Source: Candidatus Latescibacterota bacterium
GTDB taxonomy: Bacteria > Latescibacterota > UBA2968 > UBA8231
NCBI GenBank assembly: GCA_965217585.1
Contig: OZ244561.1
Coordinates: forward strand, 6,272,001-6,336,000
DNA length: 64,000 bases
Direction: 5' to 3'
Part shown: positions 1-64,000 of the stretch, piece after piece
How the letters are laid out: each line of letters opens with the position of its first letter
How positions within the stretch are numbered: position 1 is the first letter of the stretch
Program-made: the position numbers and the translations under genes
Notes under the pieces: model-generated
What the model was told of the DNA's origin: nothing
Database searches by the model: none
Seen by the model: the letters and a program-made list of their open reading frames with translations, nothing else

Positions 1-180
1 TCTTTGTTCGTCTGCGAAATCGCGCCGTCTTTCGTGCCGCCCGCGTGGTGGCTGGTTCAGTGGAATGGCCCGGCGAGCTAGATCTTAGCTATGACACGCT
101 CTATCTGGAAAGCCAGCCAATGGCCATTGCGACCGCAGTTGCCCAAGGACCAAACGATTAGTTTGGAATAGGAGGAGACT

Positions 181-552
181 ATGCCCTTTATCAACCCCGC
201 AGAACTTGCGGCCGTGGAACTTTTCCCCCAAATCAACAGCGGCTTGGTGGCCGGCGAGCGGCTGATGCTTTCGTTTTTGGATATGGAAGAAGGCTGCGAA
301 GTGCCCGAACACAGCCACCCGCACGAGCAGGCCGGCTTGGTGCTGGCCGGGCGCTTCCGCTTTCGCATTGGGGCAGAGGAGCGCGTCACCGGCCCGGGCG
401 ATGCCTTCTTGATTCCGCCGAACGTGGTCCATTGGGGGATCGTCGAAGAAGGGCCGGCTAAAATCCTCGACATCTTCAGTCCGCCGCGCGAGGATTACAT
501 GGAGCAATACAACAAATACGCCCAAACCTCGGCTAAAACCGTCTGGGCTTAG
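181..552 (+). CDS. Cupin domain protein
   Basis: PEHSHPHEQAG and IPPNVVHWG cupin metal motifs; strong SD AGGAGGAG upstream. Confidence 0.85.
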   Translation: MPFINPAELAAVELFPQINSGLVAGERLMLSFLDMEEGCEVPEHSHPHEQAGLVLAGRFRFRIGAEERVTGPGDAFLIPPNVVHWGIVEEGPAKILDIFSPPREDYMEQYNKYAQTSAKTVWA

Positions 553-568
553 GGATTAGGAGTACGCC

Positions 569-1498
569 ATGAGAGCATTAGAAAAAGAACATTGCCACAA
601 TGTGTTGGTCGTAGCGATCGCGCCCCGCGATGCAGAGCGGAACATCGATTTGGAGGGCATTGGCCGCAACGCGCGCTATCTGTGCGAGCGCGGCGTGGAT
701 TTCATCATGCCCGCCTGCGGCACGGGCTTGGCATACGATGTGACCTTGGCCGAGTACGAGGCCATCGTCGGGACGTTTATGGATGCTGCGGCCGAGGCGG
801 CGTTGGTGGTGCCGGGGATTGGGCCGGGGTATGGCCGCGCCTTGGAAATGGGGCAGATCGCGCGCTCGTTGGGCGTCGCCGGGGTGATGATTATGCCGAT
901 CGTCGGCCCCGCATCGGCCAATGGGACGGCGGCCGGATTGCGCAGTATTGCCGAAAAGACCCAATTGCCCACCATATTGTACCAGCGCCGCCTCGACATC
1001 ATGCCGGTGGAACAGGTGGTCGCGCTCTGTCGGCTGGACGAGGTGGTGGGGCTTAAGTACTCGGTTGACGATTTGGAGACTTTCCGGCGCATCGAGGCCG
1101 AGGCTGGAGACGAGGCGGCTATGGTCTGCGGCATGGCCGAAGATCCCTGCATCGACTATATGGCGGCTGGGGCCGTCGGGTTTAGCTCGGGGATGGCCAA
1201 CTTCGTCCCCGGCATGAGCCGTGCGCTCCTAGAGCGCTTTGCGGCCGGAGATCGCGTTGGGGCTGAGGCCATTCGGCAGCAGATGGTGCCTTTTGAGGAT
1301 CTGCGCGGCGAGTGTGCAGCGCGCTACAGCACCTCGGCACTGCACGCGGCTATGGAGCGGGTCGGGCTGGCCGGAGGGCCGGTGGTGCCTTTTGCCGAGG
1401 ATGTGGCCGCTGAGGACCTGCCGAGGTTGCACGCGCTCGTCGATAAGCTGGCCGAGTCGGAGCGACAAATGCAAATGCAAATGAAAGAGGTCGTATGA
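569..1498 (+). CDS. Dihydrodipicolinate synthase family aldolase/dehydratase (KDG dehydratase-like)
   Basis: ACGTG motif, ILYQR, Schiff-base Lys in VVGLKYS, GFSSGMANFVP; SD AGGAG. Confidence 0.85.
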   Translation: MRALEKEHCHNVLVVAIAPRDAERNIDLEGIGRNARYLCERGVDFIMPACGTGLAYDVTLAEYEAIVGTFMDAAAEAALVVPGIGPGYGRALEMGQIARSLGVAGVMIMPIVGPASANGTAAGLRSIAEKTQLPTILYQRRLDIMPVEQVVALCRLDEVVGLKYSVDDLETFRRIEAEAGDEAAMVCGMAEDPCIDYMAAGAVGFSSGMANFVPGMSRALLERFAAGDRVGAEAIRQQMVPFEDLRGECAARYSTSALHAAMERVGLAGGPVVPFAEDVAAEDLPRLHALVDKLAESERQMQMQMKEVV

Positions 1499-2601
1499 AT
1501 CAACATGCACTGCGCGTAGGGCTGGTGGGCACAGGCGGCGTCTGTGCGGGGGTACACTATCCAGGGCTGAGGCTGATTCCCGGGGTCGAGATCGCTGGGA
1601 TCTGCGAGCCAAACGAGACGCTGCGGCAAAAGCGGCAAGCGGAATGGGGCATTGCGGCCGCTTTTGAGCGGCTGGACGCGCTCTTAGACGCGGTGGCCCC
1701 GGATGCGGTCTGCATCGCCGTGCCCAACGTCTATCACTACGAACTGATCGTCCAAGTCTTAGACGCCGGCTGCCACGTGCTGTGCGAGAAGCCCTTGGGC
1801 ATGGACTTTGCCCAAACTCGGGAAATCTACGCCCGGGGCAAGGCGTCGGGGCATCGCCACATGACGGCGTTTACCTATCGCTTTGTACCGGCGATGAACT
1901 ACATCCGCCACTTGGTGCAGACCGGGGCCTTGGGGCCGATTCGCCACGCCCGTTTCCAGCGCCTGCAAGACTGGGGAGAGCGCGCCATTGGCTGGCGGCA
2001 ATACAAAAGCCAAGCAGGTTCGGGCGAGTTGGGCGATATGGGCATTCACCGCCTTGATTTTGCCGAGGATCTGCTGGGGCCGATAGAGGCTGTGTGCAGC
2101 GCGGCCAAGCAGTTGGTGCCGCGAGATCGGACCGGCGAGGGCCAGCCGTGCCCACCGCAGGACGTGGAAGATTGGATCGCGTGGATTGCCGAGTTTGCAA
2201 GCGGCACCACAGGCGTCTTTGAGATGGGTAAGTTGAGCAAGGGCTACGGCCCGAAGGGCGACCACGACTTGGCCGAACTCAACGGGGAGGAGGCCTCGGT
2301 CGTCTATCGTCTGCACGAGCCGCACGAAGTGCTCTTCTCGCCCCGCGGCGAGCCCTATCAGAGCCGGCCCGTGCCCGCCGAGTTCCTCAAGCGCCCTAAT
2401 GCGCCGCGCGACCCGTCCGTCGGCGATCCCGTACAGACCTTCCGCTACGACCAAGCTTGGGAATTCGTCAGTGCTATCCGCGAGGGGCGCGATTGCGTGC
2501 CCTCGTTTTATCACGGGATGCGGGCGCAAGCCGTTGCCGACTCCATCCTCCAGGCCGCGGCCGAGCGGCGGTGGGTTGATATTCCCGATTGTCCGGCTTA
2601 G
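1495..2601 (+). CDS. Gfo/Idh/MocA family oxidoreductase
   Basis: VGLVGTG Rossmann start, HVLCEKP, GELGDMGIHRLD; ATGA overlap with upstream gene. Confidence 0.9.
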   Translation: MNQHALRVGLVGTGGVCAGVHYPGLRLIPGVEIAGICEPNETLRQKRQAEWGIAAAFERLDALLDAVAPDAVCIAVPNVYHYELIVQVLDAGCHVLCEKPLGMDFAQTREIYARGKASGHRHMTAFTYRFVPAMNYIRHLVQTGALGPIRHARFQRLQDWGERAIGWRQYKSQAGSGELGDMGIHRLDFAEDLLGPIEAVCSAAKQLVPRDRTGEGQPCPPQDVEDWIAWIAEFASGTTGVFEMGKLSKGYGPKGDHDLAELNGEEASVVYRLHEPHEVLFSPRGEPYQSRPVPAEFLKRPNAPRDPSVGDPVQTFRYDQAWEFVSAIREGRDCVPSFYHGMRAQAVADSILQAAAERRWVDIPDCPA

Positions 2602-2612
2602 GAGGGACGGTG

Positions 2613-3410
2613 ATGACGAGCGAAAGTCCCAACACGGCGTATGTGCGGGATGGGTTTTACATCCACGACGCAGCCGTATGGCCTTTAGAGGCCGTCGAGC
2701 GGGCTGTAGAGGGCATGGATGCGGTGCGGCGGGGCGAGTACGATACCGGAGTGTCGCCCCGGCCCTCGGCTTGGCAGCCAGGCGACGACCCGCAGCGGTT
2801 GTGCAAAATTGAAAAGCCCCAGATCGCCAATCGGGCTATTATGGACCTGATCAAACATCCGGCCCTCGGGGCGTTGGCTGCTGAAGTCTGTGCGGCCGAG
2901 TGGGTCCAAGTTTGGTGGGTACAGTTGTTGTACAAGCCTCCGGTCGCTGGCGCAGAATCTAGCGGAACCCACGTGGGATGGCATCAGGACCGCAACTACT
3001 GGGGGGCTTGGGAAGAGGGCAGCGAGCTGTTTACGGCTTGGATCGCCTTGAGCGAGGTCGGCCCGACGACCGGGCCGATGCGCTTTGTGCGCGGCTCGCA
3101 TCAGTGGGGATTGCTGCCGGGCAGCGACTTCTTCGGCCAAGAGCTAGCCGAGCAGAAGCGAGAACTGGCCGCGTTGACTAGCGACGAGTGGGTAGAAGTG
3201 GCGGAGACCCTGCCCCAAGGAGGCGTGAGCTTTCACCACTGCTTGACGCTACACGGTAGTGGCCCCAATTATTCTGCGGGCCCGCGGCGGAGCTTGGCCG
3301 TTCACAGGCGCACTGAGCGGTCCCGCCCAGTGGACGGTAAGCGGGAGGGGCTGACGGCCTTTATCGACGACCCGACGCATTGCCCGGTAGTGTTCAGGCT
3401 CAATTCCTAA
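2613..3410 (+). CDS. Phytanoyl-CoA dioxygenase (PhyH) family Fe(II)/2OG oxygenase
   Basis: GWHQD...GSH...TLHGSGPN...RRS facial triad; start moved to ATG 2613 after SD GGAGG. Confidence 0.9.
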   Translation: MTSESPNTAYVRDGFYIHDAAVWPLEAVERAVEGMDAVRRGEYDTGVSPRPSAWQPGDDPQRLCKIEKPQIANRAIMDLIKHPALGALAAEVCAAEWVQVWWVQLLYKPPVAGAESSGTHVGWHQDRNYWGAWEEGSELFTAWIALSEVGPTTGPMRFVRGSHQWGLLPGSDFFGQELAEQKRELAALTSDEWVEVAETLPQGGVSFHHCLTLHGSGPNYSAGPRRSLAVHRRTERSRPVDGKREGLTAFIDDPTHCPVVFRLNS

Positions 3411-4921
3411 TTCCAATTTTTGCGGACGGCGACCAGCGTTAGCGCGAGGGCACAGAGCAGGAGCGGCCAGTCCCCGTAGCGAGTGTAGATCGTCTGTCCT
3501 TGGTGCAGGGGCACATCTATTGCAAAGGTCTCAGTGGCAAAAAGCGGCGTGCGATAGGCAATGCGCCCACTCGGTTCGATTAAGCCGGAAATGCCGGTAT
3601 TGGCGGCGCGGACTACGGCGCGCCCGCTTTCTACGGCCCGCAGGACGGCCTGTGCAAAGTGCTGGTGCGGGGCCGCGGTGGTGCCAAACCAAGCGTCGTT
3701 GGTGGTGTTGACCAGAAAGTCCGGGTCTTGGGCCATCAGCGCGCGGGTGATTTCCGGAAAGATGGACTCGTAGCAAATAAAAACCCCGAATGAGGTATCG
3801 CTGCGCGGAAGCCGCAGCGCTTTGTGCCTTGCTCCGTGGGCGAAGATACCGCTTTCTGCTGTAAGCCCCCCCAAATACTGAAAGATGCCTGGAAAGGGCA
3901 GAAACTCGCCAAAAGGCACCAAGTGCACCTTGTCGGCGTAATCCACTACTTCCCCTTGAGCATTGAGGAGGAAGGCCCGGTTATAGACCGGAGCAGTGCG
4001 GTTTTGCGAATCGCCCTTGAGGCTGCCCACCAACATGGTCGTATCTAGCTCTGGGGCTAGGGCCATTATCGAATCGACATAGGTCGCGTACAAGGGGTCG
4101 CCGAAATAGAGCGGCAGGGCCGTCTCTGGGTAGATGATCAGCGCTGGTTTTTCCGCGGCCGCCAAGTCCCGGGTGAGTGCGGCGTAGTGCCGAGCCGTCC
4201 AGGCCAGCCGGTTTTCCTTCCACTTGCGGTCTTGGGGGATATTGCCTTGAACGATGCCGACCTTGAGGGTGGAGGGTGGCGAATCCGGCATGTCGTGCAG
4301 CCGATAGAAGCCCCATAGATGAACGGCGACCAGCAAGAAAAGAGGCAGGCTCAGATAGGAGATGAAAGCACGGTGCGAGAGGGCTTGGGCCAACGCGGCG
4401 TTGAATAGGACGATCAGGAAACTCAGGCCATAGACGCCGGTTATGGCAGCCCACTGCAGGAGGGGTAGGTTGAGGTACTGCGAATAGCCCAGTAGCTGCC
4501 AGGGGAAGCCGCTCAACATCCAGTTTTGTACCCACTCTAAAAGGACCCAGACGCCGGCTGCCGACCAAGCAAAGAGCGGGGAGGAAAAGTTTAGGCGGCG
4601 ACACACCACGACAAAACAGGCCAGATACAAGGCCATGTATATAATGAGCAGTCCATTAGTCGCCACGGCGGTCGTCAAGGAGAGGGCGCCGTACAATTGT
4701 AGGGTTTCGGTGATCCAGTAGGTGCGTCCGGTAGCCCAAGCGAGGCCGGCGACCAGCCCGAGGGCGAAGTGGCTTTGGGCTGGCAGCCAGTGCCGAGCCA
4801 AAAAGAGCGGCAGTAGGCAAATCCAAGCGAGGTAATACTGATCAGATTTGGGGATGCTAACTACGAAGAGCAGGCCCGAGAGTAGGGCCGGGGCCAGCAG
4901 GGGAAAGAGCCGCTGCTGCAA
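3407..4921 (-). CDS. lnt: Apolipoprotein N-acyltransferase
   Basis: N-terminal TM helices, SGFPW, VQGNIPQ, YPETA, KVHLVPFGE, ICYESIFP, NDAWFG, RAANTGISG. Confidence 0.95.
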   Translation of the reverse strand: MQQRLFPLLAPALLSGLLFVVSIPKSDQYYLAWICLLPLFLARHWLPAQSHFALGLVAGLAWATGRTYWITETLQLYGALSLTTAVATNGLLIIYMALYLACFVVVCRRLNFSSPLFAWSAAGVWVLLEWVQNWMLSGFPWQLLGYSQYLNLPLLQWAAITGVYGLSFLIVLFNAALAQALSHRAFISYLSLPLFLLVAVHLWGFYRLHDMPDSPPSTLKVGIVQGNIPQDRKWKENRLAWTARHYAALTRDLAAAEKPALIIYPETALPLYFGDPLYATYVDSIMALAPELDTTMLVGSLKGDSQNRTAPVYNRAFLLNAQGEVVDYADKVHLVPFGEFLPFPGIFQYLGGLTAESGIFAHGARHKALRLPRSDTSFGVFICYESIFPEITRALMAQDPDFLVNTTNDAWFGTTAAPHQHFAQAVLRAVESGRAVVRAANTGISGLIEPSGRIAYRTPLFATETFAIDVPLHQGQTIYTRYGDWPLLLCALALTLVAVRKNWN

Positions 4922-4922
4922 T

Positions 4923-5249
4923 TCAGACGCCTCGGTGCCAATCCTCGAGCCCTTGGCGCAATTTTTTTAAGCCACTCTGCTCAAGCGCAGCCATCGCGTT
5001 GCGAGAAAGGCCCAAACGCGCCGCGACTTGGCCGGGCGATTTCTTGTACTGATAGCGGAGTTGAATAACGCGCATCTCGTCGTCGGAGAGGCCTTGGAGA
5101 GCGCGGTGGACGAGCTGGCGCAGTTCTTGGGCTTCGAGACGAGCTTGGGCATCTTCAGCGACGAGCAAGGATACGAAGCGCTCGTCGAGGCGGATGCGCT
5201 CGACCGGGGCGGTGGTGGGATTGTCGGGAACCTTATTGTAGATAGGCAT
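4923..5249 (-). CDS. Stand-alone sigma-70 region 4 (HTH) domain protein
   Basis: ALQGLSDDEMRVIQLRY...VAARLGLSR...ALEQSGLKKLR matches the sigma r4 pattern; no region 2 present. Confidence 0.65.
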   Translation of the reverse strand: MPIYNKVPDNPTTAPVERIRLDERFVSLLVAEDAQARLEAQELRQLVHRALQGLSDDEMRVIQLRYQYKKSPGQVAARLGLSRNAMAALEQSGLKKLRQGLEDWHRGV

Positions 5250-5250
5250 A

Positions 5251-5288
5251 AAATAAAAATCAGGGAGCCGCGAACGACTCCCTGAAAA
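5251..5288 (-). terminator. Intrinsic terminator after tRNA-fMet
   Basis: Minus strand TCAGGGAGTCG-TTCG-CGGCTCCCTGA followed by TTTTTATTTT. Confidence 0.8.
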
Positions 5289-5290
5289 GG

Positions 5291-5367
<77 letters not shown>

Positions 5368-5425
5368 ACAAGCTACAAGCTATAGGTAATTAATCTAAAG
5401 GATGGGGCAGGCAGACGCAACCCTC

Positions 5426-6754
5426 TCAATTGCCGGCGGAGGTCAAGCGCCGGAGTTTAACTTGGGCGATGCGCTGGCCCTCGACTTTGAGGATGTCGAG
5501 CTCTAGATGATCAACCTTGAAGACTAGACCCTCCGCGGGGATGCTCCCCAAGTGGTCGTAGATAAATCCCCCGAGGGTTTCAAAGCCCGACCTCGGCAGA
5601 TCGATGGAAAGCAACTCGTTGAGATCGTCTATGTCGATACGGGCATTGGCGATGAGTACCTCGCCGGGGACCTGCCAGTGGTGCAATTCCTCTTCCTCGT
5701 CGTACTCGTCTTGGATCTCCCCGACGATTTCCTCGACGAGGTCCTCGGTGGTGACCAAGCCAGCCGTGCCGCCGTATTCGTCGAGGACGATGGCGAGGCG
5801 AATTCTGTTGGCTCTCAAGTCGTTGAGCAGGACGTCGATTTTCTTGGTCTCGGGAATGTAATAAGGCTCGTGGGTAAAACGCAGATCGCCCTCTTGCTGA
5901 CTGGTCAGTAGTTGGTCTATGGGCGTCGCCAAATTAACTTCGGGCCGGGCCACCAAGATCTGCAGCAAATCCTTGGCGTACACTAGCCCTTGGATGTGGT
6001 CGAGGCTTTCCCGGTAGATGGGTAGGCGCGAGTGTCCCTTGTCCCTAATGAGATCGAGCAAGTCTTGCAGGGAAGCCGATTGGTCGATAGCGATCATGTC
6101 GACGCGGGGGACCATGACTTCGCGGACGATGCGGTCGTGGAAGCCAAAGACGCTCTCAATCATCTCGCGCTCGCTTTCCTCTAGCACGCCGGATTCGCCT
6201 TCTGACTCGACGATGCTACGCAGTTCCTCTTCCTTTTCAGCGCGAAAGTCCTCGTCGCTGTAATCAAAGCTGCCGAGGAGTTCGAGGAGGTTGGTCAAGG
6301 GGAGGAGCAGCGCGTGTACCGGCACATAGGCCAAGGCGACGACGGGTATGTGCGCTTCGTCGCCCTCTTCGTCAAAGCGAATGCGGCGGGGCGTTGCCAC
6401 GATCATGAAAAGCCCTAGCGCACCCAATAAGGCCACTGCCGCCGTGAAATAGTACGTGCGGAGATACGGCAATAGGAGGGCTTCTGCGAGAAAAAACAGG
6501 GCGAGGGCGAGGACGGTGACACCGATGGCCTCGCCGAGGCGGGTCATCAGGCGCAGGCGCAAGCGCGGCTCGTAGATGCGGAGCATGGCGCGCCCATGTG
6601 ATACGCCGCTTTCGGCCATCTTCTCCAGCACGGATTTGGAGAGAATGGTGAAGGTAGTCTCATAGCTAGCTACTAAGAAGAGCCAGACGAGGCTGATCGA
6701 GCCGACCAGCACGGCGCATGCGACGGAGGATAAGTCGACTTGCGGGGGTTCCAA
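5426..6754 (-). CDS. Hemolysin/CorC (CNNM-CBS-CorC) family transporter
   Basis: N-terminal TMs, VREVMVPRVDM, GHSRLPIY, VLDEYGGTAGLVTTEDLVEEIVGEI, C-terminal CorC domain; TTG start with SD AAGGAG. Confidence 0.9.
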   Translation of the reverse strand: MEPPQVDLSSVACAVLVGSISLVWLFLVASYETTFTILSKSVLEKMAESGVSHGRAMLRIYEPRLRLRLMTRLGEAIGVTVLALALFFLAEALLLPYLRTYYFTAAVALLGALGLFMIVATPRRIRFDEEGDEAHIPVVALAYVPVHALLLPLTNLLELLGSFDYSDEDFRAEKEEELRSIVESEGESGVLEESEREMIESVFGFHDRIVREVMVPRVDMIAIDQSASLQDLLDLIRDKGHSRLPIYRESLDHIQGLVYAKDLLQILVARPEVNLATPIDQLLTSQQEGDLRFTHEPYYIPETKKIDVLLNDLRANRIRLAIVLDEYGGTAGLVTTEDLVEEIVGEIQDEYDEEEELHHWQVPGEVLIANARIDIDDLNELLSIDLPRSGFETLGGFIYDHLGSIPAEGLVFKVDHLELDILKVEGQRIAQVKLRRLTSAGN

Positions 6755-6792
6755 AAAGGCTCCTTTCGGGTAACGCGGCCGGCCAAAGCCGC

Positions 6793-7245
6793 TTAGGGGG
6801 AGAGGGAAGCTGTGGTAAGAAAGCGATCTGTTTCGCGTTCCATAGCGGCTAGTTGCTCGGGCGTGTCGTGTGTCCAGCCCGCTAGATGGAGTAGGCCGTG
6901 TACCAGCAGGCGAGCTAGTTCCTCTAAAGGAGGGACGCTGAGCGCAGCAGCTTGCCGCTGCGCTTGGGGCAGAGAAATGTACACTTCGCCGCTGCTGTCC
7001 TGACTAGGTATGGTACCCAAATCGAAAGATAAGACATCCGTAGTGCCCTCCTTGCTGCGGTAGGTGGTATTGAGATCGCTCATATAGTCGTCGTCGACGA
7101 GGACTAGCTGGCCTGCGTCCGGTAGTGCGTGGGCGTAGGCGACCTGCGCGGCGACCTGGTGCAGGGCTGCGATTACGTCTGCATGCAGGGGGGCGAGGCC
7201 CTCGTCTTGGACTATGTGGAGGGGCCTATCTAGACGGTCTGCCAT
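6793..7245 (-). CDS. ybeY: rRNA maturation RNase YbeY
   Basis: YRSKEGTTDVLSF, GEVYIS, HGLLHLAGWTH (H-x3-H-x5-H). Start uncertain (7245 or 7266). Confidence 0.92.
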   Translation of the reverse strand: MADRLDRPLHIVQDEGLAPLHADVIAALHQVAAQVAYAHALPDAGQLVLVDDDYMSDLNTTYRSKEGTTDVLSFDLGTIPSQDSSGEVYISLPQAQRQAAALSVPPLEELARLLVHGLLHLAGWTHDTPEQLAAMERETDRFLTTASLSP

Positions 7246-9470
7246 TTGCGATTGGCCTTCTGCCAAGGGTATTCCATCCGGCTGTGTAGGACGCCCATCA
7301 GCACGCGAATGAAGCTATCCTCTATTTTGAGCAAATCCCGCAGGGTCAGAGCGCACTCGTCGAGTTCGCCAGCGGTGAATTTCTGCTGGATAATTTTGTG
7401 TACTAACTGGCGCATCCGGCTAGGCGTGCGCTCGGCGAGGGTGCGGGCTGCCGCTTCGACCGAGTCGGCCAACATCAGGATACCTGCCTCTTTGGTCTGG
7501 GGCTTGGGGCCGTTGTACCTGAAATCTTCCTCACGCACGCTCCGGTCGCCCAATTCCACGGCGCGCTCGTAAAAGTACTCGATGACGGTGGTACCGTGGT
7601 GCTGAGAGATTAGGTCGCAGATGGATTGGGGAAGGCCGTGTTCCTCGGCCAATTCGAGCCCCTCGCGGATGTGCGAGGCGATGATGAGCATGCTCAGGTA
7701 GGGCATCAGATTATCGTGGGGGTTGCGCCCGCCTTGCAACCCCTGATTTTCGCTGAAGTACTCAGGCTTGCTCACCTTGCCGATATCGTGGTAATAGCAG
7801 CCGACGCGAGCCAAAAGCGGGTTGGCGGCGATGGCTTCGGCGGCGCTCTCGGAGAGGTTGGCCATAATCAGGCTGTGAGTATAGGTCCCCGGTGCCCGGA
7901 TGGCCAATTGGCGGAGCAAGGTCCGGTTGGGATCCGACAGCTCCAGCAGGGTGATATCCGTGGTGATGTGAAAGATGCTTTCAAAGATCGGCAGCAGGCC
8001 GATGGTGAGGATGGGGGCGGCCGCGCCGATGACGATGCCGGGCAGGATGTGAGCGTATATCTGTTCGACCGGGAAGAAGCGCAACAGGTCCGCCGCCGAG
8101 ATGAGCAGCGCATAAGAGATCGGTAGGAAGATCATGGGGCGGTAGAACTGATTGCGGTGGCGCACGTGCCGCACCGCATAGACGGCTATGGCCGCCGTTA
8201 GGGCACAGATTATGGCTACGTAGAAGTCGGCAAAGAGGTTGCCGACAAAGAGTGCTAACACAAACGAGAGCACCAAGCCAATTTGTGGCGTTAGCAGGAT
8301 CGTCGCTAGCATGGCGGCGAGGGGGATCGGTACCCAGTAGGGGGAGAGGTCGTGCGTTTTGATATAGGAGGCCGCGGTGGCTATGGCAACGGTCAAGATG
8401 GCTAAGAGGACGAGATGGCCAGGCTGGTCAAAAACAGCGCGTTCGTGCGTGGCGAGGAAGTAGCTGAAGACGAAGATCAGGAGTCCGGAGATCGTCGCGG
8501 CCGCAGCTATTTGGATCAGGAGCTTGATCGGATGTTGAGATTGCTCTTGGGCGATGCGATCGGCCAGTGCGTCGAGTGCGTCGACATGCTCTTCGGTGAC
8601 GGTGGCGTGCTTGTCGACGATGAGGTCGTCTTGGGCATAGATCCGCTTGATACTGGCCACGCCGCGCCGTGCCGCGTCCCTGAGGCGGGCGGTTTCCGGC
8701 TCGTCAATGGTCAGATTGGGGGCCACAAAGAGGCTTAGGAGCTCGTGTACGGCTTGGATGGCGTCGCGGTCGGCGATGGTGTGATACGTTTGGATGCGCG
8801 AGATCAATTCACCTTGTTTGAGCTTTTCTTCGCTATAGAGGGTTTCTATGTGCTGTTCCCGGTCTCCGAGGCGGACTTGGGCCGAGGGACTTAGGAGAAT
8901 CGGTTGTTTGGAGGCAATAATGCCCGCGGTATAGTAATTGGCCAGAATCTGCCGACAGATGGCTTGGAAGTCGTGTACATAAGGTTCGCTGGCCGTGGAG
9001 AGGACGTTGATGAGGGTCGAAAGGGCATCGAGCGAGAGCGAACCGATGACTTGAGGGAGTTCGCGTTGGAGTTCGCGTTGCTTGAGCGAGTCGGCCATCT
9101 GGACCCGGATCCTTGGGATCATCACTGCAAAGACTGAGTCTAGCCGAGCTAGCTGCCGCTCTTGAATTAGGGGATCGCGGTGCAAGATGGTGGGGATCTC
9201 GGCGGTCTCTGCTTGGCGTTCGCGCTCCAATTCGGCATCGCTTTTGGGCACGCGAAAGAGAAAAGGGGCCTCAATGCGCTCTTGGGCGATGCTGCCGACG
9301 CGTAGCTGAGCGACATTGTAGGGACGCTGGTAGGGCGATAGGTAGGTGAGCAGGCCGATGACTAGGCCCGCCAAAGCAATATGAAACACCCATAAGCTAT
9401 GCGGGTGCCAAGGTTTGGGCTGATTACTGCGGCGTGTGGAGCCAAACCACTTGGATTTAAGCGCGTTCAT
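7230..9470 (-). CDS. 7TM-HD/HDIG phosphohydrolase (PgpH-like c-di-AMP phosphodiesterase family)
   Basis: Large extracytoplasmic domain, 7TM block, APGTYTHS, YYHDIGK, QHHGT, GPKPQTKE, LADSVEAA; conserved position between phoH and ybeY. Confidence 0.9.
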   Translation of the reverse strand: MNALKSKWFGSTRRSNQPKPWHPHSLWVFHIALAGLVIGLLTYLSPYQRPYNVAQLRVGSIAQERIEAPFLFRVPKSDAELERERQAETAEIPTILHRDPLIQERQLARLDSVFAVMIPRIRVQMADSLKQRELQRELPQVIGSLSLDALSTLINVLSTASEPYVHDFQAICRQILANYYTAGIIASKQPILLSPSAQVRLGDREQHIETLYSEEKLKQGELISRIQTYHTIADRDAIQAVHELLSLFVAPNLTIDEPETARLRDAARRGVASIKRIYAQDDLIVDKHATVTEEHVDALDALADRIAQEQSQHPIKLLIQIAAAATISGLLIFVFSYFLATHERAVFDQPGHLVLLAILTVAIATAASYIKTHDLSPYWVPIPLAAMLATILLTPQIGLVLSFVLALFVGNLFADFYVAIICALTAAIAVYAVRHVRHRNQFYRPMIFLPISYALLISAADLLRFFPVEQIYAHILPGIVIGAAAPILTIGLLPIFESIFHITTDITLLELSDPNRTLLRQLAIRAPGTYTHSLIMANLSESAAEAIAANPLLARVGCYYHDIGKVSKPEYFSENQGLQGGRNPHDNLMPYLSMLIIASHIREGLELAEEHGLPQSICDLISQHHGTTVIEYFYERAVELGDRSVREEDFRYNGPKPQTKEAGILMLADSVEAAARTLAERTPSRMRQLVHKIIQQKFTAGELDECALTLRDLLKIEDSFIRVLMGVLHSRMEYPWQKANRKWQTV

Positions 9471-10423
9471 GAATCGGTCGAGGCGTGGGCTTCCTCATAG
9501 CTATCGTAGGCTTTGATGATCTTCTGCACGAGTGGGTTGCGTACCACATCCTGTTCGTTGAGCCGAACAAACGCCAAGCCAGCGATCCCAGTCAGAATTT
9601 TGGGCGCGACGACCAAGCCCGAGGGTTGGTCGTCGCTGAGGTCGGTCTGAGTAACGTCGCCGGTAACTACGGCCTTTGAGTGGCTGCCTAGCCGGGTGAG
9701 AAACATCTTCATCTGCTGTGGCGTAGTATTTTGGGCTTCGTCGAGAATAATAAACGAATCGTTGAGGGTACGGCCGCGCATGTAGGCTAGCGGCACGACT
9801 TCGACAATTTTCATGTCCTGCATCCGCCGCAGTCGCTCGGGTTCCATGAGATCTTGTAGTGCGTCGTAGAGCGGGCGTAAGTAGGGGTCAACCTTGTCCT
9901 CAAAAGAGCCAGGCAAAAAACCGAGCTTCTCTCCGGCTTCGACGGCGGGCCGGGCGAGCAGGATGCGAGAGATTTGCTTTTGCCGCAGCGCGGCAACGGC
10001 CATAGCCACCGCTAGGTACGTTTTGCCGGTGCCAGCCGGGCCGACGCCGAAGACCACGTCGTTGTTGTCGATGGCTGCAAGATATTTCGCTTGGCCTTCG
10101 GTGCGGGCGTAGATAGCCGTTTTATAGGTATGGGCTACGGGGTTTGGGAAGGTGCTATGGTCTCCCTTGGGTGGGGTCGGACTACAATGAATCAAGTTCT
10201 CTAGCTCGGCTGCTTCGAGGGGCGGGCCGTGGCGCATGCGTTTTATGAGGTGACTGAGGAAGCCATCGGCCTCGCGCACCGAGGCTTCGGACCCCTTAAG
10301 CGTTAGCTTGTCGCCGCGGGCGACTAGGCGAATGCCGTATCTCTTTTCGAGATGAGCCAAGTGTTGATCGTTGCGCCCGAAGAGGGAGCGGCGATCGATG
10401 CCGGCGATGGAAATGTCCTTCAT
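9467..10423 (-). CDS. phoH: PhoH family ATPase
   Basis: GPAGTGKT, RPAVEAGEKLGFLPG, YMRGRTL, LDEAQN, VTGDVTQTDL; start set at MKDISI because the longer ORF runs into a terminator. Confidence 0.95.
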   Translation of the reverse strand: MKDISIAGIDRRSLFGRNDQHLAHLEKRYGIRLVARGDKLTLKGSEASVREADGFLSHLIKRMRHGPPLEAAELENLIHCSPTPPKGDHSTFPNPVAHTYKTAIYARTEGQAKYLAAIDNNDVVFGVGPAGTGKTYLAVAMAVAALRQKQISRILLARPAVEAGEKLGFLPGSFEDKVDPYLRPLYDALQDLMEPERLRRMQDMKIVEVVPLAYMRGRTLNDSFIILDEAQNTTPQQMKMFLTRLGSHSKAVVTGDVTQTDLSDDQPSGLVVAPKILTGIAGLAFVRLNEQDVVRNPLVQKIIKAYDSYEEAHASTDS

Positions 10424-10444
10424 AGACCTAGTAGCTGGACAAAA

Positions 10445-10500
10445 ATACAAAAAGGGGTTTGAAATCCTTCCCTTAAGCCCGGGAAGGACCAAACCCCTTT
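10445..10500 (-). terminator. Intrinsic terminator after the LysM gene
   Basis: AAAGGGGTTTG..TCCTTCCC / GGGAAGGA..CAAACCCCTTT stem, followed by a T-run on the minus strand. Confidence 0.75.
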
Positions 10501-10536
10501 AAGTCTTGAGATTTATTTAAATCAAGTAGTTGTTAA

Positions 10537-11367
10537 TTACTGGGGAATTTCGAGGACTTGAGCAGGAAAAATCAAGTCTGGCGCGACGATTTGCTGCTTG
10601 TTAGCCTCGTAGATTTTATGCCATTTGCCGGCATTGTTGTAAAGTTCGGCGGCAATTTTGAAGAGGAAGTCTCCTCGGGTGACCAAGTACTGATTTTCGG
10701 CTACCCCGAACGGCACGGCTAAGACTTGGTTGGGGTAGATTAAATCCGGATCTTTGATTTGATCCTTATTCTTCCGGTAGATGCGGGGCCACATGTAGGG
10801 ATCGTCGTATACTTGTTCTTTTTTGGAGATATTCCACAAGTTGTCGCCCCGCACGACCGGGTAGTCAATGACCACGGGTTGGGCTATGCGCGCTTTGAGA
10901 TCGGCGAGCATCTGGTCGATGGTAGCTAGCTTGTCCATCATCTCGGGCAGGGCGGCTATGTTGCTCTGCTTGAGCTCGGCGACTCGGGAGTCGATAGCCG
11001 TGACTTCACCGCGCCGCATAATGAGCACTTCTGGAGCTAGTGCTATCAGACCTTCGAGCTGGGCGATAATAGCGTCGAGTTCACGCCCAAAGGCCATGAC
11101 TTCGGATTCGGAGTGGCCCACTGCTTCGAGGATCTGGGCATTGAGGTCGAGGTTGGCCTGATCGAGCTGGGCAATCTGCATGTTAAGCCCTTCAAGCTGG
11201 GCGTTTAACTCTTCGATCTGGGTGTTAGCCGCGACCTCGCGGTTGACGAGCTCATTCCCCAGAGCCATGTATTCTTCACAGGTCATCTTCTGCTCTTGAG
11301 CAGCGGTGTTTTCGCTCGCTAGGACTAGCAGTGCTAAAGCCAACCCACCAACAGACAACTTCTTCAT
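10537..11367 (-). CDS. Exported coiled-coil protein with two C-terminal LysM domains
   Basis: Signal peptide MKKLSV...TAAQE, heptad-rich middle, YPVVRGDNLWNIS...DLIYPNQVL and YLVTRGDFLFKIA...DLIFPAQVL. Confidence 0.9.
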   Translation of the reverse strand: MKKLSVGGLALALLVLASENTAAQEQKMTCEEYMALGNELVNREVAANTQIEELNAQLEGLNMQIAQLDQANLDLNAQILEAVGHSESEVMAFGRELDAIIAQLEGLIALAPEVLIMRRGEVTAIDSRVAELKQSNIAALPEMMDKLATIDQMLADLKARIAQPVVIDYPVVRGDNLWNISKKEQVYDDPYMWPRIYRKNKDQIKDPDLIYPNQVLAVPFGVAENQYLVTRGDFLFKIAAELYNNAGKWHKIYEANKQQIVAPDLIFPAQVLEIPQ

Positions 11368-11390
11368 GGTCGAACCCTTTCTCATTTAGC

Positions 11391-11663
11391 TTAGTTGGCG
11401 AGGTTGTTTTTGGTAGCGGCTAGTTTGTCTTCTAGTGCTTTTTTAGTGGCTTGCCGCTCGGCGAGTTCACGCTCGAGCTGTGCTTTTTCGGCCTGTAACT
11501 CGGTTACTTTTACTTCGGCGGCCAGAGTGGCTTGGCGTTGTTGTTCTAGATATTCCATGTCTTCCTGCGACGGAGCACGCGAACAGCTAGCGACGAGAGA
11601 CAAAGCCACTACCGACAAGGCGACGCCTAAGTATCTCAAATTCAAAGTGGAAAGACAGCTCAT
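11391..11663 (-). CDS. Small coiled-coil lipoprotein
   Basis: Hydrophobic leader with lipobox VASC, then a continuous heptad pattern; 24 bp upstream of the LysM gene. Confidence 0.75.
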   Translation of the reverse strand: MSCLSTLNLRYLGVALSVVALSLVASCSRAPSQEDMEYLEQQRQATLAAEVKVTELQAEKAQLERELAERQATKKALEDKLAATKNNLAN

Positions 11664-11797
11664 TAAGTAGTTCCCCCACCTAGGCTTAAGGATCAAACAG
11701 TGATCTTACATTAATATACGGGATATGGGCACAAATATAGGCGACCTATAGTGGATGTCAAGCAGAACAAGCGAAAATCTACCCCGCCTGTACGTTT

Positions 11798-13582
11798 TCA
11801 GACAGACCGAATGCCCAATTCGCGCAACTGGCCCAAATCGACGTAAGAAGGGGCGTTTTCCATCAAGCCCACGGCCTTATTGGTCTTGGGGAAGGCGATG
11901 ACTTCGCGGATTGAATCTTCATTGGTGAGCAGGGCGATCAGCCGGTCAAAGCCAAAGGCGATTCCACCGTGTGGTGGGGCACCGTAATCGAGGGCTTCGA
12001 GGAGGAAACCGAATTTGGCCGTGGCTTCTTCAGCGCTAATTTCTAAGAGTTGAAAAAGGCGGGCTTGTACTGATCGCTGAAAAATTCGCATACTGCCCCC
12101 GGCAATCTCATTGCCATTGAGGACCAAGTCATAGGCGCGTGCCCTGACGTCGGCGGGGGTGCTATCCAGTAGGGCGAGGTCCTCTTCTAGGGGGGCCGTG
12201 AAGGGATGGTGCACGGCTGTAAAGCGGCCGGCTTCCTCGTCGCGCTCTAGAAGTGGGAATTGGCTGACCCAGAGGGGCTGCCAAGAATCATCGGACACTA
12301 GCGAGAGGCGCTGGGCGAGCTCCAAGCGCAGCGCTCCGAGTACCTGGGCAACCAGCTTGGGCTGGTCGGCGACAAAGAGCAGGAGATCACCAGGGACGGA
12401 TTCAAGGGCCTCGATCAACAGGGCTTGAGCCGCTTGAGGGAAGAATTTGACGATGGAGGATTCGAGGCCAGCGTCGGTGTGTTTGATCCAGCTAAGTCCC
12501 TTGGCGCCCAGCCCTTGAGCGAAGGCAATTAAATCGTCAATTTGTCCGCGTGAGAACCCACTGCAGCCCTTGACATTTATACCTTTGACTTGACCACCAC
12601 TGTCAAGTACGGAATGGAAGACTTGGAATTGGGAAATGCGCGCTGCTGCCGCTACATCTTTGAGTTCTAAGCCGAAGCGCAGGTCGGGTTTGTCAGAGCC
12701 GAAGCGCTCCATGGCTTCGCGATAGGTGAGTCGCGGAAAGGGATTGGGTAACTCGATTTGGCGTAGCTGACCGAAGAGGGCGCGGGTCAGACCCTCGGCA
12801 ATGGACATGACATGATCCTCGCGCACGAAGGCCATCTCGATGTCGATTTGGGTGAATTCGGGCTGGCGGTCGGCGCGCAAATCTTCGTCGCGGAAGCATT
12901 TAACGATTTGGAAGTAGCGGTCGTAGCCCGCGATCATCAAGAGCTGCTTGTAGGTTTGAGGCGATTGGGGCAGGGCGAAAAACTGCCCGGGATGGACTCG
13001 ACTGGGGACGAGGTAGTCTCGGGCTCCTTCGGGAGTGCTCTTGGTCAGAAACGGCGTTTCAACTTCGATAAAGCCGTGCTCGTCGAGTAGGCGACGCACG
13101 ATCTGGGAACCCCGGTGCCTGAGTAGCAAATTGCCTTGGATACGGGGCCGCCGAAGGTCCAAGTAGCGATACTTGAGCCGGATTTCCTCGCCGGCATCGG
13201 TTTGGTCTTCGATGAGAAAAGGCGGGGTTAGACAGCGGTTGAGGACGCGTAGCTGATCGCAGTTGACCTCAATGGTCCCGGTGGGCAACTGGGGGTTGAC
13301 CATGCCTTCAGGACGGGCCTCGACTTCGCCTTGTACGGCGATGACGTACTCGTTGCGCAGGTGATTGGCCTGCTGATAGGCGATGGGGTCGCGCTGTGGG
13401 TTGAAGACGATTTGGGTAATGCCGTAGCGGTCGCGGAGGTCTATAAAAATAACGCCGCCGTGGTCGCGGCGGCGCCAGACCCAGCCCATCAGCAGGACGT
13501 GCTGACCGATGTCTTTATCTGTGAGAGTGCCGCAATCGTGCGTGCGCTCCCAGTCCCCCAAGCCTTCGCTAGGTTCTTCCAT
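11798..13582 (-). CDS. aspS: Aspartate--tRNA ligase (probably non-discriminating Asp/Asn)
   Basis: RRRDHGGVIFIDLRD, LPQSPQ, CFRDEDLRADRQPEFTQ, GAPPHGGIAFGFDR. Confidence 0.97.
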   Translation of the reverse strand: MEEPSEGLGDWERTHDCGTLTDKDIGQHVLLMGWVWRRRDHGGVIFIDLRDRYGITQIVFNPQRDPIAYQQANHLRNEYVIAVQGEVEARPEGMVNPQLPTGTIEVNCDQLRVLNRCLTPPFLIEDQTDAGEEIRLKYRYLDLRRPRIQGNLLLRHRGSQIVRRLLDEHGFIEVETPFLTKSTPEGARDYLVPSRVHPGQFFALPQSPQTYKQLLMIAGYDRYFQIVKCFRDEDLRADRQPEFTQIDIEMAFVREDHVMSIAEGLTRALFGQLRQIELPNPFPRLTYREAMERFGSDKPDLRFGLELKDVAAAARISQFQVFHSVLDSGGQVKGINVKGCSGFSRGQIDDLIAFAQGLGAKGLSWIKHTDAGLESSIVKFFPQAAQALLIEALESVPGDLLLFVADQPKLVAQVLGALRLELAQRLSLVSDDSWQPLWVSQFPLLERDEEAGRFTAVHHPFTAPLEEDLALLDSTPADVRARAYDLVLNGNEIAGGSMRIFQRSVQARLFQLLEISAEEATAKFGFLLEALDYGAPPHGGIAFGFDRLIALLTNEDSIREVIAFPKTNKAVGLMENAPSYVDLGQLRELGIRSV

Positions 13583-13634
13583 AAGTTACACCTAACCTAA
13601 ATAGTAAGATTTGGATCGCAGGTGGGAAAAAGAT

Positions 13635-13663
13635 AAGGTAGAAGGTAGCTTGGAGGGTGTCAA
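13635..13663 (-). promoter_or_regulatory. Sigma70-type promoter of aspS
   Basis: Minus strand TTGACA-17 nt-TACCTT. Confidence 0.6.
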
Positions 13664-13679
13664 GAAAGGGCGGGGTTGG

Positions 13680-13708
13680 TTGACATGGTGGTTTTTGGTT
13701 CTTTTAAT
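13680..13708 (+). promoter_or_regulatory. Sigma70-type promoter of the cysteine cluster
   Basis: TTGACA-17 nt-TTTAAT, then SD AAGGGGAG and GTG at 13727. Confidence 0.65.
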
Positions 13709-13726
13709 CGAGAAGGGGAGATTTTT

Positions 13727-14659
13727 GTGGCTGGCCTATCGGTCGTCGAACAGATTGGCGATACGCCGCTTTTGCGGCTGAGAGATCCGGCGATTCCGCC
13801 GAGGGTGGAAGTCTATGCTAAGCTGGAGTTCTTCAACCCCGGGGGGTCGGTCAAAGACCGGCCGGCGCGAAGGATGATTGAGGACGGCGAGCAGGATGGA
13901 TCACTAAGGCCGGGCAAGGTCATTTTGGATTCCACTTCTGGAAATACCGGCATTGCCTACGCGATGATCGGTGCGGCCAAGGGCTATCGGGTAAAATTGG
14001 CTATGCCGGCCAATGTCAGTCGCGAGCGCAAGGCCATCCTCGCCGCCTATGGTGCCGAAGTGGTGTACACCGACCCGGGGGAGTTGTCCGACGGGGCCAT
14101 ACGGGAAGCGCGGCAGATATACGAAGCCGATCCCGATCGCTACTTCAAGCCCGACCAATACAACAATCCCGCGAATTGGCACGCCCATCGCGACACCACT
14201 GCACCCGAAATCTGGGAGCAGACCCAAGGCTGCGTCACTCATTTTGTCGCCACCATCGGGACTAGTGGTACGCTGATGGGTACCGGCCGAGGTCTTAGGG
14301 AGTTCAATCCGGCTATCCAGATCATTGCCGCTGAGCCGGCCGAGCCGTTTCACGGCATTGAGGGGCTTAAGCACATGGAGAGTTCAATTGTCCCGGGCAT
14401 CTACGACGAGACCCTCCTCGACTACAAAATACCCATAGATACCGATGATGCTTACGATACTGCACTGCGTCTGCCGGTCGAGCAGGGAGTTCTCATCGGC
14501 CAGTCTGCGGGCGGAGCCTATTGGGCCGCGCTGGAAGTTGCTCGCCAGCTAGATACGGGGGTGGTGGTGACGATATTTTGCGATGGCGGCGACAAGTACA
14601 TGAGTACGCCTATGTGGCGGCTAGCCCTCGATGGCATCAGTAAGCGAAAGGCTGGCTGA
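13727..14659 (+). CDS. cysM: PLP-dependent cysteine synthase, CysM-like (sulfur-carrier dependent)
   Basis: KLEFFNPGGSVKDRPA, STSGNTG, GTSGT; next to JAB and sulfur-carrier genes. Confidence 0.85.
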   Translation: MAGLSVVEQIGDTPLLRLRDPAIPPRVEVYAKLEFFNPGGSVKDRPARRMIEDGEQDGSLRPGKVILDSTSGNTGIAYAMIGAAKGYRVKLAMPANVSRERKAILAAYGAEVVYTDPGELSDGAIREARQIYEADPDRYFKPDQYNNPANWHAHRDTTAPEIWEQTQGCVTHFVATIGTSGTLMGTGRGLREFNPAIQIIAAEPAEPFHGIEGLKHMESSIVPGIYDETLLDYKIPIDTDDAYDTALRLPVEQGVLIGQSAGGAYWAALEVARQLDTGVVVTIFCDGGDKYMSTPMWRLALDGISKRKAG

Positions 14660-15154
14660 ATGCTGCGCATCGCCCACAGGGACTTTGAACGGATTTGCGC
14701 CCAAGCCTTGGCCGAGTATCCACACGAGTGTTGCGGTCTGTTGGTCGATAAGGTGCCGGGCGGGGTGTCCGCTGCCCATGCCTGTACTAATGTACAGCAA
14801 CAGCGGCACGAAGAAGATCCCAAGCACTATCCCCGCGATGCAAGCACGGCCTATCTGATCGACGCAGGCGAGCAGTTACGCATCGCGGAGGCGGCTGAAA
14901 AGGCCGGTGGCTGGATCTCGGGTTGCTATCATTCCCACATTGATTGCGCGGCCTATTTCTCGACCGAAGACGAGAGGCGCACTTGGATATTCAACAGCCG
15001 AGAGGCGGGCGACGACCCGGACGACCCGGACGCGATTTATATGGTGCTCTCAGTATGCGGCGAGGAGGCGGGCAGCCAGAGGAAAGTTCAAGGTTACAAA
15101 TGTTTTGCTTGGGACGGCAGCCGCTACGCCGAAACGGGTGTTGAAATAGTTTAG
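14660..15154 (+). CDS. JAB/MPN (M67, Mec-like) metallopeptidase
   Basis: YPHECCG and YHSHID...YFSTED JAMM motif. Confidence 0.9.
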   Translation: MLRIAHRDFERICAQALAEYPHECCGLLVDKVPGGVSAAHACTNVQQQRHEEDPKHYPRDASTAYLIDAGEQLRIAEAAEKAGGWISGCYHSHIDCAAYFSTEDERRTWIFNSREAGDDPDDPDAIYMVLSVCGEEAGSQRKVQGYKCFAWDGSRYAETGVEIV

Positions 15155-15234
15155 TAAAGCCGCTTCCTAAAAACCGATAAAATGCGGGCGGCAGGGCAGC
15201 AAATATTAACTACATTAACCAAATGGAGGATGAA

Positions 15235-15513
15235 ATGCCGGTTACTGTTCACATTCCCACGCCGTTGCGAAAATTGACCCATAATCAGGCCGAGGTCGTG
15301 CTGGAGGCGGCGACTATTAGCCAGTTGGTAGATGGGCTCGAAGGCACCTACGAGGGCTTGGCCGAGAAACTGCTCGACGGGGGAGGCGAGATCCGCCGCT
15401 ACGTCAATATCTTCGTCAACGACGAAGATATCCGCTTCCTCGACGGCAAGGACACGCCTCTCAACGACGGCGACAGCGTCTCCATCGTCCCAGCCATTGC
15501 CGGCGGCAGTTGA
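15235..15513 (+). CDS. MoaD/ThiS family ubiquitin-like sulfur carrier (CysO-like)
   Basis: VHIPTPLR...YVNIFVNDEDIRFL...SIVPAIAGG-S; SD GGAGG. Confidence 0.9.
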   Translation: MPVTVHIPTPLRKLTHNQAEVVLEAATISQLVDGLEGTYEGLAEKLLDGGGEIRRYVNIFVNDEDIRFLDGKDTPLNDGDSVSIVPAIAGGS

Positions 15514-15550
15514 GGACTACCGTACCGGCTGGCGTTAGGTTTGGTACAGG

Positions 15551-16468
15551 ATGAAACGCGCCCACAATGTGCTGGAGTTAATCGGGGCTACGCCTATGGT
15601 CCGCCTCAGCCGAGTCGTCGGGGAGGATGCCGCCGAGGTATGGGGCAAGTTGGAGGCGACCAATCCCGGTGGCAGTGTCAAAGACCGCATCGCTCTGGCG
15701 ATGATCGAAGCCGCCGAAGAGGAGGGTCTGCTGGCCGAGGGCGGCACGATCATTGAGCCGACTAGCGGCAATACCGGTATTGGCTTGGCCATGGTGGCTG
15801 CCTACAAAGGCTACAAGCTCATCGTCACCATGTTCGATACAGCCAGCCGCGAGCGCCGCTTACAGATGCAGGCTTATGGTGCCGAGGTCGTGCTGACGCC
15901 AGCGGCCGAGGGCATGCGGGGTGCTATCGATAAAGCGCTTGAACTCAAGCGCGAGCATCCAGATTACTTTTTGCCACAGCAGTTTATGAACGCAGCGAAT
16001 CCTGAGATACACCGCCGTACAACCGGCCGTGAGATTTTAGAACAGCTAGATGGCCGAATCGATGCCTTTGTGGCTGGTGTGGGTACTGGGGGGTCGTTGA
16101 CCGGAGTCGGTGAGGTACTCAAGGAGACTCTATCTGCAGTGCGGGTCATCGCCGTCGAGCCTGCTGGGTCGCCCGTGCTTTCAGGTAGGGGAGCTGGGTT
16201 CAGTTATATAGAGGGAATCGGCGCGGGTTTTGTGCCACCGATCCTCAACCTCGAGGTTGTCGACGAGGTGCGAGTCATTACCGACGACGACGCTTATGAA
16301 ATGGCCCGCCGCTTGGCGCGCGAGGAAGGGCTTTTGGTGGGGATTTCAGCCGGAGCCAACGCCTATATCGCCACCCAAGTCGCTCGAGAGCTGGGATCAA
16401 CTGCTCGAGTCGCGACTATCCTCTGCGACAGCGGATTGCGCTACTTGAGTACTCGTGCCTTTGAATGA
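15551..16468 (+). CDS. cysK: Cysteine synthase A
   Basis: KLEATNPGGSVKDRIA, EPTSGNTGIG, GVGTGG, IEGIGAGF, DSGLRYLST. Confidence 0.9.
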   Translation: MKRAHNVLELIGATPMVRLSRVVGEDAAEVWGKLEATNPGGSVKDRIALAMIEAAEEEGLLAEGGTIIEPTSGNTGIGLAMVAAYKGYKLIVTMFDTASRERRLQMQAYGAEVVLTPAAEGMRGAIDKALELKREHPDYFLPQQFMNAANPEIHRRTTGREILEQLDGRIDAFVAGVGTGGSLTGVGEVLKETLSAVRVIAVEPAGSPVLSGRGAGFSYIEGIGAGFVPPILNLEVVDEVRVITDDDAYEMARRLAREEGLLVGISAGANAYIATQVARELGSTARVATILCDSGLRYLSTRAFE

Positions 16469-16477
16469 GAGGAAATA

Positions 16478-16732
16478 TTAGGCCATCGTCTGCACGAGGC
16501 GGCTTAACCGCGACTTGTAGCGAGCGGCGGCATTTTTGTGGATAATGCCTTTGCTGGTGGTCCTGTCGACCATCGAGATCGCCGCCTGTAGAGCGGTTTC
16601 GGCCGAGGCTTTGTCCGGAGCTTGACGGACTTTTTTTAGGGCCGTGCGCATCCGCGAGCGGAGCGCGCGGTTGCGTGCGTAGGCTTTGACGCTAGTGACT
16701 TGGTGCTTTTTGGCAGACTTGAGTTTGGGCAA
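16478..16732 (-). CDS. rpsT: 30S ribosomal protein S20
   Basis: KSAKK...RNRALRSRMRT...KGIIHKNAAARYKSRL; TTG start with SD AAGGAG; upstream TTGCCC-17-TATATT promoter. Confidence 0.96.
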   Translation of the reverse strand: MPKLKSAKKHQVTSVKAYARNRALRSRMRTALKKVRQAPDKASAETALQAAISMVDRTTSKGIIHKNAAARYKSRLSRLVQTMA

Positions 16733-16926
16733 TTTTGCACTCCTTTAATAAAATTGTTAAATATATATGAAGTGGGGAGAGGGGGCAAGGCGAGGTTTCT
16801 GAGGTCTCTTTAACTCGACTTTCATTTGTACCTCGTTCAAAAAGTCGAGATAAGACCGGTAAAAGAGGCGAGCGATTAAACCAGAACAGACCGGAATCCC
16901 GTATAAAATTAGCCCTGTGGTTTATC

Positions 16927-17397
16927 ATGTCCTCTAGCGATCAGATGGGGTTTGATTTTGGCGAGCGGTGCTCTGCTGGCGGCAATGAGCAAATTGCCAC
17001 GCACTGTGCATACTGTCGGCTAGAGATTGAGGTGCCGGCTTGGTATGAGGGCCAAGCGCAGTTGCATTTTTGCGATGCGTCCTGCCGCCTCGCTTGGACA
17101 GAGGCTATGCCCTCGTTAGAGGTTTGCTTAGGGGAGACTTCCAAACGGCGGGGGGCCAATTGGGAACTCCAAGCGCTAAAGGCGCGGACGCGCGATGGCT
17201 TCATCTGCCAGGTATGTGGGGTCAGCGAAGAGGAACTGGGGCGCCAGCTTGACGTACATCACAAGATTCCCTATCGCAGTTTCTCTTCTAATGTAGAGGC
17301 CAATAAGCTGGAACATCTGATTTCAGTTTGCCCCTCTTGCCACTCCAAATTGGAAGCCGAGTTACGCCACGATCTTCCTCTTTTTGCAAAATCTTGA
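16927..17397 (+). CDS. HNH endonuclease with N-terminal Cys4 zinc motif
   Basis: CAYC...FCDASC; GANW...RDGFICQVCG...LDVHHKIP...ANKLEHLISVCPSCH. Confidence 0.85.
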   Translation: MSSSDQMGFDFGERCSAGGNEQIATHCAYCRLEIEVPAWYEGQAQLHFCDASCRLAWTEAMPSLEVCLGETSKRRGANWELQALKARTRDGFICQVCGVSEEELGRQLDVHHKIPYRSFSSNVEANKLEHLISVCPSCHSKLEAELRHDLPLFAKS

Positions 17398-17447
17398 CCT
17401 TTCTACGCGCTAGGTGCTGATAGGCCATATAGTTTAGAAACTACCTC

Positions 17448-17476
17448 TTGCATCCTGGATATTAGATGCGTATTTT
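17448..17476 (+). promoter_or_regulatory. Putative sigma70 promoter of the giant autotransporter
   Basis: TTGCAT-17 nt-TATTTT, nearly the same layout as TTGCGA-17-TATTTT before tRNA-Lys. Confidence 0.5.
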
Positions 17477-17669
17477 GTATTGAGTACGTGAAATGATCTC
17501 AGGCTTCTCTACACGCTCTTCAATTAAGCTATTGTTGTAAGGGTCGCTAAGGGAGAGGAACCATGAGTGGAGGTGGTTGTGGCCTTAGAGCGGCGAGGCG
17601 GCGGTCTAGCGCACAAAGTTGCGTTACAACTTAAACTTAAAACTTAAATCTCTCATTGGAGGGTCAATT

Positions 17670-20600
17670 ATGAGCGGGTGTGCAGTTAGTAACAAACTTG
17701 TTTGGAATAGATCGCTGTTCTGCCTGAGTATGCTCTTTCTGGCGGCTACTTTGATGTTGGCTCCGGCGGCTGAAGCCCAGGATACGCCGAGCTTTGAGGG
17801 GGCAACGGTTGCCAACCAGATGTACGAGGCCGGGGTGGCGATAGAGGCTCTGGAGTTGCCTGCGGCTTCGGGAGGCAATGGCGATTTGACGTATGCTCTA
17901 GGGCCCTTGCCGCCGGGTTTGGAATTTGATGCGGCGTCTCGGATACTTTCGGGCACGCCTTCGGATGTTGTCATCTTCCCGGAAAAGGTCTTTTTCTTGA
18001 TGACCTACGAAGTGACGGACGCCGATGGTGCTACGGCCATCTTGACATTCAATATTTCAGTAGAAGAGGAGGATGTAGCTCCGAGCTTTGACGGTGTGAC
18101 GGTTGCCGATCAGATGTTCTCGGCCGGGGCGGCGATAGAGGCTCTGGAGTTGCCTGCGGCTTCGAGTGGTAACGGCGATTTGACGTATGATTTAAGGCCT
18201 GTGCCGCCGGGATTGGCATTCGATGCCGCGTCTCGGACGCTTTCGGGTACGCCTTCGGAAGTGGCTATTTCCTTGATGACTTACGAAGTGACGGATGCCG
18301 ACGGCGATACGGCCACGTTGACATTCGAGATAGAAGTCGATACGATGCCGAGCTTTGAGGGGGCGACGGTTGCTGAGCAGTCGTACCAGACAGGCGAGGA
18401 TATAGGAGTTCTGGGACTGCCTGCGGCTTCGGTGGGAGAGCATGAGGCACCTCCGAGATATAGCTTGTCACCGGAGGTGCCAGGTCTGACGTTTGATGCT
18501 GCGTCGCTTACGCTTTCGGGTACGCCGACCGTAGCCGGGACGTATGAAATGACCTACCGGGTAGAAGATTCCGATACCAATATGGAGGAGCGCGACGCGG
18601 AGGAATTGACCTTTACGGTCTATGTAGAGCTGACCTTCGCGGCGGTCGCTGCGCGTCAAACAACCTTTACTGCAGGCGAAGAGATAAAACAGCCTTGGGA
18701 GTTGCCAGTAGGTCGGTCCACCGACGTTCTGACGTATAGCTTGGACGGGGAGTTGCCTCCGGGGCTGACGTTTGATCCGGCGACTCGGATGATTTCGGGT
18801 ACGCCGCCGGCTGATGTGTTGTATGACGAGTCATATCCGTTCACGTATCGGGCGGAGGATTCCGATGGCGATTCGGCTGAGTTGACCTTCACGATTGTGA
18901 TAGCTGCTATGCCCAGCTTCGTCCGGGAGGAGGAAGATCATCTGTACCCGGCGGGCGATGCGGTGAGCTTAGAGTTGCCGGAGGCGGAAGGTGGGAATGT
19001 GGCGAGGACGTATCGCTTGGAAGGGGAGTTGCCTGCGGGGCTGTCGTTTGATGGCGTGGCTCGGACGATTTCGGGTACGCCGCCGACGGATGTGACCTAT
19101 GCTGAGGGCTATGCGTTGACGTATCGGGTGACGGATGTCGATGGCGATACTGTGACGTTGACCTTCGCGATTCGAGTGAATGGCATACCTAGCTTCGTCC
19201 GGGAGGAGGAAGATCAGCTATACCCGGCGGGCGATGCGGTGAGCTTAGAGTTGCCGGAGGCGGAAGGTGGGAATGTGGCGAGGACGTATCGCTTGGATGG
19301 AGAGTTGCCTGCGGGTCTGTCGTTTGATCCGGCGACTCGGACGATTTCGGGTACGCCGCCGGAGTTTGCGTGGTATACCTTTGACGGGTATACGGTGACG
19401 TATCGGGTGGCGGATGTCGATGGCGAAGAGCCGGCTCCGTTGGTGTTCACGATTCGGGTGGATGGTATCCCTCGCTTCGACGAAACCGTGTCGAGTCAAG
19501 TCACCTTTGCCGAAGGCCAAACGATAGATCCTTGGGTGTTGCCCTCGGCTTCGGGCGGCAACGGCGATGTGACGTATGAGTTGGTTGGGGAGTTGCCGGA
19601 GGGGCTGAGCTATGACGGCGCGACTCGGACGATTTCGGGTACGCTGTCGGCGGATGCGACGTATGCTGCTGAGAGCGAAGGGTATACGGTGACGTATCAG
19701 GTGACGGATCAGGATGGCGATGCGCCCGACGTCTTGGAATTCACGATCGTGGTGCATGGTATGCCCAGCTTCCACGCTCAGGTCGTAGACGACCAGCTGT
19801 ACGAGGCGGGCGAGGCGGTGAGCTTAGGGCTGCCGGAGGCGGTCGGTGGGAATAACGGTTTGACGTATACCTTGGAAGGGGAGTTGCCTGCGGGTCTTTC
19901 GTTTGATGGCGTGGCTCGGACGATTTCGGGTACGCCGCCGACGGATGTGACCTATGCTGAGGGCTATGCGTTGACGTATCGGGTGACGGATGTGGATGGC
20001 GATGCTGTGACGTTGACCTTCGCGATTCGGGTGAACGGTATCCCCAGCTTCGTCCGGGAGCAGGAAGACCAGCCGTATCTGGCGGGCGAGGCGGTGAGCT
20101 TAGAGTTGCCGGAGGCGGAAGGTGGGAATGTGGCGAGGACGTATCGCTTGGATGGGGAGTTGCCTGCGGGTCTGTCGTTTGATCCGGGGACCCGGACGAT
20201 TTCGGGTACGCCGCCGGAGTTTGCGTGGTATACCTTTGACGGGTATACGGTGACGTATCGGGTGGCGGATGTCGATGGCGAAGAGCCGACCCCGTTGGTG
20301 TTCACGATTCGGGTGGATGGAATTCCTCGCTTCGACGAAACCGTGTCGAGTCAAGTCACCTTTGCCGAAGGCCAGACGATAGATCCTTGGGTGTTGCCCT
20401 CGGCTTCGGGCGGCAACGGCGATGTGACGTATGAGTTGGTTGGGGAGTTGCCGGAGGGTCTGAGCTATGATGGCGCGACTCGGACGATTTCGGGTACGCT
20501 GTCGGCGGATGCGACGTATGCTGCTGAGAGCGAAGGGTATACGGTGACGTATCAGGTGACGGATCAGGATGGCGATGCGCCCGACGTCTTGGAATTCACG

Positions 20601-23600
20601 ATCGTGGTGCATGGTATGCCCAGCTTCCACGCTCAGGTCGTAGACGACCAGCTGTACGAGGCGGGCGAGGCGGTGAGCTTAGGGCTGCCGGAGGCGGTCG
20701 GTGGGAATAACGGTTTGACGTATACCTTGGAAGGGGAGTTGCCTGCGGGTCTTTCGTTTGATGGCGTGGCTCGGACGATTTCGGGTACGCCGCCGACGGA
20801 TGTGACCTATGCTGAGGGCTATGCGTTGACGTATCGGGTGACGGATGTGGATGGCGATACTGTGACGTTGACCTTCGCGATTCGAGTGAATGGCATACCC
20901 AGCTTCGTCCGGGAGCAGGAAGACCAGCCGTATCTGGCGGGCGAGGCGGTGAGCTTAGAGTTGCCGGAGGCGGAAGGTGGGAATGTGGCGAGGACGTATC
21001 GCTTGGATGGGGAGTTGCCTGCGGGTCTGTCGTTTGATCCGGGGACCCGGACGATTTCGGGTACGCCGCCGGAGTTTGCGTGGTATACCTTTGACGGGTA
21101 TACGGTGACGTATCGGGTGGCGGATGTCGATGGCGAAGAGCCGACCCCGTTGGTGTTCACGATTCGGGTGGATGGAATTCCTCGCTTCGACGAAACCGTG
21201 TCGAGTCAAGTCACCTTTGCCGAAGGCCAGACGATAGATCCTTGGGTGTTGCCCTCGGCTTCGGGCGGCAACGGCGATGTGACGTATGAGTTGGTTGGGG
21301 AGTTGCCGGAGGGTCTGAGCTATGATGGCGCGACTCGGACGATTTCGGGTACGCTGTCGGCGGATGCGATGTATGCTGCTGAGAGCGATGGGTATGTGGT
21401 GACGTATCAGGTGACGGATCAGGATGGCGATGCGCCCGCTGCCTTGGAATTCACGATCGTGGTGCATGGTATGCCCAGCTTCCACGCTCAGGTCGTAGAC
21501 GACCAGTTGTATCCGGCGGGCGAGGCGGTGAGCTTAGGTCTGCCAGAGGCGGTCGGAGGCAATGACGATTTGACGTATACCCTGGAAGGGGAGTTGCCTG
21601 CGGGTCTTTCGTTTGATGGCGTGGCGCGGACGATTTCAGGAACGCCGCCGACGGATGCGACCTATGCCGAGTCCGATGCGTTGACGTATCGGGTGACGGA
21701 TGTCGATGGCGATGCTGTGACGTTGCGCTTTGCGATTCGGGTGAATGGTATCCCCAGCTTCGTCCGGGAGGAGGAAGATCAGCTGTACACGGCGGGCGAG
21801 GCGGTGAGCTTAGAGTTGCTGGAGGCGGTCGGTGGGAATGTGGCGAGGACGTATCGCTTGGATGGGGAGTTACCTGCGGGTCTGTCGTTTGATCCGGCGA
21901 CTCGGACGATTTCGGGTACGCCGCCGGAGTTTGCGTGGTATGCTTTTGAAGGGTATGCGTTGACGTATCGGGTGGCGGATGTCGATGGCGAAGAGCCGAC
22001 CCCGTTGGTGTTCACGATTCGGGTGGATGGTATACCCCGCTTCGACGAAACCGTGTCGAGTCAAATCACCTTTGCCGAAGGCCAAACGATAGATCCTTGG
22101 GTGTTGCCTTCGGCTTCGGGCGGCAACGGCGATGTGACGTATGAGTTGGTCGGGGAGTTGCCGGAGGGTCTGGCCTATGATGGCGCGACTCGGACGATTT
22201 CGGGTACGCTGTCGGCGGATGCGTCGTATGCTGCTGAGAGCGATGGGTATGTGGTGACGTATCAGGTGACGGATCAGGATGGCGATGCTCCCGAGGCCTT
22301 GGAATTCACGATAGTGATACATGGTATGCCCAGCTTCGGCGCTCAGGTCGTAGAAGACCAAAGCTACGAAGCAGGCGGTGAGGAGACCTTAGCCTTGCCG
22401 GAGGCGGTCGGTGGGAATGGCGCGTTGACGTATACCTTGGAGGGGGAGTTGCCTGCGGGTCTGTCGTTTGATGGCGCGGCGCGGACGATTTCGGGTACGC
22501 CGCCGACGGATGCGACCTATGCCGAGTCCGATGCGTTGACGTATCGGGTGACGGATATCGATGGCGATGCTGTGACGTTGCGCTTCGCGATTGCGGTGAA
22601 TGGTATACCCAGCTTCGTCCGGGAGGAGGAAGACCAGCTGTACACGGCGGGCGAGGCGGTGAGCTTAGAGTTGCCAGAGGCAGCAGGTGGGAATGTGGCG
22701 AGGACGTATCGCTTGGATGGGGAGTTGCCGGAGGGGCTGGTGTTTGATCCGGCGACTCGGACGATTTCAGGAACGCCGCCGGAGTTTGCGTGGTATGCTT
22801 TTGAAGGGTATGCGTTGACGTATCGGGTGGCGGATGTCGATGGCGAAGAGCCGACCCCGTTGGTGTTCACGATTCGGGTGGATGGAATTCCTCGCTTCGA
22901 CGAAACCGTGTCGAGTCAAATCACCTTTGCCGAAGGCCAGACGATAGATCCTTGGGTGTTGCCCTCGGCTTCGGGCGGCAACGGCCAGTTGACGTATGAG
23001 TTGGTTGGGGAGTTGCCGGAGGGTCTGAGCTATGATGGCGCGACTCGGACGATTTCGGGTACGCTGTCGGCGGATGCGATGTATGCTGCTGAGAGCGATG
23101 GGTATGTGGTGACGTATCAGGTGACGGATCAGGATGGCGATGCGCCCGCTGCCTTGGAATTCACGATCGTGGTGCATGGTATGCCCAGCTTCAGCGGTCA
23201 GGTCGTAGACGACCAAAGCTACGAAGCAGGCGGTGAGGAGACCTTGGGTCTGCCGGAGGCGGTCGGTGGGAATGGCGCGTTGACGTATACCTTGGAGGGG
23301 GAGTTGCCTGCGGGTCTGTCGTTTGATGGCACGGCTCGGACAATTTCAGGTACGCCGCCGACGGATGCGACGTATGCCGAGGGCTATGCGTTGACGTATC
23401 GGGTGGCGGATGTGGATGGCGATGATACGGCGTTGCGCTTCGCGATTCGGGTGAATGGTATCCCCAGCTTCGTCCGGGAGGAGGAAGATCAGCTGTACCC
23501 GGCGGGCGAGGCGGTGAGCTTAGAGTTGCCAGAGGCGGAAGGTGGGAATGTGGCGAGGACGTATCGCTTGGATGGGGAGTTGCCGGAGGGGCTGGTGTTT

Positions 23601-26600
23601 GATCCGGCGACTCGGACGATTTCAGGAACGCCGCCGGAGTTTGCGTGGTATGCTTTTGAAGGGTATGCGTTGACGTATCGGGTGGCGGATGTCGATGGCG
23701 AAGAGCCGACCCCGTTGGTGTTCACGATTCGGGTGGATGGAATTCCTCGCTTCGACGAAACCGTGTCGAGTCAAATCACCTTTGCCGAAGGCCAGACGAT
23801 AGATCCTTGGGTGTTGCCCTCGGCTTCGGGCGGCAACGGCCAGTTGACGTATGAGTTGGTTGGGGAGTTGCCGGAGGGTCTGAGCTATGATGGCGCGACT
23901 CGGACGATTTCGGGTACGCTGTCGGCGGATGCGATGTATGCTGCTGAGAGCGATGGGTATGTGGTGACGTATCAGGTGACGGATCAGGATGGCGATGCGC
24001 CCGCTGCCTTGGAATTCACGATCGTGGTGCATGGTATGCCCAGCTTCAGCGGTCAGGTCGTAGACGACCAGCTGTACCCGGCGGGCGATGCGGTGAGCTT
24101 AGGGCTGCCGGAGGCGGTTGGAGGGAATGGCGCACTGACGTATACCTTGGAAGGGGAGTTGCCTGCGGGTCTTTCGTTTGATGGCGTGGCGCGGACGATT
24201 TCGGGTACGCCGCCGACGGATGCGACCTATGCCGAGTCCGATGCGTTGACGTATCGGGTGACGGATGTCGATGGCGATGCTGTGACGTTGCGCTTTGCGA
24301 TTCGGGTGAATGGTATCCCCAGCTTCGTCCGGGAGGAGGAAGATCAGCTATACCCGGCGGGCGAGGCGGTGAGCTTAGAGTTGCCAGAGGCGGAAGGTGG
24401 GAATGTGGCGAGGACGTATCGCTTGGATGGGGAGTTGCCGGAGGGGCTGGTGTTTGATCCGGCGACTCGGACGATTTCAGGAACGCCGCCGGAGTTTGCG
24501 TGGTATGCTTTTGAAGGGTATGCGTTGACGTATCGGGTGGCGGATGTCGATGGCGAAGAGCCGACCCCGTTGGTGTTCACGATTCGGGTGGATGGAATTC
24601 CTCGCTTCGACGAAACCGTGTCGAGTCAAATCACCTTTGCCGAAGGCCAGACGATAGATCCTTGGGTGTTGCCCTCGGCTTCGGGCGGCAACGGCCAGTT
24701 GACGTATGAGTTGGTTGGGGAGTTGCCGGAGGGTCTGAGCTATGATGGCGCGACTCGGACGATTTCGGGTACGCTGTCGGCGGATGCGATGTATGCTGCT
24801 GAGAGCGATGGGTATGTGGTGACGTATCAGGTGACGGATCAGGATGGCGATGCGCCCGCTGCCTTGGAATTCACGATCGTGGTGCATGGTATGCCCAGCT
24901 TCAGCGGTCAGGTCGTAGACGACCAGCTGTACCCGGCGGGCGATGCGGTGAGCTTAGGGCTGCCGGAGGCGGTCGGTGGGAATGGCGCGTTGACGTATAC
25001 CTTGGAAGGGGAGTTGCCTGCGGGTCTTTCGTTTGATGGCGCGGCGCGGACGATTTCGGGTACGCCGCCGACGGATGCGACCTATGCCGAGTCCGATGCG
25101 TTGACGTATCGGGTGACGGATGTCGATGGCGATGCTGTGACGTTGCGCTTTGCGATTCGGGTGAATGGCATCCCCAGCTTCGTCCGGGAGGAGGAAGATC
25201 AGCTATACCCGGCGGGCGAGGCGGTGAGCTTAGAGTTGCCAGAGGCAGCAGGTGGGAATGTGGCGAGGACGTATCGCTTGGATGGGGAGTTGCCGGAGGG
25301 GCTGGTGTTTGATCCGGCGACTCGGACGATTTCAGGAACGCCGCCGGAGTTTGCGTGGTATGCTTTTGAAGGGTATGCGTTGACGTATCGGGTGGCGGAT
25401 GTCGATGGCGAAGAGCCGACCCCGTTGGTGTTCACGATTCGGGTGGATGGAATTCCTCGCTTCGACGAAACCGTGTCGAGTCAAATCACCTTTGCCGAAG
25501 GCCAGACGATAGATCCTTGGGTGTTGCCCTCGGCTTCGGGCGGCAACGGCCAGTTGACGTATGAGTTGGTTGGGGAGTTGCCGGAGGGTCTGAGCTATGA
25601 TGGCGCGACTCGGACGATTTCGGGTACGCTGTCGGCGGATGCGATGTATGCTGCTGAGAGCGATGGGTATGTGGTGACGTATCAGGTGACGGATCAGGAT
25701 GGCGATGCGCCCGCTGCCTTGGAATTCACGATCGTGGTGCATGGTATGCCCAGCTTCAGCGGTCAGGTCGTAGACGACCAAAGCTACGAAGCAGGCGGTG
25801 AGGAGACCTTAGCCTTGCCGGAGGCGGTTGGTGGGAATGGCGCGTTGACGTATACCTTGGATGGGGAGTTGCCGCCGGGTCTGTCGTTTGATGGCACGGC
25901 TCGGACGATTTCAGGTACGCCGCCGGCCGATTACTTGTATATTGCCGAGGGCTATGCGTTGACGTATCGGGTGGCGGATGTCGATGGCGATGCTGTGACG
26001 TTGACCTTCACGATTGCGGTGAATGGCATACCTAGCTTCGGCGATCAGGTCGTAGAAGACCAGAGCTACGAGGCAGGCACAGGCAATGTGGAAACCTTAG
26101 AGTTGCCGGAGGCGGTCGGTGGGAATGTGGCGTTGACGTATTTCTTGGATGGGGAGTTGCCGCCGGGTCTGGCGTTTAATCCCACGTCTCGGACGATTTC
26201 GGGTGAGTTGTCGCCTAATGTGTCGTATTCTCCCGAAGGGTATGCGTTGACGTATCGGGTGGCGGATGTCGATGGCGAAGAGCCGGCCCCGTTGACCTTC
26301 ACGATTTCGGTGAATGCTATGCCTCTCTTTGAGGGAACTATTACGAATCAGAGGGTTCCTGAAGGGGAAGAGATGGCCCCGTTGGAGTTGCCTGCGGCTT
26401 TGGGCGGCAACGGTGAGTTGACGTATAGCTTGAATGAGGAGAGTTTGCCTCCGGGTCTGGTGTTTGATGCCGAGGCTCGGACGATTTCGGGTACGCCGGA
26501 GCTTCATGTGTCGCATCCTGCCGAGGGCTATGCGTTGACGTACCGGGTAGAAGATGAAGATGGCGATTCGGCTGAGTTGACCTTCTTCCTGACAGTCGAC

Positions 26601-28601
26601 GGTACACCTACCTTTTTTGACGCGACCATTGAGGATCGAATCTTGCGTCAGAATGAGGCGATGGATTCGTGGGAATTGCCAGCGGCTGCGGGCGGCAACG
26701 GCGACTTGACATATAGTTTAGATATGAATGTGCCGGGTCTGAACTTCGACGCTGCGTCTCGGACGCTTTCGGGCACGCCGACGGACACAGGGGTGTATCG
26801 CTTAGTCTACCAGGTGGAGGATATCGATGGCGATTCGGCTGAGTTGACCTTTCACATAACGGTAGATGGTGCGCCCAGCTTTAGCGGGGACGTGGCCAAC
26901 CAGACGTACATAGACGGCGAGGCGATTGAAGACTTGGTGTTGCCCTTGGCTTCGGGCGGCAACTTGCTCTCGCTAAATCCGGATGGCGAGGCCGTGTTCG
27001 GCGAGTTGACGTATACCCTAGATAACGTGCCGCCGGGTCTGACGTTTGACCCCAACCCCATGTCGCCGATGCTTTCGGGCACACCGGCGGAGGTCGGAAC
27101 GTATACGTTGACGTATACAGCCCACGACGCCGACGACAATATGACTGCTGAGGACGCAGCTATCCTTAGCTTCGAGGTCCGAGTGGAAGAATCGGCTACG
27201 GACCGTTTTTCGGAACTCAACAAACAGATCTTGTCCAAGTACGCATTGGCTATTGCCGATGGAACGAATCGCGCCATCGAAAATCGCCTTGAGCAGATGG
27301 ACAGAGTTGGCGATGTGAATAGGTCTTTTAGCTTCGCCGCCGAGTCTACCCTCCACGATATGATTCAATCCGGCCGGATCTTTGAGAATCGCCCGGTCAA
27401 TATGTCACAGGTTGTGAATGGCTCGTCCTTCGCGGTGCCGTTTGGTTTCGGTAGAGGATGCATCCTTTGTCCCGGCAGTCCTACATTCTGGGGCCGGGGA
27501 GACTACGGCCAAATGTCTAGCGACGATGGTTCGCTGGATTGGGAGGGCAACCTAACCCGTGCTCAGATAGGTTTGGATGCCCGGCCAGGTGCCGAGATGC
27601 TAACCGGGTTGGCGCTGTCGTGGGCCCAAGGATCGTTCGATTATTCCGCCCCGTTGCTCGGCGAAGAGCGAGTCGACGGTACTTATACGCCCCGCATGTT
27701 GAGCCTGCATCCTTACGTCGGGTTCTCGCCAGGGCGGCTGGGGGTATGGTTGACGGCGGGCTTAGGGCGTGGCGACATCGAGATTGACGACGAACAGGGA
27801 ACCGTAGGCCTGCAGTCGAGCGATACGTCGCTGCGGACTGCAAGTGTAGGGGCTAGCGGTGACTTGCTCGCCAGTGGGCCGACTCAGTTGCGGATCAAGG
27901 CTGCTGCTACTGTAGCCCAAGTCGAAATCGAGGGTGGAGAAGTCGAGGATGGAAAAGGAAACCGGATCGCCGAGGAGACGGTGAGTGCAAATCGCTTGAG
28001 GTTGGCACTCAAAGGCTCACATGCTTATGAAATGGGCATGGATGGGCAGGTGACACCCGAGCTAGAGGTTGCTCTGCGCCAAGATGGCGGCGACGGACAG
28101 ACCGGGGCCGGCGTAGAAGTTGGCGGTGGCCTGCGCTTTGATAGCGGTGGCTTCACGCTGGAAGCTATGGCGCGGAGTCTGGTAAGTGACGGCGACGACG
28201 AGGTCGAGTACAAAGAATGGGGGGCGCATCTGCTGCTCCAGCGCTCGGCTGGCACCGGTGGTCGAGGGTTGTCGTTGCGGGTGATGCCAACCTACGGTAC
28301 GCAGGCGAACAGCCTGACGCTGTGGGAACGCAGCGTAGCCGAGATAGCAGACCGGGGTGCTGTGAACGCGCAAGGCCAGCTCAGAGCCGAGGTCGGCTAC
28401 GGTTTAGCCGCACTTGGCGGTCGGGGAGTGTACACTGTGTACAGCGGAATGACTCAAGCGCCAAAGCGAATGCAGTTGCGCTTAGGTACGCGCTTTGAGG
28501 TAGATTCGTCTATGTCAGTGAGCCTTGAGAGCACGCGCTGGCAACGCATGGCCGGTGCCGCTGAGCACGGCCTCCTGTTGCGTGGGCGTCTGGTCTTTTA
28601 A
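17670..28601 (+). CDS. Giant acidic surface protein: signal peptide, about 33 putative Ig (He_PIG/cadherin-like) domains, autotransporter-type beta-barrel
   Basis: SD GGAGGG then ATG 17670; signal ends AAEA/QD; repeated LPxAxGGNGxLTY...LPxGLxFD...RTISGTP...TYxVxDxDGD units; helical linker; alternating beta strands ending in C-terminal Phe (LRGRLVF). Confidence 0.9.
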   Translation: MSGCAVSNKLVWNRSLFCLSMLFLAATLMLAPAAEAQDTPSFEGATVANQMYEAGVAIEALELPAASGGNGDLTYALGPLPPGLEFDAASRILSGTPSDVVIFPEKVFFLMTYEVTDADGATAILTFNISVEEEDVAPSFDGVTVADQMFSAGAAIEALELPAASSGNGDLTYDLRPVPPGLAFDAASRTLSGTPSEVAISLMTYEVTDADGDTATLTFEIEVDTMPSFEGATVAEQSYQTGEDIGVLGLPAASVGEHEAPPRYSLSPEVPGLTFDAASLTLSGTPTVAGTYEMTYRVEDSDTNMEERDAEELTFTVYVELTFAAVAARQTTFTAGEEIKQPWELPVGRSTDVLTYSLDGELPPGLTFDPATRMISGTPPADVLYDESYPFTYRAEDSDGDSAELTFTIVIAAMPSFVREEEDHLYPAGDAVSLELPEAEGGNVARTYRLEGELPAGLSFDGVARTISGTPPTDVTYAEGYALTYRVTDVDGDTVTLTFAIRVNGIPSFVREEEDQLYPAGDAVSLELPEAEGGNVARTYRLDGELPAGLSFDPATRTISGTPPEFAWYTFDGYTVTYRVADVDGEEPAPLVFTIRVDGIPRFDETVSSQVTFAEGQTIDPWVLPSASGGNGDVTYELVGELPEGLSYDGATRTISGTLSADATYAAESEGYTVTYQVTDQDGDAPDVLEFTIVVHGMPSFHAQVVDDQLYEAGEAVSLGLPEAVGGNNGLTYTLEGELPAGLSFDGVARTISGTPPTDVTYAEGYALTYRVTDVDGDAVTLTFAIRVNGIPSFVREQEDQPYLAGEAVSLELPEAEGGNVARTYRLDGELPAGLSFDPGTRTISGTPPEFAWYTFDGYTVTYRVADVDGEEPTPLVFTIRVDGIPRFDETVSSQVTFAEGQTIDPWVLPSASGGNGDVTYELVGELPEGLSYDGATRTISGTLSADATYAAESEGYTVTYQVTDQDGDAPDVLEFTIVVHGMPSFHAQVVDDQLYEAGEAVSLGLPEAVGGNNGLTYTLEGELPAGLSFDGVARTISGTPPTDVTYAEGYALTYRVTDVDGDTVTLTFAIRVNGIPSFVREQEDQPYLAGEAVSLELPEAEGGNVARTYRLDGELPAGLSFDPGTRTISGTPPEFAWYTFDGYTVTYRVADVDGEEPTPLVFTIRVDGIPRFDETVSSQVTFAEGQTIDPWVLPSASGGNGDVTYELVGELPEGLSYDGATRTISGTLSADAMYAAESDGYVVTYQVTDQDGDAPAALEFTIVVHGMPSFHAQVVDDQLYPAGEAVSLGLPEAVGGNDDLTYTLEGELPAGLSFDGVARTISGTPPTDATYAESDALTYRVTDVDGDAVTLRFAIRVNGIPSFVREEEDQLYTAGEAVSLELLEAVGGNVARTYRLDGELPAGLSFDPATRTISGTPPEFAWYAFEGYALTYRVADVDGEEPTPLVFTIRVDGIPRFDETVSSQITFAEGQTIDPWVLPSASGGNGDVTYELVGELPEGLAYDGATRTISGTLSADASYAAESDGYVVTYQVTDQDGDAPEALEFTIVIHGMPSFGAQVVEDQSYEAGGEETLALPEAVGGNGALTYTLEGELPAGLSFDGAARTISGTPPTDATYAESDALTYRVTDIDGDAVTLRFAIAVNGIPSFVREEEDQLYTAGEAVSLELPEAAGGNVARTYRLDGELPEGLVFDPATRTISGTPPEFAWYAFEGYALTYRVADVDGEEPTPLVFTIRVDGIPRFDETVSSQITFAEGQTIDPWVLPSASGGNGQLTYELVGELPEGLSYDGATRTISGTLSADAMYAAESDGYVVTYQVTDQDGDAPAALEFTIVVHGMPSFSGQVVDDQSYEAGGEETLGLPEAVGGNGALTYTLEGELPAGLSFDGTARTISGTPPTDATYAEGYALTYRVADVDGDDTALRFAIRVNGIPSFVREEEDQLYPAGEAVSLELPEAEGGNVARTYRLDGELPEGLVFDPATRTISGTPPEFAWYAFEGYALTYRVADVDGEEPTPLVFTIRVDGIPRFDETVSSQITFAEGQTIDPWVLPSASGGNGQLTYELVGELPEGLSYDGATRTISGTLSADAMYAAESDGYVVTYQVTDQDGDAPAALEFTIVVHGMPSFSGQVVDDQLYPAGDAVSLGLPEAVGGNGALTYTLEGELPAGLSFDGVARTISGTPPTDATYAESDALTYRVTDVDGDAVTLRFAIRVNGIPSFVREEEDQLYPAGEAVSLELPEAEGGNVARTYRLDGELPEGLVFDPATRTISGTPPEFAWYAFEGYALTYRVADVDGEEPTPLVFTIRVDGIPRFDETVSSQITFAEGQTIDPWVLPSASGGNGQLTYELVGELPEGLSYDGATRTISGTLSADAMYAAESDGYVVTYQVTDQDGDAPAALEFTIVVHGMPSFSGQVVDDQLYPAGDAVSLGLPEAVGGNGALTYTLEGELPAGLSFDGAARTISGTPPTDATYAESDALTYRVTDVDGDAVTLRFAIRVNGIPSFVREEEDQLYPAGEAVSLELPEAAGGNVARTYRLDGELPEGLVFDPATRTISGTPPEFAWYAFEGYALTYRVADVDGEEPTPLVFTIRVDGIPRFDETVSSQITFAEGQTIDPWVLPSASGGNGQLTYELVGELPEGLSYDGATRTISGTLSADAMYAAESDGYVVTYQVTDQDGDAPAALEFTIVVHGMPSFSGQVVDDQSYEAGGEETLALPEAVGGNGALTYTLDGELPPGLSFDGTARTISGTPPADYLYIAEGYALTYRVADVDGDAVTLTFTIAVNGIPSFGDQVVEDQSYEAGTGNVETLELPEAVGGNVALTYFLDGELPPGLAFNPTSRTISGELSPNVSYSPEGYALTYRVADVDGEEPAPLTFTISVNAMPLFEGTITNQRVPEGEEMAPLELPAALGGNGELTYSLNEESLPPGLVFDAEARTISGTPELHVSHPAEGYALTYRVEDEDGDSAELTFFLTVDGTPTFFDATIEDRILRQNEAMDSWELPAAAGGNGDLTYSLDMNVPGLNFDAASRTLSGTPTDTGVYRLVYQVEDIDGDSAELTFHITVDGAPSFSGDVANQTYIDGEAIEDLVLPLASGGNLLSLNPDGEAVFGELTYTLDNVPPGLTFDPNPMSPMLSGTPAEVGTYTLTYTAHDADDNMTAEDAAILSFEVRVEESATDRFSELNKQILSKYALAIADGTNRAIENRLEQMDRVGDVNRSFSFAAESTLHDMIQSGRIFENRPVNMSQVVNGSSFAVPFGFGRGCILCPGSPTFWGRGDYGQMSSDDGSLDWEGNLTRAQIGLDARPGAEMLTGLALSWAQGSFDYSAPLLGEERVDGTYTPRMLSLHPYVGFSPGRLGVWLTAGLGRGDIEIDDEQGTVGLQSSDTSLRTASVGASGDLLASGPTQLRIKAAATVAQVEIEGGEVEDGKGNRIAEETVSANRLRLALKGSHAYEMGMDGQVTPELEVALRQDGGDGQTGAGVEVGGGLRFDSGGFTLEAMARSLVSDGDDEVEYKEWGAHLLLQRSAGTGGRGLSLRVMPTYGTQANSLTLWERSVAEIADRGAVNAQGQLRAEVGYGLAALGGRGVYTVYSGMTQAPKRMQLRLGTRFEVDSSMSVSLESTRWQRMAGAAEHGLLLRGRLVF
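19188..26030 (+). repeat. Intragenic tandem repeat, 8 x 855 bp (three Ig-like domains per unit)
   Basis: PRFDETVSSQ codons recur at about 19470, 20325, 21180, 22035, 22890, 23745, 24600 and 25455 (period 855); near-identical DNA. Confidence 0.95.
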
Positions 28602-28628
28602 TTAATTCCATACATGCAGCACAGGATA

Positions 28629-28676
28629 CGATACACGCTTCCGGAGCTAGGCTTTGGAAGCGTGTATCGGTTTTCT
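28629..28676 (+). terminator. Intrinsic terminator after the giant protein
   Basis: CGATACACGCTTCC / GGAAGCGTGTATCG 14-bp stem followed by GTTTTCT. Confidence 0.75.
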
Positions 28677-28681
28677 CCGCT

Positions 28682-29287
28682 TTGTGCCCTCATCCCACCT
28701 CACTTCCACATAAGCCGGGCGAGTACATAACTATTGTGTCCGGTCTCCCTCGTTCTGGTACCTCGATGCTGATGAAGATGTTGGCTGCGGGCGGATTGCC
28801 GCCTCTAACAGACTACATTCGCGAGGCCGACGCCGACAATCCCGGGGGATATTACGAATTCGAGAAGGTCAAGCAGCTAGAAAAAGACACTGTATGGCTC
28901 GAATCGGCGAGGGGTAAAGCCGTCAAGGTCATATCCCAATTGCTCGACCAATTGCCGCTCCACAAGCCGTACAAAATCGTATTTGCCCTCCGGAGAATGG
29001 ACGAGATTTTGGCTTCTCAGCGGGCGATGTTAGCGCGACGAGGACAGGTCTGCGATCGAGTTTCCGACGCCGAGATGGCCGCCGCCTTCGGTCGACACTT
29101 GAGCTCAGTGCAACAGTGGTTGGCCGAGCACCAGCAGATGGAGGTGCTCTATGTCAACTACGCCGCAGTCTTGCACGACCCGATCACCACAAGCCACGAG
29201 ATCAAGACCTTTCTCGCCCTTCCCTTAGATGTGCGTCAAATGGCTAGCGTGGTAGACGAAAGTCTATACCGCCAACGCATATCCTGA
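28682..29287 (+). CDS. Sulfotransferase family protein
   Basis: PAPS-binding loop IVSGLPRSGTSMLM, DNPGGYYE, R-x6-SQ motif; start uncertain. Confidence 0.8.
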   Translation: MCPHPTSLPHKPGEYITIVSGLPRSGTSMLMKMLAAGGLPPLTDYIREADADNPGGYYEFEKVKQLEKDTVWLESARGKAVKVISQLLDQLPLHKPYKIVFALRRMDEILASQRAMLARRGQVCDRVSDAEMAAAFGRHLSSVQQWLAEHQQMEVLYVNYAAVLHDPITTSHEIKTFLALPLDVRQMASVVDESLYRQRIS

Positions 29288-29338
29288 CGGCTTATCGAGT
29301 CCTTCTCACCAACCTTACCGACCAACTGTATAACTTGT

Positions 29339-31135
29339 ATGGGTATCGAGCAGATTCGCAATTTCTCCATCATTGCCCACATTGATCACGGTAAATCAAC
29401 GCTAGCGGACCGCCTGCTTGAAAAAACTGCGACCCTGACCGCCAAGCAGATGCAGGAGCAGGTCCTCGACAACATGGATTTAGAGCGCGAGCGGGGCATT
29501 ACAATCAAAGCTCATGCCGTGCGAATGCGCTATCAGGCGGCCGACGGTAGAGTTTGCCAATTCAACTTGATCGACACGCCGGGACACGTGGATTTTACCT
29601 ATGAGGTGTCGCGCAGTTTGGCCGCCTGCGAAGGGGCGATATTGGTCGTCGATGCCACACAGGGCGTAGAAGCCCAGACCGTAAGTAATCTGCTGTTGGC
29701 GCTAAACAGCGACTTAGTCGTCATCCCGGTGCTCAACAAAATCGACATGCCCGCTGCTCAGGTTGCAGCGGTGCAGCAGCAAGTGCTCGATCTACTGGGG
29801 GGTGAAGCCGAAGATATTTTGCAAATCAGCGCCAAGGAGGGGATTGGGGTCGAGGAGGTGATGGAAGCTATTGTCGACCGTATCCCACCGCCGACCGGGC
29901 GTCAGCAGGGGCCGTTGCGGGTACTGGTCTTTGATTCGCTCTACGACCAGTACCGAGGTGTAATTTGCTTCATCCGAGTCGTTGATGGGCGCATCCACAA
30001 GGGGCAGAAAATTCGCTTCTACTCCACCGGACGGCTCTACGAAGTCGAAGAAGTCGGCCATTTGGTCTTAAACCGGGTGCCGGCCCAAGCACTTGAGACC
30101 GGTGAAGTCGGCTATTTCATCGCTGGAATCAAAGAGCTGGCCGAGGCCCACGTCGGTGACACGGTCGTTGATGCAGAGGCGGAAGTGGAGCCGTTGCCTG
30201 GGTACCAACCGCTCAAACCCATGGTTTTCAGCGGCCTTTATCCCGTTGTCCCAGAGGACTATGAGGTGCTGCGCGACGCCTTAGAGCGGTTCAAGCTCAA
30301 CGACGCCGCGTTCTCCTACGAGCCGGAGACCTCCCCAGCGTTGGGCTTTGGTTTTCGCTGCGGCTTCCTAGGTCTACTGCACATGGAGATCGTGCAGGAG
30401 CGCCTCGACCGCGAATACCAAGTCGAAATCATCACTACTCTGCCCAATGTGCTCTACGAGATTCTGACCAAGGAGGGTCAATTAATCGACGTGGATAATC
30501 CCTCTTTGTTGCCGCCTGCCGCTGAGATCGACGAGGTGCGCGAGCCGATTCTCGCCGTCCAGATCTTGGTGCCGAGGGATTATATCGGCGCAGTGATGAA
30601 AATCTGCACCGACCGGCGCGGGAGCTACCGCAATACCGAGTATCTCGACGGCAGCCGGGCTATCCTGAGCTTTGAGATGCCTCTAGCCGAAGTGGTGATT
30701 GACTTCTATGATCGCCTCAAGTCGGTGTCACGGGGCTATGCGTCATTCGATTACGAGCATCTGGAGATGCGGGCCGACTTACTGTCTAAGCTCGACATTA
30801 TGATCAATGGCGAGCCGCTGGACGCGCTCTCAGTGATCATCCATCGCGACAAGGCCTATGAGTGGGGCCGGCAGCTCTGCACTAAGCTCAAGGAGCTGAT
30901 CCCGCGGCAGATGTTCGAGGTAGTCATCCAAGGGGCGGTGGGGAGTAAGGTGATCGCCCGCGAAGTGGTCAAGCCGTTCCGCAAAAATGTGACGGCCAAG
31001 TGCTATGGCGGTGATGTAACTCGTAAACGCAAATTGCTCGAAAGGCAAAAGGAAGGCAAGAAGCGCATGAAGCAGTTTGGGAAGGTGGAAATTCCCCAGG
31101 AAGCGTTTTTGGCCGCGCTCAAGATGGAAGCCTGA
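29339..31135 (+). CDS. lepA: Translation elongation factor 4
   Basis: [57 protein letters not shown]. Confidence 0.98.
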
Positions 31136-31191
31136 TTTATGAGCAAGAGGCGTACTCGCCGGCCCTGCGTCCCCTAATCCCGAAAAAGTAA

Positions 31192-32325
31192 ATGATGGCG
31201 TTGGGTCTCTATATCCACGTACCGTTTTGCCCCCAACGCTGCCCCTACTGCGCCTTTGCTACGGTCGTTGGCCAAGGGGAGCGCCACGGTCTATATGCCG
31301 AGGCGATCTGCTGCGAAATGGAGTCTTGGGCCCATTTATCGGGGCCGGTGGATACCGTGTTCTTGGGCGGAGGCACCCCCAGCCAAATTGAGCCGGCGCT
31401 AATTGGGCAGATGCTCGAGGCGGCTCAGCGTCATTTGGGGCTACATTCAGACGCGGAAATTGCAGTTGAAGTCAACCCCGGAACCGTTGACCGCGAGAAA
31501 TTCGCAACGCTAAAGGCGCTGGGGTGCAACCGCATAAGCATTGGCGCGCAGGCTTTTCGCGATGCCGATCTGCGGCACTTGGGCCGACAGCATAGCGCGG
31601 CCGATGTCGAAAGGGCGTATGCAGCGGCCAGAGCGGCCGGTTTTGCCAATGTGAGCTTGGACTTGGTGGCCAATGTACCTGGAGGCTCAGAGGCCAATTG
31701 GCACTTTAGCGTCGAGCGGGCTATCGCCTTGGCCCCAGAGCACCTTTCGGTCTATAGCCTCATCATTGAAGAAGGCACGATCTTCGCCCAACGACAGCGT
31801 CAGGGCCTGCTGGAACCCGTCGCGGACGACTGGCAGGCTCGTACCTTGGAATGGACCGACGTGCGGTTGGTGGCGGCTGGCTATGAACACTACGAGGTTT
31901 CAAACTACGCCCGTCTTGGGTACCGCTCGCTCCACAACTGGGGCTACTGGACGGGTGTTCCTTACTTAGGTGTTGGGCTCGGGGCCCATAGCTTCATCGA
32001 TGGGAAGCGATTTTGGAATACACGTGATCTCAATGCCTATCTCGACGCTATGGACCAAGGCTGGTCGCCGTGCGCAGGGGAAGAGACCATAGCCTCGGAC
32101 ACGGCCCGCAGGGAACGTCTATGGTTGGGTTTGCGCACCATAGAGGGGATTGAATTGACCGAAGAAGAGGTCGGTCGCGTGCAGAGCAGCAGGCGCTTTG
32201 CCGATTTGGCGAAAGTTGGATATGCTGTGCTCAAAGACCAGAGATTGAGTTTGACTCGGGCGGGGTTTTTGCTGGCTGACGCCCTGAGCTTGGAGTTGGA
32301 CCGGATCGTGGAAGAGGGGCAATAG
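31192..32325 (+). CDS. hemW: Radical SAM heme chaperone HemW
   Basis: LYIHVPFCPQRCPYC, GGGTPS, HYEVSNYA, HNWGYW, YLGVGLGAHS; follows lepA. Confidence 0.9.
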   Translation: MMALGLYIHVPFCPQRCPYCAFATVVGQGERHGLYAEAICCEMESWAHLSGPVDTVFLGGGTPSQIEPALIGQMLEAAQRHLGLHSDAEIAVEVNPGTVDREKFATLKALGCNRISIGAQAFRDADLRHLGRQHSAADVERAYAAARAAGFANVSLDLVANVPGGSEANWHFSVERAIALAPEHLSVYSLIIEEGTIFAQRQRQGLLEPVADDWQARTLEWTDVRLVAAGYEHYEVSNYARLGYRSLHNWGYWTGVPYLGVGLGAHSFIDGKRFWNTRDLNAYLDAMDQGWSPCAGEETIASDTARRERLWLGLRTIEGIELTEEEVGRVQSSRRFADLAKVGYAVLKDQRLSLTRAGFLLADALSLELDRIVEEGQ

Positions 32326-32350
32326 GCCGTGCTTGGATCTGGTAAGAAAT

Positions 32351-32385
32351 AAAAAGGCCGTATCCCAAAGGGAACGGCCTTTTTT
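32351..32385. terminator. Bidirectional terminator between hemW and tRNA-Tyr
   Basis: AAAAAGGCCGT.TCCC-AAA-GGGA.ACGGCCTTTTT, with A-run before and T-run after. Confidence 0.8.
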
Positions 32386-32391
32386 AGTTAG

Positions 32392-32477
32392 TGGTGGGGG
32401 GAGCAGGATTTGAACCTGCGAAGGCATAAGCCAACAGATTTACAGTCTGCCCCGTTTGACCGCTTCGGTATCCCCCC
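32392..32477 (-). tRNA. tRNA-Tyr (GTA)
   Basis: GGGGGGA/TCCCCCC acceptor stem, GCAGA-CTGTAAA-TCTGT anticodon arm, long variable arm, GGTTCAAATCC, CCA; 86 nt. Confidence 0.96.
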
Positions 32478-32486
32478 GGCAGATTC

Positions 32487-33335
32487 TCAGGTGCCGCTAG
32501 CCAGCGTTTTAAGCACTTGGTGCCGCGAAGGATGGCGCAGCTTGCTGAGGGCCCGCTCTTTGAGCTGGCGGATGCGCTCACGCGTGAGATTCATCATGTC
32601 GCCGATTTCCTCGAGCGTCAGGGCCTCGTTGCCGTCGAGGCCAAAATAGAGCCTGATAATGCGCAATTCGCGCTCCTCGAGGGTTTCCAAGGCCGTCTCG
32701 AGCTGCTCCCGTGCCGATTCGCTCAAGATGTCGGCGTCCGGGGGTGCGGCCGTATTGTCGGCCAAGGTGTTGAGCAGGCTGCGCTCGTCGTCGTCGGTAA
32801 AGGACTCATCGAGCGAACACACGGCGCGGGCGCTGAGGATGGTCTCTAGAACCTCTTCGGCTGGGACTTCGAGTTCAGCGGCGATTTCCTCTATGTCAGG
32901 CTCACTAGCGCGATGTTGGCCCAATTTGCGCGAGGCTTTGGAAATATCCTTGAGTAAGCTGACTTTGTTGAGAGGAAGGCGCACGGTGCGCACGTGCTCG
33001 GCGAGAGTTTGGAGAATGGACTGGCGGATCCACCAAACCGCGTATGAAATGAATTTGTAACCCTTGGTGCCGTCGAAGCGGTCGGCCGCCGTGATGAGGC
33101 CGAGATTGCCGGCGCTAATCAGGTCGGATAGGGATAACCCGCGGTTTTGGTATTTCTTGGCTACATCGACGACAAACCGCAAATTGGCGCTGATCATTTC
33201 TTCGCGGGCATGCATATCACCATTTTTTATGCGATCGGCTAGTTCTACTTCGCGTTCCCTCGAAAGGGGCGTGGACTCAGCAATATCGTCGAAATAGAGT
33301 CGCAGGGTGTTTTCTTCGTCGTGCAGATTTTGCAT
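32487..33335 (-). CDS. RpoD/SigA-family sigma factor lacking region 1.1
   Basis: ANLRFVVDVAKKY, DLISAGNLGL, KFISYAVWWIRQ, RTVRLP, TLEEIG...LTRERIRQ; start MQNL after SD GAGAGG. Confidence 0.93.
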   Translation of the reverse strand: MQNLHDEENTLRLYFDDIAESTPLSREREVELADRIKNGDMHAREEMISANLRFVVDVAKKYQNRGLSLSDLISAGNLGLITAADRFDGTKGYKFISYAVWWIRQSILQTLAEHVRTVRLPLNKVSLLKDISKASRKLGQHRASEPDIEEIAAELEVPAEEVLETILSARAVCSLDESFTDDDERSLLNTLADNTAAPPDADILSESAREQLETALETLEERELRIIRLYFGLDGNEALTLEEIGDMMNLTRERIRQLKERALSKLRHPSRHQVLKTLASGT

Positions 33336-33457
33336 AGAGCCTCTCATCTTTGACGTACAAAGAGCTGCCTGCGCGGCAGGTCTTCCCCTACACCATAGCA
33401 CCGAAATGCTCTCGGTACAAATGGTAAGCGTAGCATAGTTATAGGCGAAACTAACTG

Positions 33458-33486
33458 ATTATACATAAGGAGCAGCGCTGCGTCAA
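33458..33486 (-). promoter_or_regulatory. Strong sigma70 promoter of the sigma factor/tRNA-Tyr unit
   Basis: Minus strand TTGACG-17 nt-TATAAT. Confidence 0.75.
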
Positions 33487-33512
33487 GTCGTTTGCAAGCG
33501 CACTTGCATGTC

Positions 33513-34673
33513 TTAAGCGAGATGGCGGTACTCGCCGGCTTCATCCCAATCCACTAGGCTGCGGCCGTTTAGGTCCCAGACGACGCGGCCTGCTCTCAGC
33601 GTTAGCTCGCATTCGAGTTTTTGCTGGCCCCGCATGCGTGCCCGGCCCGAATCGACAAAGGCAAAATCTCCTTCGTGCAGGGCGAAAGCCGCTAGATCGG
33701 CTTCGGCCCCGACACTGAGATGGCCTAGCTGCGGGTGCCTGATTACCTCGGCTGGTCTGTGCGTCGAGCGATAGACGACCTCTTGGAGGGGCATGCCGAG
33801 GCTCAGGAATTTGGACATGGTTATGGGCATGGTGGCGTTGGGCAGCATGCGGCTGGACTTGTGTAGATCCGTGCTGATGGTATCCGGGGGGAAGTTTTGG
33901 GCCATGGCGGGCACGGCAATGCGAAACCAAAAGGAGCCGCCGCCGTGGCCTGTATCAAAGACGATGCCGCGCTGTCGGGCTTGGCGTACGTAGTCTGCGA
34001 CTCGTTTGTCCGCGTCGAGCAGGGGAATGTGGGCGGCGTAGAGATGCGTGTGGATATCTCCTGGACTCATGCGCTCGAGCAATTCCTCGTACGAGCGAGT
34101 GGGCTGGGGGGCAAAGTCAATCATGGCGATGGAATTGCTCTGTCGCGCCGCCTCGATCGCGCCACCAGCCGACTCCCAACCTGGACCGCCGAAGTGGGCT
34201 GATTTGGAACCGACGACGTGCTCGCGGTATTGCTCGAGCGCCGCGGCACAGAGCGCGGGGTCCATTTCGCTAATGTCTTGTTCGGGTGGGCCGATCATGC
34301 CAGCACCGACTATATTGACAAAGGCCAAGACTCGGGTCTGGGCGGGATCGATGATGGAGTGCTTGAAGTCGGCAAAATCCTTCCACCCAGCGCCGCCTGT
34401 ATCTACTACAGTGGTCACGCCGTAGGGCAGGGCGTGTTGGTCGGGAAAGAGCCAACCCCCATACCCCCCATAGACATGGACGTGGATATCGATTAAGCCC
34501 GGGGTGACATAGAGGCCGGACACGTCGACAACCTTTGCTGAACTGCACTCGATCCGGTCGGCGACCGCAGCGACTAACCCGTCCTTGAGGGCAATATCGG
34601 CTGGGCCGTCGAGGTCGTTTTTGGGATCGATGAGGTGCCCCCCTTGGATGATGAGATCAAAGTCGCCGCTCAT
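33513..34673 (-). CDS. Amidohydrolase/deacetylase family metallohydrolase (dihydroorotase-like)
   Basis: PGLIDIHVH, GVTTVVDTG, PGDIHTH, DTGHGGGSF, PDTISTDLH; start MSGDFD after SD AAAGGA. Confidence 0.88.
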   Translation of the reverse strand: MSGDFDLIIQGGHLIDPKNDLDGPADIALKDGLVAAVADRIECSSAKVVDVSGLYVTPGLIDIHVHVYGGYGGWLFPDQHALPYGVTTVVDTGGAGWKDFADFKHSIIDPAQTRVLAFVNIVGAGMIGPPEQDISEMDPALCAAALEQYREHVVGSKSAHFGGPGWESAGGAIEAARQSNSIAMIDFAPQPTRSYEELLERMSPGDIHTHLYAAHIPLLDADKRVADYVRQARQRGIVFDTGHGGGSFWFRIAVPAMAQNFPPDTISTDLHKSSRMLPNATMPITMSKFLSLGMPLQEVVYRSTHRPAEVIRHPQLGHLSVGAEADLAAFALHEGDFAFVDSGRARMRGQQKLECELTLRAGRVVWDLNGRSLVDWDEAGEYRHLA

Positions 34674-34827
34674 AATGGCCGTCCTTTCGCCCGTGGGCCG
34701 TGTGTTGGAAGCAAAGCCGTAGAATAACCAGCGGGCCACGGTGGGATCAAGGGCTGGTCTCGCATTGCACAAAGAGAATTTTTTTGGCAGATTTTCTTTG
34801 TCTAAAAACTGCCTTTAGGAGGAATAC

Positions 34828-35817
34828 ATGGTACGCACTGTGAAAGTAGCCGTCACCGGGGCGGCTGGCCAGATCGGCTACGCTATTTTGCCGCGTTTAG
34901 CCTCGGGCGAGGTTTTCGGCCGCGACGTCCGGGTTTCGCTGCATTTGCTGGAGATTACTCCGGCGCTCAAAGCTCTAGAAGGCGTAGTTATGGAGCTCGA
35001 CGACTGCGCCTTTCCGCTTCTCGACGACATTGTGATCACCGATCAAGCCGAAGTGGCTTTTGACGGGATCAATTGGGGCCTGCTAATCGGCTCCAAGCCG
35101 CGTGGTCCCGGTATGGAGCGGGGCGACTTAATTCGGGAAAACGGCCCGATATTCGTCGGTCAAGGTCAGGCTCTCGCCCGAGCCGCCGCCGATGTGCGGG
35201 TCTTGGTGGTGGGCAATCCGGCCAATACCAATGGCTTGATTGCCATGAGCCACGGCCATAAGGCCGGCATCCCCCGCGACCGCTTCCACGCCATGACCCG
35301 ACTGGATCAAAATCGCGCCCAAGCCCAGCTCGCCAACAAGGCTGGAGTCAAGGTCGCAGCGGTGACCAATATGGCCATTTGGGGCAACCACAGCGCCACG
35401 CAGTACCCGGATGCCGAGAACGCGCGCATTGAGGGGCGCCCGGCGCATGATGTTATAGGCCACCACGCATGGTTGCGAGAGGAATTCATCCAGATCGTCC
35501 AGCAGCGGGGCGCGGCCGTCATCGACGCCCGTGGCTTATCGTCGGCCGCGTCGGCTGCCAATGCTGCGCTCGACCACATCGTCAGCGTGGAGAGCGTCAC
35601 GTCTGCGGGCGATTTTTTTTCGGCAGGCGTCTATTCGGACGGTAGCTACGGGATTGACGAGGGGTTGATGTTCTCCTTTCCCATTCGCAGCGACGGTCAA
35701 GGCCACTGGGAGATCGTGCAGGGCTTGGAGTTGAGCGATTTTGCCCGCGCGAAGATCAAGGCCACCGAAGACGAGCTCAAAGAGGAGCGCTCGATCATCG
35801 CCGACCTCTTGGGCTGA
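34828..35817 (+). CDS. mdh: Malate dehydrogenase
   Basis: [61 protein letters not shown]. Confidence 0.96.
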
Positions 35818-35818
35818 T

Positions 35819-36562
35819 ATGTTCCAAGATCCCAAGCGCTACCAAGCCAAACACCACTATGTCACCGCCGCAGGTACCGACTTGGTGGGGGTCTTGGACC
35901 CCCAAGCCGGCGAGCGCGTCCTCGACTTGGGATGCGGCACCGGTCAACTGAGTGCCCAGATCGCCGCAGCCGGGGCTGAGGTTGTGGGCATCGACTTGTC
36001 GGCCGAGATGATCGAGGTCGCCCGCGAGCAGTTCCCGGCCCTATCTTTTGTCGCCGCCGATGCGAGGGATTTCTTCTTTGCCGAGCCGTTCAATGCTGTC
36101 TTTTCCAACGCAGCTCTGCACTGGGTCAAGCCGCCGGAAGCGGCACTTGCGTGTATTGTCGCCTGTCTGGAGCAGGGCGGGCGTTTTGTCGCCGAGTTGG
36201 GCGGTGCTCGAAATGTGGCCACCATCCGCCGGGCGCTAACCGACCAGTTGGCCGCTCGGGGCTTTTATCCGCAATCGCCTTGGTATTTTCCCAGCTTGGG
36301 AGAGTACGCGCGGCTCGTGGAGCAGGCTGGGCTACGCGTTGCTTATGCCAGCCACTTTCCCCGTCCAACGCCCCTAGCGGGAGAGAGCGGGTTGCGCGAC
36401 TGGATGGAGATGTTCGCTGGGACGCTTACAAAGGGCGTCCCCCCGTCGATACGAGAAGAGCTATTCGCCGCGGTGGAGGACGCCGTTCGCTCGGCATTGT
36501 ACAGCGATGGGGTCTGGTGCGCCGACTACTGGCGTCTGCGCGTAGTCGCCTATAAAGAGTAA
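35819..36562 (+). CDS. Class I SAM-dependent methyltransferase (trans-aconitate MTase-like)
   Basis: VLDLGCGTG, VFSNAALHW, ADYWRLR. Confidence 0.88.
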   Translation: MFQDPKRYQAKHHYVTAAGTDLVGVLDPQAGERVLDLGCGTGQLSAQIAAAGAEVVGIDLSAEMIEVAREQFPALSFVAADARDFFFAEPFNAVFSNAALHWVKPPEAALACIVACLEQGGRFVAELGGARNVATIRRALTDQLAARGFYPQSPWYFPSLGEYARLVEQAGLRVAYASHFPRPTPLAGESGLRDWMEMFAGTLTKGVPPSIREELFAAVEDAVRSALYSDGVWCADYWRLRVVAYKE

Positions 36563-36578
36563 GTTTAGCCGCTATTTT

Positions 36579-37238
36579 ATGAAGTCGAGCCACGTGATTT
36601 GGGACTGGAACGGCACCTTGGTGGACGATGCTTGGCTGTGCGTCGAGATCGTCAATGAGCTGTTGGCGCACCGCGGACTAGCGCCGACCACGCCGTGCAA
36701 ATACAGCGAGGTCTTCGGGTTTCCCCTGCGGACCTACTACCAGCTCGTAGGCTTTGACTTAGAGCGCGAGGACTTTGCGGTCATGGGCGACGAATTCAAC
36801 ATCCTCTACAGCCAGCGCCGCCGCGAGTGCCGTTTGCGCGAGGGAACGCGCGAAGTGCTGGCCGCACTGGGCCGCAACGGGATCGGACAATCCCTCTTAT
36901 CCGCCTACGACCAAGTGTCCCTCGAAGAAATGGTCGCTCACTACGGGCTGCGCTCCCACTTTGCCGCAGCCGCCGGGGTGGATAATGGCTTGGGGGAGGG
37001 GAAAATCGAGCGCGCACATCGGCACCTTGCGGACCTCAACTGCCGGGGCGATGAAGTCTTGCTCGTCGGCGATACTCTACACGACATAGAGGTGGCCGCC
37101 GCGCTAGGAGTCCATTGCGTCCTGCTGCCTTCCGGCCACCAGAGTCGGCGTCGGTTGGAGCTGGGGGAGTGCGCCGTGGTGGATGGGCTTTTTGCAGTGG
37201 CCGCTTTGCTGGACCTAAAAGGAGATATCTATGACTGA
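36579..37238 (+). CDS. HAD family hydrolase
   Basis: IWDWNGTLVDD, LLSA, VGDTLHD. Confidence 0.9.
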   Translation: MKSSHVIWDWNGTLVDDAWLCVEIVNELLAHRGLAPTTPCKYSEVFGFPLRTYYQLVGFDLEREDFAVMGDEFNILYSQRRRECRLREGTREVLAALGRNGIGQSLLSAYDQVSLEEMVAHYGLRSHFAAAAGVDNGLGEGKIERAHRHLADLNCRGDEVLLVGDTLHDIEVAAALGVHCVLLPSGHQSRRRLELGECAVVDGLFAVAALLDLKGDIYD

Positions 37239-38130
37239 AACGTGGCGCGGAATTATGCCGATTGTGGTGACCCCCTTTACCGATAGCTATTCGCTGGATG
37301 AAGCGGCCTTGCGGGATTTGGTCGCCTTCAGTATTGAAGCGGGTGCCACGGGCTTGGTGGGGCCGGCTAATGCCAGCGAATTTTCGACCCTTTCCGATGA
37401 TGAACGCCGTCGCTGGATCGAGATTGTCGTCGCCGTGGCCGATGGCCGAGTACCGGTAGTGGCCTCGATTACCTCGGGCCACGCCGTGCCGGCCGTGGCT
37501 CTCGCTCAGTTTGCTCAAGCTACGGGAGCCGACGGGATCATGTCCATGCCGCCGCACGTATTGCGCGTTGACCAAGAAGGCTGCTACGCCTTTTACCAGC
37601 AGTTGGCGGCCGCGGTTGAGATCCCGATCTGCGTGCAGAATTTCGACGCGCCAGTCGGTACGCCCATGAGCGGCGAACTATTGGGGCGGATGTGCCGCGA
37701 GCTGACTGGCGTCGATTACATCAAGGAAGAGACCGTCCCCGAGCCTTGGCAGGTCAGCCGCACATTGGCGCTGGCTGGCGCGGCCTGCAAGGGCGTATTG
37801 GGTGGCAAAGGGGGAGTCTATTTGCTCGACGAATATCGACGCGGTGCCTGCGGCAATATGCCGGGCTGTCACATGACCGACGTCATGGCGGCGATCTGGG
37901 ATGCCCTTGAAGCAGGCGACGAGGCAACGGCGCGTGTGCGCTTCTATCAACTTCTGCCGCTGATGAATTACGAGCGGCTCTACGGGCTGGCGATCTACAA
38001 GTGGATTCTACAAAAGCGCGGGTTGATCCGCTCGGCGGTTTGCCGGGCACCCGTGCCCGTCCTCGACGGCGACGCACTGACCGAGTTGGAGATCATTTGG
38101 GACGGCGTTGAGCCACTTTTGCGGGGGTGA
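37231..38130 (+). CDS. Dihydrodipicolinate synthase family protein
   Basis: GIMPIVVTPF, ANASEF, DYIKEE (Schiff-base Lys), GNMPG. Confidence 0.88.
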   Translation: MTETWRGIMPIVVTPFTDSYSLDEAALRDLVAFSIEAGATGLVGPANASEFSTLSDDERRRWIEIVVAVADGRVPVVASITSGHAVPAVALAQFAQATGADGIMSMPPHVLRVDQEGCYAFYQQLAAAVEIPICVQNFDAPVGTPMSGELLGRMCRELTGVDYIKEETVPEPWQVSRTLALAGAACKGVLGGKGGVYLLDEYRRGACGNMPGCHMTDVMAAIWDALEAGDEATARVRFYQLLPLMNYERLYGLAIYKWILQKRGLIRSAVCRAPVPVLDGDALTELEIIWDGVEPLLRG

Positions 38131-38134
38131 AATA

Positions 38135-39004
38135 GTGGATACCTATCAACAGTGCATTGAGCGCGACGGCTTTTGCGTTATCGAGCAAGTGATTCCCGAG
38201 GCCGTGGTCGGGGAGATATGCGCCGAGCTGGCGGCCGAGGTCGAGCGCAATCGCCAACATTCCGAAGCCAAGTTGGCCGAAATTCGCCGCCGCGGCCACC
38301 GGATCGGCACCCCAGGCGTGGCCCAGCTCAAACAAGTCATCAATCAGGTGCAATCCTTTGCTCCGTACCTGGCCGACCGCCGGCTCCTAGCGGTAATCGA
38401 GTCTTTTTTCGGGGCTTGGGCGCGGATTTCCTGCACCGACTGCGTGATCAATCACCCGGGTAATGCTCGGGGCTATTGGCACGCCGATTGGCCCTACAAC
38501 TCAACCAACGCCTCGCACATCCCCGCGCCGTATCCAGACGCGGTTTTGCACCTTTCGACCATCTGGATGCTGACGCCGTTTGCCCCTGAGACAGGGGGGA
38601 CTCTCGTGGTGCCGGGCAGTCACCGCTGGCCGCGCAATCCAGCAGCCGGGGACATGCCCGAAATGGATCGGGACGCGCCCTATCCGACCGAGTGCCAGAT
38701 CGAAGGGGCGGCCGGCAGCGTCTTGGTGTACGACAGCCGGCTTTGGCACGCTGTGGCCCCCAACCGTAGCGCAAGCGATCGCGTCGCCCTCATCGTGCGC
38801 TACGCTCCGTGGTGGCTGAACCTGAATCCCACGCTCATCGGCCGGTCCGAACACGAGGCTATGGTGGTGGAGACCGGAGGCAAAAACTACGAGATGATGC
38901 CGCTTGAGCGGGAAGTTTTTGACCGGTTGCCCGCAGCCGTTAAGCCTCTATATCGCCATTGGGTTGCGCAATCTGCCCGGCCTGATGAAGTGCGCGGGCA
39001 CTGA
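38135..39004 (+). CDS. Phytanoyl-CoA dioxygenase family protein
   Basis: YWHADWP, GGTLVVPGSH, DSRLWH...N...R; GTG start. Confidence 0.9.
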   Translation: MDTYQQCIERDGFCVIEQVIPEAVVGEICAELAAEVERNRQHSEAKLAEIRRRGHRIGTPGVAQLKQVINQVQSFAPYLADRRLLAVIESFFGAWARISCTDCVINHPGNARGYWHADWPYNSTNASHIPAPYPDAVLHLSTIWMLTPFAPETGGTLVVPGSHRWPRNPAAGDMPEMDRDAPYPTECQIEGAAGSVLVYDSRLWHAVAPNRSASDRVALIVRYAPWWLNLNPTLIGRSEHEAMVVETGGKNYEMMPLEREVFDRLPAAVKPLYRHWVAQSARPDEVRGH

Positions 39005-40199
39005 CTCCCAAGACGCCGAGGAAGCCTTCGGAGTCGCGGTGATCGAAGTCGCCGATGGCCTCCATGGAAGCGGTGTCCTCGCTGTAGAGCGAGTGGGGAG
39101 CGTCGCTGGCTGCGCAAAAGGCGACGTGGCCCTTGTAGAGCGAGACAGAGATGGTCCCAGTCGCCAATTGATTAAAATGCTCAATGACCTTCCAGCTCGC
39201 TTGGGTCGCCGTGTCAAACCAATAGCCTTGGTAGATTTGCTCGGCGATAAACTCGGAGGCAAAGGTGAAGATCCGCCGGGCACGGCGGTCGAGAATGAGC
39301 TGGAGCAAGTAATCGTAGCACTGGCCGAGTAGCTCTAGGGCCGGTGCCTCATAGACGCCGCGCGACTTGATGCCAACGAAGCGATTTTCCACTGCGTGTA
39401 AGCCAATGCCGACACCGTGCCGTCCGGCGATGGCGTTGCTCTGCTCGATGGCCTCGACCGGGCCCACAGGACGGCCATTGATGGAGATCGGGACACCTCG
39501 TTCAAAGCGCACGGTAAAAACCTCTGCTGCATCCGGGGCTTGCTGTGGGAAACAGCCCATGCCGGGTGCGATTAGGCTGGTCGCGGTGTCTAAGGCTTCG
39601 AGCTGGCCAGCTTCGTGCGTCAGCCCGAGCATGTTGGCGTCCGTGGAGTAGGGCTTGTCTGGGGTGGCGGTTATGGGTAGGCCATGCCCCTGACAGTAAG
39701 CGATCATTTCGCTGCGCCCACCGAAGTTTTGCAAGAACGCCGGGTCGCGCCAGGGAGCGTACACCTCGATGTGCGGCGCGAGCATCTGCGCCGCCAGTTG
39801 GAAGCGGACTTGGTCGTTGCCGCGCCCGGTGGCCCCATGCGCCATCACTTGGGTGCCGCGCTCCTGCATGTGGGGCAACATGCCGGCCACCGTCACGTGC
39901 CGGGCGATGCCGGTGGTGTTCCAATAGCCCCCCTCGTAGCGGGCTTGGGCTTGGACGAGTTGGATGCCGGCTTGGCAGATAGCCTCTCTGCGGTCGTCGA
40001 GGATCATTTCAGCGGCCCCACAGGCTTGCATCCGGCTCCGTATGTCTTCGATGCGCTCCTCGTCGGGCTGGCCCAGACCGGCGGTATAGGCGACGACCTC
40101 TAGGCCTTGGGATTGGAGCCAATGGGTGATGGTACAGCTATCGAGGCCACCCGACGCGGCCAGCATGACCTTCTGGCCCTTTAGATCTGCGATATTCAT
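38940..40199 (-). CDS. argG: Argininosuccinate synthase
   Basis: ASGGLDS, HGATGRGNDQVRF, YSTDANMLG, ENRFVGIKSRGVYEAP; SD AAGGAG. Confidence 0.95.
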   Translation of the reverse strand: MNIADLKGQKVMLAASGGLDSCTITHWLQSQGLEVVAYTAGLGQPDEERIEDIRSRMQACGAAEMILDDRREAICQAGIQLVQAQARYEGGYWNTTGIARHVTVAGMLPHMQERGTQVMAHGATGRGNDQVRFQLAAQMLAPHIEVYAPWRDPAFLQNFGGRSEMIAYCQGHGLPITATPDKPYSTDANMLGLTHEAGQLEALDTATSLIAPGMGCFPQQAPDAAEVFTVRFERGVPISINGRPVGPVEAIEQSNAIAGRHGVGIGLHAVENRFVGIKSRGVYEAPALELLGQCYDYLLQLILDRRARRIFTFASEFIAEQIYQGYWFDTATQASWKVIEHFNQLATGTISVSLYKGHVAFCAASDAPHSLYSEDTASMEAIGDFDHRDSEGFLGVLGVSARALHQAGQIAQPNGDIEA

Positions 40200-40232
40200 G
40201 GTTGCTCCTTTTGTAGGTAGAGAAAATAATAT

Positions 40233-40270
40233 AATAAATAAAAATTCTTAATCAAGAATAATTATCATTA
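40233..40270. promoter_or_regulatory. Tandem ARG-box-like operator upstream of argG
   Basis: TAAATAAAAATTCT (40235-48) and AGAATAATTATCAT (40255-68) compared with consensus TGAATWWWWATTCA, 20 bp apart. Confidence 0.5.
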
Positions 40271-40297
40271 AATATAGCAAATAAGCCGTGCTTTATC

Positions 40298-40326
40298 TTG
40301 ACAGTTTTCACCCGCGAGAATATCAT
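40298..40326 (+). promoter_or_regulatory. Sigma70 promoter probably giving a leaderless mRNA
   Basis: TTGACA-17 nt-TATCAT, with ATG 7 nt after the -10 box and no SD. Confidence 0.7.
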
Positions 40327-40332
40327 TAGCAA

Positions 40333-41205
40333 ATGCTCATTGACGCGCATAATCACCCCAATTGGCACGGGTTTAACGCCGCCAAAATCCTGCGCAACAT
40401 GGACGAGCAGGGCATCGACCAGATGTGGCTTTTCTCGTGGGAGGTCCCTGCAGATGAATACTCGCCTTCGTATCACTCGGTGTTGCCCCCTACGGGCTTG
40501 GGGATTCCCTTAGAAGACGTACTGGCCGTCGGCAGAGAAGCGCCCGAGCGCTTTGTCCTTGGCTATATGCCTCATCCCAAGCGGCCCGACGCCATAGATC
40601 GGCTCAAGGCCGCGGTCGAAATCCACGGCGTGCAGGTCGCCTCCGAGCTGAAGGTGCGCCTGACGTTTGACGATCCAGACGCGCTGCGCCTGTACGAGGC
40701 TTGCGGCGCGATGCGCTTGCCCATTACGATCCATCTCGACTATCCAATCGACCACGGCCGCGGTGGTTATCCGCGCCCCAACTGGTGGTACGGCGGCAGC
40801 CTCGACGCGCTTGAACGCGCAGTTGCGGCCTGCCCACAGACGGTCTTTATCGGCCATGCCCCCGGGTTCTGGGCCCATATTTCCGGGGACGATCGCTACG
40901 CCAAGGAGAGCTACCCGAGCGGCCCAGTGCTGCCGAATGGACGCTTGGCCCCGATGATGCGCCAGTACCGCAATCTATATGCCGATCTGTCGGCCGGGTC
41001 AGGGTTGCGCGCGCTGCAAAGGGACCGGCGCTTCGGGCGCGATTTTCTCCTCGAATTTCAGGACAAATTGCTCTTTGGTCGGGACTACTTTGACACCCAA
41101 TTGATGGATTTTCTGCGCACCCTTGAGCTGCCTGCGGAAGCCTTTGACAAGATCGCCTACCAAAACGCCGAGCGCCTCTTGTCTTCCTACTTAGACGCGC
41201 CGTGA
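40333..41205 (+). CDS. Amidohydrolase_2 family protein
   Basis: IDAHNH, ELK, PITIHLD, FIGHAPGFW, NLYADLSAGSG, LLFGRD. Confidence 0.88.
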   Translation: MLIDAHNHPNWHGFNAAKILRNMDEQGIDQMWLFSWEVPADEYSPSYHSVLPPTGLGIPLEDVLAVGREAPERFVLGYMPHPKRPDAIDRLKAAVEIHGVQVASELKVRLTFDDPDALRLYEACGAMRLPITIHLDYPIDHGRGGYPRPNWWYGGSLDALERAVAACPQTVFIGHAPGFWAHISGDDRYAKESYPSGPVLPNGRLAPMMRQYRNLYADLSAGSGLRALQRDRRFGRDFLLEFQDKLLFGRDYFDTQLMDFLRTLELPAEAFDKIAYQNAERLLSSYLDAP

Positions 41206-41227
41206 AAACGGCCACGAGCTAAAAGTC

Positions 41228-42214
41228 ATGGGGGTATGGGAGGCAGCGGGCCTGATGGCCCTATCCTTCGCGCTGTTGGCCAAATGTGCCGACTATCTAG
41301 TGGAGGGAGCCATTGATATTGCGCACTACCTCCGCGCTCCGCCGATCTTGATCGGCATCGTCATCGTCGGCATCGGCACCACCGCGCCTGAGCTGGCGGT
41401 CTCTGTGACCGCCGCCCTTGGGGACAAACCCGAAGTGGCGCTGGGCAATGCCGTGGGGTCAGTCATTTACGACGATGGCTTGGCCCTGCCCATGGCCGCG
41501 CTTTTTGCCACTGCGGCCATTGCCATCGACCGCGTCGTGCTGCGCTCGGCGGCGATTTTTCTTATCACCGTAGATCTGGTCGCTTGGTACATGGCCTCCG
41601 ACGGGACGCTGGCTCGGGTAGAAGGCGGCGCGTTGGTGGGTCTTTTTATCCTATACCTAATATATTCGTTCTGGGAGCAGAAGCGGCGGCCGCGTGCCGA
41701 GACCAGCGAGGATGAGGCCCCCCCCCGCAGCCTCTGGGTGGTAGCGTTGCTATTCGGCGGCGGCTTGGTCGGTGTGGTCGTCAGTAGCCACTTTATCGTC
41801 GAGGCGACCCCGGTGGTGGCGATGGCGTTGGGGCTGCCAGACGTGGTCATCGGCTTGGTAGTCGTGGCTTTGGGTACTTCGATACCCGAGATCGCCACCT
41901 GCATTGTCGCCGCCCGCAAGGGCCAAGGGGCTTTGGCGGTGGGCAACATCCTCGGGGCCGACATCCTCAATATCTGCTGGATCGCCGGTGCCTCGGCCTT
42001 GGCTAATCCGCTGGTGGTTCCGGCCGACGTGGTCAATTTCATGTTCCCGTGGATGCTGGTAATCGTGCTGGCGATGCTCGGGTTGATGCGCTTTGGTTAC
42101 GAGTTAAACCGCTGGAAGGGCTTGGTGTTGTTGGCGTTGTGCATTGCTTATTTGATCGCGCTTTTCGCGAATAACCCCGGTGCGCTGGCTCCGGGCATTG
42201 AGAAAGGAGTGTAG
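41228..42214 (+). CDS. Calcium/sodium antiporter (YrbG-like)
   Basis: Alpha repeats GTTAPELAVS...GNAVGS and GTSIPEIA...GNILGA; about 10 TM segments. Confidence 0.92.
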   Translation: MGVWEAAGLMALSFALLAKCADYLVEGAIDIAHYLRAPPILIGIVIVGIGTTAPELAVSVTAALGDKPEVALGNAVGSVIYDDGLALPMAALFATAAIAIDRVVLRSAAIFLITVDLVAWYMASDGTLARVEGGALVGLFILYLIYSFWEQKRRPRAETSEDEAPPRSLWVVALLFGGGLVGVVVSSHFIVEATPVVAMALGLPDVVIGLVVVALGTSIPEIATCIVAARKGQGALAVGNILGADILNICWIAGASALANPLVVPADVVNFMFPWMLVIVLAMLGLMRFGYELNRWKGLVLLALCIAYLIALFANNPGALAPGIEKGV

Positions 42215-42215
42215 T

Positions 42216-42986
42216 TTGGATCTGGAACTCAAAGACAAAGTCGCCTTGGTTACTGGGGCTAGCCGCGGCATTGGCAAGCGCATTGCCTCGGCCTTGGCCA
42301 CCGAGGGTGCGCGGCTCTGTATCTGCGCCCGCGGTGCCGACGCGCTGGCGGAAGCGGCCGCCGAATTAACAAGTGGAGGTGCGCAGGTGGAGGCCACCGC
42401 GCAAGATGTGACGACGCCGGAGGGCGCGATCGCCGTGGTGGAGGCTGCGAAAAATCGCTTTGGTGGGCTCGACATTCTCGTAAACAATGTCGGCGGGGCG
42501 AAGTGGACCCCCTTTGTCGAAATCGACGATGCCGAGTGGAACGACAGCATCAACTTGAGCTTCCTCTCAGCCGTGCGGGTGAGCCGTGCGGCGATCCCCG
42601 TGATGGAAGCGCGTGGGGGTGGCAGCATCGTCCACATCTCTTCGATTTTTGGCCGCGAAACCGGCGGGCCTATCGCCTATAATGCCGCCAAAGCGGCGCT
42701 GATCAGCCTAGGGGCCAACTTGGCCATTGAGGCGGCCAAAAAGAACATCCGCGTCAATACTGTGGCCCCAGGCTCCATTCTCTTTCCCGGAGGAAGCTGG
42801 GAGCGGCGGATGAAGGAAAATCCAGCGCAAATCCAGGCCTTTATCGACGCCAATATACCCTTTGGCCGCTTTGGCACCCCGGAGGAGGTCGCCGATGTAG
42901 TGGCCTTCTTGGCGTCCGACCGGTCGCAATGGGTGACCGGTGCCTGTATCAATGTCGATGGGGGGCAATCCAAGTCCAATATATGA
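42216..42986 (+). CDS. SDR family oxidoreductase
   Basis: VTGASRGIG, LVNNVG, YNAAK, NTVAPG, INVDGG; TTG start after SD AAGGAG. Confidence 0.92.
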   Translation: MDLELKDKVALVTGASRGIGKRIASALATEGARLCICARGADALAEAAAELTSGGAQVEATAQDVTTPEGAIAVVEAAKNRFGGLDILVNNVGGAKWTPFVEIDDAEWNDSINLSFLSAVRVSRAAIPVMEARGGGSIVHISSIFGRETGGPIAYNAAKAALISLGANLAIEAAKKNIRVNTVAPGSILFPGGSWERRMKENPAQIQAFIDANIPFGRFGTPEEVADVVAFLASDRSQWVTGACINVDGGQSKSNI

Positions 42987-44197
42987 GCGGCTATGCGCGA
43001 TGGATGCGTTGGTTGGCTTGGGCGGCGTGCGGGGTCGGCTGGGCCGCGGCCGCTACGGCTGATGACGTGGTGGCACTCAGGCAACAGTACAACCAAGTAT
43101 CCGCCAGCATCGACACCTTGGTCCGCCTCTATGGGGGGGACAAGCTGCGCGAATTGGCAAAGCAAAAAGAAAACAACCGGCTATTGCCGGCCAATTCCAA
43201 ACTAGTGCTGATTTTTTGGGCCGACGACGAAGCCGAGCTGTACCTCAATGGGCACCGGATCGGGGAGACACGCTTGACCCCGACTCGAGTCGAAATTCCC
43301 GTCGTGTACCTGCGCAAGTCCAATGTTTTGCGCGCCCATTGCTGGGACACCGACCGGGTCGAGAGCGGCTTTATGGCCGGTTTGTACCTGCAAGACGGCC
43401 GTGGCCGCTTGCGCAAGGTGCTGGCTACCGGCGACGGTCGCTGGTGGGTGGCCGGCCAGCGGGCCGAGCCGCGTTTTTACAACCACAGCCTGCCCGACAT
43501 TCCCGGGGCCGAGGTCATCTGGGGGACGGCGCTTTTTGGCGAGGTCGAATTAGAGGCCCGCTTTGACGCCGCGCAATTGGCCCGAGCTGCGCGCCGCCGC
43601 CCGCTCTCCGGCGCGGCCGGTGCTACGCGACACCAGCCCCAGCCTATGGAGACGCATATGGTCGTCAGCCGTCTGGTGCATCTGCAAAAGCAACGCGATG
43701 AATTGGCGCAAAAACTTCAAGCTCGCCGCAGCGCGACACAGGACGTGCTTTATCAGGGGTTTGTCCGTGGGCGGCTGGCTTTTTCCCTCGGGAAAGCGAG
43801 TAGATTGGCCGAAGTCGAAAGCATAGACGCGGCGAAAAAACTGCTCGCTTGGACCGAGGAACTGCCCGCCGCGCAACGCGAGTTGGTTTTCCCGAAAAAA
43901 CAGGCCCTCAAAGGTGCGAGCCACGTCGTGCCGCAGCGCACCTTGACCGGCGCGGCGAGCGGGGAAGCAGACCGCCGCCGAGACTACGCACCCCCGGCCG
44001 CACGCGGCTCAGCCAAAGGCGAAGGTCGCTCTACTGGATCGGGGGGTACGGGTGTACAGGAATCGTCCGCTCGGGGTATCCGCGTCGGCCTCAGTGCGCC
44101 GTGGAAACTGTGGGGGATTGCGACCGGCCTGCTGTTCTATCTGGGGGTGGCAAGTCGGCAGTGGTGGAAGCTCTTCAGCGCGAAGGAATGGACGTAG
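42983..44197 (+). CDS. Hypothetical exported protein with a beta-sandwich-like segment and C-terminal membrane anchor
   Basis: Signal-like N-terminus ending AAATA/DD; FWADDEAELYLNG; Gly/Ser linker; TM WGIATGLLFYLGVA followed by a basic tail. Confidence 0.7.
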   Translation: MSGYARWMRWLAWAACGVGWAAAATADDVVALRQQYNQVSASIDTLVRLYGGDKLRELAKQKENNRLLPANSKLVLIFWADDEAELYLNGHRIGETRLTPTRVEIPVVYLRKSNVLRAHCWDTDRVESGFMAGLYLQDGRGRLRKVLATGDGRWWVAGQRAEPRFYNHSLPDIPGAEVIWGTALFGEVELEARFDAAQLARAARRRPLSGAAGATRHQPQPMETHMVVSRLVHLQKQRDELAQKLQARRSATQDVLYQGFVRGRLAFSLGKASRLAEVESIDAAKKLLAWTEELPAAQRELVFPKKQALKGASHVVPQRTLTGAASGEADRRRDYAPPAARGSAKGEGRSTGSGGTGVQESSARGIRVGLSAPWKLWGIATGLLFYLGVASRQWWKLFSAKEWT

Positions 44198-44200
44198 GGA

Positions 44201-44986
44201 ATGGGCCTCTTGAACGACGAATTAGTATTAGTCAGCAGCATCCTGTTGGTACTGGCCGGTGGAGTCAGCGTTAGCTGTTTGCACTTGCGACGAGCCCGGC
44301 GCATGCGCCGGCACGACGCAGCGTACTCTCTGTACCTGCATCGCTTGCAGCTCATCGGCAGCGGCATGGGCGTGCTGACCGGGTTTACCGTCGGGGCGCT
44401 GGCTGCTTATTACCTATTTATCAACCCGCAGCCGGCCAGTGTCTTTGCGTGGATTGGCCGCTTCTCATACGTGCTGATCGCTTGGTCGGCTGGCGGCCAT
44501 CTGTTGAGCTTGGCACACATTAATTTGCATCTTCGTCGCGAGGAACGGGCTTGGCAGCGGGGAGGAGGTCCCGGCCCTAATACCTTAGGCCGCAGGAGAA
44601 TGGAGAAGCTAGCAGAGTTGCAGCGCCAACCCGGCAACTACAGCGACCGCAAGGACAGGGACGAGGAACTGGTGGACGAGCTTGTGGGTATTATCGGCGA
44701 CCCTTTGACGCACGTGCGCCGCGATCTGGCGAGGATACCCCTGTACGGCTATTTGGGCACGGTCTGCGGCATCCTGCTGACCGCGCAGGAATTGAGTCAG
44801 ATCGACGAAGCGACCCAGACCTTTAAGGCACTCAGCGCCATGGCCGAAGGCTTGGTTTTGGCCTTTAAGACCACGCTCGTCGGCCTCTTGGCCTACTTGC
44901 CGCTGCGCAAGATAGCCGACTACTTGGTCCAGCGGCTCGCCCGGCAGGAGGACGCTTGGGTCCGAGAGAGGAATAGAAGATTGTGA
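44201..44986 (+). CDS. MotA/TolQ/ExbB proton channel family protein
   Basis: IPLYGYLGTVCGI and GLVLAFKTTLVGL channel helices; three extra N-terminal TMs. Confidence 0.8.
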   Translation: MGLLNDELVLVSSILLVLAGGVSVSCLHLRRARRMRRHDAAYSLYLHRLQLIGSGMGVLTGFTVGALAAYYLFINPQPASVFAWIGRFSYVLIAWSAGGHLLSLAHINLHLRREERAWQRGGGPGPNTLGRRRMEKLAELQRQPGNYSDRKDRDEELVDELVGIIGDPLTHVRRDLARIPLYGYLGTVCGILLTAQELSQIDEATQTFKALSAMAEGLVLAFKTTLVGLLAYLPLRKIADYLVQRLARQEDAWVRERNRRL

Positions 44987-45402
44987 GCCGCTATCTCAAG
45001 CGCCAAGCCGCCGAGTTCGAAGAACACGATATTAGCAAGGAACTCTTCTTGGGGATTATGATGCTGATGCTGTGCTTGGGTATTATGATTCTCAACGCGA
45101 CGCAACCGGTCTGGCGGGTACATCGCCACGACCCACAGCATGGGGATCGGGTCGTGCTATACACGAGCGCGGGCATGGGGCTGTCGCGCGATGGCTACAC
45201 TATCGACAGCCCCTTGAGCGAGTGGGAGTTCCGCCGGATGGTGCGCCGCCTCGCGGCCGAACCCGAAGCCAACTTGCACTTATTTCTCAAAGGAGGCAGC
45301 CGCGAGCGGCTGGCCAAACACGCGTCGTTTGCCGACTCGCTGCTTTCGACCGACCAAGCCGGAGAAAAGGTGCGCTCGGCGGTCTATGTCCATACTTGGT
45401 GA
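44983..45402 (+). CDS. Single-TM ExbD/TolR/MotB-like partner protein
   Basis: GTGA overlap with the ExbB-like gene; short charged N-terminus, one TM (ELFLGIMMLMLCLGIMIL), small soluble domain. Confidence 0.6.
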   Translation: MSRYLKRQAAEFEEHDISKELFLGIMMLMLCLGIMILNATQPVWRVHRHDPQHGDRVVLYTSAGMGLSRDGYTIDSPLSEWEFRRMVRRLAAEPEANLHLFLKGGSRERLAKHASFADSLLSTDQAGEKVRSAVYVHTW

Positions 45403-45410
45403 ATGCCGAG

Positions 45411-46229
45411 CTATTCCTTGAGTATCGCCAAGACGCCCGTGCCACCGGCCAACTCGTTGAGGAACGTGACCTGCACTCCAGCTTCGCCGCGCTTAATTTC
45501 GTAGTCATCTCCCTTCCTAAGCTTGCCGTAGTGATCAACGAGGGCCTTGACCTCGCCTGCTAGCGCGATGGTTTGGCCGATGGGCGCGACTTGGGTGCCT
45601 GGGCTGTCGCGGCGGATCTGTTTAGCCAACTCGTATTGCTTGCGGAACCCGCTGCCAAAGGGCCGGTGGGTTTTGAGATAGCCCAGCTCTATGAGCTGTG
45701 TCTCGTTGGCAGCGTAGAGGTACACTGCGTTTTGCGCTGCGGCTTGGGCCTCGTCCAGTTCGGCCTTGGTCTGGGCCAACTCTTGCTCTAGGCGACGGAT
45801 GTGATCGCTCTGGCGGCGGATGCTACTATGGGTTTCCAGCAGTTCGCCATTGAGGCGGTCGGTCTCGGCACGCAACTGGGAAATGGTGTAGCGGTCCGCT
45901 TGCTTTTCCCTTCTTAGCTGCTCGATTTCGAGCTTTAACCGCGCATTGCTCTGCTTGTATTCGGTGGCCAGTTTACTCCAGTGCCGTAGCTCCTTGTTGA
46001 GCTTTTGCACGTTTTTGAGGAGCTTGTCGTTGACTTGTTGGGTGCTGTCAACCTGCGCCCGCATGTTGTCGAGCAAGCGGTTGGAGTCGTCGAGCGAGTA
46101 GGTAAGCGAGTCAATGGCGGCGTTGGCCCGGCCTATGTCGCTTTGTAATTGGAGGAGGAGCATCTCCTGCTCCTTATCGGTGCAGGCGGCGAGAAACAGG
46201 GCGATGAAAGGGATGAGGGTGCGTTTCAT
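45411..46229 (-). CDS. Coiled-coil lipoprotein
   Basis: Lipobox LAAC, about 145 aa of heptads, C-terminal globular domain (NAVYLYA...LIELGYLK); SD AAGGAG. Confidence 0.8.
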   Translation of the reverse strand: MKRTLIPFIALFLAACTDKEQEMLLLQLQSDIGRANAAIDSLTYSLDDSNRLLDNMRAQVDSTQQVNDKLLKNVQKLNKELRHWSKLATEYKQSNARLKLEIEQLRREKQADRYTISQLRAETDRLNGELLETHSSIRRQSDHIRRLEQELAQTKAELDEAQAAAQNAVYLYAANETQLIELGYLKTHRPFGSGFRKQYELAKQIRRDSPGTQVAPIGQTIALAGEVKALVDHYGKLRKGDDYEIKRGEAGVQVTFLNELAGGTGVLAILKE

Positions 46230-46239
46230 TGTCGGCTCC

Positions 46240-47007
46240 TTAAGGCGTTAGGGATGTTCCACTATATAGGCTATCAACTTGGGCCATGGTTTGGTTGAAG
46301 TCGTTGTGCAGGGCGCTCAGGCTGCGGGCGAGTGCGTCGAGTTTTTGGACCGAGAACTTTTGGGTCTCGCGGGCGGCGGCGATTTTGTCTATGATCGCCT
46401 GCTGATTGCGCTGAAAAGTCGCGGTTTGCTCTTGCAGGCGGGCCAACTTGCTGTTGAGGGGGCCGAGCTGCGCCTGCACGCTCGCCAAGGAGAGCTTGTG
46501 GGTATCGGCGAGGTTTTGGTAGCGCAGGTCTTCCTCTTGGAAGCGTTCTTCGAGCTTGCGGTCGGTATCGGATTGATAGCGCAGCCGCTCCTTGCGCTCG
46601 GCGTCCGTTTTGTTTTGCAGCGCGTTGTTGTGATCGATTTGGTTCGCTAGTTGGTTGCGGGTGCGCTTGTGGTGATCCTTTTCGTTTTGCAGGAGGGAGC
46701 GGATCTCGAATTCAGAGGCGGTCAGATTGGCTTTTTCCTCTAGCTGGCCAATGAGCCGAGTGCTCAGCTCGGAGAGGCGAGTGGAGAAGTTCTCCATTTG
46801 CGTGTCTAGCTGATGGCGGTGCTCCTTTTGCCGCTCGTGATTGATAAAGAGCACCAAGCCCATGACACAGCCGACGACGACAGTGGTGTACACGGCGAGG
46901 ATCAGCACGTGTTTGCGCTCGAAGGGATCCGCGATTCGGAGCAGGCCCAAAAACCCGCCCCAAACCAAGAGGACGCCTCCTAAAATTGCCGCGATGATAA
47001 CGTTCAC
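46240..47007 (-). CDS. Two-TM membrane protein with a long coiled coil
   Basis: GTG start (MNVIIAAILGG), two hydrophobic helices, then Q/E/K/L-rich heptads. Confidence 0.75.
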   Translation of the reverse strand: MNVIIAAILGGVLLVWGGFLGLLRIADPFERKHVLILAVYTTVVVGCVMGLVLFINHERQKEHRHQLDTQMENFSTRLSELSTRLIGQLEEKANLTASEFEIRSLLQNEKDHHKRTRNQLANQIDHNNALQNKTDAERKERLRYQSDTDRKLEERFQEEDLRYQNLADTHKLSLASVQAQLGPLNSKLARLQEQTATFQRNQQAIIDKIAAARETQKFSVQKLDALARSLSALHNDFNQTMAQVDSLYSGTSLTP

Positions 47008-47111
47008 GAGGCCTCGAATGGCGCGATAAAGAAAAAAAGAATAACTAAATATAAGTATATAAGTAATACAGCAGCCCATGGAGGCGCAACCATCACGAGA
47101 AGGAGGTGCTT

Positions 47112-48161
47112 ATGCAGCGGAAAGTTGCCGCTATTGACGGCCGCGGTCAGGGGGTATGCCTAGAGGAAGCCATGCCCGCACTCGGCCCCGGCGAGGTAAA
47201 AGTGCGGGTGGAGGCTTCGTTGATCAGCCCGGGGACCGAGTTGGGGAGGGTTGGGGCGATGCGGGAAACCCCCCAACCCCACAGGCCACCGCGTCCCTTT
47301 GGCTACACCAACGCCGGCGTCGTCGAAGAGGTCGGGGCCGAGGTAGAGCAATTCGAGGTGGGGCAGGGCGTGGCCTGCATGGGGGGTGGGTATGCCCTGC
47401 ACGCCGATTGGGCCTGTGTGCCGCAGAACTTGTGCGCGGCCATACCCGAGGGCGTTGGCTTTGCCGAGGCCGCGTCTGTGCATCTGGCGGCGACCGGATT
47501 ACACGCAGTGCGCCGCATAGCTCCTTTGTACGGGGAAAATGGGGTCGTCGTTGGGTTGGGTTTGGTCGGCCAGTTCGCTGCCCAATTCGCCCAGTTAAGC
47601 GGCTGCCACGTCTCGGGGGTCGATCGCTTTGCGCGCCGTCGAGACATTGCCCGGCAGGTAGGCATCGAGTGCGTCGTCGATCCGACCGTGCAAGACGTGA
47701 TCGAGCAGGCCGGGAAATTCACCCGAGGGTATGGCATGGATTTCGGCGTCATTGCCTTTGGCGGCGAGGCTAGCGATGCCTTTGCCACCATCTATCAGAG
47801 CCTAAAGCAAGCGCCAGATACGCATCGCATGGGGCGCATTGTCCTCGTGGGAGGAGCACAGGTAACGCATGGCTTTGGATCCGCGCTGGGCAACGTAGAT
47901 GTGCGGAGTGCGGCACGCACCGGTCCCGGCTATCACGACCCAGCGTACGAGCGCGGCCAAGCGTATCCCGAGGTCTTCGTCGAGTGGCCGACGCAGCGCA
48001 ACCTAGCCGAGTGCCTGCGCGCCATGGCCGCTGGGAAGCTGCGCGTCCAACCGCTCTATACCCACGAGTTTGCCCTTGAAGAAATCGCCGCGGCCGTAGA
48101 TGTACTCGTCGAGTCGCCGGCCGAGGCGCTGGGGGTCGTGCTCAAACCGGCTCGCCGGTGA
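47112..48161 (+). CDS. MDR (zinc-binding dehydrogenase-like) oxidoreductase
   Basis: SLISPGTE, PFGYTNAG, VVGLGLVG, GPGYHDPAYE; the catalytic Zn Cys is not evident. Confidence 0.85.
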   Translation: MQRKVAAIDGRGQGVCLEEAMPALGPGEVKVRVEASLISPGTELGRVGAMRETPQPHRPPRPFGYTNAGVVEEVGAEVEQFEVGQGVACMGGGYALHADWACVPQNLCAAIPEGVGFAEAASVHLAATGLHAVRRIAPLYGENGVVVGLGLVGQFAAQFAQLSGCHVSGVDRFARRRDIARQVGIECVVDPTVQDVIEQAGKFTRGYGMDFGVIAFGGEASDAFATIYQSLKQAPDTHRMGRIVLVGGAQVTHGFGSALGNVDVRSAARTGPGYHDPAYERGQAYPEVFVEWPTQRNLAECLRAMAAGKLRVQPLYTHEFALEEIAAAVDVLVESPAEALGVVLKPARR

Positions 48162-48885
48162 CGAGGTTGCGCTTGCCCTCTGGATAGAAGGTCACCGGCG
48201 GCAGGTCGATCTCCTCGCCGGCGATCATTTGCTCCAGCAGAGCGGCGACCCCGTCCACGGCTGGCCCCACTAGGGCTTCGCCCTTGGCGCGCGTGCCCAA
48301 GGCGGCGGCCGGGTTGTCGATGGCTCCGGTCTGCACGCGCTCCGGCGCTAAATAGAGCATGGTCGATGTCTCGAATTCGTCGGCGTGCCCAGGCAGGCGT
48401 CCCCGCTCCATGTGTTGCTGCACGTGGTCGGGGTCATATACGTCCCAATAGGACTGGAAGCGGAGATTGACGCCGAGTTTGTCCTGGTATTCGTCGATAC
48501 GACGCATCATGGGTTTGACATTGCCGCCGTGGCCGTTGAGCACCAAGATGTTCTCAACGCCAGCCCGCGCGAGTGAATGGCAGACGTCGAAGACGTATTC
48601 GCAGAAAATTTCCGGCCGCACGGTCAGGGTGCCGATGTGCGCCATCCAGTGCTCGGAAACGCCGATACCCACTGGTGTGGCCACCACCACTTGGGGCAGG
48701 AGCTTTTTGGCCGCGTGCTCAGCCATATAGCTGGCGTGGAAGGTGTCGTGGATCATGTGCAGGTGTTCGTTGTGCTGTTCGGTGGCGGCCGTGGGCACGA
48801 TGGCGGCCTTGATCGTACCCGCTTGGATGCGCTCGCGGAATTCCTTGCGGGTCAGGTCGCCAATAAAGACGCGTTCGTCGGCCAT
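48142..48885 (-). CDS. Creatininase/creatinine amidohydrolase family protein
   Basis: TEQHNEHL...DT, GVSEHW, LNGHGGN, GHADEFETS. Confidence 0.9.
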   Translation of the reverse strand: MADERVFIGDLTRKEFRERIQAGTIKAAIVPTAATEQHNEHLHMIHDTFHASYMAEHAAKKLLPQVVVATPVGIGVSEHWMAHIGTLTVRPEIFCEYVFDVCHSLARAGVENILVLNGHGGNVKPMMRRIDEYQDKLGVNLRFQSYWDVYDPDHVQQHMERGRLPGHADEFETSTMLYLAPERVQTGAIDNPAAALGTRAKGEALVGPAVDGVAALLEQMIAGEEIDLPPVTFYPEGKRNLVTGEPV

Positions 48886-49065
48886 GATTGTGCTCCTTGT
48901 CAATGGGGAAGGGTAGGGGCCGGTAGCTTAACGGCTGTCCATCCGTGCGTCAAGTGGCTGGACGCTCGGTTGACCGGGAGGGAAAAGCACACTTGAATTC
49001 ACTGCATCAACAAGGGGGCCGTCATCGCCAATCCTTTCGCAGAGTGGAATAAAAACTTCGCGCTC

Positions 49066-50178
49066 TTGGCCGTGGCCGTGGCCGGGACGGGGGTGTTCTT
49101 CGGGGTGCAGTTGACCCTGTTCAACAACTTCATCGTCGAGCGGCTGGGCATTGAGCCACACGAATTGGGCTACGTCGAGGCCCTGCGCGAAGTCCCCGGT
49201 TTTCTCAACGCGTTCTTTCTGGCCCTGATCGTCCGCTGCGCCCCGCCGAAAGTCGCCGCCGTTGCGCTGGTGGTGATGGGCATTGGGCTTGCCGCGTACT
49301 CGGAGGTATCCTCGGTCTTCATGTTGGCCTCGTTCTCACTGGTGTGGAGCTTGGGCTTTCACTGCTGGCTCCCGCTAGAGCAGAGCATGGGCTTGGTCTA
49401 TAGCCCAACCGCGGACAAGGGTCGCTGGTTGGGGCAATTGCGCAGCATTAGTAGCTTGGCTTGGCTGGTGGCGATTGGCGTGTGCATGGTGGGGTTGGAT
49501 TTTTTGCGCTACGAGGGGGTCTTTGTCTTGGCTGGGGTGTGTACGGCCGCGGGTGGCTTGGCCCTGTTTTGGGTCGATAACAAGGACGCGCCCGCAGGTG
49601 AGAAGCGCTTGGTGCTCAAGCGGCGCTATCTGCTCTTCTACGCCCTGAATTTCCTCCAAGGCCTGCGCAAGCAGATGTTTATAACCTTCGCCATTTTCGC
49701 CCTGGTGAAAGTACACGAGATGCCGGTGGAGACGACCATGGTCTTAGTGATGATCAACCAAATGCTCATCTCCTTGACGGCTTCGTGGATGGGCCGTTTG
49801 GTCGATCGCTTTGGCGAGCGGTGGATGCTCACTCTAAGTTATAGCGTGTTGACCTTCGTCTTTTTGGGCTACGCGATCGTGGAGCACCGGCCGAGTCTAT
49901 ACGCGCTTTATTGCCTCGACAACCTCATTTTCTTCGGCGGGATCGCGCTGACGACCTACGCGCACAAGATTGCCCCCCCAGACGAACTCAAACCCACCCT
50001 CTCGATGGGGGTGACCATGAACCACGTGGCATCCGTGGCCGCGCCTCTAGTTGGCGGATACGCCTGGCTCTTTTTTGGCTACGAGGTCATTTTTATTAGC
50101 GGCGCGCTCTTGGCCTTTGTCTCGCTGATAGTAACCCAGTGGCTCGATCCAGCAAAGCAGAGCCTCATACCTATTTAA
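49066..50178 (+). CDS. MFS transporter
   Basis: About 12 hydrophobic segments, LREVPGFL, GRLVDRFGER; the true start may be upstream (see findings). Confidence 0.88.
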   Translation: MAVAVAGTGVFFGVQLTLFNNFIVERLGIEPHELGYVEALREVPGFLNAFFLALIVRCAPPKVAAVALVVMGIGLAAYSEVSSVFMLASFSLVWSLGFHCWLPLEQSMGLVYSPTADKGRWLGQLRSISSLAWLVAIGVCMVGLDFLRYEGVFVLAGVCTAAGGLALFWVDNKDAPAGEKRLVLKRRYLLFYALNFLQGLRKQMFITFAIFALVKVHEMPVETTMVLVMINQMLISLTASWMGRLVDRFGERWMLTLSYSVLTFVFLGYAIVEHRPSLYALYCLDNLIFFGGIALTTYAHKIAPPDELKPTLSMGVTMNHVASVAAPLVGGYAWLFFGYEVIFISGALLAFVSLIVTQWLDPAKQSLIPI

Positions 50179-50199
50179 TCCAACCCAATAGAAGGGAAC

Positions 50200-51066
50200 A
50201 TGACCATGAAAATCGGCACCCGCATGCCCCCGTTTTCCCACCAGATCGGCTTTGACGCCTATGCCGCGTGGTTGGCCGAGAACGGTTTTGGCGCGGTCGA
50301 TACCCCGCCTTTGACCCGTCCAATCGCCCGCACCTGCGAGCAACTAGGCTTGACCCTCGGCACCTCGGACGGTGGCGGCCAAGTCCTCACCCGCGACGCG
50401 GCCAAGCGCCGCAAGGGTTTAAGCGAGATCAAGAAGAGCTTGAGCGCGACCGCCCGGCACGGCGGCCACACGCTCTTTACCGTGCTCGGCCCGGACGACC
50501 CCAGCATGTCCAAAGCCGAGACCTTTGAGATCTTTGCCAAGGTCTACCCCCGGGTCGTGGCCCACGCCGAGAAGGTGGGCGTCAATATCGCCATCGAACC
50601 GTGGCCGGGCGGCCGGCCACACTACGCCAATCTGGGCTGCTCGCCCGAGAGCCTGCGCTTGATTTTTGCGGCGTGCCCATCGCCACGGCTGGGCATTTGC
50701 TACGATCCGTCTCACTTCGTGCGCTTGCAGATCGACTATCAGCGGCTCTTGCACGAATTTGGCGACCGCGTGCGGCACGTCCATCTCAAGGACACCGAGA
50801 TCATGCCGGAAAGGCTCTACGAATCCGGCAACCTAGGAGAGGCATACAGCTCGACCTACGTGTGTGGCGAGGGTTGGTGGCGCTATACCATCCCCGGGGA
50901 GGGCGAGGTGGATTGGAACTTTGTGGTGCGCCGGCTCGAAGACGTGGGCTACGACGGCGTGCTCTCAGTGGAACTCGAAGACCACTACTTCTGGCAGACG
51001 CCTGAGCTGCAACAGGAGGGCTTGTTGCGCGCCAAAGACCATATTGAGCCGCTGCTCAGGGGATAA
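50200..51066 (+). CDS. Sugar phosphate isomerase/epimerase (TIM barrel)
   Basis: IAIEPW, YDPSH, HVHLKDTE, PGEGEVDW, LSVELED. Confidence 0.9.
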   Translation: MTMKIGTRMPPFSHQIGFDAYAAWLAENGFGAVDTPPLTRPIARTCEQLGLTLGTSDGGGQVLTRDAAKRRKGLSEIKKSLSATARHGGHTLFTVLGPDDPSMSKAETFEIFAKVYPRVVAHAEKVGVNIAIEPWPGGRPHYANLGCSPESLRLIFAACPSPRLGICYDPSHFVRLQIDYQRLLHEFGDRVRHVHLKDTEIMPERLYESGNLGEAYSSTYVCGEGWWRYTIPGEGEVDWNFVVRRLEDVGYDGVLSVELEDHYFWQTPELQQEGLLRAKDHIEPLLRG

Positions 51067-51069
51067 GCA

Positions 51070-52674
51070 GTGGGTGCCCTGCTTCTGGTGCTCCTGCTGT
51101 CGGCAGCCAGCTATGGACAGAGCCACTTCGTCGAGGTAGCGCGCGAATTAGGGATCGACTTCGTCCACCACAATGGGGCCTCTGCCGAGAAAAATTTGCC
51201 TGAAACCAATGGCGCTGGCAGTGCTTTTCTCGACTACGACGATGACGGAGATTGGGATTTGTACTTGGTCAACAGCGGGGACATGGAGCAGGGGCGGGGC
51301 ACAGCCTCTAACCAGCTCTTTCGCAACGACGGGAACGCCTTTGTCCGAGTGGACGGCGCAGCGGGCGCATCCGGTGCCTCCTATGGCATGGGGGTGACCG
51401 CGGCCGACTACGATGGCGACGGCGGCCCAGATCTCTACCTGACGGCGTGGGGGCCGGACCAGTTCTACCGGCGCGAAAGGGGTGGCTATGTCGATGCGAC
51501 GGACGCGACCGGTCTCGGTCACGCGGGATGGACCACCAGCGCCGTTGCGTTCGACTACGATCTCGACGGCGACCTCGATCTCTTCGCCGCGCAATACGTC
51601 CGCTTTGCCTTGGGTGAACAGCCTTGGTGCGGACGCGCAGACATGGGGCTGCGCTTCTACTGCGATCCGAGGGTCTTTGCGTCCACTGCGGACATCCTCT
51701 ATCGCAATGAGGGCCACGGCGTCTTTTCCGAGGTTGGCCGCCAAGCGGGTATCGAGCGCGAGGGCAATGGGTTGGGCGCAGTGGCTGGCGACTTCGATGG
51801 GGACGGCGACCCAGATCTGTACGTGGCCAACGACTTAACGCCCAATTTCCACTACGTCAACCAAGGCGACGGCACTTTTGCCGAGACCGGCTTGCTGGCC
51901 GGGACCGCGCTAAGCGCAGACGGGGCTAGCCAAGCGGGCATGGGCGTCGATGCCGGCGACATAGACCAAGACGGCGACCTCGACCTCTTCGTCACCAATT
52001 ACCAGTTGGAAAACAACGGGCTGTATCGCAACGACGGCTCGTTTTACTCAGAGATTAGCTTCAAGGCCGGCCTCGGCGACCTCAGCCTGAACCACCTTGG
52101 TTTTGGCACGGGTTTCTTCGACTCCGACAACGACGGGTACCTCGACCTGTTCGTGGGCAATGGCCACGTCCACGACAACATTGAATCGTACGATGAATTG
52201 GTGACCTACGCGCAGCGGGCACAGCTATTTCGCAATGGGGGGGCGGGCGTCTTCCGCGAAGTGACCGCTGAGAGCGGCCCGGCTTTCGCAGCCGCCTACG
52301 TGGTGCGTGGCTCCTCCTTTGGGGACATTGACCAAGATGGCGACTTGGACATTGCCCTCGTCAACAACGGCCGCCGCTTTGCCCTGCTGCGCAACGACGG
52401 TGTTGGGGGCAACTACCTCGCGGTCTCGCTGGAAGGCCGGCAGAGCAATCGCGACGGCATCGGCACCCGCCTGTACCTATGGGCCGGCGGACGTCGGCAG
52501 TTCAGGGAAGTAAAGGCGGGATCGGGTTTCCTCTCGACCAGTCAGCGCGACCCCGTGTTCGGATTGGGAACGGCCGAGCGCATCGAGCGACTGGAAATTC
52601 ACTGGCCGGCCGGGGGGGTACAAGTGCTCGAAGACCTAGCAGCGAACCAGCGGTTGCACGTAGTGGAAAATTGA
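51070..52674 (+). CDS. CRTAC1 family protein (FG-GAP/VCBS repeats plus ASPIC/UnbV)
   Basis: Repeated DxDxDGDxDL motifs; SNRDGIG...FGLG...IHWPAG C-terminal domain; signal peptide. Confidence 0.92.
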   Translation: MGALLLVLLLSAASYGQSHFVEVARELGIDFVHHNGASAEKNLPETNGAGSAFLDYDDDGDWDLYLVNSGDMEQGRGTASNQLFRNDGNAFVRVDGAAGASGASYGMGVTAADYDGDGGPDLYLTAWGPDQFYRRERGGYVDATDATGLGHAGWTTSAVAFDYDLDGDLDLFAAQYVRFALGEQPWCGRADMGLRFYCDPRVFASTADILYRNEGHGVFSEVGRQAGIEREGNGLGAVAGDFDGDGDPDLYVANDLTPNFHYVNQGDGTFAETGLLAGTALSADGASQAGMGVDAGDIDQDGDLDLFVTNYQLENNGLYRNDGSFYSEISFKAGLGDLSLNHLGFGTGFFDSDNDGYLDLFVGNGHVHDNIESYDELVTYAQRAQLFRNGGAGVFREVTAESGPAFAAAYVVRGSSFGDIDQDGDLDIALVNNGRRFALLRNDGVGGNYLAVSLEGRQSNRDGIGTRLYLWAGGRRQFREVKAGSGFLSTSQRDPVFGLGTAERIERLEIHWPAGGVQVLEDLAANQRLHVVEN

Positions 52675-52740
52675 CGATCACCGTGCTCCCGTCTATTATT
52701 CAGCCGAATTCAGCCGACCAATCAAAGAGGAGCGAGCGAT

Positions 52741-53727
52741 ATGACCGGATTTGCTGTTGTAGGGTTGGGCATGGGGCGCAATCGCGCCCGGCAAGTGGCC
52801 GAGACCGCAGGGGCCGAGTTGTGTGTGGTCGTCGATCTCAACGAGGACTTGGCTCGCCAAGTAGGCGAGGAAATGGGTTGCTCGTGGTGTACGGCCCTCG
52901 AAGACGCCTTGGGGCGGGGCGATGTGGATGTCGTGCTGGTGATGACCCCGAGCGGGCTGCACGCGTCCATAGGCGTCGAGGCGCTCAGAGCCGGCAAGCA
53001 CGTAATCACCACCAAGCCGATGGACGTCAGCACGAAAGCTTGCGACGAGCTGATCGCCGCGGCTGACGAGGGCGGCCTCTTGCTCGGCGTCGATTACCAA
53101 AGCCGCTACGTTGACAACAACTACCGCGTCGCCGCGGCCCTCAAGCAGGGCCTGTTGGGCAAGCCCATCCTCGGCGAGGTGCGCTTTAAGTGGTTTCGTT
53201 CACAGGAGTACTTTGAACACGGCGGCGGCTGGCGCGGCACTTGGGCGATGGACGGGGGAGGGTCGCTGGCCAACCAGGGGTCGCACCTGATCGATCTCCT
53301 ACTGTGGTTCATGGGCGTGCCCAAAACCGTCTATGGCGAGACGGCGATCATGAACCACGACATTGAGACTGAGGATATTGGCCAGGCCATTTTGAATTTC
53401 GAGAGCGGTGCCAAGGGGGGCATCTTGGGCACGACGACCTTCCCGGCAAGCCCCTACTTTAGCGCAGAGGTCCACGGCAGCGCAGGAGGGGTGTTGCTGG
53501 ATGCCGCGCTGTCGGGCGAGATGCGCGTCTTTGGCGACGGCTTGGAGGAGAAGCTGCACGCCATAGACAACCCGCTGGCCAATGTCGTCGAGGACGTGGT
53601 CTCGGCCCTAGAAAACGGAACCGACCTGCGGGTGGATGGCCGCGAGGGCCGCCACACAGTGGCGCTGTTGGAAAACATCTACCGCTCGGCGCGGGAGGGA
53701 AAGGTGCTGGATTACCATGACGGATAA
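52741..53727 (+). CDS. Gfo/Idh/MocA family oxidoreductase
   Basis: VVGLGMG, KHVITTKP, WRGTWAMDGGGSLANQGSHLID. Confidence 0.9.
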   Translation: MTGFAVVGLGMGRNRARQVAETAGAELCVVVDLNEDLARQVGEEMGCSWCTALEDALGRGDVDVVLVMTPSGLHASIGVEALRAGKHVITTKPMDVSTKACDELIAAADEGGLLLGVDYQSRYVDNNYRVAAALKQGLLGKPILGEVRFKWFRSQEYFEHGGGWRGTWAMDGGGSLANQGSHLIDLLLWFMGVPKTVYGETAIMNHDIETEDIGQAILNFESGAKGGILGTTTFPASPYFSAEVHGSAGGVLLDAALSGEMRVFGDGLEEKLHAIDNPLANVVEDVVSALENGTDLRVDGREGRHTVALLENIYRSAREGKVLDYHDG

Positions 53728-54754
53728 AGTGTACGCGGCCCTCGTCGGGTTGGACAATCCCCACAGTCGCGGATGGCTGACCTCGCTGCAGCACTGCGAG
53801 GCCGTGGGTCGGTTGGTCGTCTGCGCGACCGAAGAATGCACTGGCGTCGATCAGGTGTATGGCAGCCTAGACGCGCTGCTGGCGGACGAGAAGCTGGGAT
53901 TAGCGATAGTCTGTACGCGCAACGACCAAGCGCCAGACCTCATCGCGCAGCTTTTGCAGGCCGGCGTGCCGGTCATTGCCGAGAAACCGGTCGCACGCAC
54001 GGCCGCTGACATCGCCCGCCTCAACGAAATCGCTGCCGCGCAGCAGGTCTTGTGGGCGACGGCCTTTTTGAACCGCTGTCACCCGATTGCCGGCAAGATG
54101 CGTGAACTTGTCGCTGCCGGCGTCTTGGGCCGCATCGTCTCCATTGAGGGTCGGATGGTCACTAGCACCGTCCAGCAGCGCAACCCGGACCACTGGCTCT
54201 TTGACCGTGCACAGGCGGGCGGGGGGATTCTGCATTGGCTGGCGATCCATACGGTCGATTTGGTCCGCTATATCAGCGGCTTGGAGTACGAAAGCGTCAG
54301 CGCGTACAAGGCGACGCTGAGCGGTACCGGCATCGACGTCGAGGACGTGCTCGCCGCTTCGTTCCGCATGGACAACGGCGCGCTGGGGAGCCTTCACGCG
54401 GGCTATGTCCTGCCGCGCCGCTACGGCGATATCTACTTGTGTTTCAGGGGGACCGCAGGGGATGCGACTTGGGTGATGCAAGATTGGACCGGGCGGACCG
54501 GGCGCGGCGACCGGCTCATCGTCCAGAGCCAAGCCGAGGGCTGGGCCGAGGACGAGTACCGCCAATTCGACCTGTCCGTCGGCGCGGCCCCCGGGTACGG
54601 TGGGGCGGCCGGATTGGGTTTTATCGCCGACTTCGTCGCCGCCAGCCGTGGGCAGGGTACTTTTATCACCAATGGCGACGATGCCTGGCAGGCCATGCAC
54701 TTTGTCGAGGCGGCGTACGCTGCGGCTGAGCGAGGCTGCCAACTCGAACTGTAA
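53717..54754 (+). CDS. Gfo/Idh/MocA family oxidoreductase
   Basis: VIAEKP, GGGILHWLAIHTVD, VEDV; start MTDKVY. Confidence 0.88.
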   Translation: MTDKVYAALVGLDNPHSRGWLTSLQHCEAVGRLVVCATEECTGVDQVYGSLDALLADEKLGLAIVCTRNDQAPDLIAQLLQAGVPVIAEKPVARTAADIARLNEIAAAQQVLWATAFLNRCHPIAGKMRELVAAGVLGRIVSIEGRMVTSTVQQRNPDHWLFDRAQAGGGILHWLAIHTVDLVRYISGLEYESVSAYKATLSGTGIDVEDVLAASFRMDNGALGSLHAGYVLPRRYGDIYLCFRGTAGDATWVMQDWTGRTGRGDRLIVQSQAEGWAEDEYRQFDLSVGAAPGYGGAAGLGFIADFVAASRGQGTFITNGDDAWQAMHFVEAAYAAAERGCQLEL

Positions 54755-54796
54755 GAGTCAGATAGACGCACCAACCTAACTTCAGGAGGCAGACCT

Positions 54797-56068
54797 GTGA
54801 AAGTCGTAGATGTCGAGCGGATCGTAGTCGAGGTGCCCTTTACGCAACGCCAGCAAAAAATCACGGCCCGAGAAGTGTACAACTGGTGTATCCTAGAGCT
54901 GTGCCGCGTTACAACCGATAGCGGCCACGTGGGCTGGGGGGAGACGGTCATCCACTACACTTGGGCCAGGGTATCTGATGAGGCGGTCGAGCGGGTTGTG
55001 GGCCAAAGCCCGGCGGCCCTGATGCACGACGACTCCTTGGGGGCAGGGTTGCAGATGGCGCTTTTCGACGTAGTCGGCAAGGCCCTTGAAGTGCCCGTGT
55101 ACCAGCTTATGGGCAATAAGTGCCGCGATTGGGTGCCCTTGTCTTGGTGGTCCATCGATGCCTCGCCGCAGGATTGGGCTGCCGAGGCCAAAGATGCGGT
55201 GGAAGCCGGCTATACCAGCTTTAAGCTCAAACCGCGGCCTTGGTGGGACATAGTGGCCCAGATCGACACAATCTGCCAGGTCGTGCCTCCGCATTTCAAG
55301 TTGGACCTCGATCCCAATGCTACTTGGCAAAACGCCGCCACCGCGATCCCTATTATCAAAAGGCTCGAAGCCTACGACAACGTGGCCATCTACGAATCCC
55401 CCATTCCCCAGGACGACATACTCGGCAACCGGCAGATCCGCGCGACCAGCAACCGGCCCATTGCCATGCATTTTGGCTCGCCGCCGTACGTAACTCAGGT
55501 TAGGGAGGAGGTCTGCGACGGCTATGTGCTCTGCGCTGGCCAGTCGCAGCTCATGCGCCAAGCCGAGCTCAGTGCCGAGGCCGCCATGCCCTTCTGGCTG
55601 CAACTGGTCGGCAATGGTTTGACGACGACGTGGGCCGCGCATTTGGGGGCCGTGCTCACTCACGCCACTTGGCCGGCCATAACCTGCATCAATCTGTACA
55701 GCCACCAGCTTCTCAAAGAGGCAATCGACGTGGTTGGGGGGTATCACCGGGTGCCCGAGGGACCGGGTTTGGGCGTGGAAATCGACGAGCCGGCCATCGC
55801 CCGCTACCGGGTGCCGGAGGAGACGCTCAAGTCGCTGCAGGGCGCACCCTACACGCTGCCGGAGCCGAGGATCATCCGCTCGGTCGTCTATCCCGACGGC
55901 AGTTGCGTACATCTGGCCCATTCGGGCCAGGGCTACAGTTACTTCGGTGGCGGAAACGGCCCGGCCCAAGCCGAAGGCGTACGGCTCGAAACGTGGGCCG
56001 ACGATGGTTCCAAGGAGTGGCAGCAGCTATTTGCTCGGGCGCAGGAACATCCGGTGCGCGATCGCTAG
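54797..56068 (+). CDS. Mandelate racemase/enolase superfamily enzyme with C-terminal extension
   Basis: GWGE, MALFDVVGK, FKLKPRPW, LDPN, YESP, PGLGVEID. Confidence 0.88.
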   Translation: MKVVDVERIVVEVPFTQRQQKITAREVYNWCILELCRVTTDSGHVGWGETVIHYTWARVSDEAVERVVGQSPAALMHDDSLGAGLQMALFDVVGKALEVPVYQLMGNKCRDWVPLSWWSIDASPQDWAAEAKDAVEAGYTSFKLKPRPWWDIVAQIDTICQVVPPHFKLDLDPNATWQNAATAIPIIKRLEAYDNVAIYESPIPQDDILGNRQIRATSNRPIAMHFGSPPYVTQVREEVCDGYVLCAGQSQLMRQAELSAEAAMPFWLQLVGNGLTTTWAAHLGAVLTHATWPAITCINLYSHQLLKEAIDVVGGYHRVPEGPGLGVEIDEPAIARYRVPEETLKSLQGAPYTLPEPRIIRSVVYPDGSCVHLAHSGQGYSYFGGGNGPAQAEGVRLETWADDGSKEWQQLFARAQEHPVRDR

Positions 56069-56121
56069 CAGCAGCGTTGATTTTCAATTCGTTTTGATTA
56101 TCACTTTCTATAGATAACATT

Positions 56122-57324
56122 ATGTGCGCCAAGAAAATAGCTGCTATCCAAACCTTTGAATTGTCGCCCCCGCCCCCGAGCGAGGAAGGCACCCGACCGC
56201 TGCGCGAGCAGGCGTGGCTTTGGGCACCTGAGCAGGCCACGCCGATGGATAAATTCGCGCCCGAGGAGCGGATCATGCCCAAGCCGGGTGGGGTGATTTG
56301 GGTCAAGGTCATCGCCGAGGACGGCACCTTTGGCTTGGGCCGTACGGATTCGGCCCATGCCACCCAGCCGATCATCGCCGAGTGCCTAGCCCCCCTAGTC
56401 GTCGGGCAGGAGGTGGGGGCCATTGATCGGTGCAATGATCGCATGTGGCGGGGGACGCTCTCCTTTGGCAACGAAGGGCTTACGGCGCGGGCGGTCGCCG
56501 GAGTCGATCTGGCGCTGTGGGATCTGTGGGGCAAAACCCTGGACCAGCCTGTCTATCGGCTGGCCGGAGGCCCGCAGCGCACCCAGATGGAAGTCTATGC
56601 CACCGGCAACGACGTCGATTGGTACTTGGAGTTGGGCTTCAAAAAGTTCAAGCTGGCCCGTCCGCACGGACCCGTTGATGGCCAAGCCGGAATCGACGGC
56701 ACGGTCGAACTGATAGCTAAGTGCCGCGAGTTAATCGGCCCAGACGCCGACTTGATGCTCGATTGCTGGATGACCTTTGACCTCGACTTTGCCGTGCGCC
56801 TCTGCGAGGCGCTCAAGCCGTATCGGATGCGCTGGATGGAGGAAATGCTGATGCCCCACGACTGGGAGGGGCACCGGGCCCTGCGCCAGCGCGTCCCTTG
56901 GCAGACGCTGGCCGACGGCGAGCACTGGTCCACTCGCCATCCAGGTATGAGGGCCGTTCAAGAGCGGCTCGTCGATTTGATCCAGGCCGATATCTACTGG
57001 ATAGGGGGCTTTACCGAGGCGATGAAGCTGGCCCACTACGCCGATTCGCAAGGCATCCAGATGTGCCTACACACTGGGGGCAACGACCCGTATGGCCAGC
57101 ATTGGACGGCGGCGATGCCCAATACCCCGCTGATCGAGTTTTTCATCGGCTCTCTGCCCGGGGTGCCGTTGGCTGAGTGCTATATCGGCACGCCTTCAAA
57201 GTGGGGGCAACGACACTACAAAGTTCCACCGGGGACCAACGTGCCACAAAACGGCCTGCTCGGTCTGCCCAAAGGCCCCGGCTTTGGGCTCGACATCCCC
57301 GAGGACTGGCTAAAGGAGGTGTAA
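56122..57324 (+). CDS. Enolase superfamily dehydratase, L-rhamnonate dehydratase-like
   Basis: DLALWDLWGK, YATGND, LMLDCWM, WMEE, GEHW, QADIYWIGG, PGFGLD. Confidence 0.85.
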   Translation: MCAKKIAAIQTFELSPPPPSEEGTRPLREQAWLWAPEQATPMDKFAPEERIMPKPGGVIWVKVIAEDGTFGLGRTDSAHATQPIIAECLAPLVVGQEVGAIDRCNDRMWRGTLSFGNEGLTARAVAGVDLALWDLWGKTLDQPVYRLAGGPQRTQMEVYATGNDVDWYLELGFKKFKLARPHGPVDGQAGIDGTVELIAKCRELIGPDADLMLDCWMTFDLDFAVRLCEALKPYRMRWMEEMLMPHDWEGHRALRQRVPWQTLADGEHWSTRHPGMRAVQERLVDLIQADIYWIGGFTEAMKLAHYADSQGIQMCLHTGGNDPYGQHWTAAMPNTPLIEFFIGSLPGVPLAECYIGTPSKWGQRHYKVPPGTNVPQNGLLGLPKGPGFGLDIPEDWLKEV

Positions 57325-57326
57325 TC

Positions 57327-58337
57327 GTGAAAATCACCCAGATCGAAGAGTTTGTCACCGCGGTGCCGCATATCCCCGCAATTGAAAAGAGTCGTCCCGG
57401 CCATTACTTGGAACAGCCCATCAGCCTGATTAAGGTGCATACCGACGAGGGTATCTGCGGAGTGGGCGAAGGGGGGCGCGGCGGCTCATTGGCCAGCTTG
57501 GAGGCCGAGTGGGTCGGCGTTGATCCCATGCAGGTCAACTTGGGCGATAAAGGAGGGGCGATGATCATGGCCCTGTACGACATCGTCGGCAAGGCCCTCG
57601 GGGTGCCGGCCTGGAAGCTGATGGGGTCCAAGCATTGGGACCGGGTGCCGGTGGGCTGGTGGTCGCCGCCGCTGGAGCCGCGCGAATTCGCCGCCATGGC
57701 CGAGGAAGGGGCCAAGCGAGGGTTCAAGACCCACAAGCTCAAGGCGCGGCCTTGGAACATCGTCGAGACCGTCAAGCTGATGACTAAAGCCGCCGGCCCG
57801 GACTACGGCATTATCGTCGATCCGAATTTTGCCTTTGGCGATTTGAGCACCAGTCTGCGGCTGGCCGAGTCCCTGGAGCCGTATAACATCGAGGCATTTG
57901 AGGATCCCTTCCAGTACTTGCCGGGCTGGTATCAGTACCGCGATTTTCGCCGGCACACCCGCATCCGGCTCGCGCCCCATTTAGGCGATCCGCAGATGGT
58001 GCTGAGCGCGATCCGCGCCGAGGCGGCCGATTGCTTCAATCTGGGCGGCAACGTCGAGAGCGCCCAGATCTGCGCCGGAATGGCCGCGGCGGCCGGGATG
58101 CCGGTCTGGTTGCAGGTCGTGGGGTTGGGTCTAGGCGTGTCGGGTGCCTACGGCACGCACGTCCACGCGACCATTCCCAACGCGACCATCCCCTCCGACA
58201 GCCTGCACTTCACGCGCGAGAACGACCTAATCGGCGGTGCGTTGACGCCGGTCGATGGCTTCGTCACCGTGCCGGATGCACCCGGGCTGGGCGTTGAGTT
58301 GGATATGGAGGCCGTGGAGAAGTATCGCGTGGGGTAG
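57327..58337 (+). CDS. Mandelate racemase/enolase superfamily enzyme
   Basis: GVGE, MALYDIVGK, HKLKARPW, VDPN, FEDP, PGLGVELD; SD AAGGAGG. Confidence 0.88.
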   Translation: MKITQIEEFVTAVPHIPAIEKSRPGHYLEQPISLIKVHTDEGICGVGEGGRGGSLASLEAEWVGVDPMQVNLGDKGGAMIMALYDIVGKALGVPAWKLMGSKHWDRVPVGWWSPPLEPREFAAMAEEGAKRGFKTHKLKARPWNIVETVKLMTKAAGPDYGIIVDPNFAFGDLSTSLRLAESLEPYNIEAFEDPFQYLPGWYQYRDFRRHTRIRLAPHLGDPQMVLSAIRAEAADCFNLGGNVESAQICAGMAAAAGMPVWLQVVGLGLGVSGAYGTHVHATIPNATIPSDSLHFTRENDLIGGALTPVDGFVTVPDAPGLGVELDMEAVEKYRVG

Positions 58338-58392
58338 CGGTCTTGCGATGGATACGCAAACCGCGTATTTTTAATTAGATACAGCCCTGATA

Positions 58393-58468
58393 GAGCCTAT
58401 AGCTCAGCTGGTAGAGCACCGGACTTTTAATCCGTAGGTCCTGGGTTCGACTCCCAGTGGGCTCACCA
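58393..58468 (+). tRNA. tRNA-Lys (TTT)
   Basis: GAGCCTA/TGGGCTC acceptor, AGCTCAGCTGGTAGAGC D-arm, CTTTTAA loop, GGTTCGACTCC, CCA; upstream TTGCGA-17-TATTTT promoter. Confidence 0.96.
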
Positions 58469-58508
58469 AAAAAACGGGCACTTGCGACCCATCGCAGGTG
58501 CCCGTTTT
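58469..58508. terminator. Bidirectional terminator after tRNA-Lys
   Basis: AAAACGGGCACTTGCGA-CCCA-TCGCAGGTGCCCGTTTT. Confidence 0.85.
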
Positions 58509-58526
58509 GCTTGATTTTGCTTTTGT

Positions 58527-59327
58527 TTAAGTAAGCCGCACTACGTCCTCCTTGACGATCTCCTTGACATGGGTGTAGTGGGCCGGGGCCATCAGCTCTA
58601 TAGTCTGCGGTGACAAGCGGTCATAGAGGACTTCTGGGACCGCAGCTTGGCCCTTGAATTGGGGCCGGTAGCGCAACACCAAGGTGCGGCGCAGGCGATC
58701 TTTGGGCTTCCATTGTAAGGTCCCGTGGGCCAGCATTTCCGTCATTACCACGGCGTCTCCGGCCCGCGGCGTCACATTGACGACCCCAACAGGCAGGTCT
58801 TCCCGATGGGCGGTGACGCCGCCGTTGAACAGGCTGGGCGGCCGCGCAAACGCCGCCTTGTGCGAGCCTGGGACCACCAACAAGCCGCCGTCGCTTGGGA
58901 AGACGTCGTCGAAATAGGGGAAGATGACGAAATCGTCGCAGAAGATGCGGTCCTCGCGGGTGTCGTAGCGCGTGCTTTGCCAGCCAAAGTCCTCGCGGGC
59001 ACAATGCAGGCGCAGTGGCTCGTGCTGGTGGCTATCTACCAACAGGGTTCCCCGGCTAAAAGCGGGCCGGTCGTGGGTGAACTCTTTGATGAGGGGCCAC
59101 AGGATGGGGTGAAAGATCAGGGATTCGAGCGCCTTGTCGAAAGCAAAGCCGTTGGCGTAGGACTTGCCGTCGTCGGAGCGGGAAAAGCCCTCGGGTAGCT
59201 CGTCGTCGGGGGTGGCTGTATAGCGGTCCACAGCCGCTCGGGCGGCCGCTAGTTCGCTGTCGCTGAGCACATTGGGAAGGTGCAGATAGCCGTTGATGTC
59301 GAACAGATAGCGCTGTTCGGGGGTCAT
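58527..59327 (-). CDS. PhyH-family Fe(II)/2OG enzyme with non-canonical HxA motif
   Basis: QRYLFDINGYL start, LRLHCARED, DGGLLVVPGSHK, AGDAVV, LAHGTLQW, RRTLVLRY. Confidence 0.85.
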   Translation of the reverse strand: MTPEQRYLFDINGYLHLPNVLSDSELAAARAAVDRYTATPDDELPEGFSRSDDGKSYANGFAFDKALESLIFHPILWPLIKEFTHDRPAFSRGTLLVDSHQHEPLRLHCAREDFGWQSTRYDTREDRIFCDDFVIFPYFDDVFPSDGGLLVVPGSHKAAFARPPSLFNGGVTAHREDLPVGVVNVTPRAGDAVVMTEMLAHGTLQWKPKDRLRRTLVLRYRPQFKGQAAVPEVLYDRLSPQTIELMAPAHYTHVKEIVKEDVVRLT

Positions 59328-60155
59328 TTACGCATCCGCTTCCATCGGCAACATGGTCTCCAGGGTAAAAGCCGCCGCGTGTTTGTGCCCACCGCCGCCG
59401 TAATCGCGCGCTATGCGGCCCACATCCGCGGCCGCGTCCCCCTTGGAGCGCAGATTGTACACGACCCTGCTGTCGGGGCGGATAAAGAACACGGCGGAAA
59501 AGGGATGGCCATCGGCGAGGGCATTGCCGATTTCAGAGGTCAGAAACGTGGCATTGGTAATGGGGACGCGAAACCCGCTGATGGTGGTCCAACCATGGTA
59601 GCGGACGCGCGGCCGGATGAGCCGGTGTTGGAAGCGGAGAATGGCTTGGCCTTCCACGGCGAGGGCTTGCGGCCCTTTTTCGGCGATTTCGTCCCACACC
59701 GCAAAGTCGCGCGGGTACGAGGCGAGGGCGGCGTTGACGGCCTTGGAATCGGGTAAGTCCCACCGCCATAGGTCTCGGTCTTCGGTATAGGCCACCAGCC
59801 AGGGGACGTCGTCGGCACTGACCTGAGAGCGGGGATCAAAAAAGTGTTCCCAAGTCATGCGCGCCCCGGACTTGTCCTCGGCGAATACGCAGTAGTCGAG
59901 CCCAGCTAAGGCCTGCGCGGCCGTTTCGTGATGGTCCAAAACCAAGAGCGAGCGGGCGTGGTCGTGCATTTCCATGAGCTGTCCCCGCTCGTAGCTGAAG
60001 TCGAGGATGACGACGTCGCGGTCGGCCGTAGCCGGCGGGTCGGTGTTGTATTGAACCGCCTTAAACTCGGTTTGCGGATTGACGTAGCGGCGATAGATCC
60101 ACGCGGCACAGAAGCCGTCGTTGCAGCCTCCGTGGAACAGGACCAGAGGTTTCAT
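59328..60155 (-). CDS. DHH/DHHA1 family phosphoesterase (NrnB-like)
   Basis: FHGGCNDGF, ILDFS, LDHHETA, SGARMTW, EDRDLW, LRS, YGGGGHKHAAAF. Confidence 0.9.
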   Translation of the reverse strand: MKPLVLFHGGCNDGFCAAWIYRRYVNPQTEFKAVQYNTDPPATADRDVVILDFSYERGQLMEMHDHARSLLVLDHHETAAQALAGLDYCVFAEDKSGARMTWEHFFDPRSQVSADDVPWLVAYTEDRDLWRWDLPDSKAVNAALASYPRDFAVWDEIAEKGPQALAVEGQAILRFQHRLIRPRVRYHGWTTISGFRVPITNATFLTSEIGNALADGHPFSAVFFIRPDSRVVYNLRSKGDAAADVGRIARDYGGGGHKHAAAFTLETMLPMEADA

Positions 60156-60245
60156 GAATTAGAGGCCCCTTCCTTGACAGGGATGAGAGGCGGGCGATAT
60201 GTTTTTCTCAATATATCGCGTCCCCTGTACATCGGAAAGGCCAAA

Positions 60246-60506
60246 GTGGAAGACACTACTCCTGTAATAAAAGCCTATCTCAATCCGTATTGTCCTTGGA
60301 GTCCGGGAGTGCGGGCGGTACTCGATAGGGCCGGGTTACAATACGAGGAATTGGATACAACCAACGACCGCAAAGCCTTTGAGGAAATGGTCGCCAAGAG
60401 CCGACAGTACGCCTCTCCCTGCGTGGAAATCGACGGCGTTATGCTGGCCGATGTGGGGGGAGAGGAGGTTGCGGCGTGGTTGCGGCAGCGCGGCTTGCTA
60501 TGTTGA
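60246..60506 (+). CDS. Glutaredoxin-like protein (CPWS)
   Basis: YLNPYCPWS, SRQYASPCVEIDG, LADVGGEEV; GTG start after SD GGAAAGG. Confidence 0.85.
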   Translation: MEDTTPVIKAYLNPYCPWSPGVRAVLDRAGLQYEELDTTNDRKAFEEMVAKSRQYASPCVEIDGVMLADVGGEEVAAWLRQRGLLC

Positions 60507-61828
60507 TCAAGACCAGGGTGGGGATATTCTGCTTGGTGGTTTTGTACGCGGTCTCCAGTCGCCCAGCCGCCGCAGAGGCCAAGCCTCTGATCCTCGACTT
60601 GCAGACCGGGTTGACTTTGGTGCAAGAAAACAACGAACGCCTGTTGCAAGCCCGCATTGACCTGCTGCGCGGTCGCGAGGAACTCCGCGTGGCGCGAGCG
60701 GCAGGTCTGCCGCAGGTCGATGCCTCCTTCACGTATAGCCGCAACTGGCTGCTGCCTTCTTTTGTTTTTGCCGGCAATGCCGTCAGGATCGGTACGGAAA
60801 ACAACCTCACGGGCGTCGTGAGCATGCGCCAGCCGCTCTATGCCGGAGGCCGCATTCGCGCTACCGAGGACATGGCCCGCCGCCAATTTGCCATGCTTGG
60901 CGAGACCAAGAGGCAGACAACACAGCTCGTGGCAGCCGAGGTGGAGGAGCGCTTTTACGATCTGCTCCTAGCAGCGGAATTGCGCACGGTGTCGCATCTA
61001 GCGCTTGCATGGGCCAAGCACAATCTATCCCAGGTGGAGGCATGGGCGCAGGCTGGCCGGGCCGCTGAGCTCGACCAGTTGCGCGCTCAGGTGCAGGTCT
61101 CGAACATGCGCGCCGACTCCATCCGCGCCGAAAACAACCTGCGGCTGGCCACTATGGCCCTCAAGGATGTCGTTGGTTTAGACTTGGATCGGGCCATAGA
61201 AGTGCGGGGAACGTTTCGCACCGAGACGGCGCTCGATCTCAATGATCTGGACGCCCTCGTCGCCTTGGGGCTAGCGAAGCGGCCAGAACTGGGGCAAGTC
61301 GAGCAAGAAATAGGATGGTACGAGCGAAAGATCACCGCCGATCAGGCGTCCACCCGGCCTAGGGTGGAACTAGTAGCCACTGGGCAAACCCAGTTCCAGA
61401 GCGATGGGTTCGACCTAGCCGATCGGGAGTGGCGCAAGAGTTGGAACACCGGGTTGGTAGTGCAAATACCGCTTTTCGACGGGCGGCTCACCGGGGCGCG
61501 AGTAGCGCAGGCGCGGCAGGACCTGCGCCGGATAGAGTACGACCATCAACGGATCGCAAGACAGGTGCGGCTGCAAATCCAGCAGGCCTATTATGCCGTC
61601 GAGGAAGCCAGCGAGCGCATTGAGGCCCACCGCGATGCGGTATTGCAGGCCGAGAAGGGGCTGGAAGTCGCCGAGTTACGCTATGCGAGCGGGGTCGGCA
61701 CGCAATTGGAAAATCTGGACGCGCAATTGGCCCTAGTAGAGACCCGCACCCAAAGCGCTGTCGCTCGCCGCGACAAGGCGCTTGCCCTGATGCGGCTCGA
61801 ACAGACCGTGGGCGTCCTCGGTGAGTAG
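60500..61828 (+). CDS. TolC family outer membrane efflux protein
   Basis: Signal peptide; two OEP repeats (LPQVD...QPLYAGG; RPEL...IPLFDG; RYASGVGTQLENLDAQ). Confidence 0.92.
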   Translation: MLIKTRVGIFCLVVLYAVSSRPAAAEAKPLILDLQTGLTLVQENNERLLQARIDLLRGREELRVARAAGLPQVDASFTYSRNWLLPSFVFAGNAVRIGTENNLTGVVSMRQPLYAGGRIRATEDMARRQFAMLGETKRQTTQLVAAEVEERFYDLLLAAELRTVSHLALAWAKHNLSQVEAWAQAGRAAELDQLRAQVQVSNMRADSIRAENNLRLATMALKDVVGLDLDRAIEVRGTFRTETALDLNDLDALVALGLAKRPELGQVEQEIGWYERKITADQASTRPRVELVATGQTQFQSDGFDLADREWRKSWNTGLVVQIPLFDGRLTGARVAQARQDLRRIEYDHQRIARQVRLQIQQAYYAVEEASERIEAHRDAVLQAEKGLEVAELRYASGVGTQLENLDAQLALVETRTQSAVARRDKALALMRLEQTVGVLGE

Positions 61829-61865
61829 TAAACCACAAACACTTAACAGGAAAGGGAAGACCGCC

Positions 61866-63080
61866 ATGGGCGATAGACAATACACGGTTAGAGCCTCGCA
61901 TTGCCACCATCGGGCGAGTGAGGAAGAGATATACGAGGTCCTCAAACGGACTACCGATCCGCTGGAGCGCTCTTGGAAGAAGCTGGAAAAAGCGCGGCGG
62001 ATCGCATTAAAATTCAATATGATCAAGCCGCCGGAGCGCATAGAGTACTTCGCTGGCCGCCGGAGGGAGTTGGTCGATGATGCCGTGGCCCGCGCGGTGC
62101 TGCGCCTGCTGCGAGAGCGGACGACAGCCGAGCTAATCGCCACCGACACCTACCCCTACGGCAACGGCCATGTAACGCCCGACGACTTCAACTACCGCTA
62201 TATATTGGACGATTTTGACGTTCGCTACGTGGACTCGAATTTGCCTCCCTTTGCCACATACGATGTGCCCGGTGGCGGCTGCATGTTCGACCGCTACCTG
62301 CTCAATGCCATCTTTGCCGAGGCCGACGAGGTGGTATCCATCGCCAAGATGAAGAATCACGCCTTTATGGGCATTACATTGACCCTGAAAAACCTCTTTG
62401 GCCTGCCTCCGATGATTCCGCCGGAAGGACGGACGCGGTCGTATTACCACCATCTAATCCGGCTTTCTTACGTCCTACCGGACTTGGGCATGATTACCAA
62501 ACCCTGCCTCAATATCGTCGAGGCCCTCACCGGCCAATGGGGCCGCGAATGGGGTGGCGAGGGCCGGATTTGCAACGCGTTGATGGCCGGCGATCATCCG
62601 GTGGCGACCGATGCTTGCGGCATGACCTTGATGGGCCACGATCCCCACTCCGATTGGCCGACCCCGCCTTTCCGCCGCGATCGCAATCACCTGCTGATAG
62701 CTGCCGAGCACGGCTTTGGCACAGTGGATTTGAACGAGATCGACTTTGCGAGTGAGGTCGAGGCCCCGTTGGCCGAATTTGACTCCGTATCTACGGACCC
62801 AGACGCCACGGTGGCCAATTGGCGGTGCACCACCTGTGAGCAGGGGCTGATCTACCAAGACGAACAGCGGAAGCTAACCGACCGCTATCGAGGGGAGTTC
62901 ATCTATATGCAGGACGGCCAAGTGGTGTGGAACGGGGCCGACCCGAGCAACCTCGGCAGCCGCCGCAAACTCAGCGGCGACAGGAAGGACAGCGCCCTTT
63001 GGCTCAAGTACGTCGATCCGGAAGAGGGGGAAGGGGAGCGCTTCGAGCGCTACAGCGAGTGTTTGCGGCTGGCGTCTTAA
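61866..63080 (+). CDS. DUF362 domain protein with C-terminal extension
   Basis: IALKFNM, SIAKMKNH, GITLTLKNLFG, DHPVATD, HLLIAAEHGFG. Confidence 0.82.
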   Translation: MGDRQYTVRASHCHHRASEEEIYEVLKRTTDPLERSWKKLEKARRIALKFNMIKPPERIEYFAGRRRELVDDAVARAVLRLLRERTTAELIATDTYPYGNGHVTPDDFNYRYILDDFDVRYVDSNLPPFATYDVPGGGCMFDRYLLNAIFAEADEVVSIAKMKNHAFMGITLTLKNLFGLPPMIPPEGRTRSYYHHLIRLSYVLPDLGMITKPCLNIVEALTGQWGREWGGEGRICNALMAGDHPVATDACGMTLMGHDPHSDWPTPPFRRDRNHLLIAAEHGFGTVDLNEIDFASEVEAPLAEFDSVSTDPDATVANWRCTTCEQGLIYQDEQRKLTDRYRGEFIYMQDGQVVWNGADPSNLGSRRKLSGDRKDSALWLKYVDPEEGEGERFERYSECLRLAS

Positions 63081-63094
63081 CGCAGGAGGAGCAG

Positions 63095-63457
63095 ATGATT
63101 AGGGGCGACAAGGAACTGTATGTAGTCGGCGACCGCGTGCTCATCCGGATTGACGACATGGAAGAGCGCACGGCCGTAGGGCTTTATTTGCCGCCGACCG
63201 CCTTGGAAAAGGAGAATGTGCAAAGCGGGCGCATCGAAGAAGTGGGGCCGGGCGTTCCCCTGCCGCCGAAAACCGATGACGACGGTGCACCTTGGGAAGA
63301 GGGGGGCGAGCAGATGCGCTACATCGGCCTCCAGGCCAAAAAAGGCGACCACGCCATTTTCTTGCGCAAAGATGCGGTGGAAATCAAGTTCGACAACGAG
63401 AAGTTTATCGTCGTGCCGCAGGCGGCGATCTTGGTGCTCGTCCGGGACATTGCTTGA
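63095..63457 (+). CDS. Co-chaperonin GroES family protein (orphan, with an inserted loop)
   Basis: VVGDRVLI, TAVGLYLPP, GRIEEVGPG, AKKGD, AILV; SD AGGAGGAG. Confidence 0.88.
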   Translation: MIRGDKELYVVGDRVLIRIDDMEERTAVGLYLPPTALEKENVQSGRIEEVGPGVPLPPKTDDDGAPWEEGGEQMRYIGLQAKKGDHAIFLRKDAVEIKFDNEKFIVVPQAAILVLVRDIA

Positions 63458-63494
63458 GGGCCGTTTGGGACCGTATGCAGGAAAGGAGAAGGAA

Positions 63495-63824
63495 ATGGGC
63501 GTTGCTGATCTGATTCAAAAATTCCAGTTTGTCGTGGACTCTAATGGCGAGAAGCAATCAGTGCTAATCGACTATGCGGTTTGGGAAGAGCTGTTGAACT
63601 TGCTGGAGGACCTTGAAGACTCAGAGGAAATCAGTCGCCTACGCGACGCGGCAGAAGAATCCATTCCATGGGATCAGGCTAAGGTGGAACCGCTATCTGA
63701 TGATAAATTCGAGGCCCTAGCCGATCAGTTGGCCGACGTTTTTATGGATTATGTTGATCCCGATTGCCCCCCATTATCCGATTACGCGGTTAGCCGCAAA
63801 GGACTTTACGAGGATCATTTATAG
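63495..63824 (+). CDS. Antitoxin-like protein, apparently a fusion of two antitoxins
   Basis: QFVVDSNGEKQSVLIDY...LLEDLED...SIPWDQAK followed by FEALADQL...PPLSDYAVSRKGLYEDHL. Confidence 0.6.
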   Translation: MGVADLIQKFQFVVDSNGEKQSVLIDYAVWEELLNLLEDLEDSEEISRLRDAAEESIPWDQAKVEPLSDDKFEALADQLADVFMDYVDPDCPPLSDYAVSRKGLYEDHL

Positions 63825-63826
63825 TC

Positions 63827-63872
63827 GTGATTTATCTGGTCGATTGTGGCCGTTGACCCCGAGACGGTTTAG
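63827..63872 (+). pseudogene. Relic of a PIN/VapC toxin gene with an internal deletion
   Basis: GTG-ATT-TAT-CTG-GTC-GAT (MIYLVD) joined out of frame to ATT-GTG-GCC-GTT-GAC-CCC-GAG-ACG-GTT-TAG (IVAVDPETV*). Confidence 0.55.
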
Positions 63873-64000
63873 ATGATCCATCGTGCCGCTGCCCTCAGTC
63901 AAGGTCCGCTCCTCTGGTCTGGCGAACACTGGATTCTCTATCTGAGTCTGCCTGGAGCCAAAGCTGACAGCGGACAACTTAGTCTGTACAACGCGGCCTA
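63873..64000 (+). CDS. Hypothetical protein, 5' part truncated by the window edge
   Basis: Open frame MIHRAAALSQGPLLWSGEHWILYL... runs to the end of the window. Confidence 0.45.
   Translation, partial: MIHRAAALSQGPLLWSGEHWILYLSLPGAKADSGQLSLYNAA

Follow-up and report, generated by a model that had tools for sequence, protein, structure and literature searches.

The window analysed here, a 64,000-nucleotide stretch of a Latescibacterota genome, was found to carry on its minus strand (58527..59327) a gene for a 266-aa protein of the PhyH family of Fe(II)/2-oxoglutarate (2OG) oxygenases. Its ORF, Pfam match, structural model and structure matches assign it to a HygX-type clade and, within this, to a group with an H-C-A-R motif (the HCAR subfamily). 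The protein matched the PF05721 (PhyH) profile at 40.3 bits in a Pfam scan (cut-off 22, E 5.7e-10), and its AlphaFold2 model (mean pLDDT 93.1) has a double-stranded beta-helix fold, for which the top structure matches from Foldseek and structure alignment were all PhyH-like oxygenases. Directly upstream lies a gene for a DHH/DHHA1-like phosphoesterase (59328..60155, minus strand; weak matches to Pfam DHH and DHHA1, below cut-off), the stop of which directly precedes the PhyH start. In the contigs of relatives from two runs, four bases are missing at this junction (59328), a loss that would make the DHH stop and the PhyH start overlap. Beyond the 3’ end of the PhyH gene, a 17-pair hairpin (58471..58508) that is terminator-like on both strands separates it from a convergent tRNA-Lys gene (58393-58468, plus strand); the evidence for terminators is a consensus scan that gave five sites against 2.6 expected in shuffles.

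A number of other features were identified in the window. Divergent from the DHH gene is a small reading frame (~60225-60506, plus strand) with C-P-W-S for CxxC, situated at the end of ORF 59928-60506, which we take to be glutaredoxin-like, and the consensus scan also gave a sigma-70-like match at 60174-60203. On the plus strand, positions 47106-58337 hold three enolase-superfamily genes, two Gfo/Idh/MocA oxidoreductases, a sugar isomerase-like barrel, a Zn-dehydrogenase and an FG-GAP/ASPIC-UnbV protein, a block that ends at the tRNA-Lys gene. This sugar-catabolism-like block was not counted as belonging to the same unit as the PhyH gene, being on the opposite strand and beyond the tRNA. Further off (17619-28601, plus strand) lies the gene for a 3660-aa protein with long, near-identical repeats of ~285 residues, the C-terminal part of which presumably resembles an autotransporter barrel.

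A search of GTDB genomes, with patterns that included the HCAR motif and not Glu197, returned at least 502 relatives, of which the best 80 loci were examined, these being mostly from metagenome-assembled genomes (MAGs) of Poribacteria, Latescibacterota and Gemmatimonadota. The DHH neighbour was present at six of these loci, all of near relatives. Enolase-superfamily genes (37/80), a second PhyH gene (35/80) and a Zn-dehydrogenase (32/80) were seen more often, counts that are not independent of each other since the loci are mostly those of syntenic Poribacteria; the 85%-identical orthologues adjoin other oxygenase genes. No clue to a substrate was found in the neighbourhoods of the 80 loci, and neither the locus nor those of its relatives showed a biosynthetic cluster or carrier protein. 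The latter agrees with the sequence-only reading, which had noted no carrier protein nearby; the single PP-binding match of the genome is ~0.93 Mb off. Among 31 related genomes searched, 24 have a match at E <= 1e-40, and the source genome itself has ten, six with the HCAR motif. The motif is therefore no peculiarity of one gene, a point beyond what could be seen in the window. The 18 RNA runs gave small shares only (0.05-0.20), and a contig of a relative from an RNA library spans 58342-60185 with 106 differences, such contigs being unable to show transcription.

The sequence-only reading had drawn attention to a His-Cys-Ala at the position where PhyH proteins carry the first His and the Asp of their iron site (H-x-D). 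His108-Cys109-Ala110 was found at exactly the positions given (58998..59006, minus strand), supplying the proximal iron His and a small residue in place of the canonical Asp. WHQD and WHAD in the other two PhyH genes of the window (2589-3410 and 38108-39004) were likewise as described, as were the retained PGSHK (residues 153-157), distal His (His201) and 2OG-binding Arg (Arg213). The protein thus departs from the HxD of the PhyH family, and the 2His-1Gly/Ala motif by which free-standing radical halogenases (of the BesD, WelO5, AspX and BtnX type) are defined in the available part of PMC13489965 is present as His108/Ala110/His201. Conservation was examined in an alignment of the protein with the best 120 of 377 protein-search matches (121 sequences), in which the three positions are His in 121, Cys in 118 and Ala in 120. 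The possibility of an assembly slip is countered by this conservation of Ala110, by a contig of a public run that covers 58983-59163 with no differences, and by low dN/dS values (0.075-0.102 against seven of eight orthologues, the eighth pair being saturated). The gene is under purifying selection.

The remaining residues of the site were located on the same strand. His201 (58725..58727), the distal iron His, and Arg213 (58689..58691) are present in all 121 sequences; we expect Arg213 to anchor the C5 carboxylate of 2OG, and its equivalent is Arg in 145 of 153 HxD paralogues of the source genome. Four residues before the distal His is Glu197 (58737..58739; E-x3-H), the proposed relocated third iron ligand, which is present in 120 of 121 sequences and at 79 of the best 80 GTDB loci, the remaining one being unmatched by the pattern. 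Arg111-Glu112-Asp113 (58989..58997) forms the start of the least confident stretch of the model (residues 111-120, pLDDT 63), a loop that may serve as a substrate-binding lid; Arg111 is invariant, position 112 is Glu or Asp throughout, and Asp113 is found in 99 of 121. Cys130 (58938..58940), which aligns with a Cys of HygX, is also invariant in this alignment and is present in 18 of the 38 clade members of the source genome described below. Val134 (58926..58928) is aligned to Lys137 of HygX, in a register taken from the HygX alignment, and the position holds Val in 98 sequences, Ile in 17, Ala in six and Lys in none.

HygX of Streptomyces hygroscopicus (PDB 4XC9, 4XCA, 4XCB, 4ZPI), an orthoester-forming Fe(II)/2OG oxidative cyclase of hygromycin B biosynthesis, was identified as the best PDB match by both sequence (E 7e-9) and profile (E 1.5e-15). 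With the 266-aa model as query, it also occupied Foldseek ranks 1-10 (TMq 0.66-0.69), and structure alignment gave a Z of 22.7 (rmsd 2.9, 214 residues aligned, 23% identity). FtmOx1 was a close second (Z 21.5, rmsd 3.4, 233 aligned), HygX being ahead by only 1.2 Z. As described in the consulted part of a review (PMC13374393), from which the HygX ligand set used here is taken, HygX has a triad with a relocated acid, H-X-G...E-X3-H, and Lys137 fills the space where the Asp is missing; the enzyme's formation of an orthoester by oxidative cyclisation has been demonstrated in vitro. The E-x3-H stretch ending at the distal His aligned to HygX without gaps, placing Glu197 on the HygX Glu, with the HMMER alignment being shifted around the first His. 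The two proteins share the small residue two positions after the first His (His1+2; Ala here, Gly in HygX), the Glu four before the second (His2-4), the Cys at 130 and an N-terminal motif. They differ in that overall identity is 21-24%, that the Lys137 position is Val, Ile or Ala in all 121 sequences, and that the H-C-A-R-E/D lid is absent from HygX. Furthermore, neither a hygromycin-type, aminoglycoside nor other biosynthetic cluster accompanies the gene, of which the genome has six such paralogues, so that it does not qualify as a HygX orthologue.

A profile search of 50%-cluster representatives returned 1968 proteins at E <= 0.001, and among the best 150, many of which were fragments, 58 domains had both His residues aligned; 48 of these have an acid at His2-4 and three at His1+2. 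In the 56 domains with H-x-x-R, the His1+2 position was found to be Ala (32), Asn (7), Gln (5), Gly (4), His (2), Leu (2), and Ile, Tyr, Lys or Ser (one each), and Glu or Asp was present at His2-4 in all 23 of those with both His residues aligned. It is therefore the Glu that is the constant of the site and not the small residue. A search of the ESM Atlas returned PhyH clusters only. One clade member, encoded on a Kitasatospora plasmid (NZ_CP108409.1), is 29% identical, with HxG and an Asp at His2-4; its gene (locus L111, 12001-12900) lies inside an unannotated NRPS/PKS-like cluster. This relative was rejected as a clue to the substrate, being too distant.

Comparison was also made to five plasmid genes annotated as ‘chlorinating enzyme’. 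Like the SyrB2/CmaB-type carrier-dependent halogenases (TIGR01762), the protein has a PhyH fold, HxA, two His residues and an R-x5-RY near the C-terminal strand, with Arg219-Tyr220 in a register identical to that of the chlorinating enzymes. In contrast, all five controls have HxA or HxV together with Ser or Ala at His2-4, Glu197 aligning with a Ser in the CmaB-type enzyme, and carrier-protein or adenylation genes adjoin the control gene at all five loci, none being adjacent here. The controls branched together (support 99), with HxD paralogues around them, and lay outside the clade of the protein. TIGR01762 (threshold 226.3 bits) was not among the two NCBIfam families listed for the protein at E <= 1, and gave no match in 61 genomes of the phylum, a negative that carries no weight as the control genomes gave none either.

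Using iterated profiles, 215 PhyH-like domains were identified in 211 ORFs of the 7.3 Mb source genome, alongside one carrier-protein match. Both His residues could be aligned in 203, with eight domains lacking one iron His and four unaligned. An acid is present only at His1+2 in 153 of the 203, only at His2-4 in 38, at both positions in three and at neither in nine. The 38 have the His2-4 acid by definition of the group, and in 34 of them it is Glu; four residues after the first His (+4, the position of Glu112) an acid is found in only 12 of 38, and the equivalent of Cys109 in seven. In a FastTree tree, 37 of the 38 fell together with the protein in one 47-row clade (support 83), and a second tree that included the controls gave a corresponding 44-row clade (support 94). 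These data place the gene in a large lineage that exchanged the Asp for a distal Glu. A Fisher test on the table of His1+2 against His2-4 (p 5e-29) was rejected as evidence of co-evolution, as the swap lies in one clade with only two independent pairs (sign test p 1); being essentially one evolutionary event, it makes the census table no statistical proof.

Other unusual sites were noted in the course of this census. Five domains of the same clade (source genome C1, 3272832-3274451(-), 6777306-6778913(-), 5695605-5697545(-), 2575430-2577070(+) and 5962623-5963849(-)) have both His residues and no acid at either His1+2 or His2-4, with Gln at His2-2 in three and Asp at His2-5 in two. Four of these are the C-terminal halves of double-PhyH proteins of 500-580 aa, in the N-terminal half of which the His residues are lost or unaligned, and the acid-less pattern was also seen in five representatives elsewhere in the 50%-cluster search. 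Proteins of this size are common in component 4 of the atlas discussed below, the consulted part of which classes one 541-aa member as 2His+Gln (PMC13489965). In the search for an odd iron site, these five are more promising than the flagged gene. In addition, one Glu-clade member (7153758-7154558(+)) has both HxD and E-x3-H, possibly a reversion or a two-carboxylate site, and three PhyH-like domains with a His at His1+2 (5813039-5813788(+), 6000397-6001161(+) and 2474934-2476004(-)) possibly have 3-His sites.

An atlas of 946 predicted radical halogenases has been assembled by Kipouros and Chang (2026) from apo AlphaFold2 models, which were mined for sites with two His and no Asp or Glu close by, a method by which AspX and BtnX were found and proved to be halogenases (PMC13489965, as far as consulted). 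Three orthologues of the protein were identified in the source data of its Fig. 1c, namely HHZ89045 (84% identical), HIG57483 (85%) and RKU08362 (59%), so that a halogenase prediction for the family is already in print. All three possess Glu197 and the same motifs as the protein; as they are listed, their Glu must lie outside the cut-off of the atlas in the apo models, whereas here they are assigned a HygX-type Glu. They belong to component 4 (the number in the spreadsheet, from which the cluster number of the paper may differ), with at least 72 rows that are mostly proteins of Poribacteria, Latescibacterota and Gemmatimonadota; no assay of a member of this component appears in the consulted text. 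When 16 family proteins were checked by accession, 13 with the same motifs were absent, including MAT78087/MAT78531 from proteome CMK14, which has three listed entries; the 16 were chosen by convenience, and a protein may also be missing because of database coverage or other filters. Six relatives were absent from the sample that the ligand-class table of the paper covers, and neither ‘HygX’ nor ‘hygroscopicus’ occurs in the supplements searched. We infer that Glu197 is situated close to the metal site, and that metal-free models sometimes show it facing away.

On balance, the protein is probably a non-halogenating Fe(II)/2OG oxygenase with a rearranged facial triad of the HygX type, and its role is probably catabolic. 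This is suggested by the near-invariance of Glu197, the match to HygX in sequence and fold, and the distinct Ser or Ala of the chlorinating controls. The Glu197-iron bond, the chemistry and the role are proposed by homology to HygX. Fe(II) would be bound by His108, His201 and Glu197, a small Ala110 presumably making the space vacated by the canonical Asp available to the relocated Glu. As in the catalytic cycle general to Fe(II)/2OG enzymes, 2OG would be held by the metal through two oxygens, and by Arg213, with O2 taking the last site; decarboxylation would yield succinate, CO2 and an Fe(IV)=O species. The latter would abstract a hydrogen from a free small substrate beneath the 111-130 loop, with Arg111, Glu112 and Arg219 as likely residues of substrate recognition. 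As three protein ligands together with 2OG and O2 would leave no site for a halide, the expected outcome is hydroxylation, which is the most likely, or otherwise ring closure or desaturation as in HygX, most likely serving to break down or modify some organic compound. Against this stand the three Glu197-bearing orthologues in the halogenase atlas (PMC13489965, as far as consulted), the Val in place of Lys137, which possibly leaves an apolar pocket open, and the low identity to HygX and small Z lead over FtmOx1. The relocated triad itself is already known from HygX, and the protein, which is uncharacterised, would be a further example of it. Literature searches outside subscription journals gave no description of either the HCAR subfamily or the E-x3-H clade as a family.

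The sequence-only reading had favoured a free-standing halogenase or other non-canonical chemistry, and in this the HxA holds and has gained three close orthologues in a published atlas, while the near-invariant Glu197 had been overlooked. In such a halogenase, which we consider unlikely here, only His108 and His201 would bind the iron and a halide would sit in the pocket over Ala110 and Val134; Glu197 would be retained for a role in the second sphere or in substrate binding, with the invariant Arg111 perhaps keeping it away from the metal. The conserved Ala110, the absence of the gap-filling Lys of HygX and the appearance of SyrB2 at rank 22 of the Foldseek matches (TMq 0.62) are consistent with this, as is the placing of three of the 16 checked proteins in component 4 of the atlas by a method with two proven halogenases to its credit (PMC13489965, consulted in part). 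However, Glu197 matches the described HygX ligand, and the His1+2 position takes Asn, Gln, Leu, Ile, His and Lys in relatives, so that its smallness is not a fixed property of the site. The shared Arg219-Tyr220 register also favours a halogenase, but an Arg six residues after the Arg213 equivalent is found in 27 of the 153 HxD paralogues too. The atlas evidence is itself two-sided, as the absence of 13 of the 16 fits a Glu near the cut-off in apo models, with coverage or filters as an alternative, and no SwissProt description was found among the component 4 rows examined. Small HxA/G motifs are moreover known to yield false positives, according to the consulted part of PMC13519999.

A carboxylate supplied from elsewhere in the protein had been offered as the alternative, and this is now the likelier reading, with Glu197 as the candidate and not the Glu112 or Asp113 then in mind. 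The latter two are disfavoured by the incomplete conservation of Asp113 (99/121) and the scarcity of the +4 acid among clade members. It is doubtful that the iron sphere is completed or modified by Glu/Asp112 of the lid loop, or by a thiolate (Cys109 or Cys130), whether alone or together with Glu197, as part of a non-canonical site whose chemistry would be unusual (for example, ring formation through C-S or C-O bonds, or redox gating). Such a site would explain why Glu/Asp112 and Cys130 are invariant and Cys109 nearly so in the near family, and the poorly modelled loop could close over the metal; across the clade, though, it is the His2-4 acid that is kept and neither the +4 acid nor Cys109, and the corresponding Cys of HygX is described with no thiolate ligand in the consulted part of the review (PMC13374393). 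Finally, the protein could be a paralogue without catalytic activity or in decay, within a family that has expanded, whether as a ligand-binding protein or a pseudo-enzyme; in favour of this, the genome has 215 such domains, eight without an iron His. This is very improbable for the flagged gene, which keeps both His residues, Glu197 and Arg213, has the low dN/dS values given above and has matches at E <= 1e-40 in 24 of 31 genomes.

Expansion of the PhyH family has been described before in one of the groups concerned. In Poribacteria, each lineage has hundreds of diverse PhyH genes, most of them unannotated (Kamke et al. 2014, PMC3909097), an expansion (PF05721) that the present family resembles in that its named relatives are MAGs of Latescibacterota, Gemmatimonadota and Poribacteria; variants of the iron ligands are not discussed in the consulted part of that account. 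For the PhyH genes of SAR202, a catabolic reading has been proposed (PMC5395668, consulted in part).

The value of the finding lies in the two conflicting readings of one site. If the protein is a HygX-type oxygenase, as we hold probable, the gene is an ordinary, uncharacterised oxygenase gene that exemplifies a kind of false positive to be met in halogenase mining, namely HxA/G with a Glu at the distal His minus 4, which accounts for 38 of the 203 PhyH domains of the source genome. At least three entries of the atlas would then be of this HxA/G and distal-Glu type, three having been checked (PMC13489965, consulted in part). Though there is only a slim chance of it, the HCAR subfamily may instead have evolved, within the HygX clade, into a true family of free-standing halogenases, with Glu197 pulled off the iron, the loss of the HygX Lys opening an apolar halide pocket over Ala110, and Latescibacterota and Poribacteria carrying up to six copies per genome outside gene clusters. 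Were this the case, a halide site would have been reached by a second route, one missed by the rule that a nearby carboxylate means a hydroxylase, in a large unclustered family of marine symbiont lineages, which would make these enzymes a candidate source of organohalogens in sponge-associated and marine bacteria.
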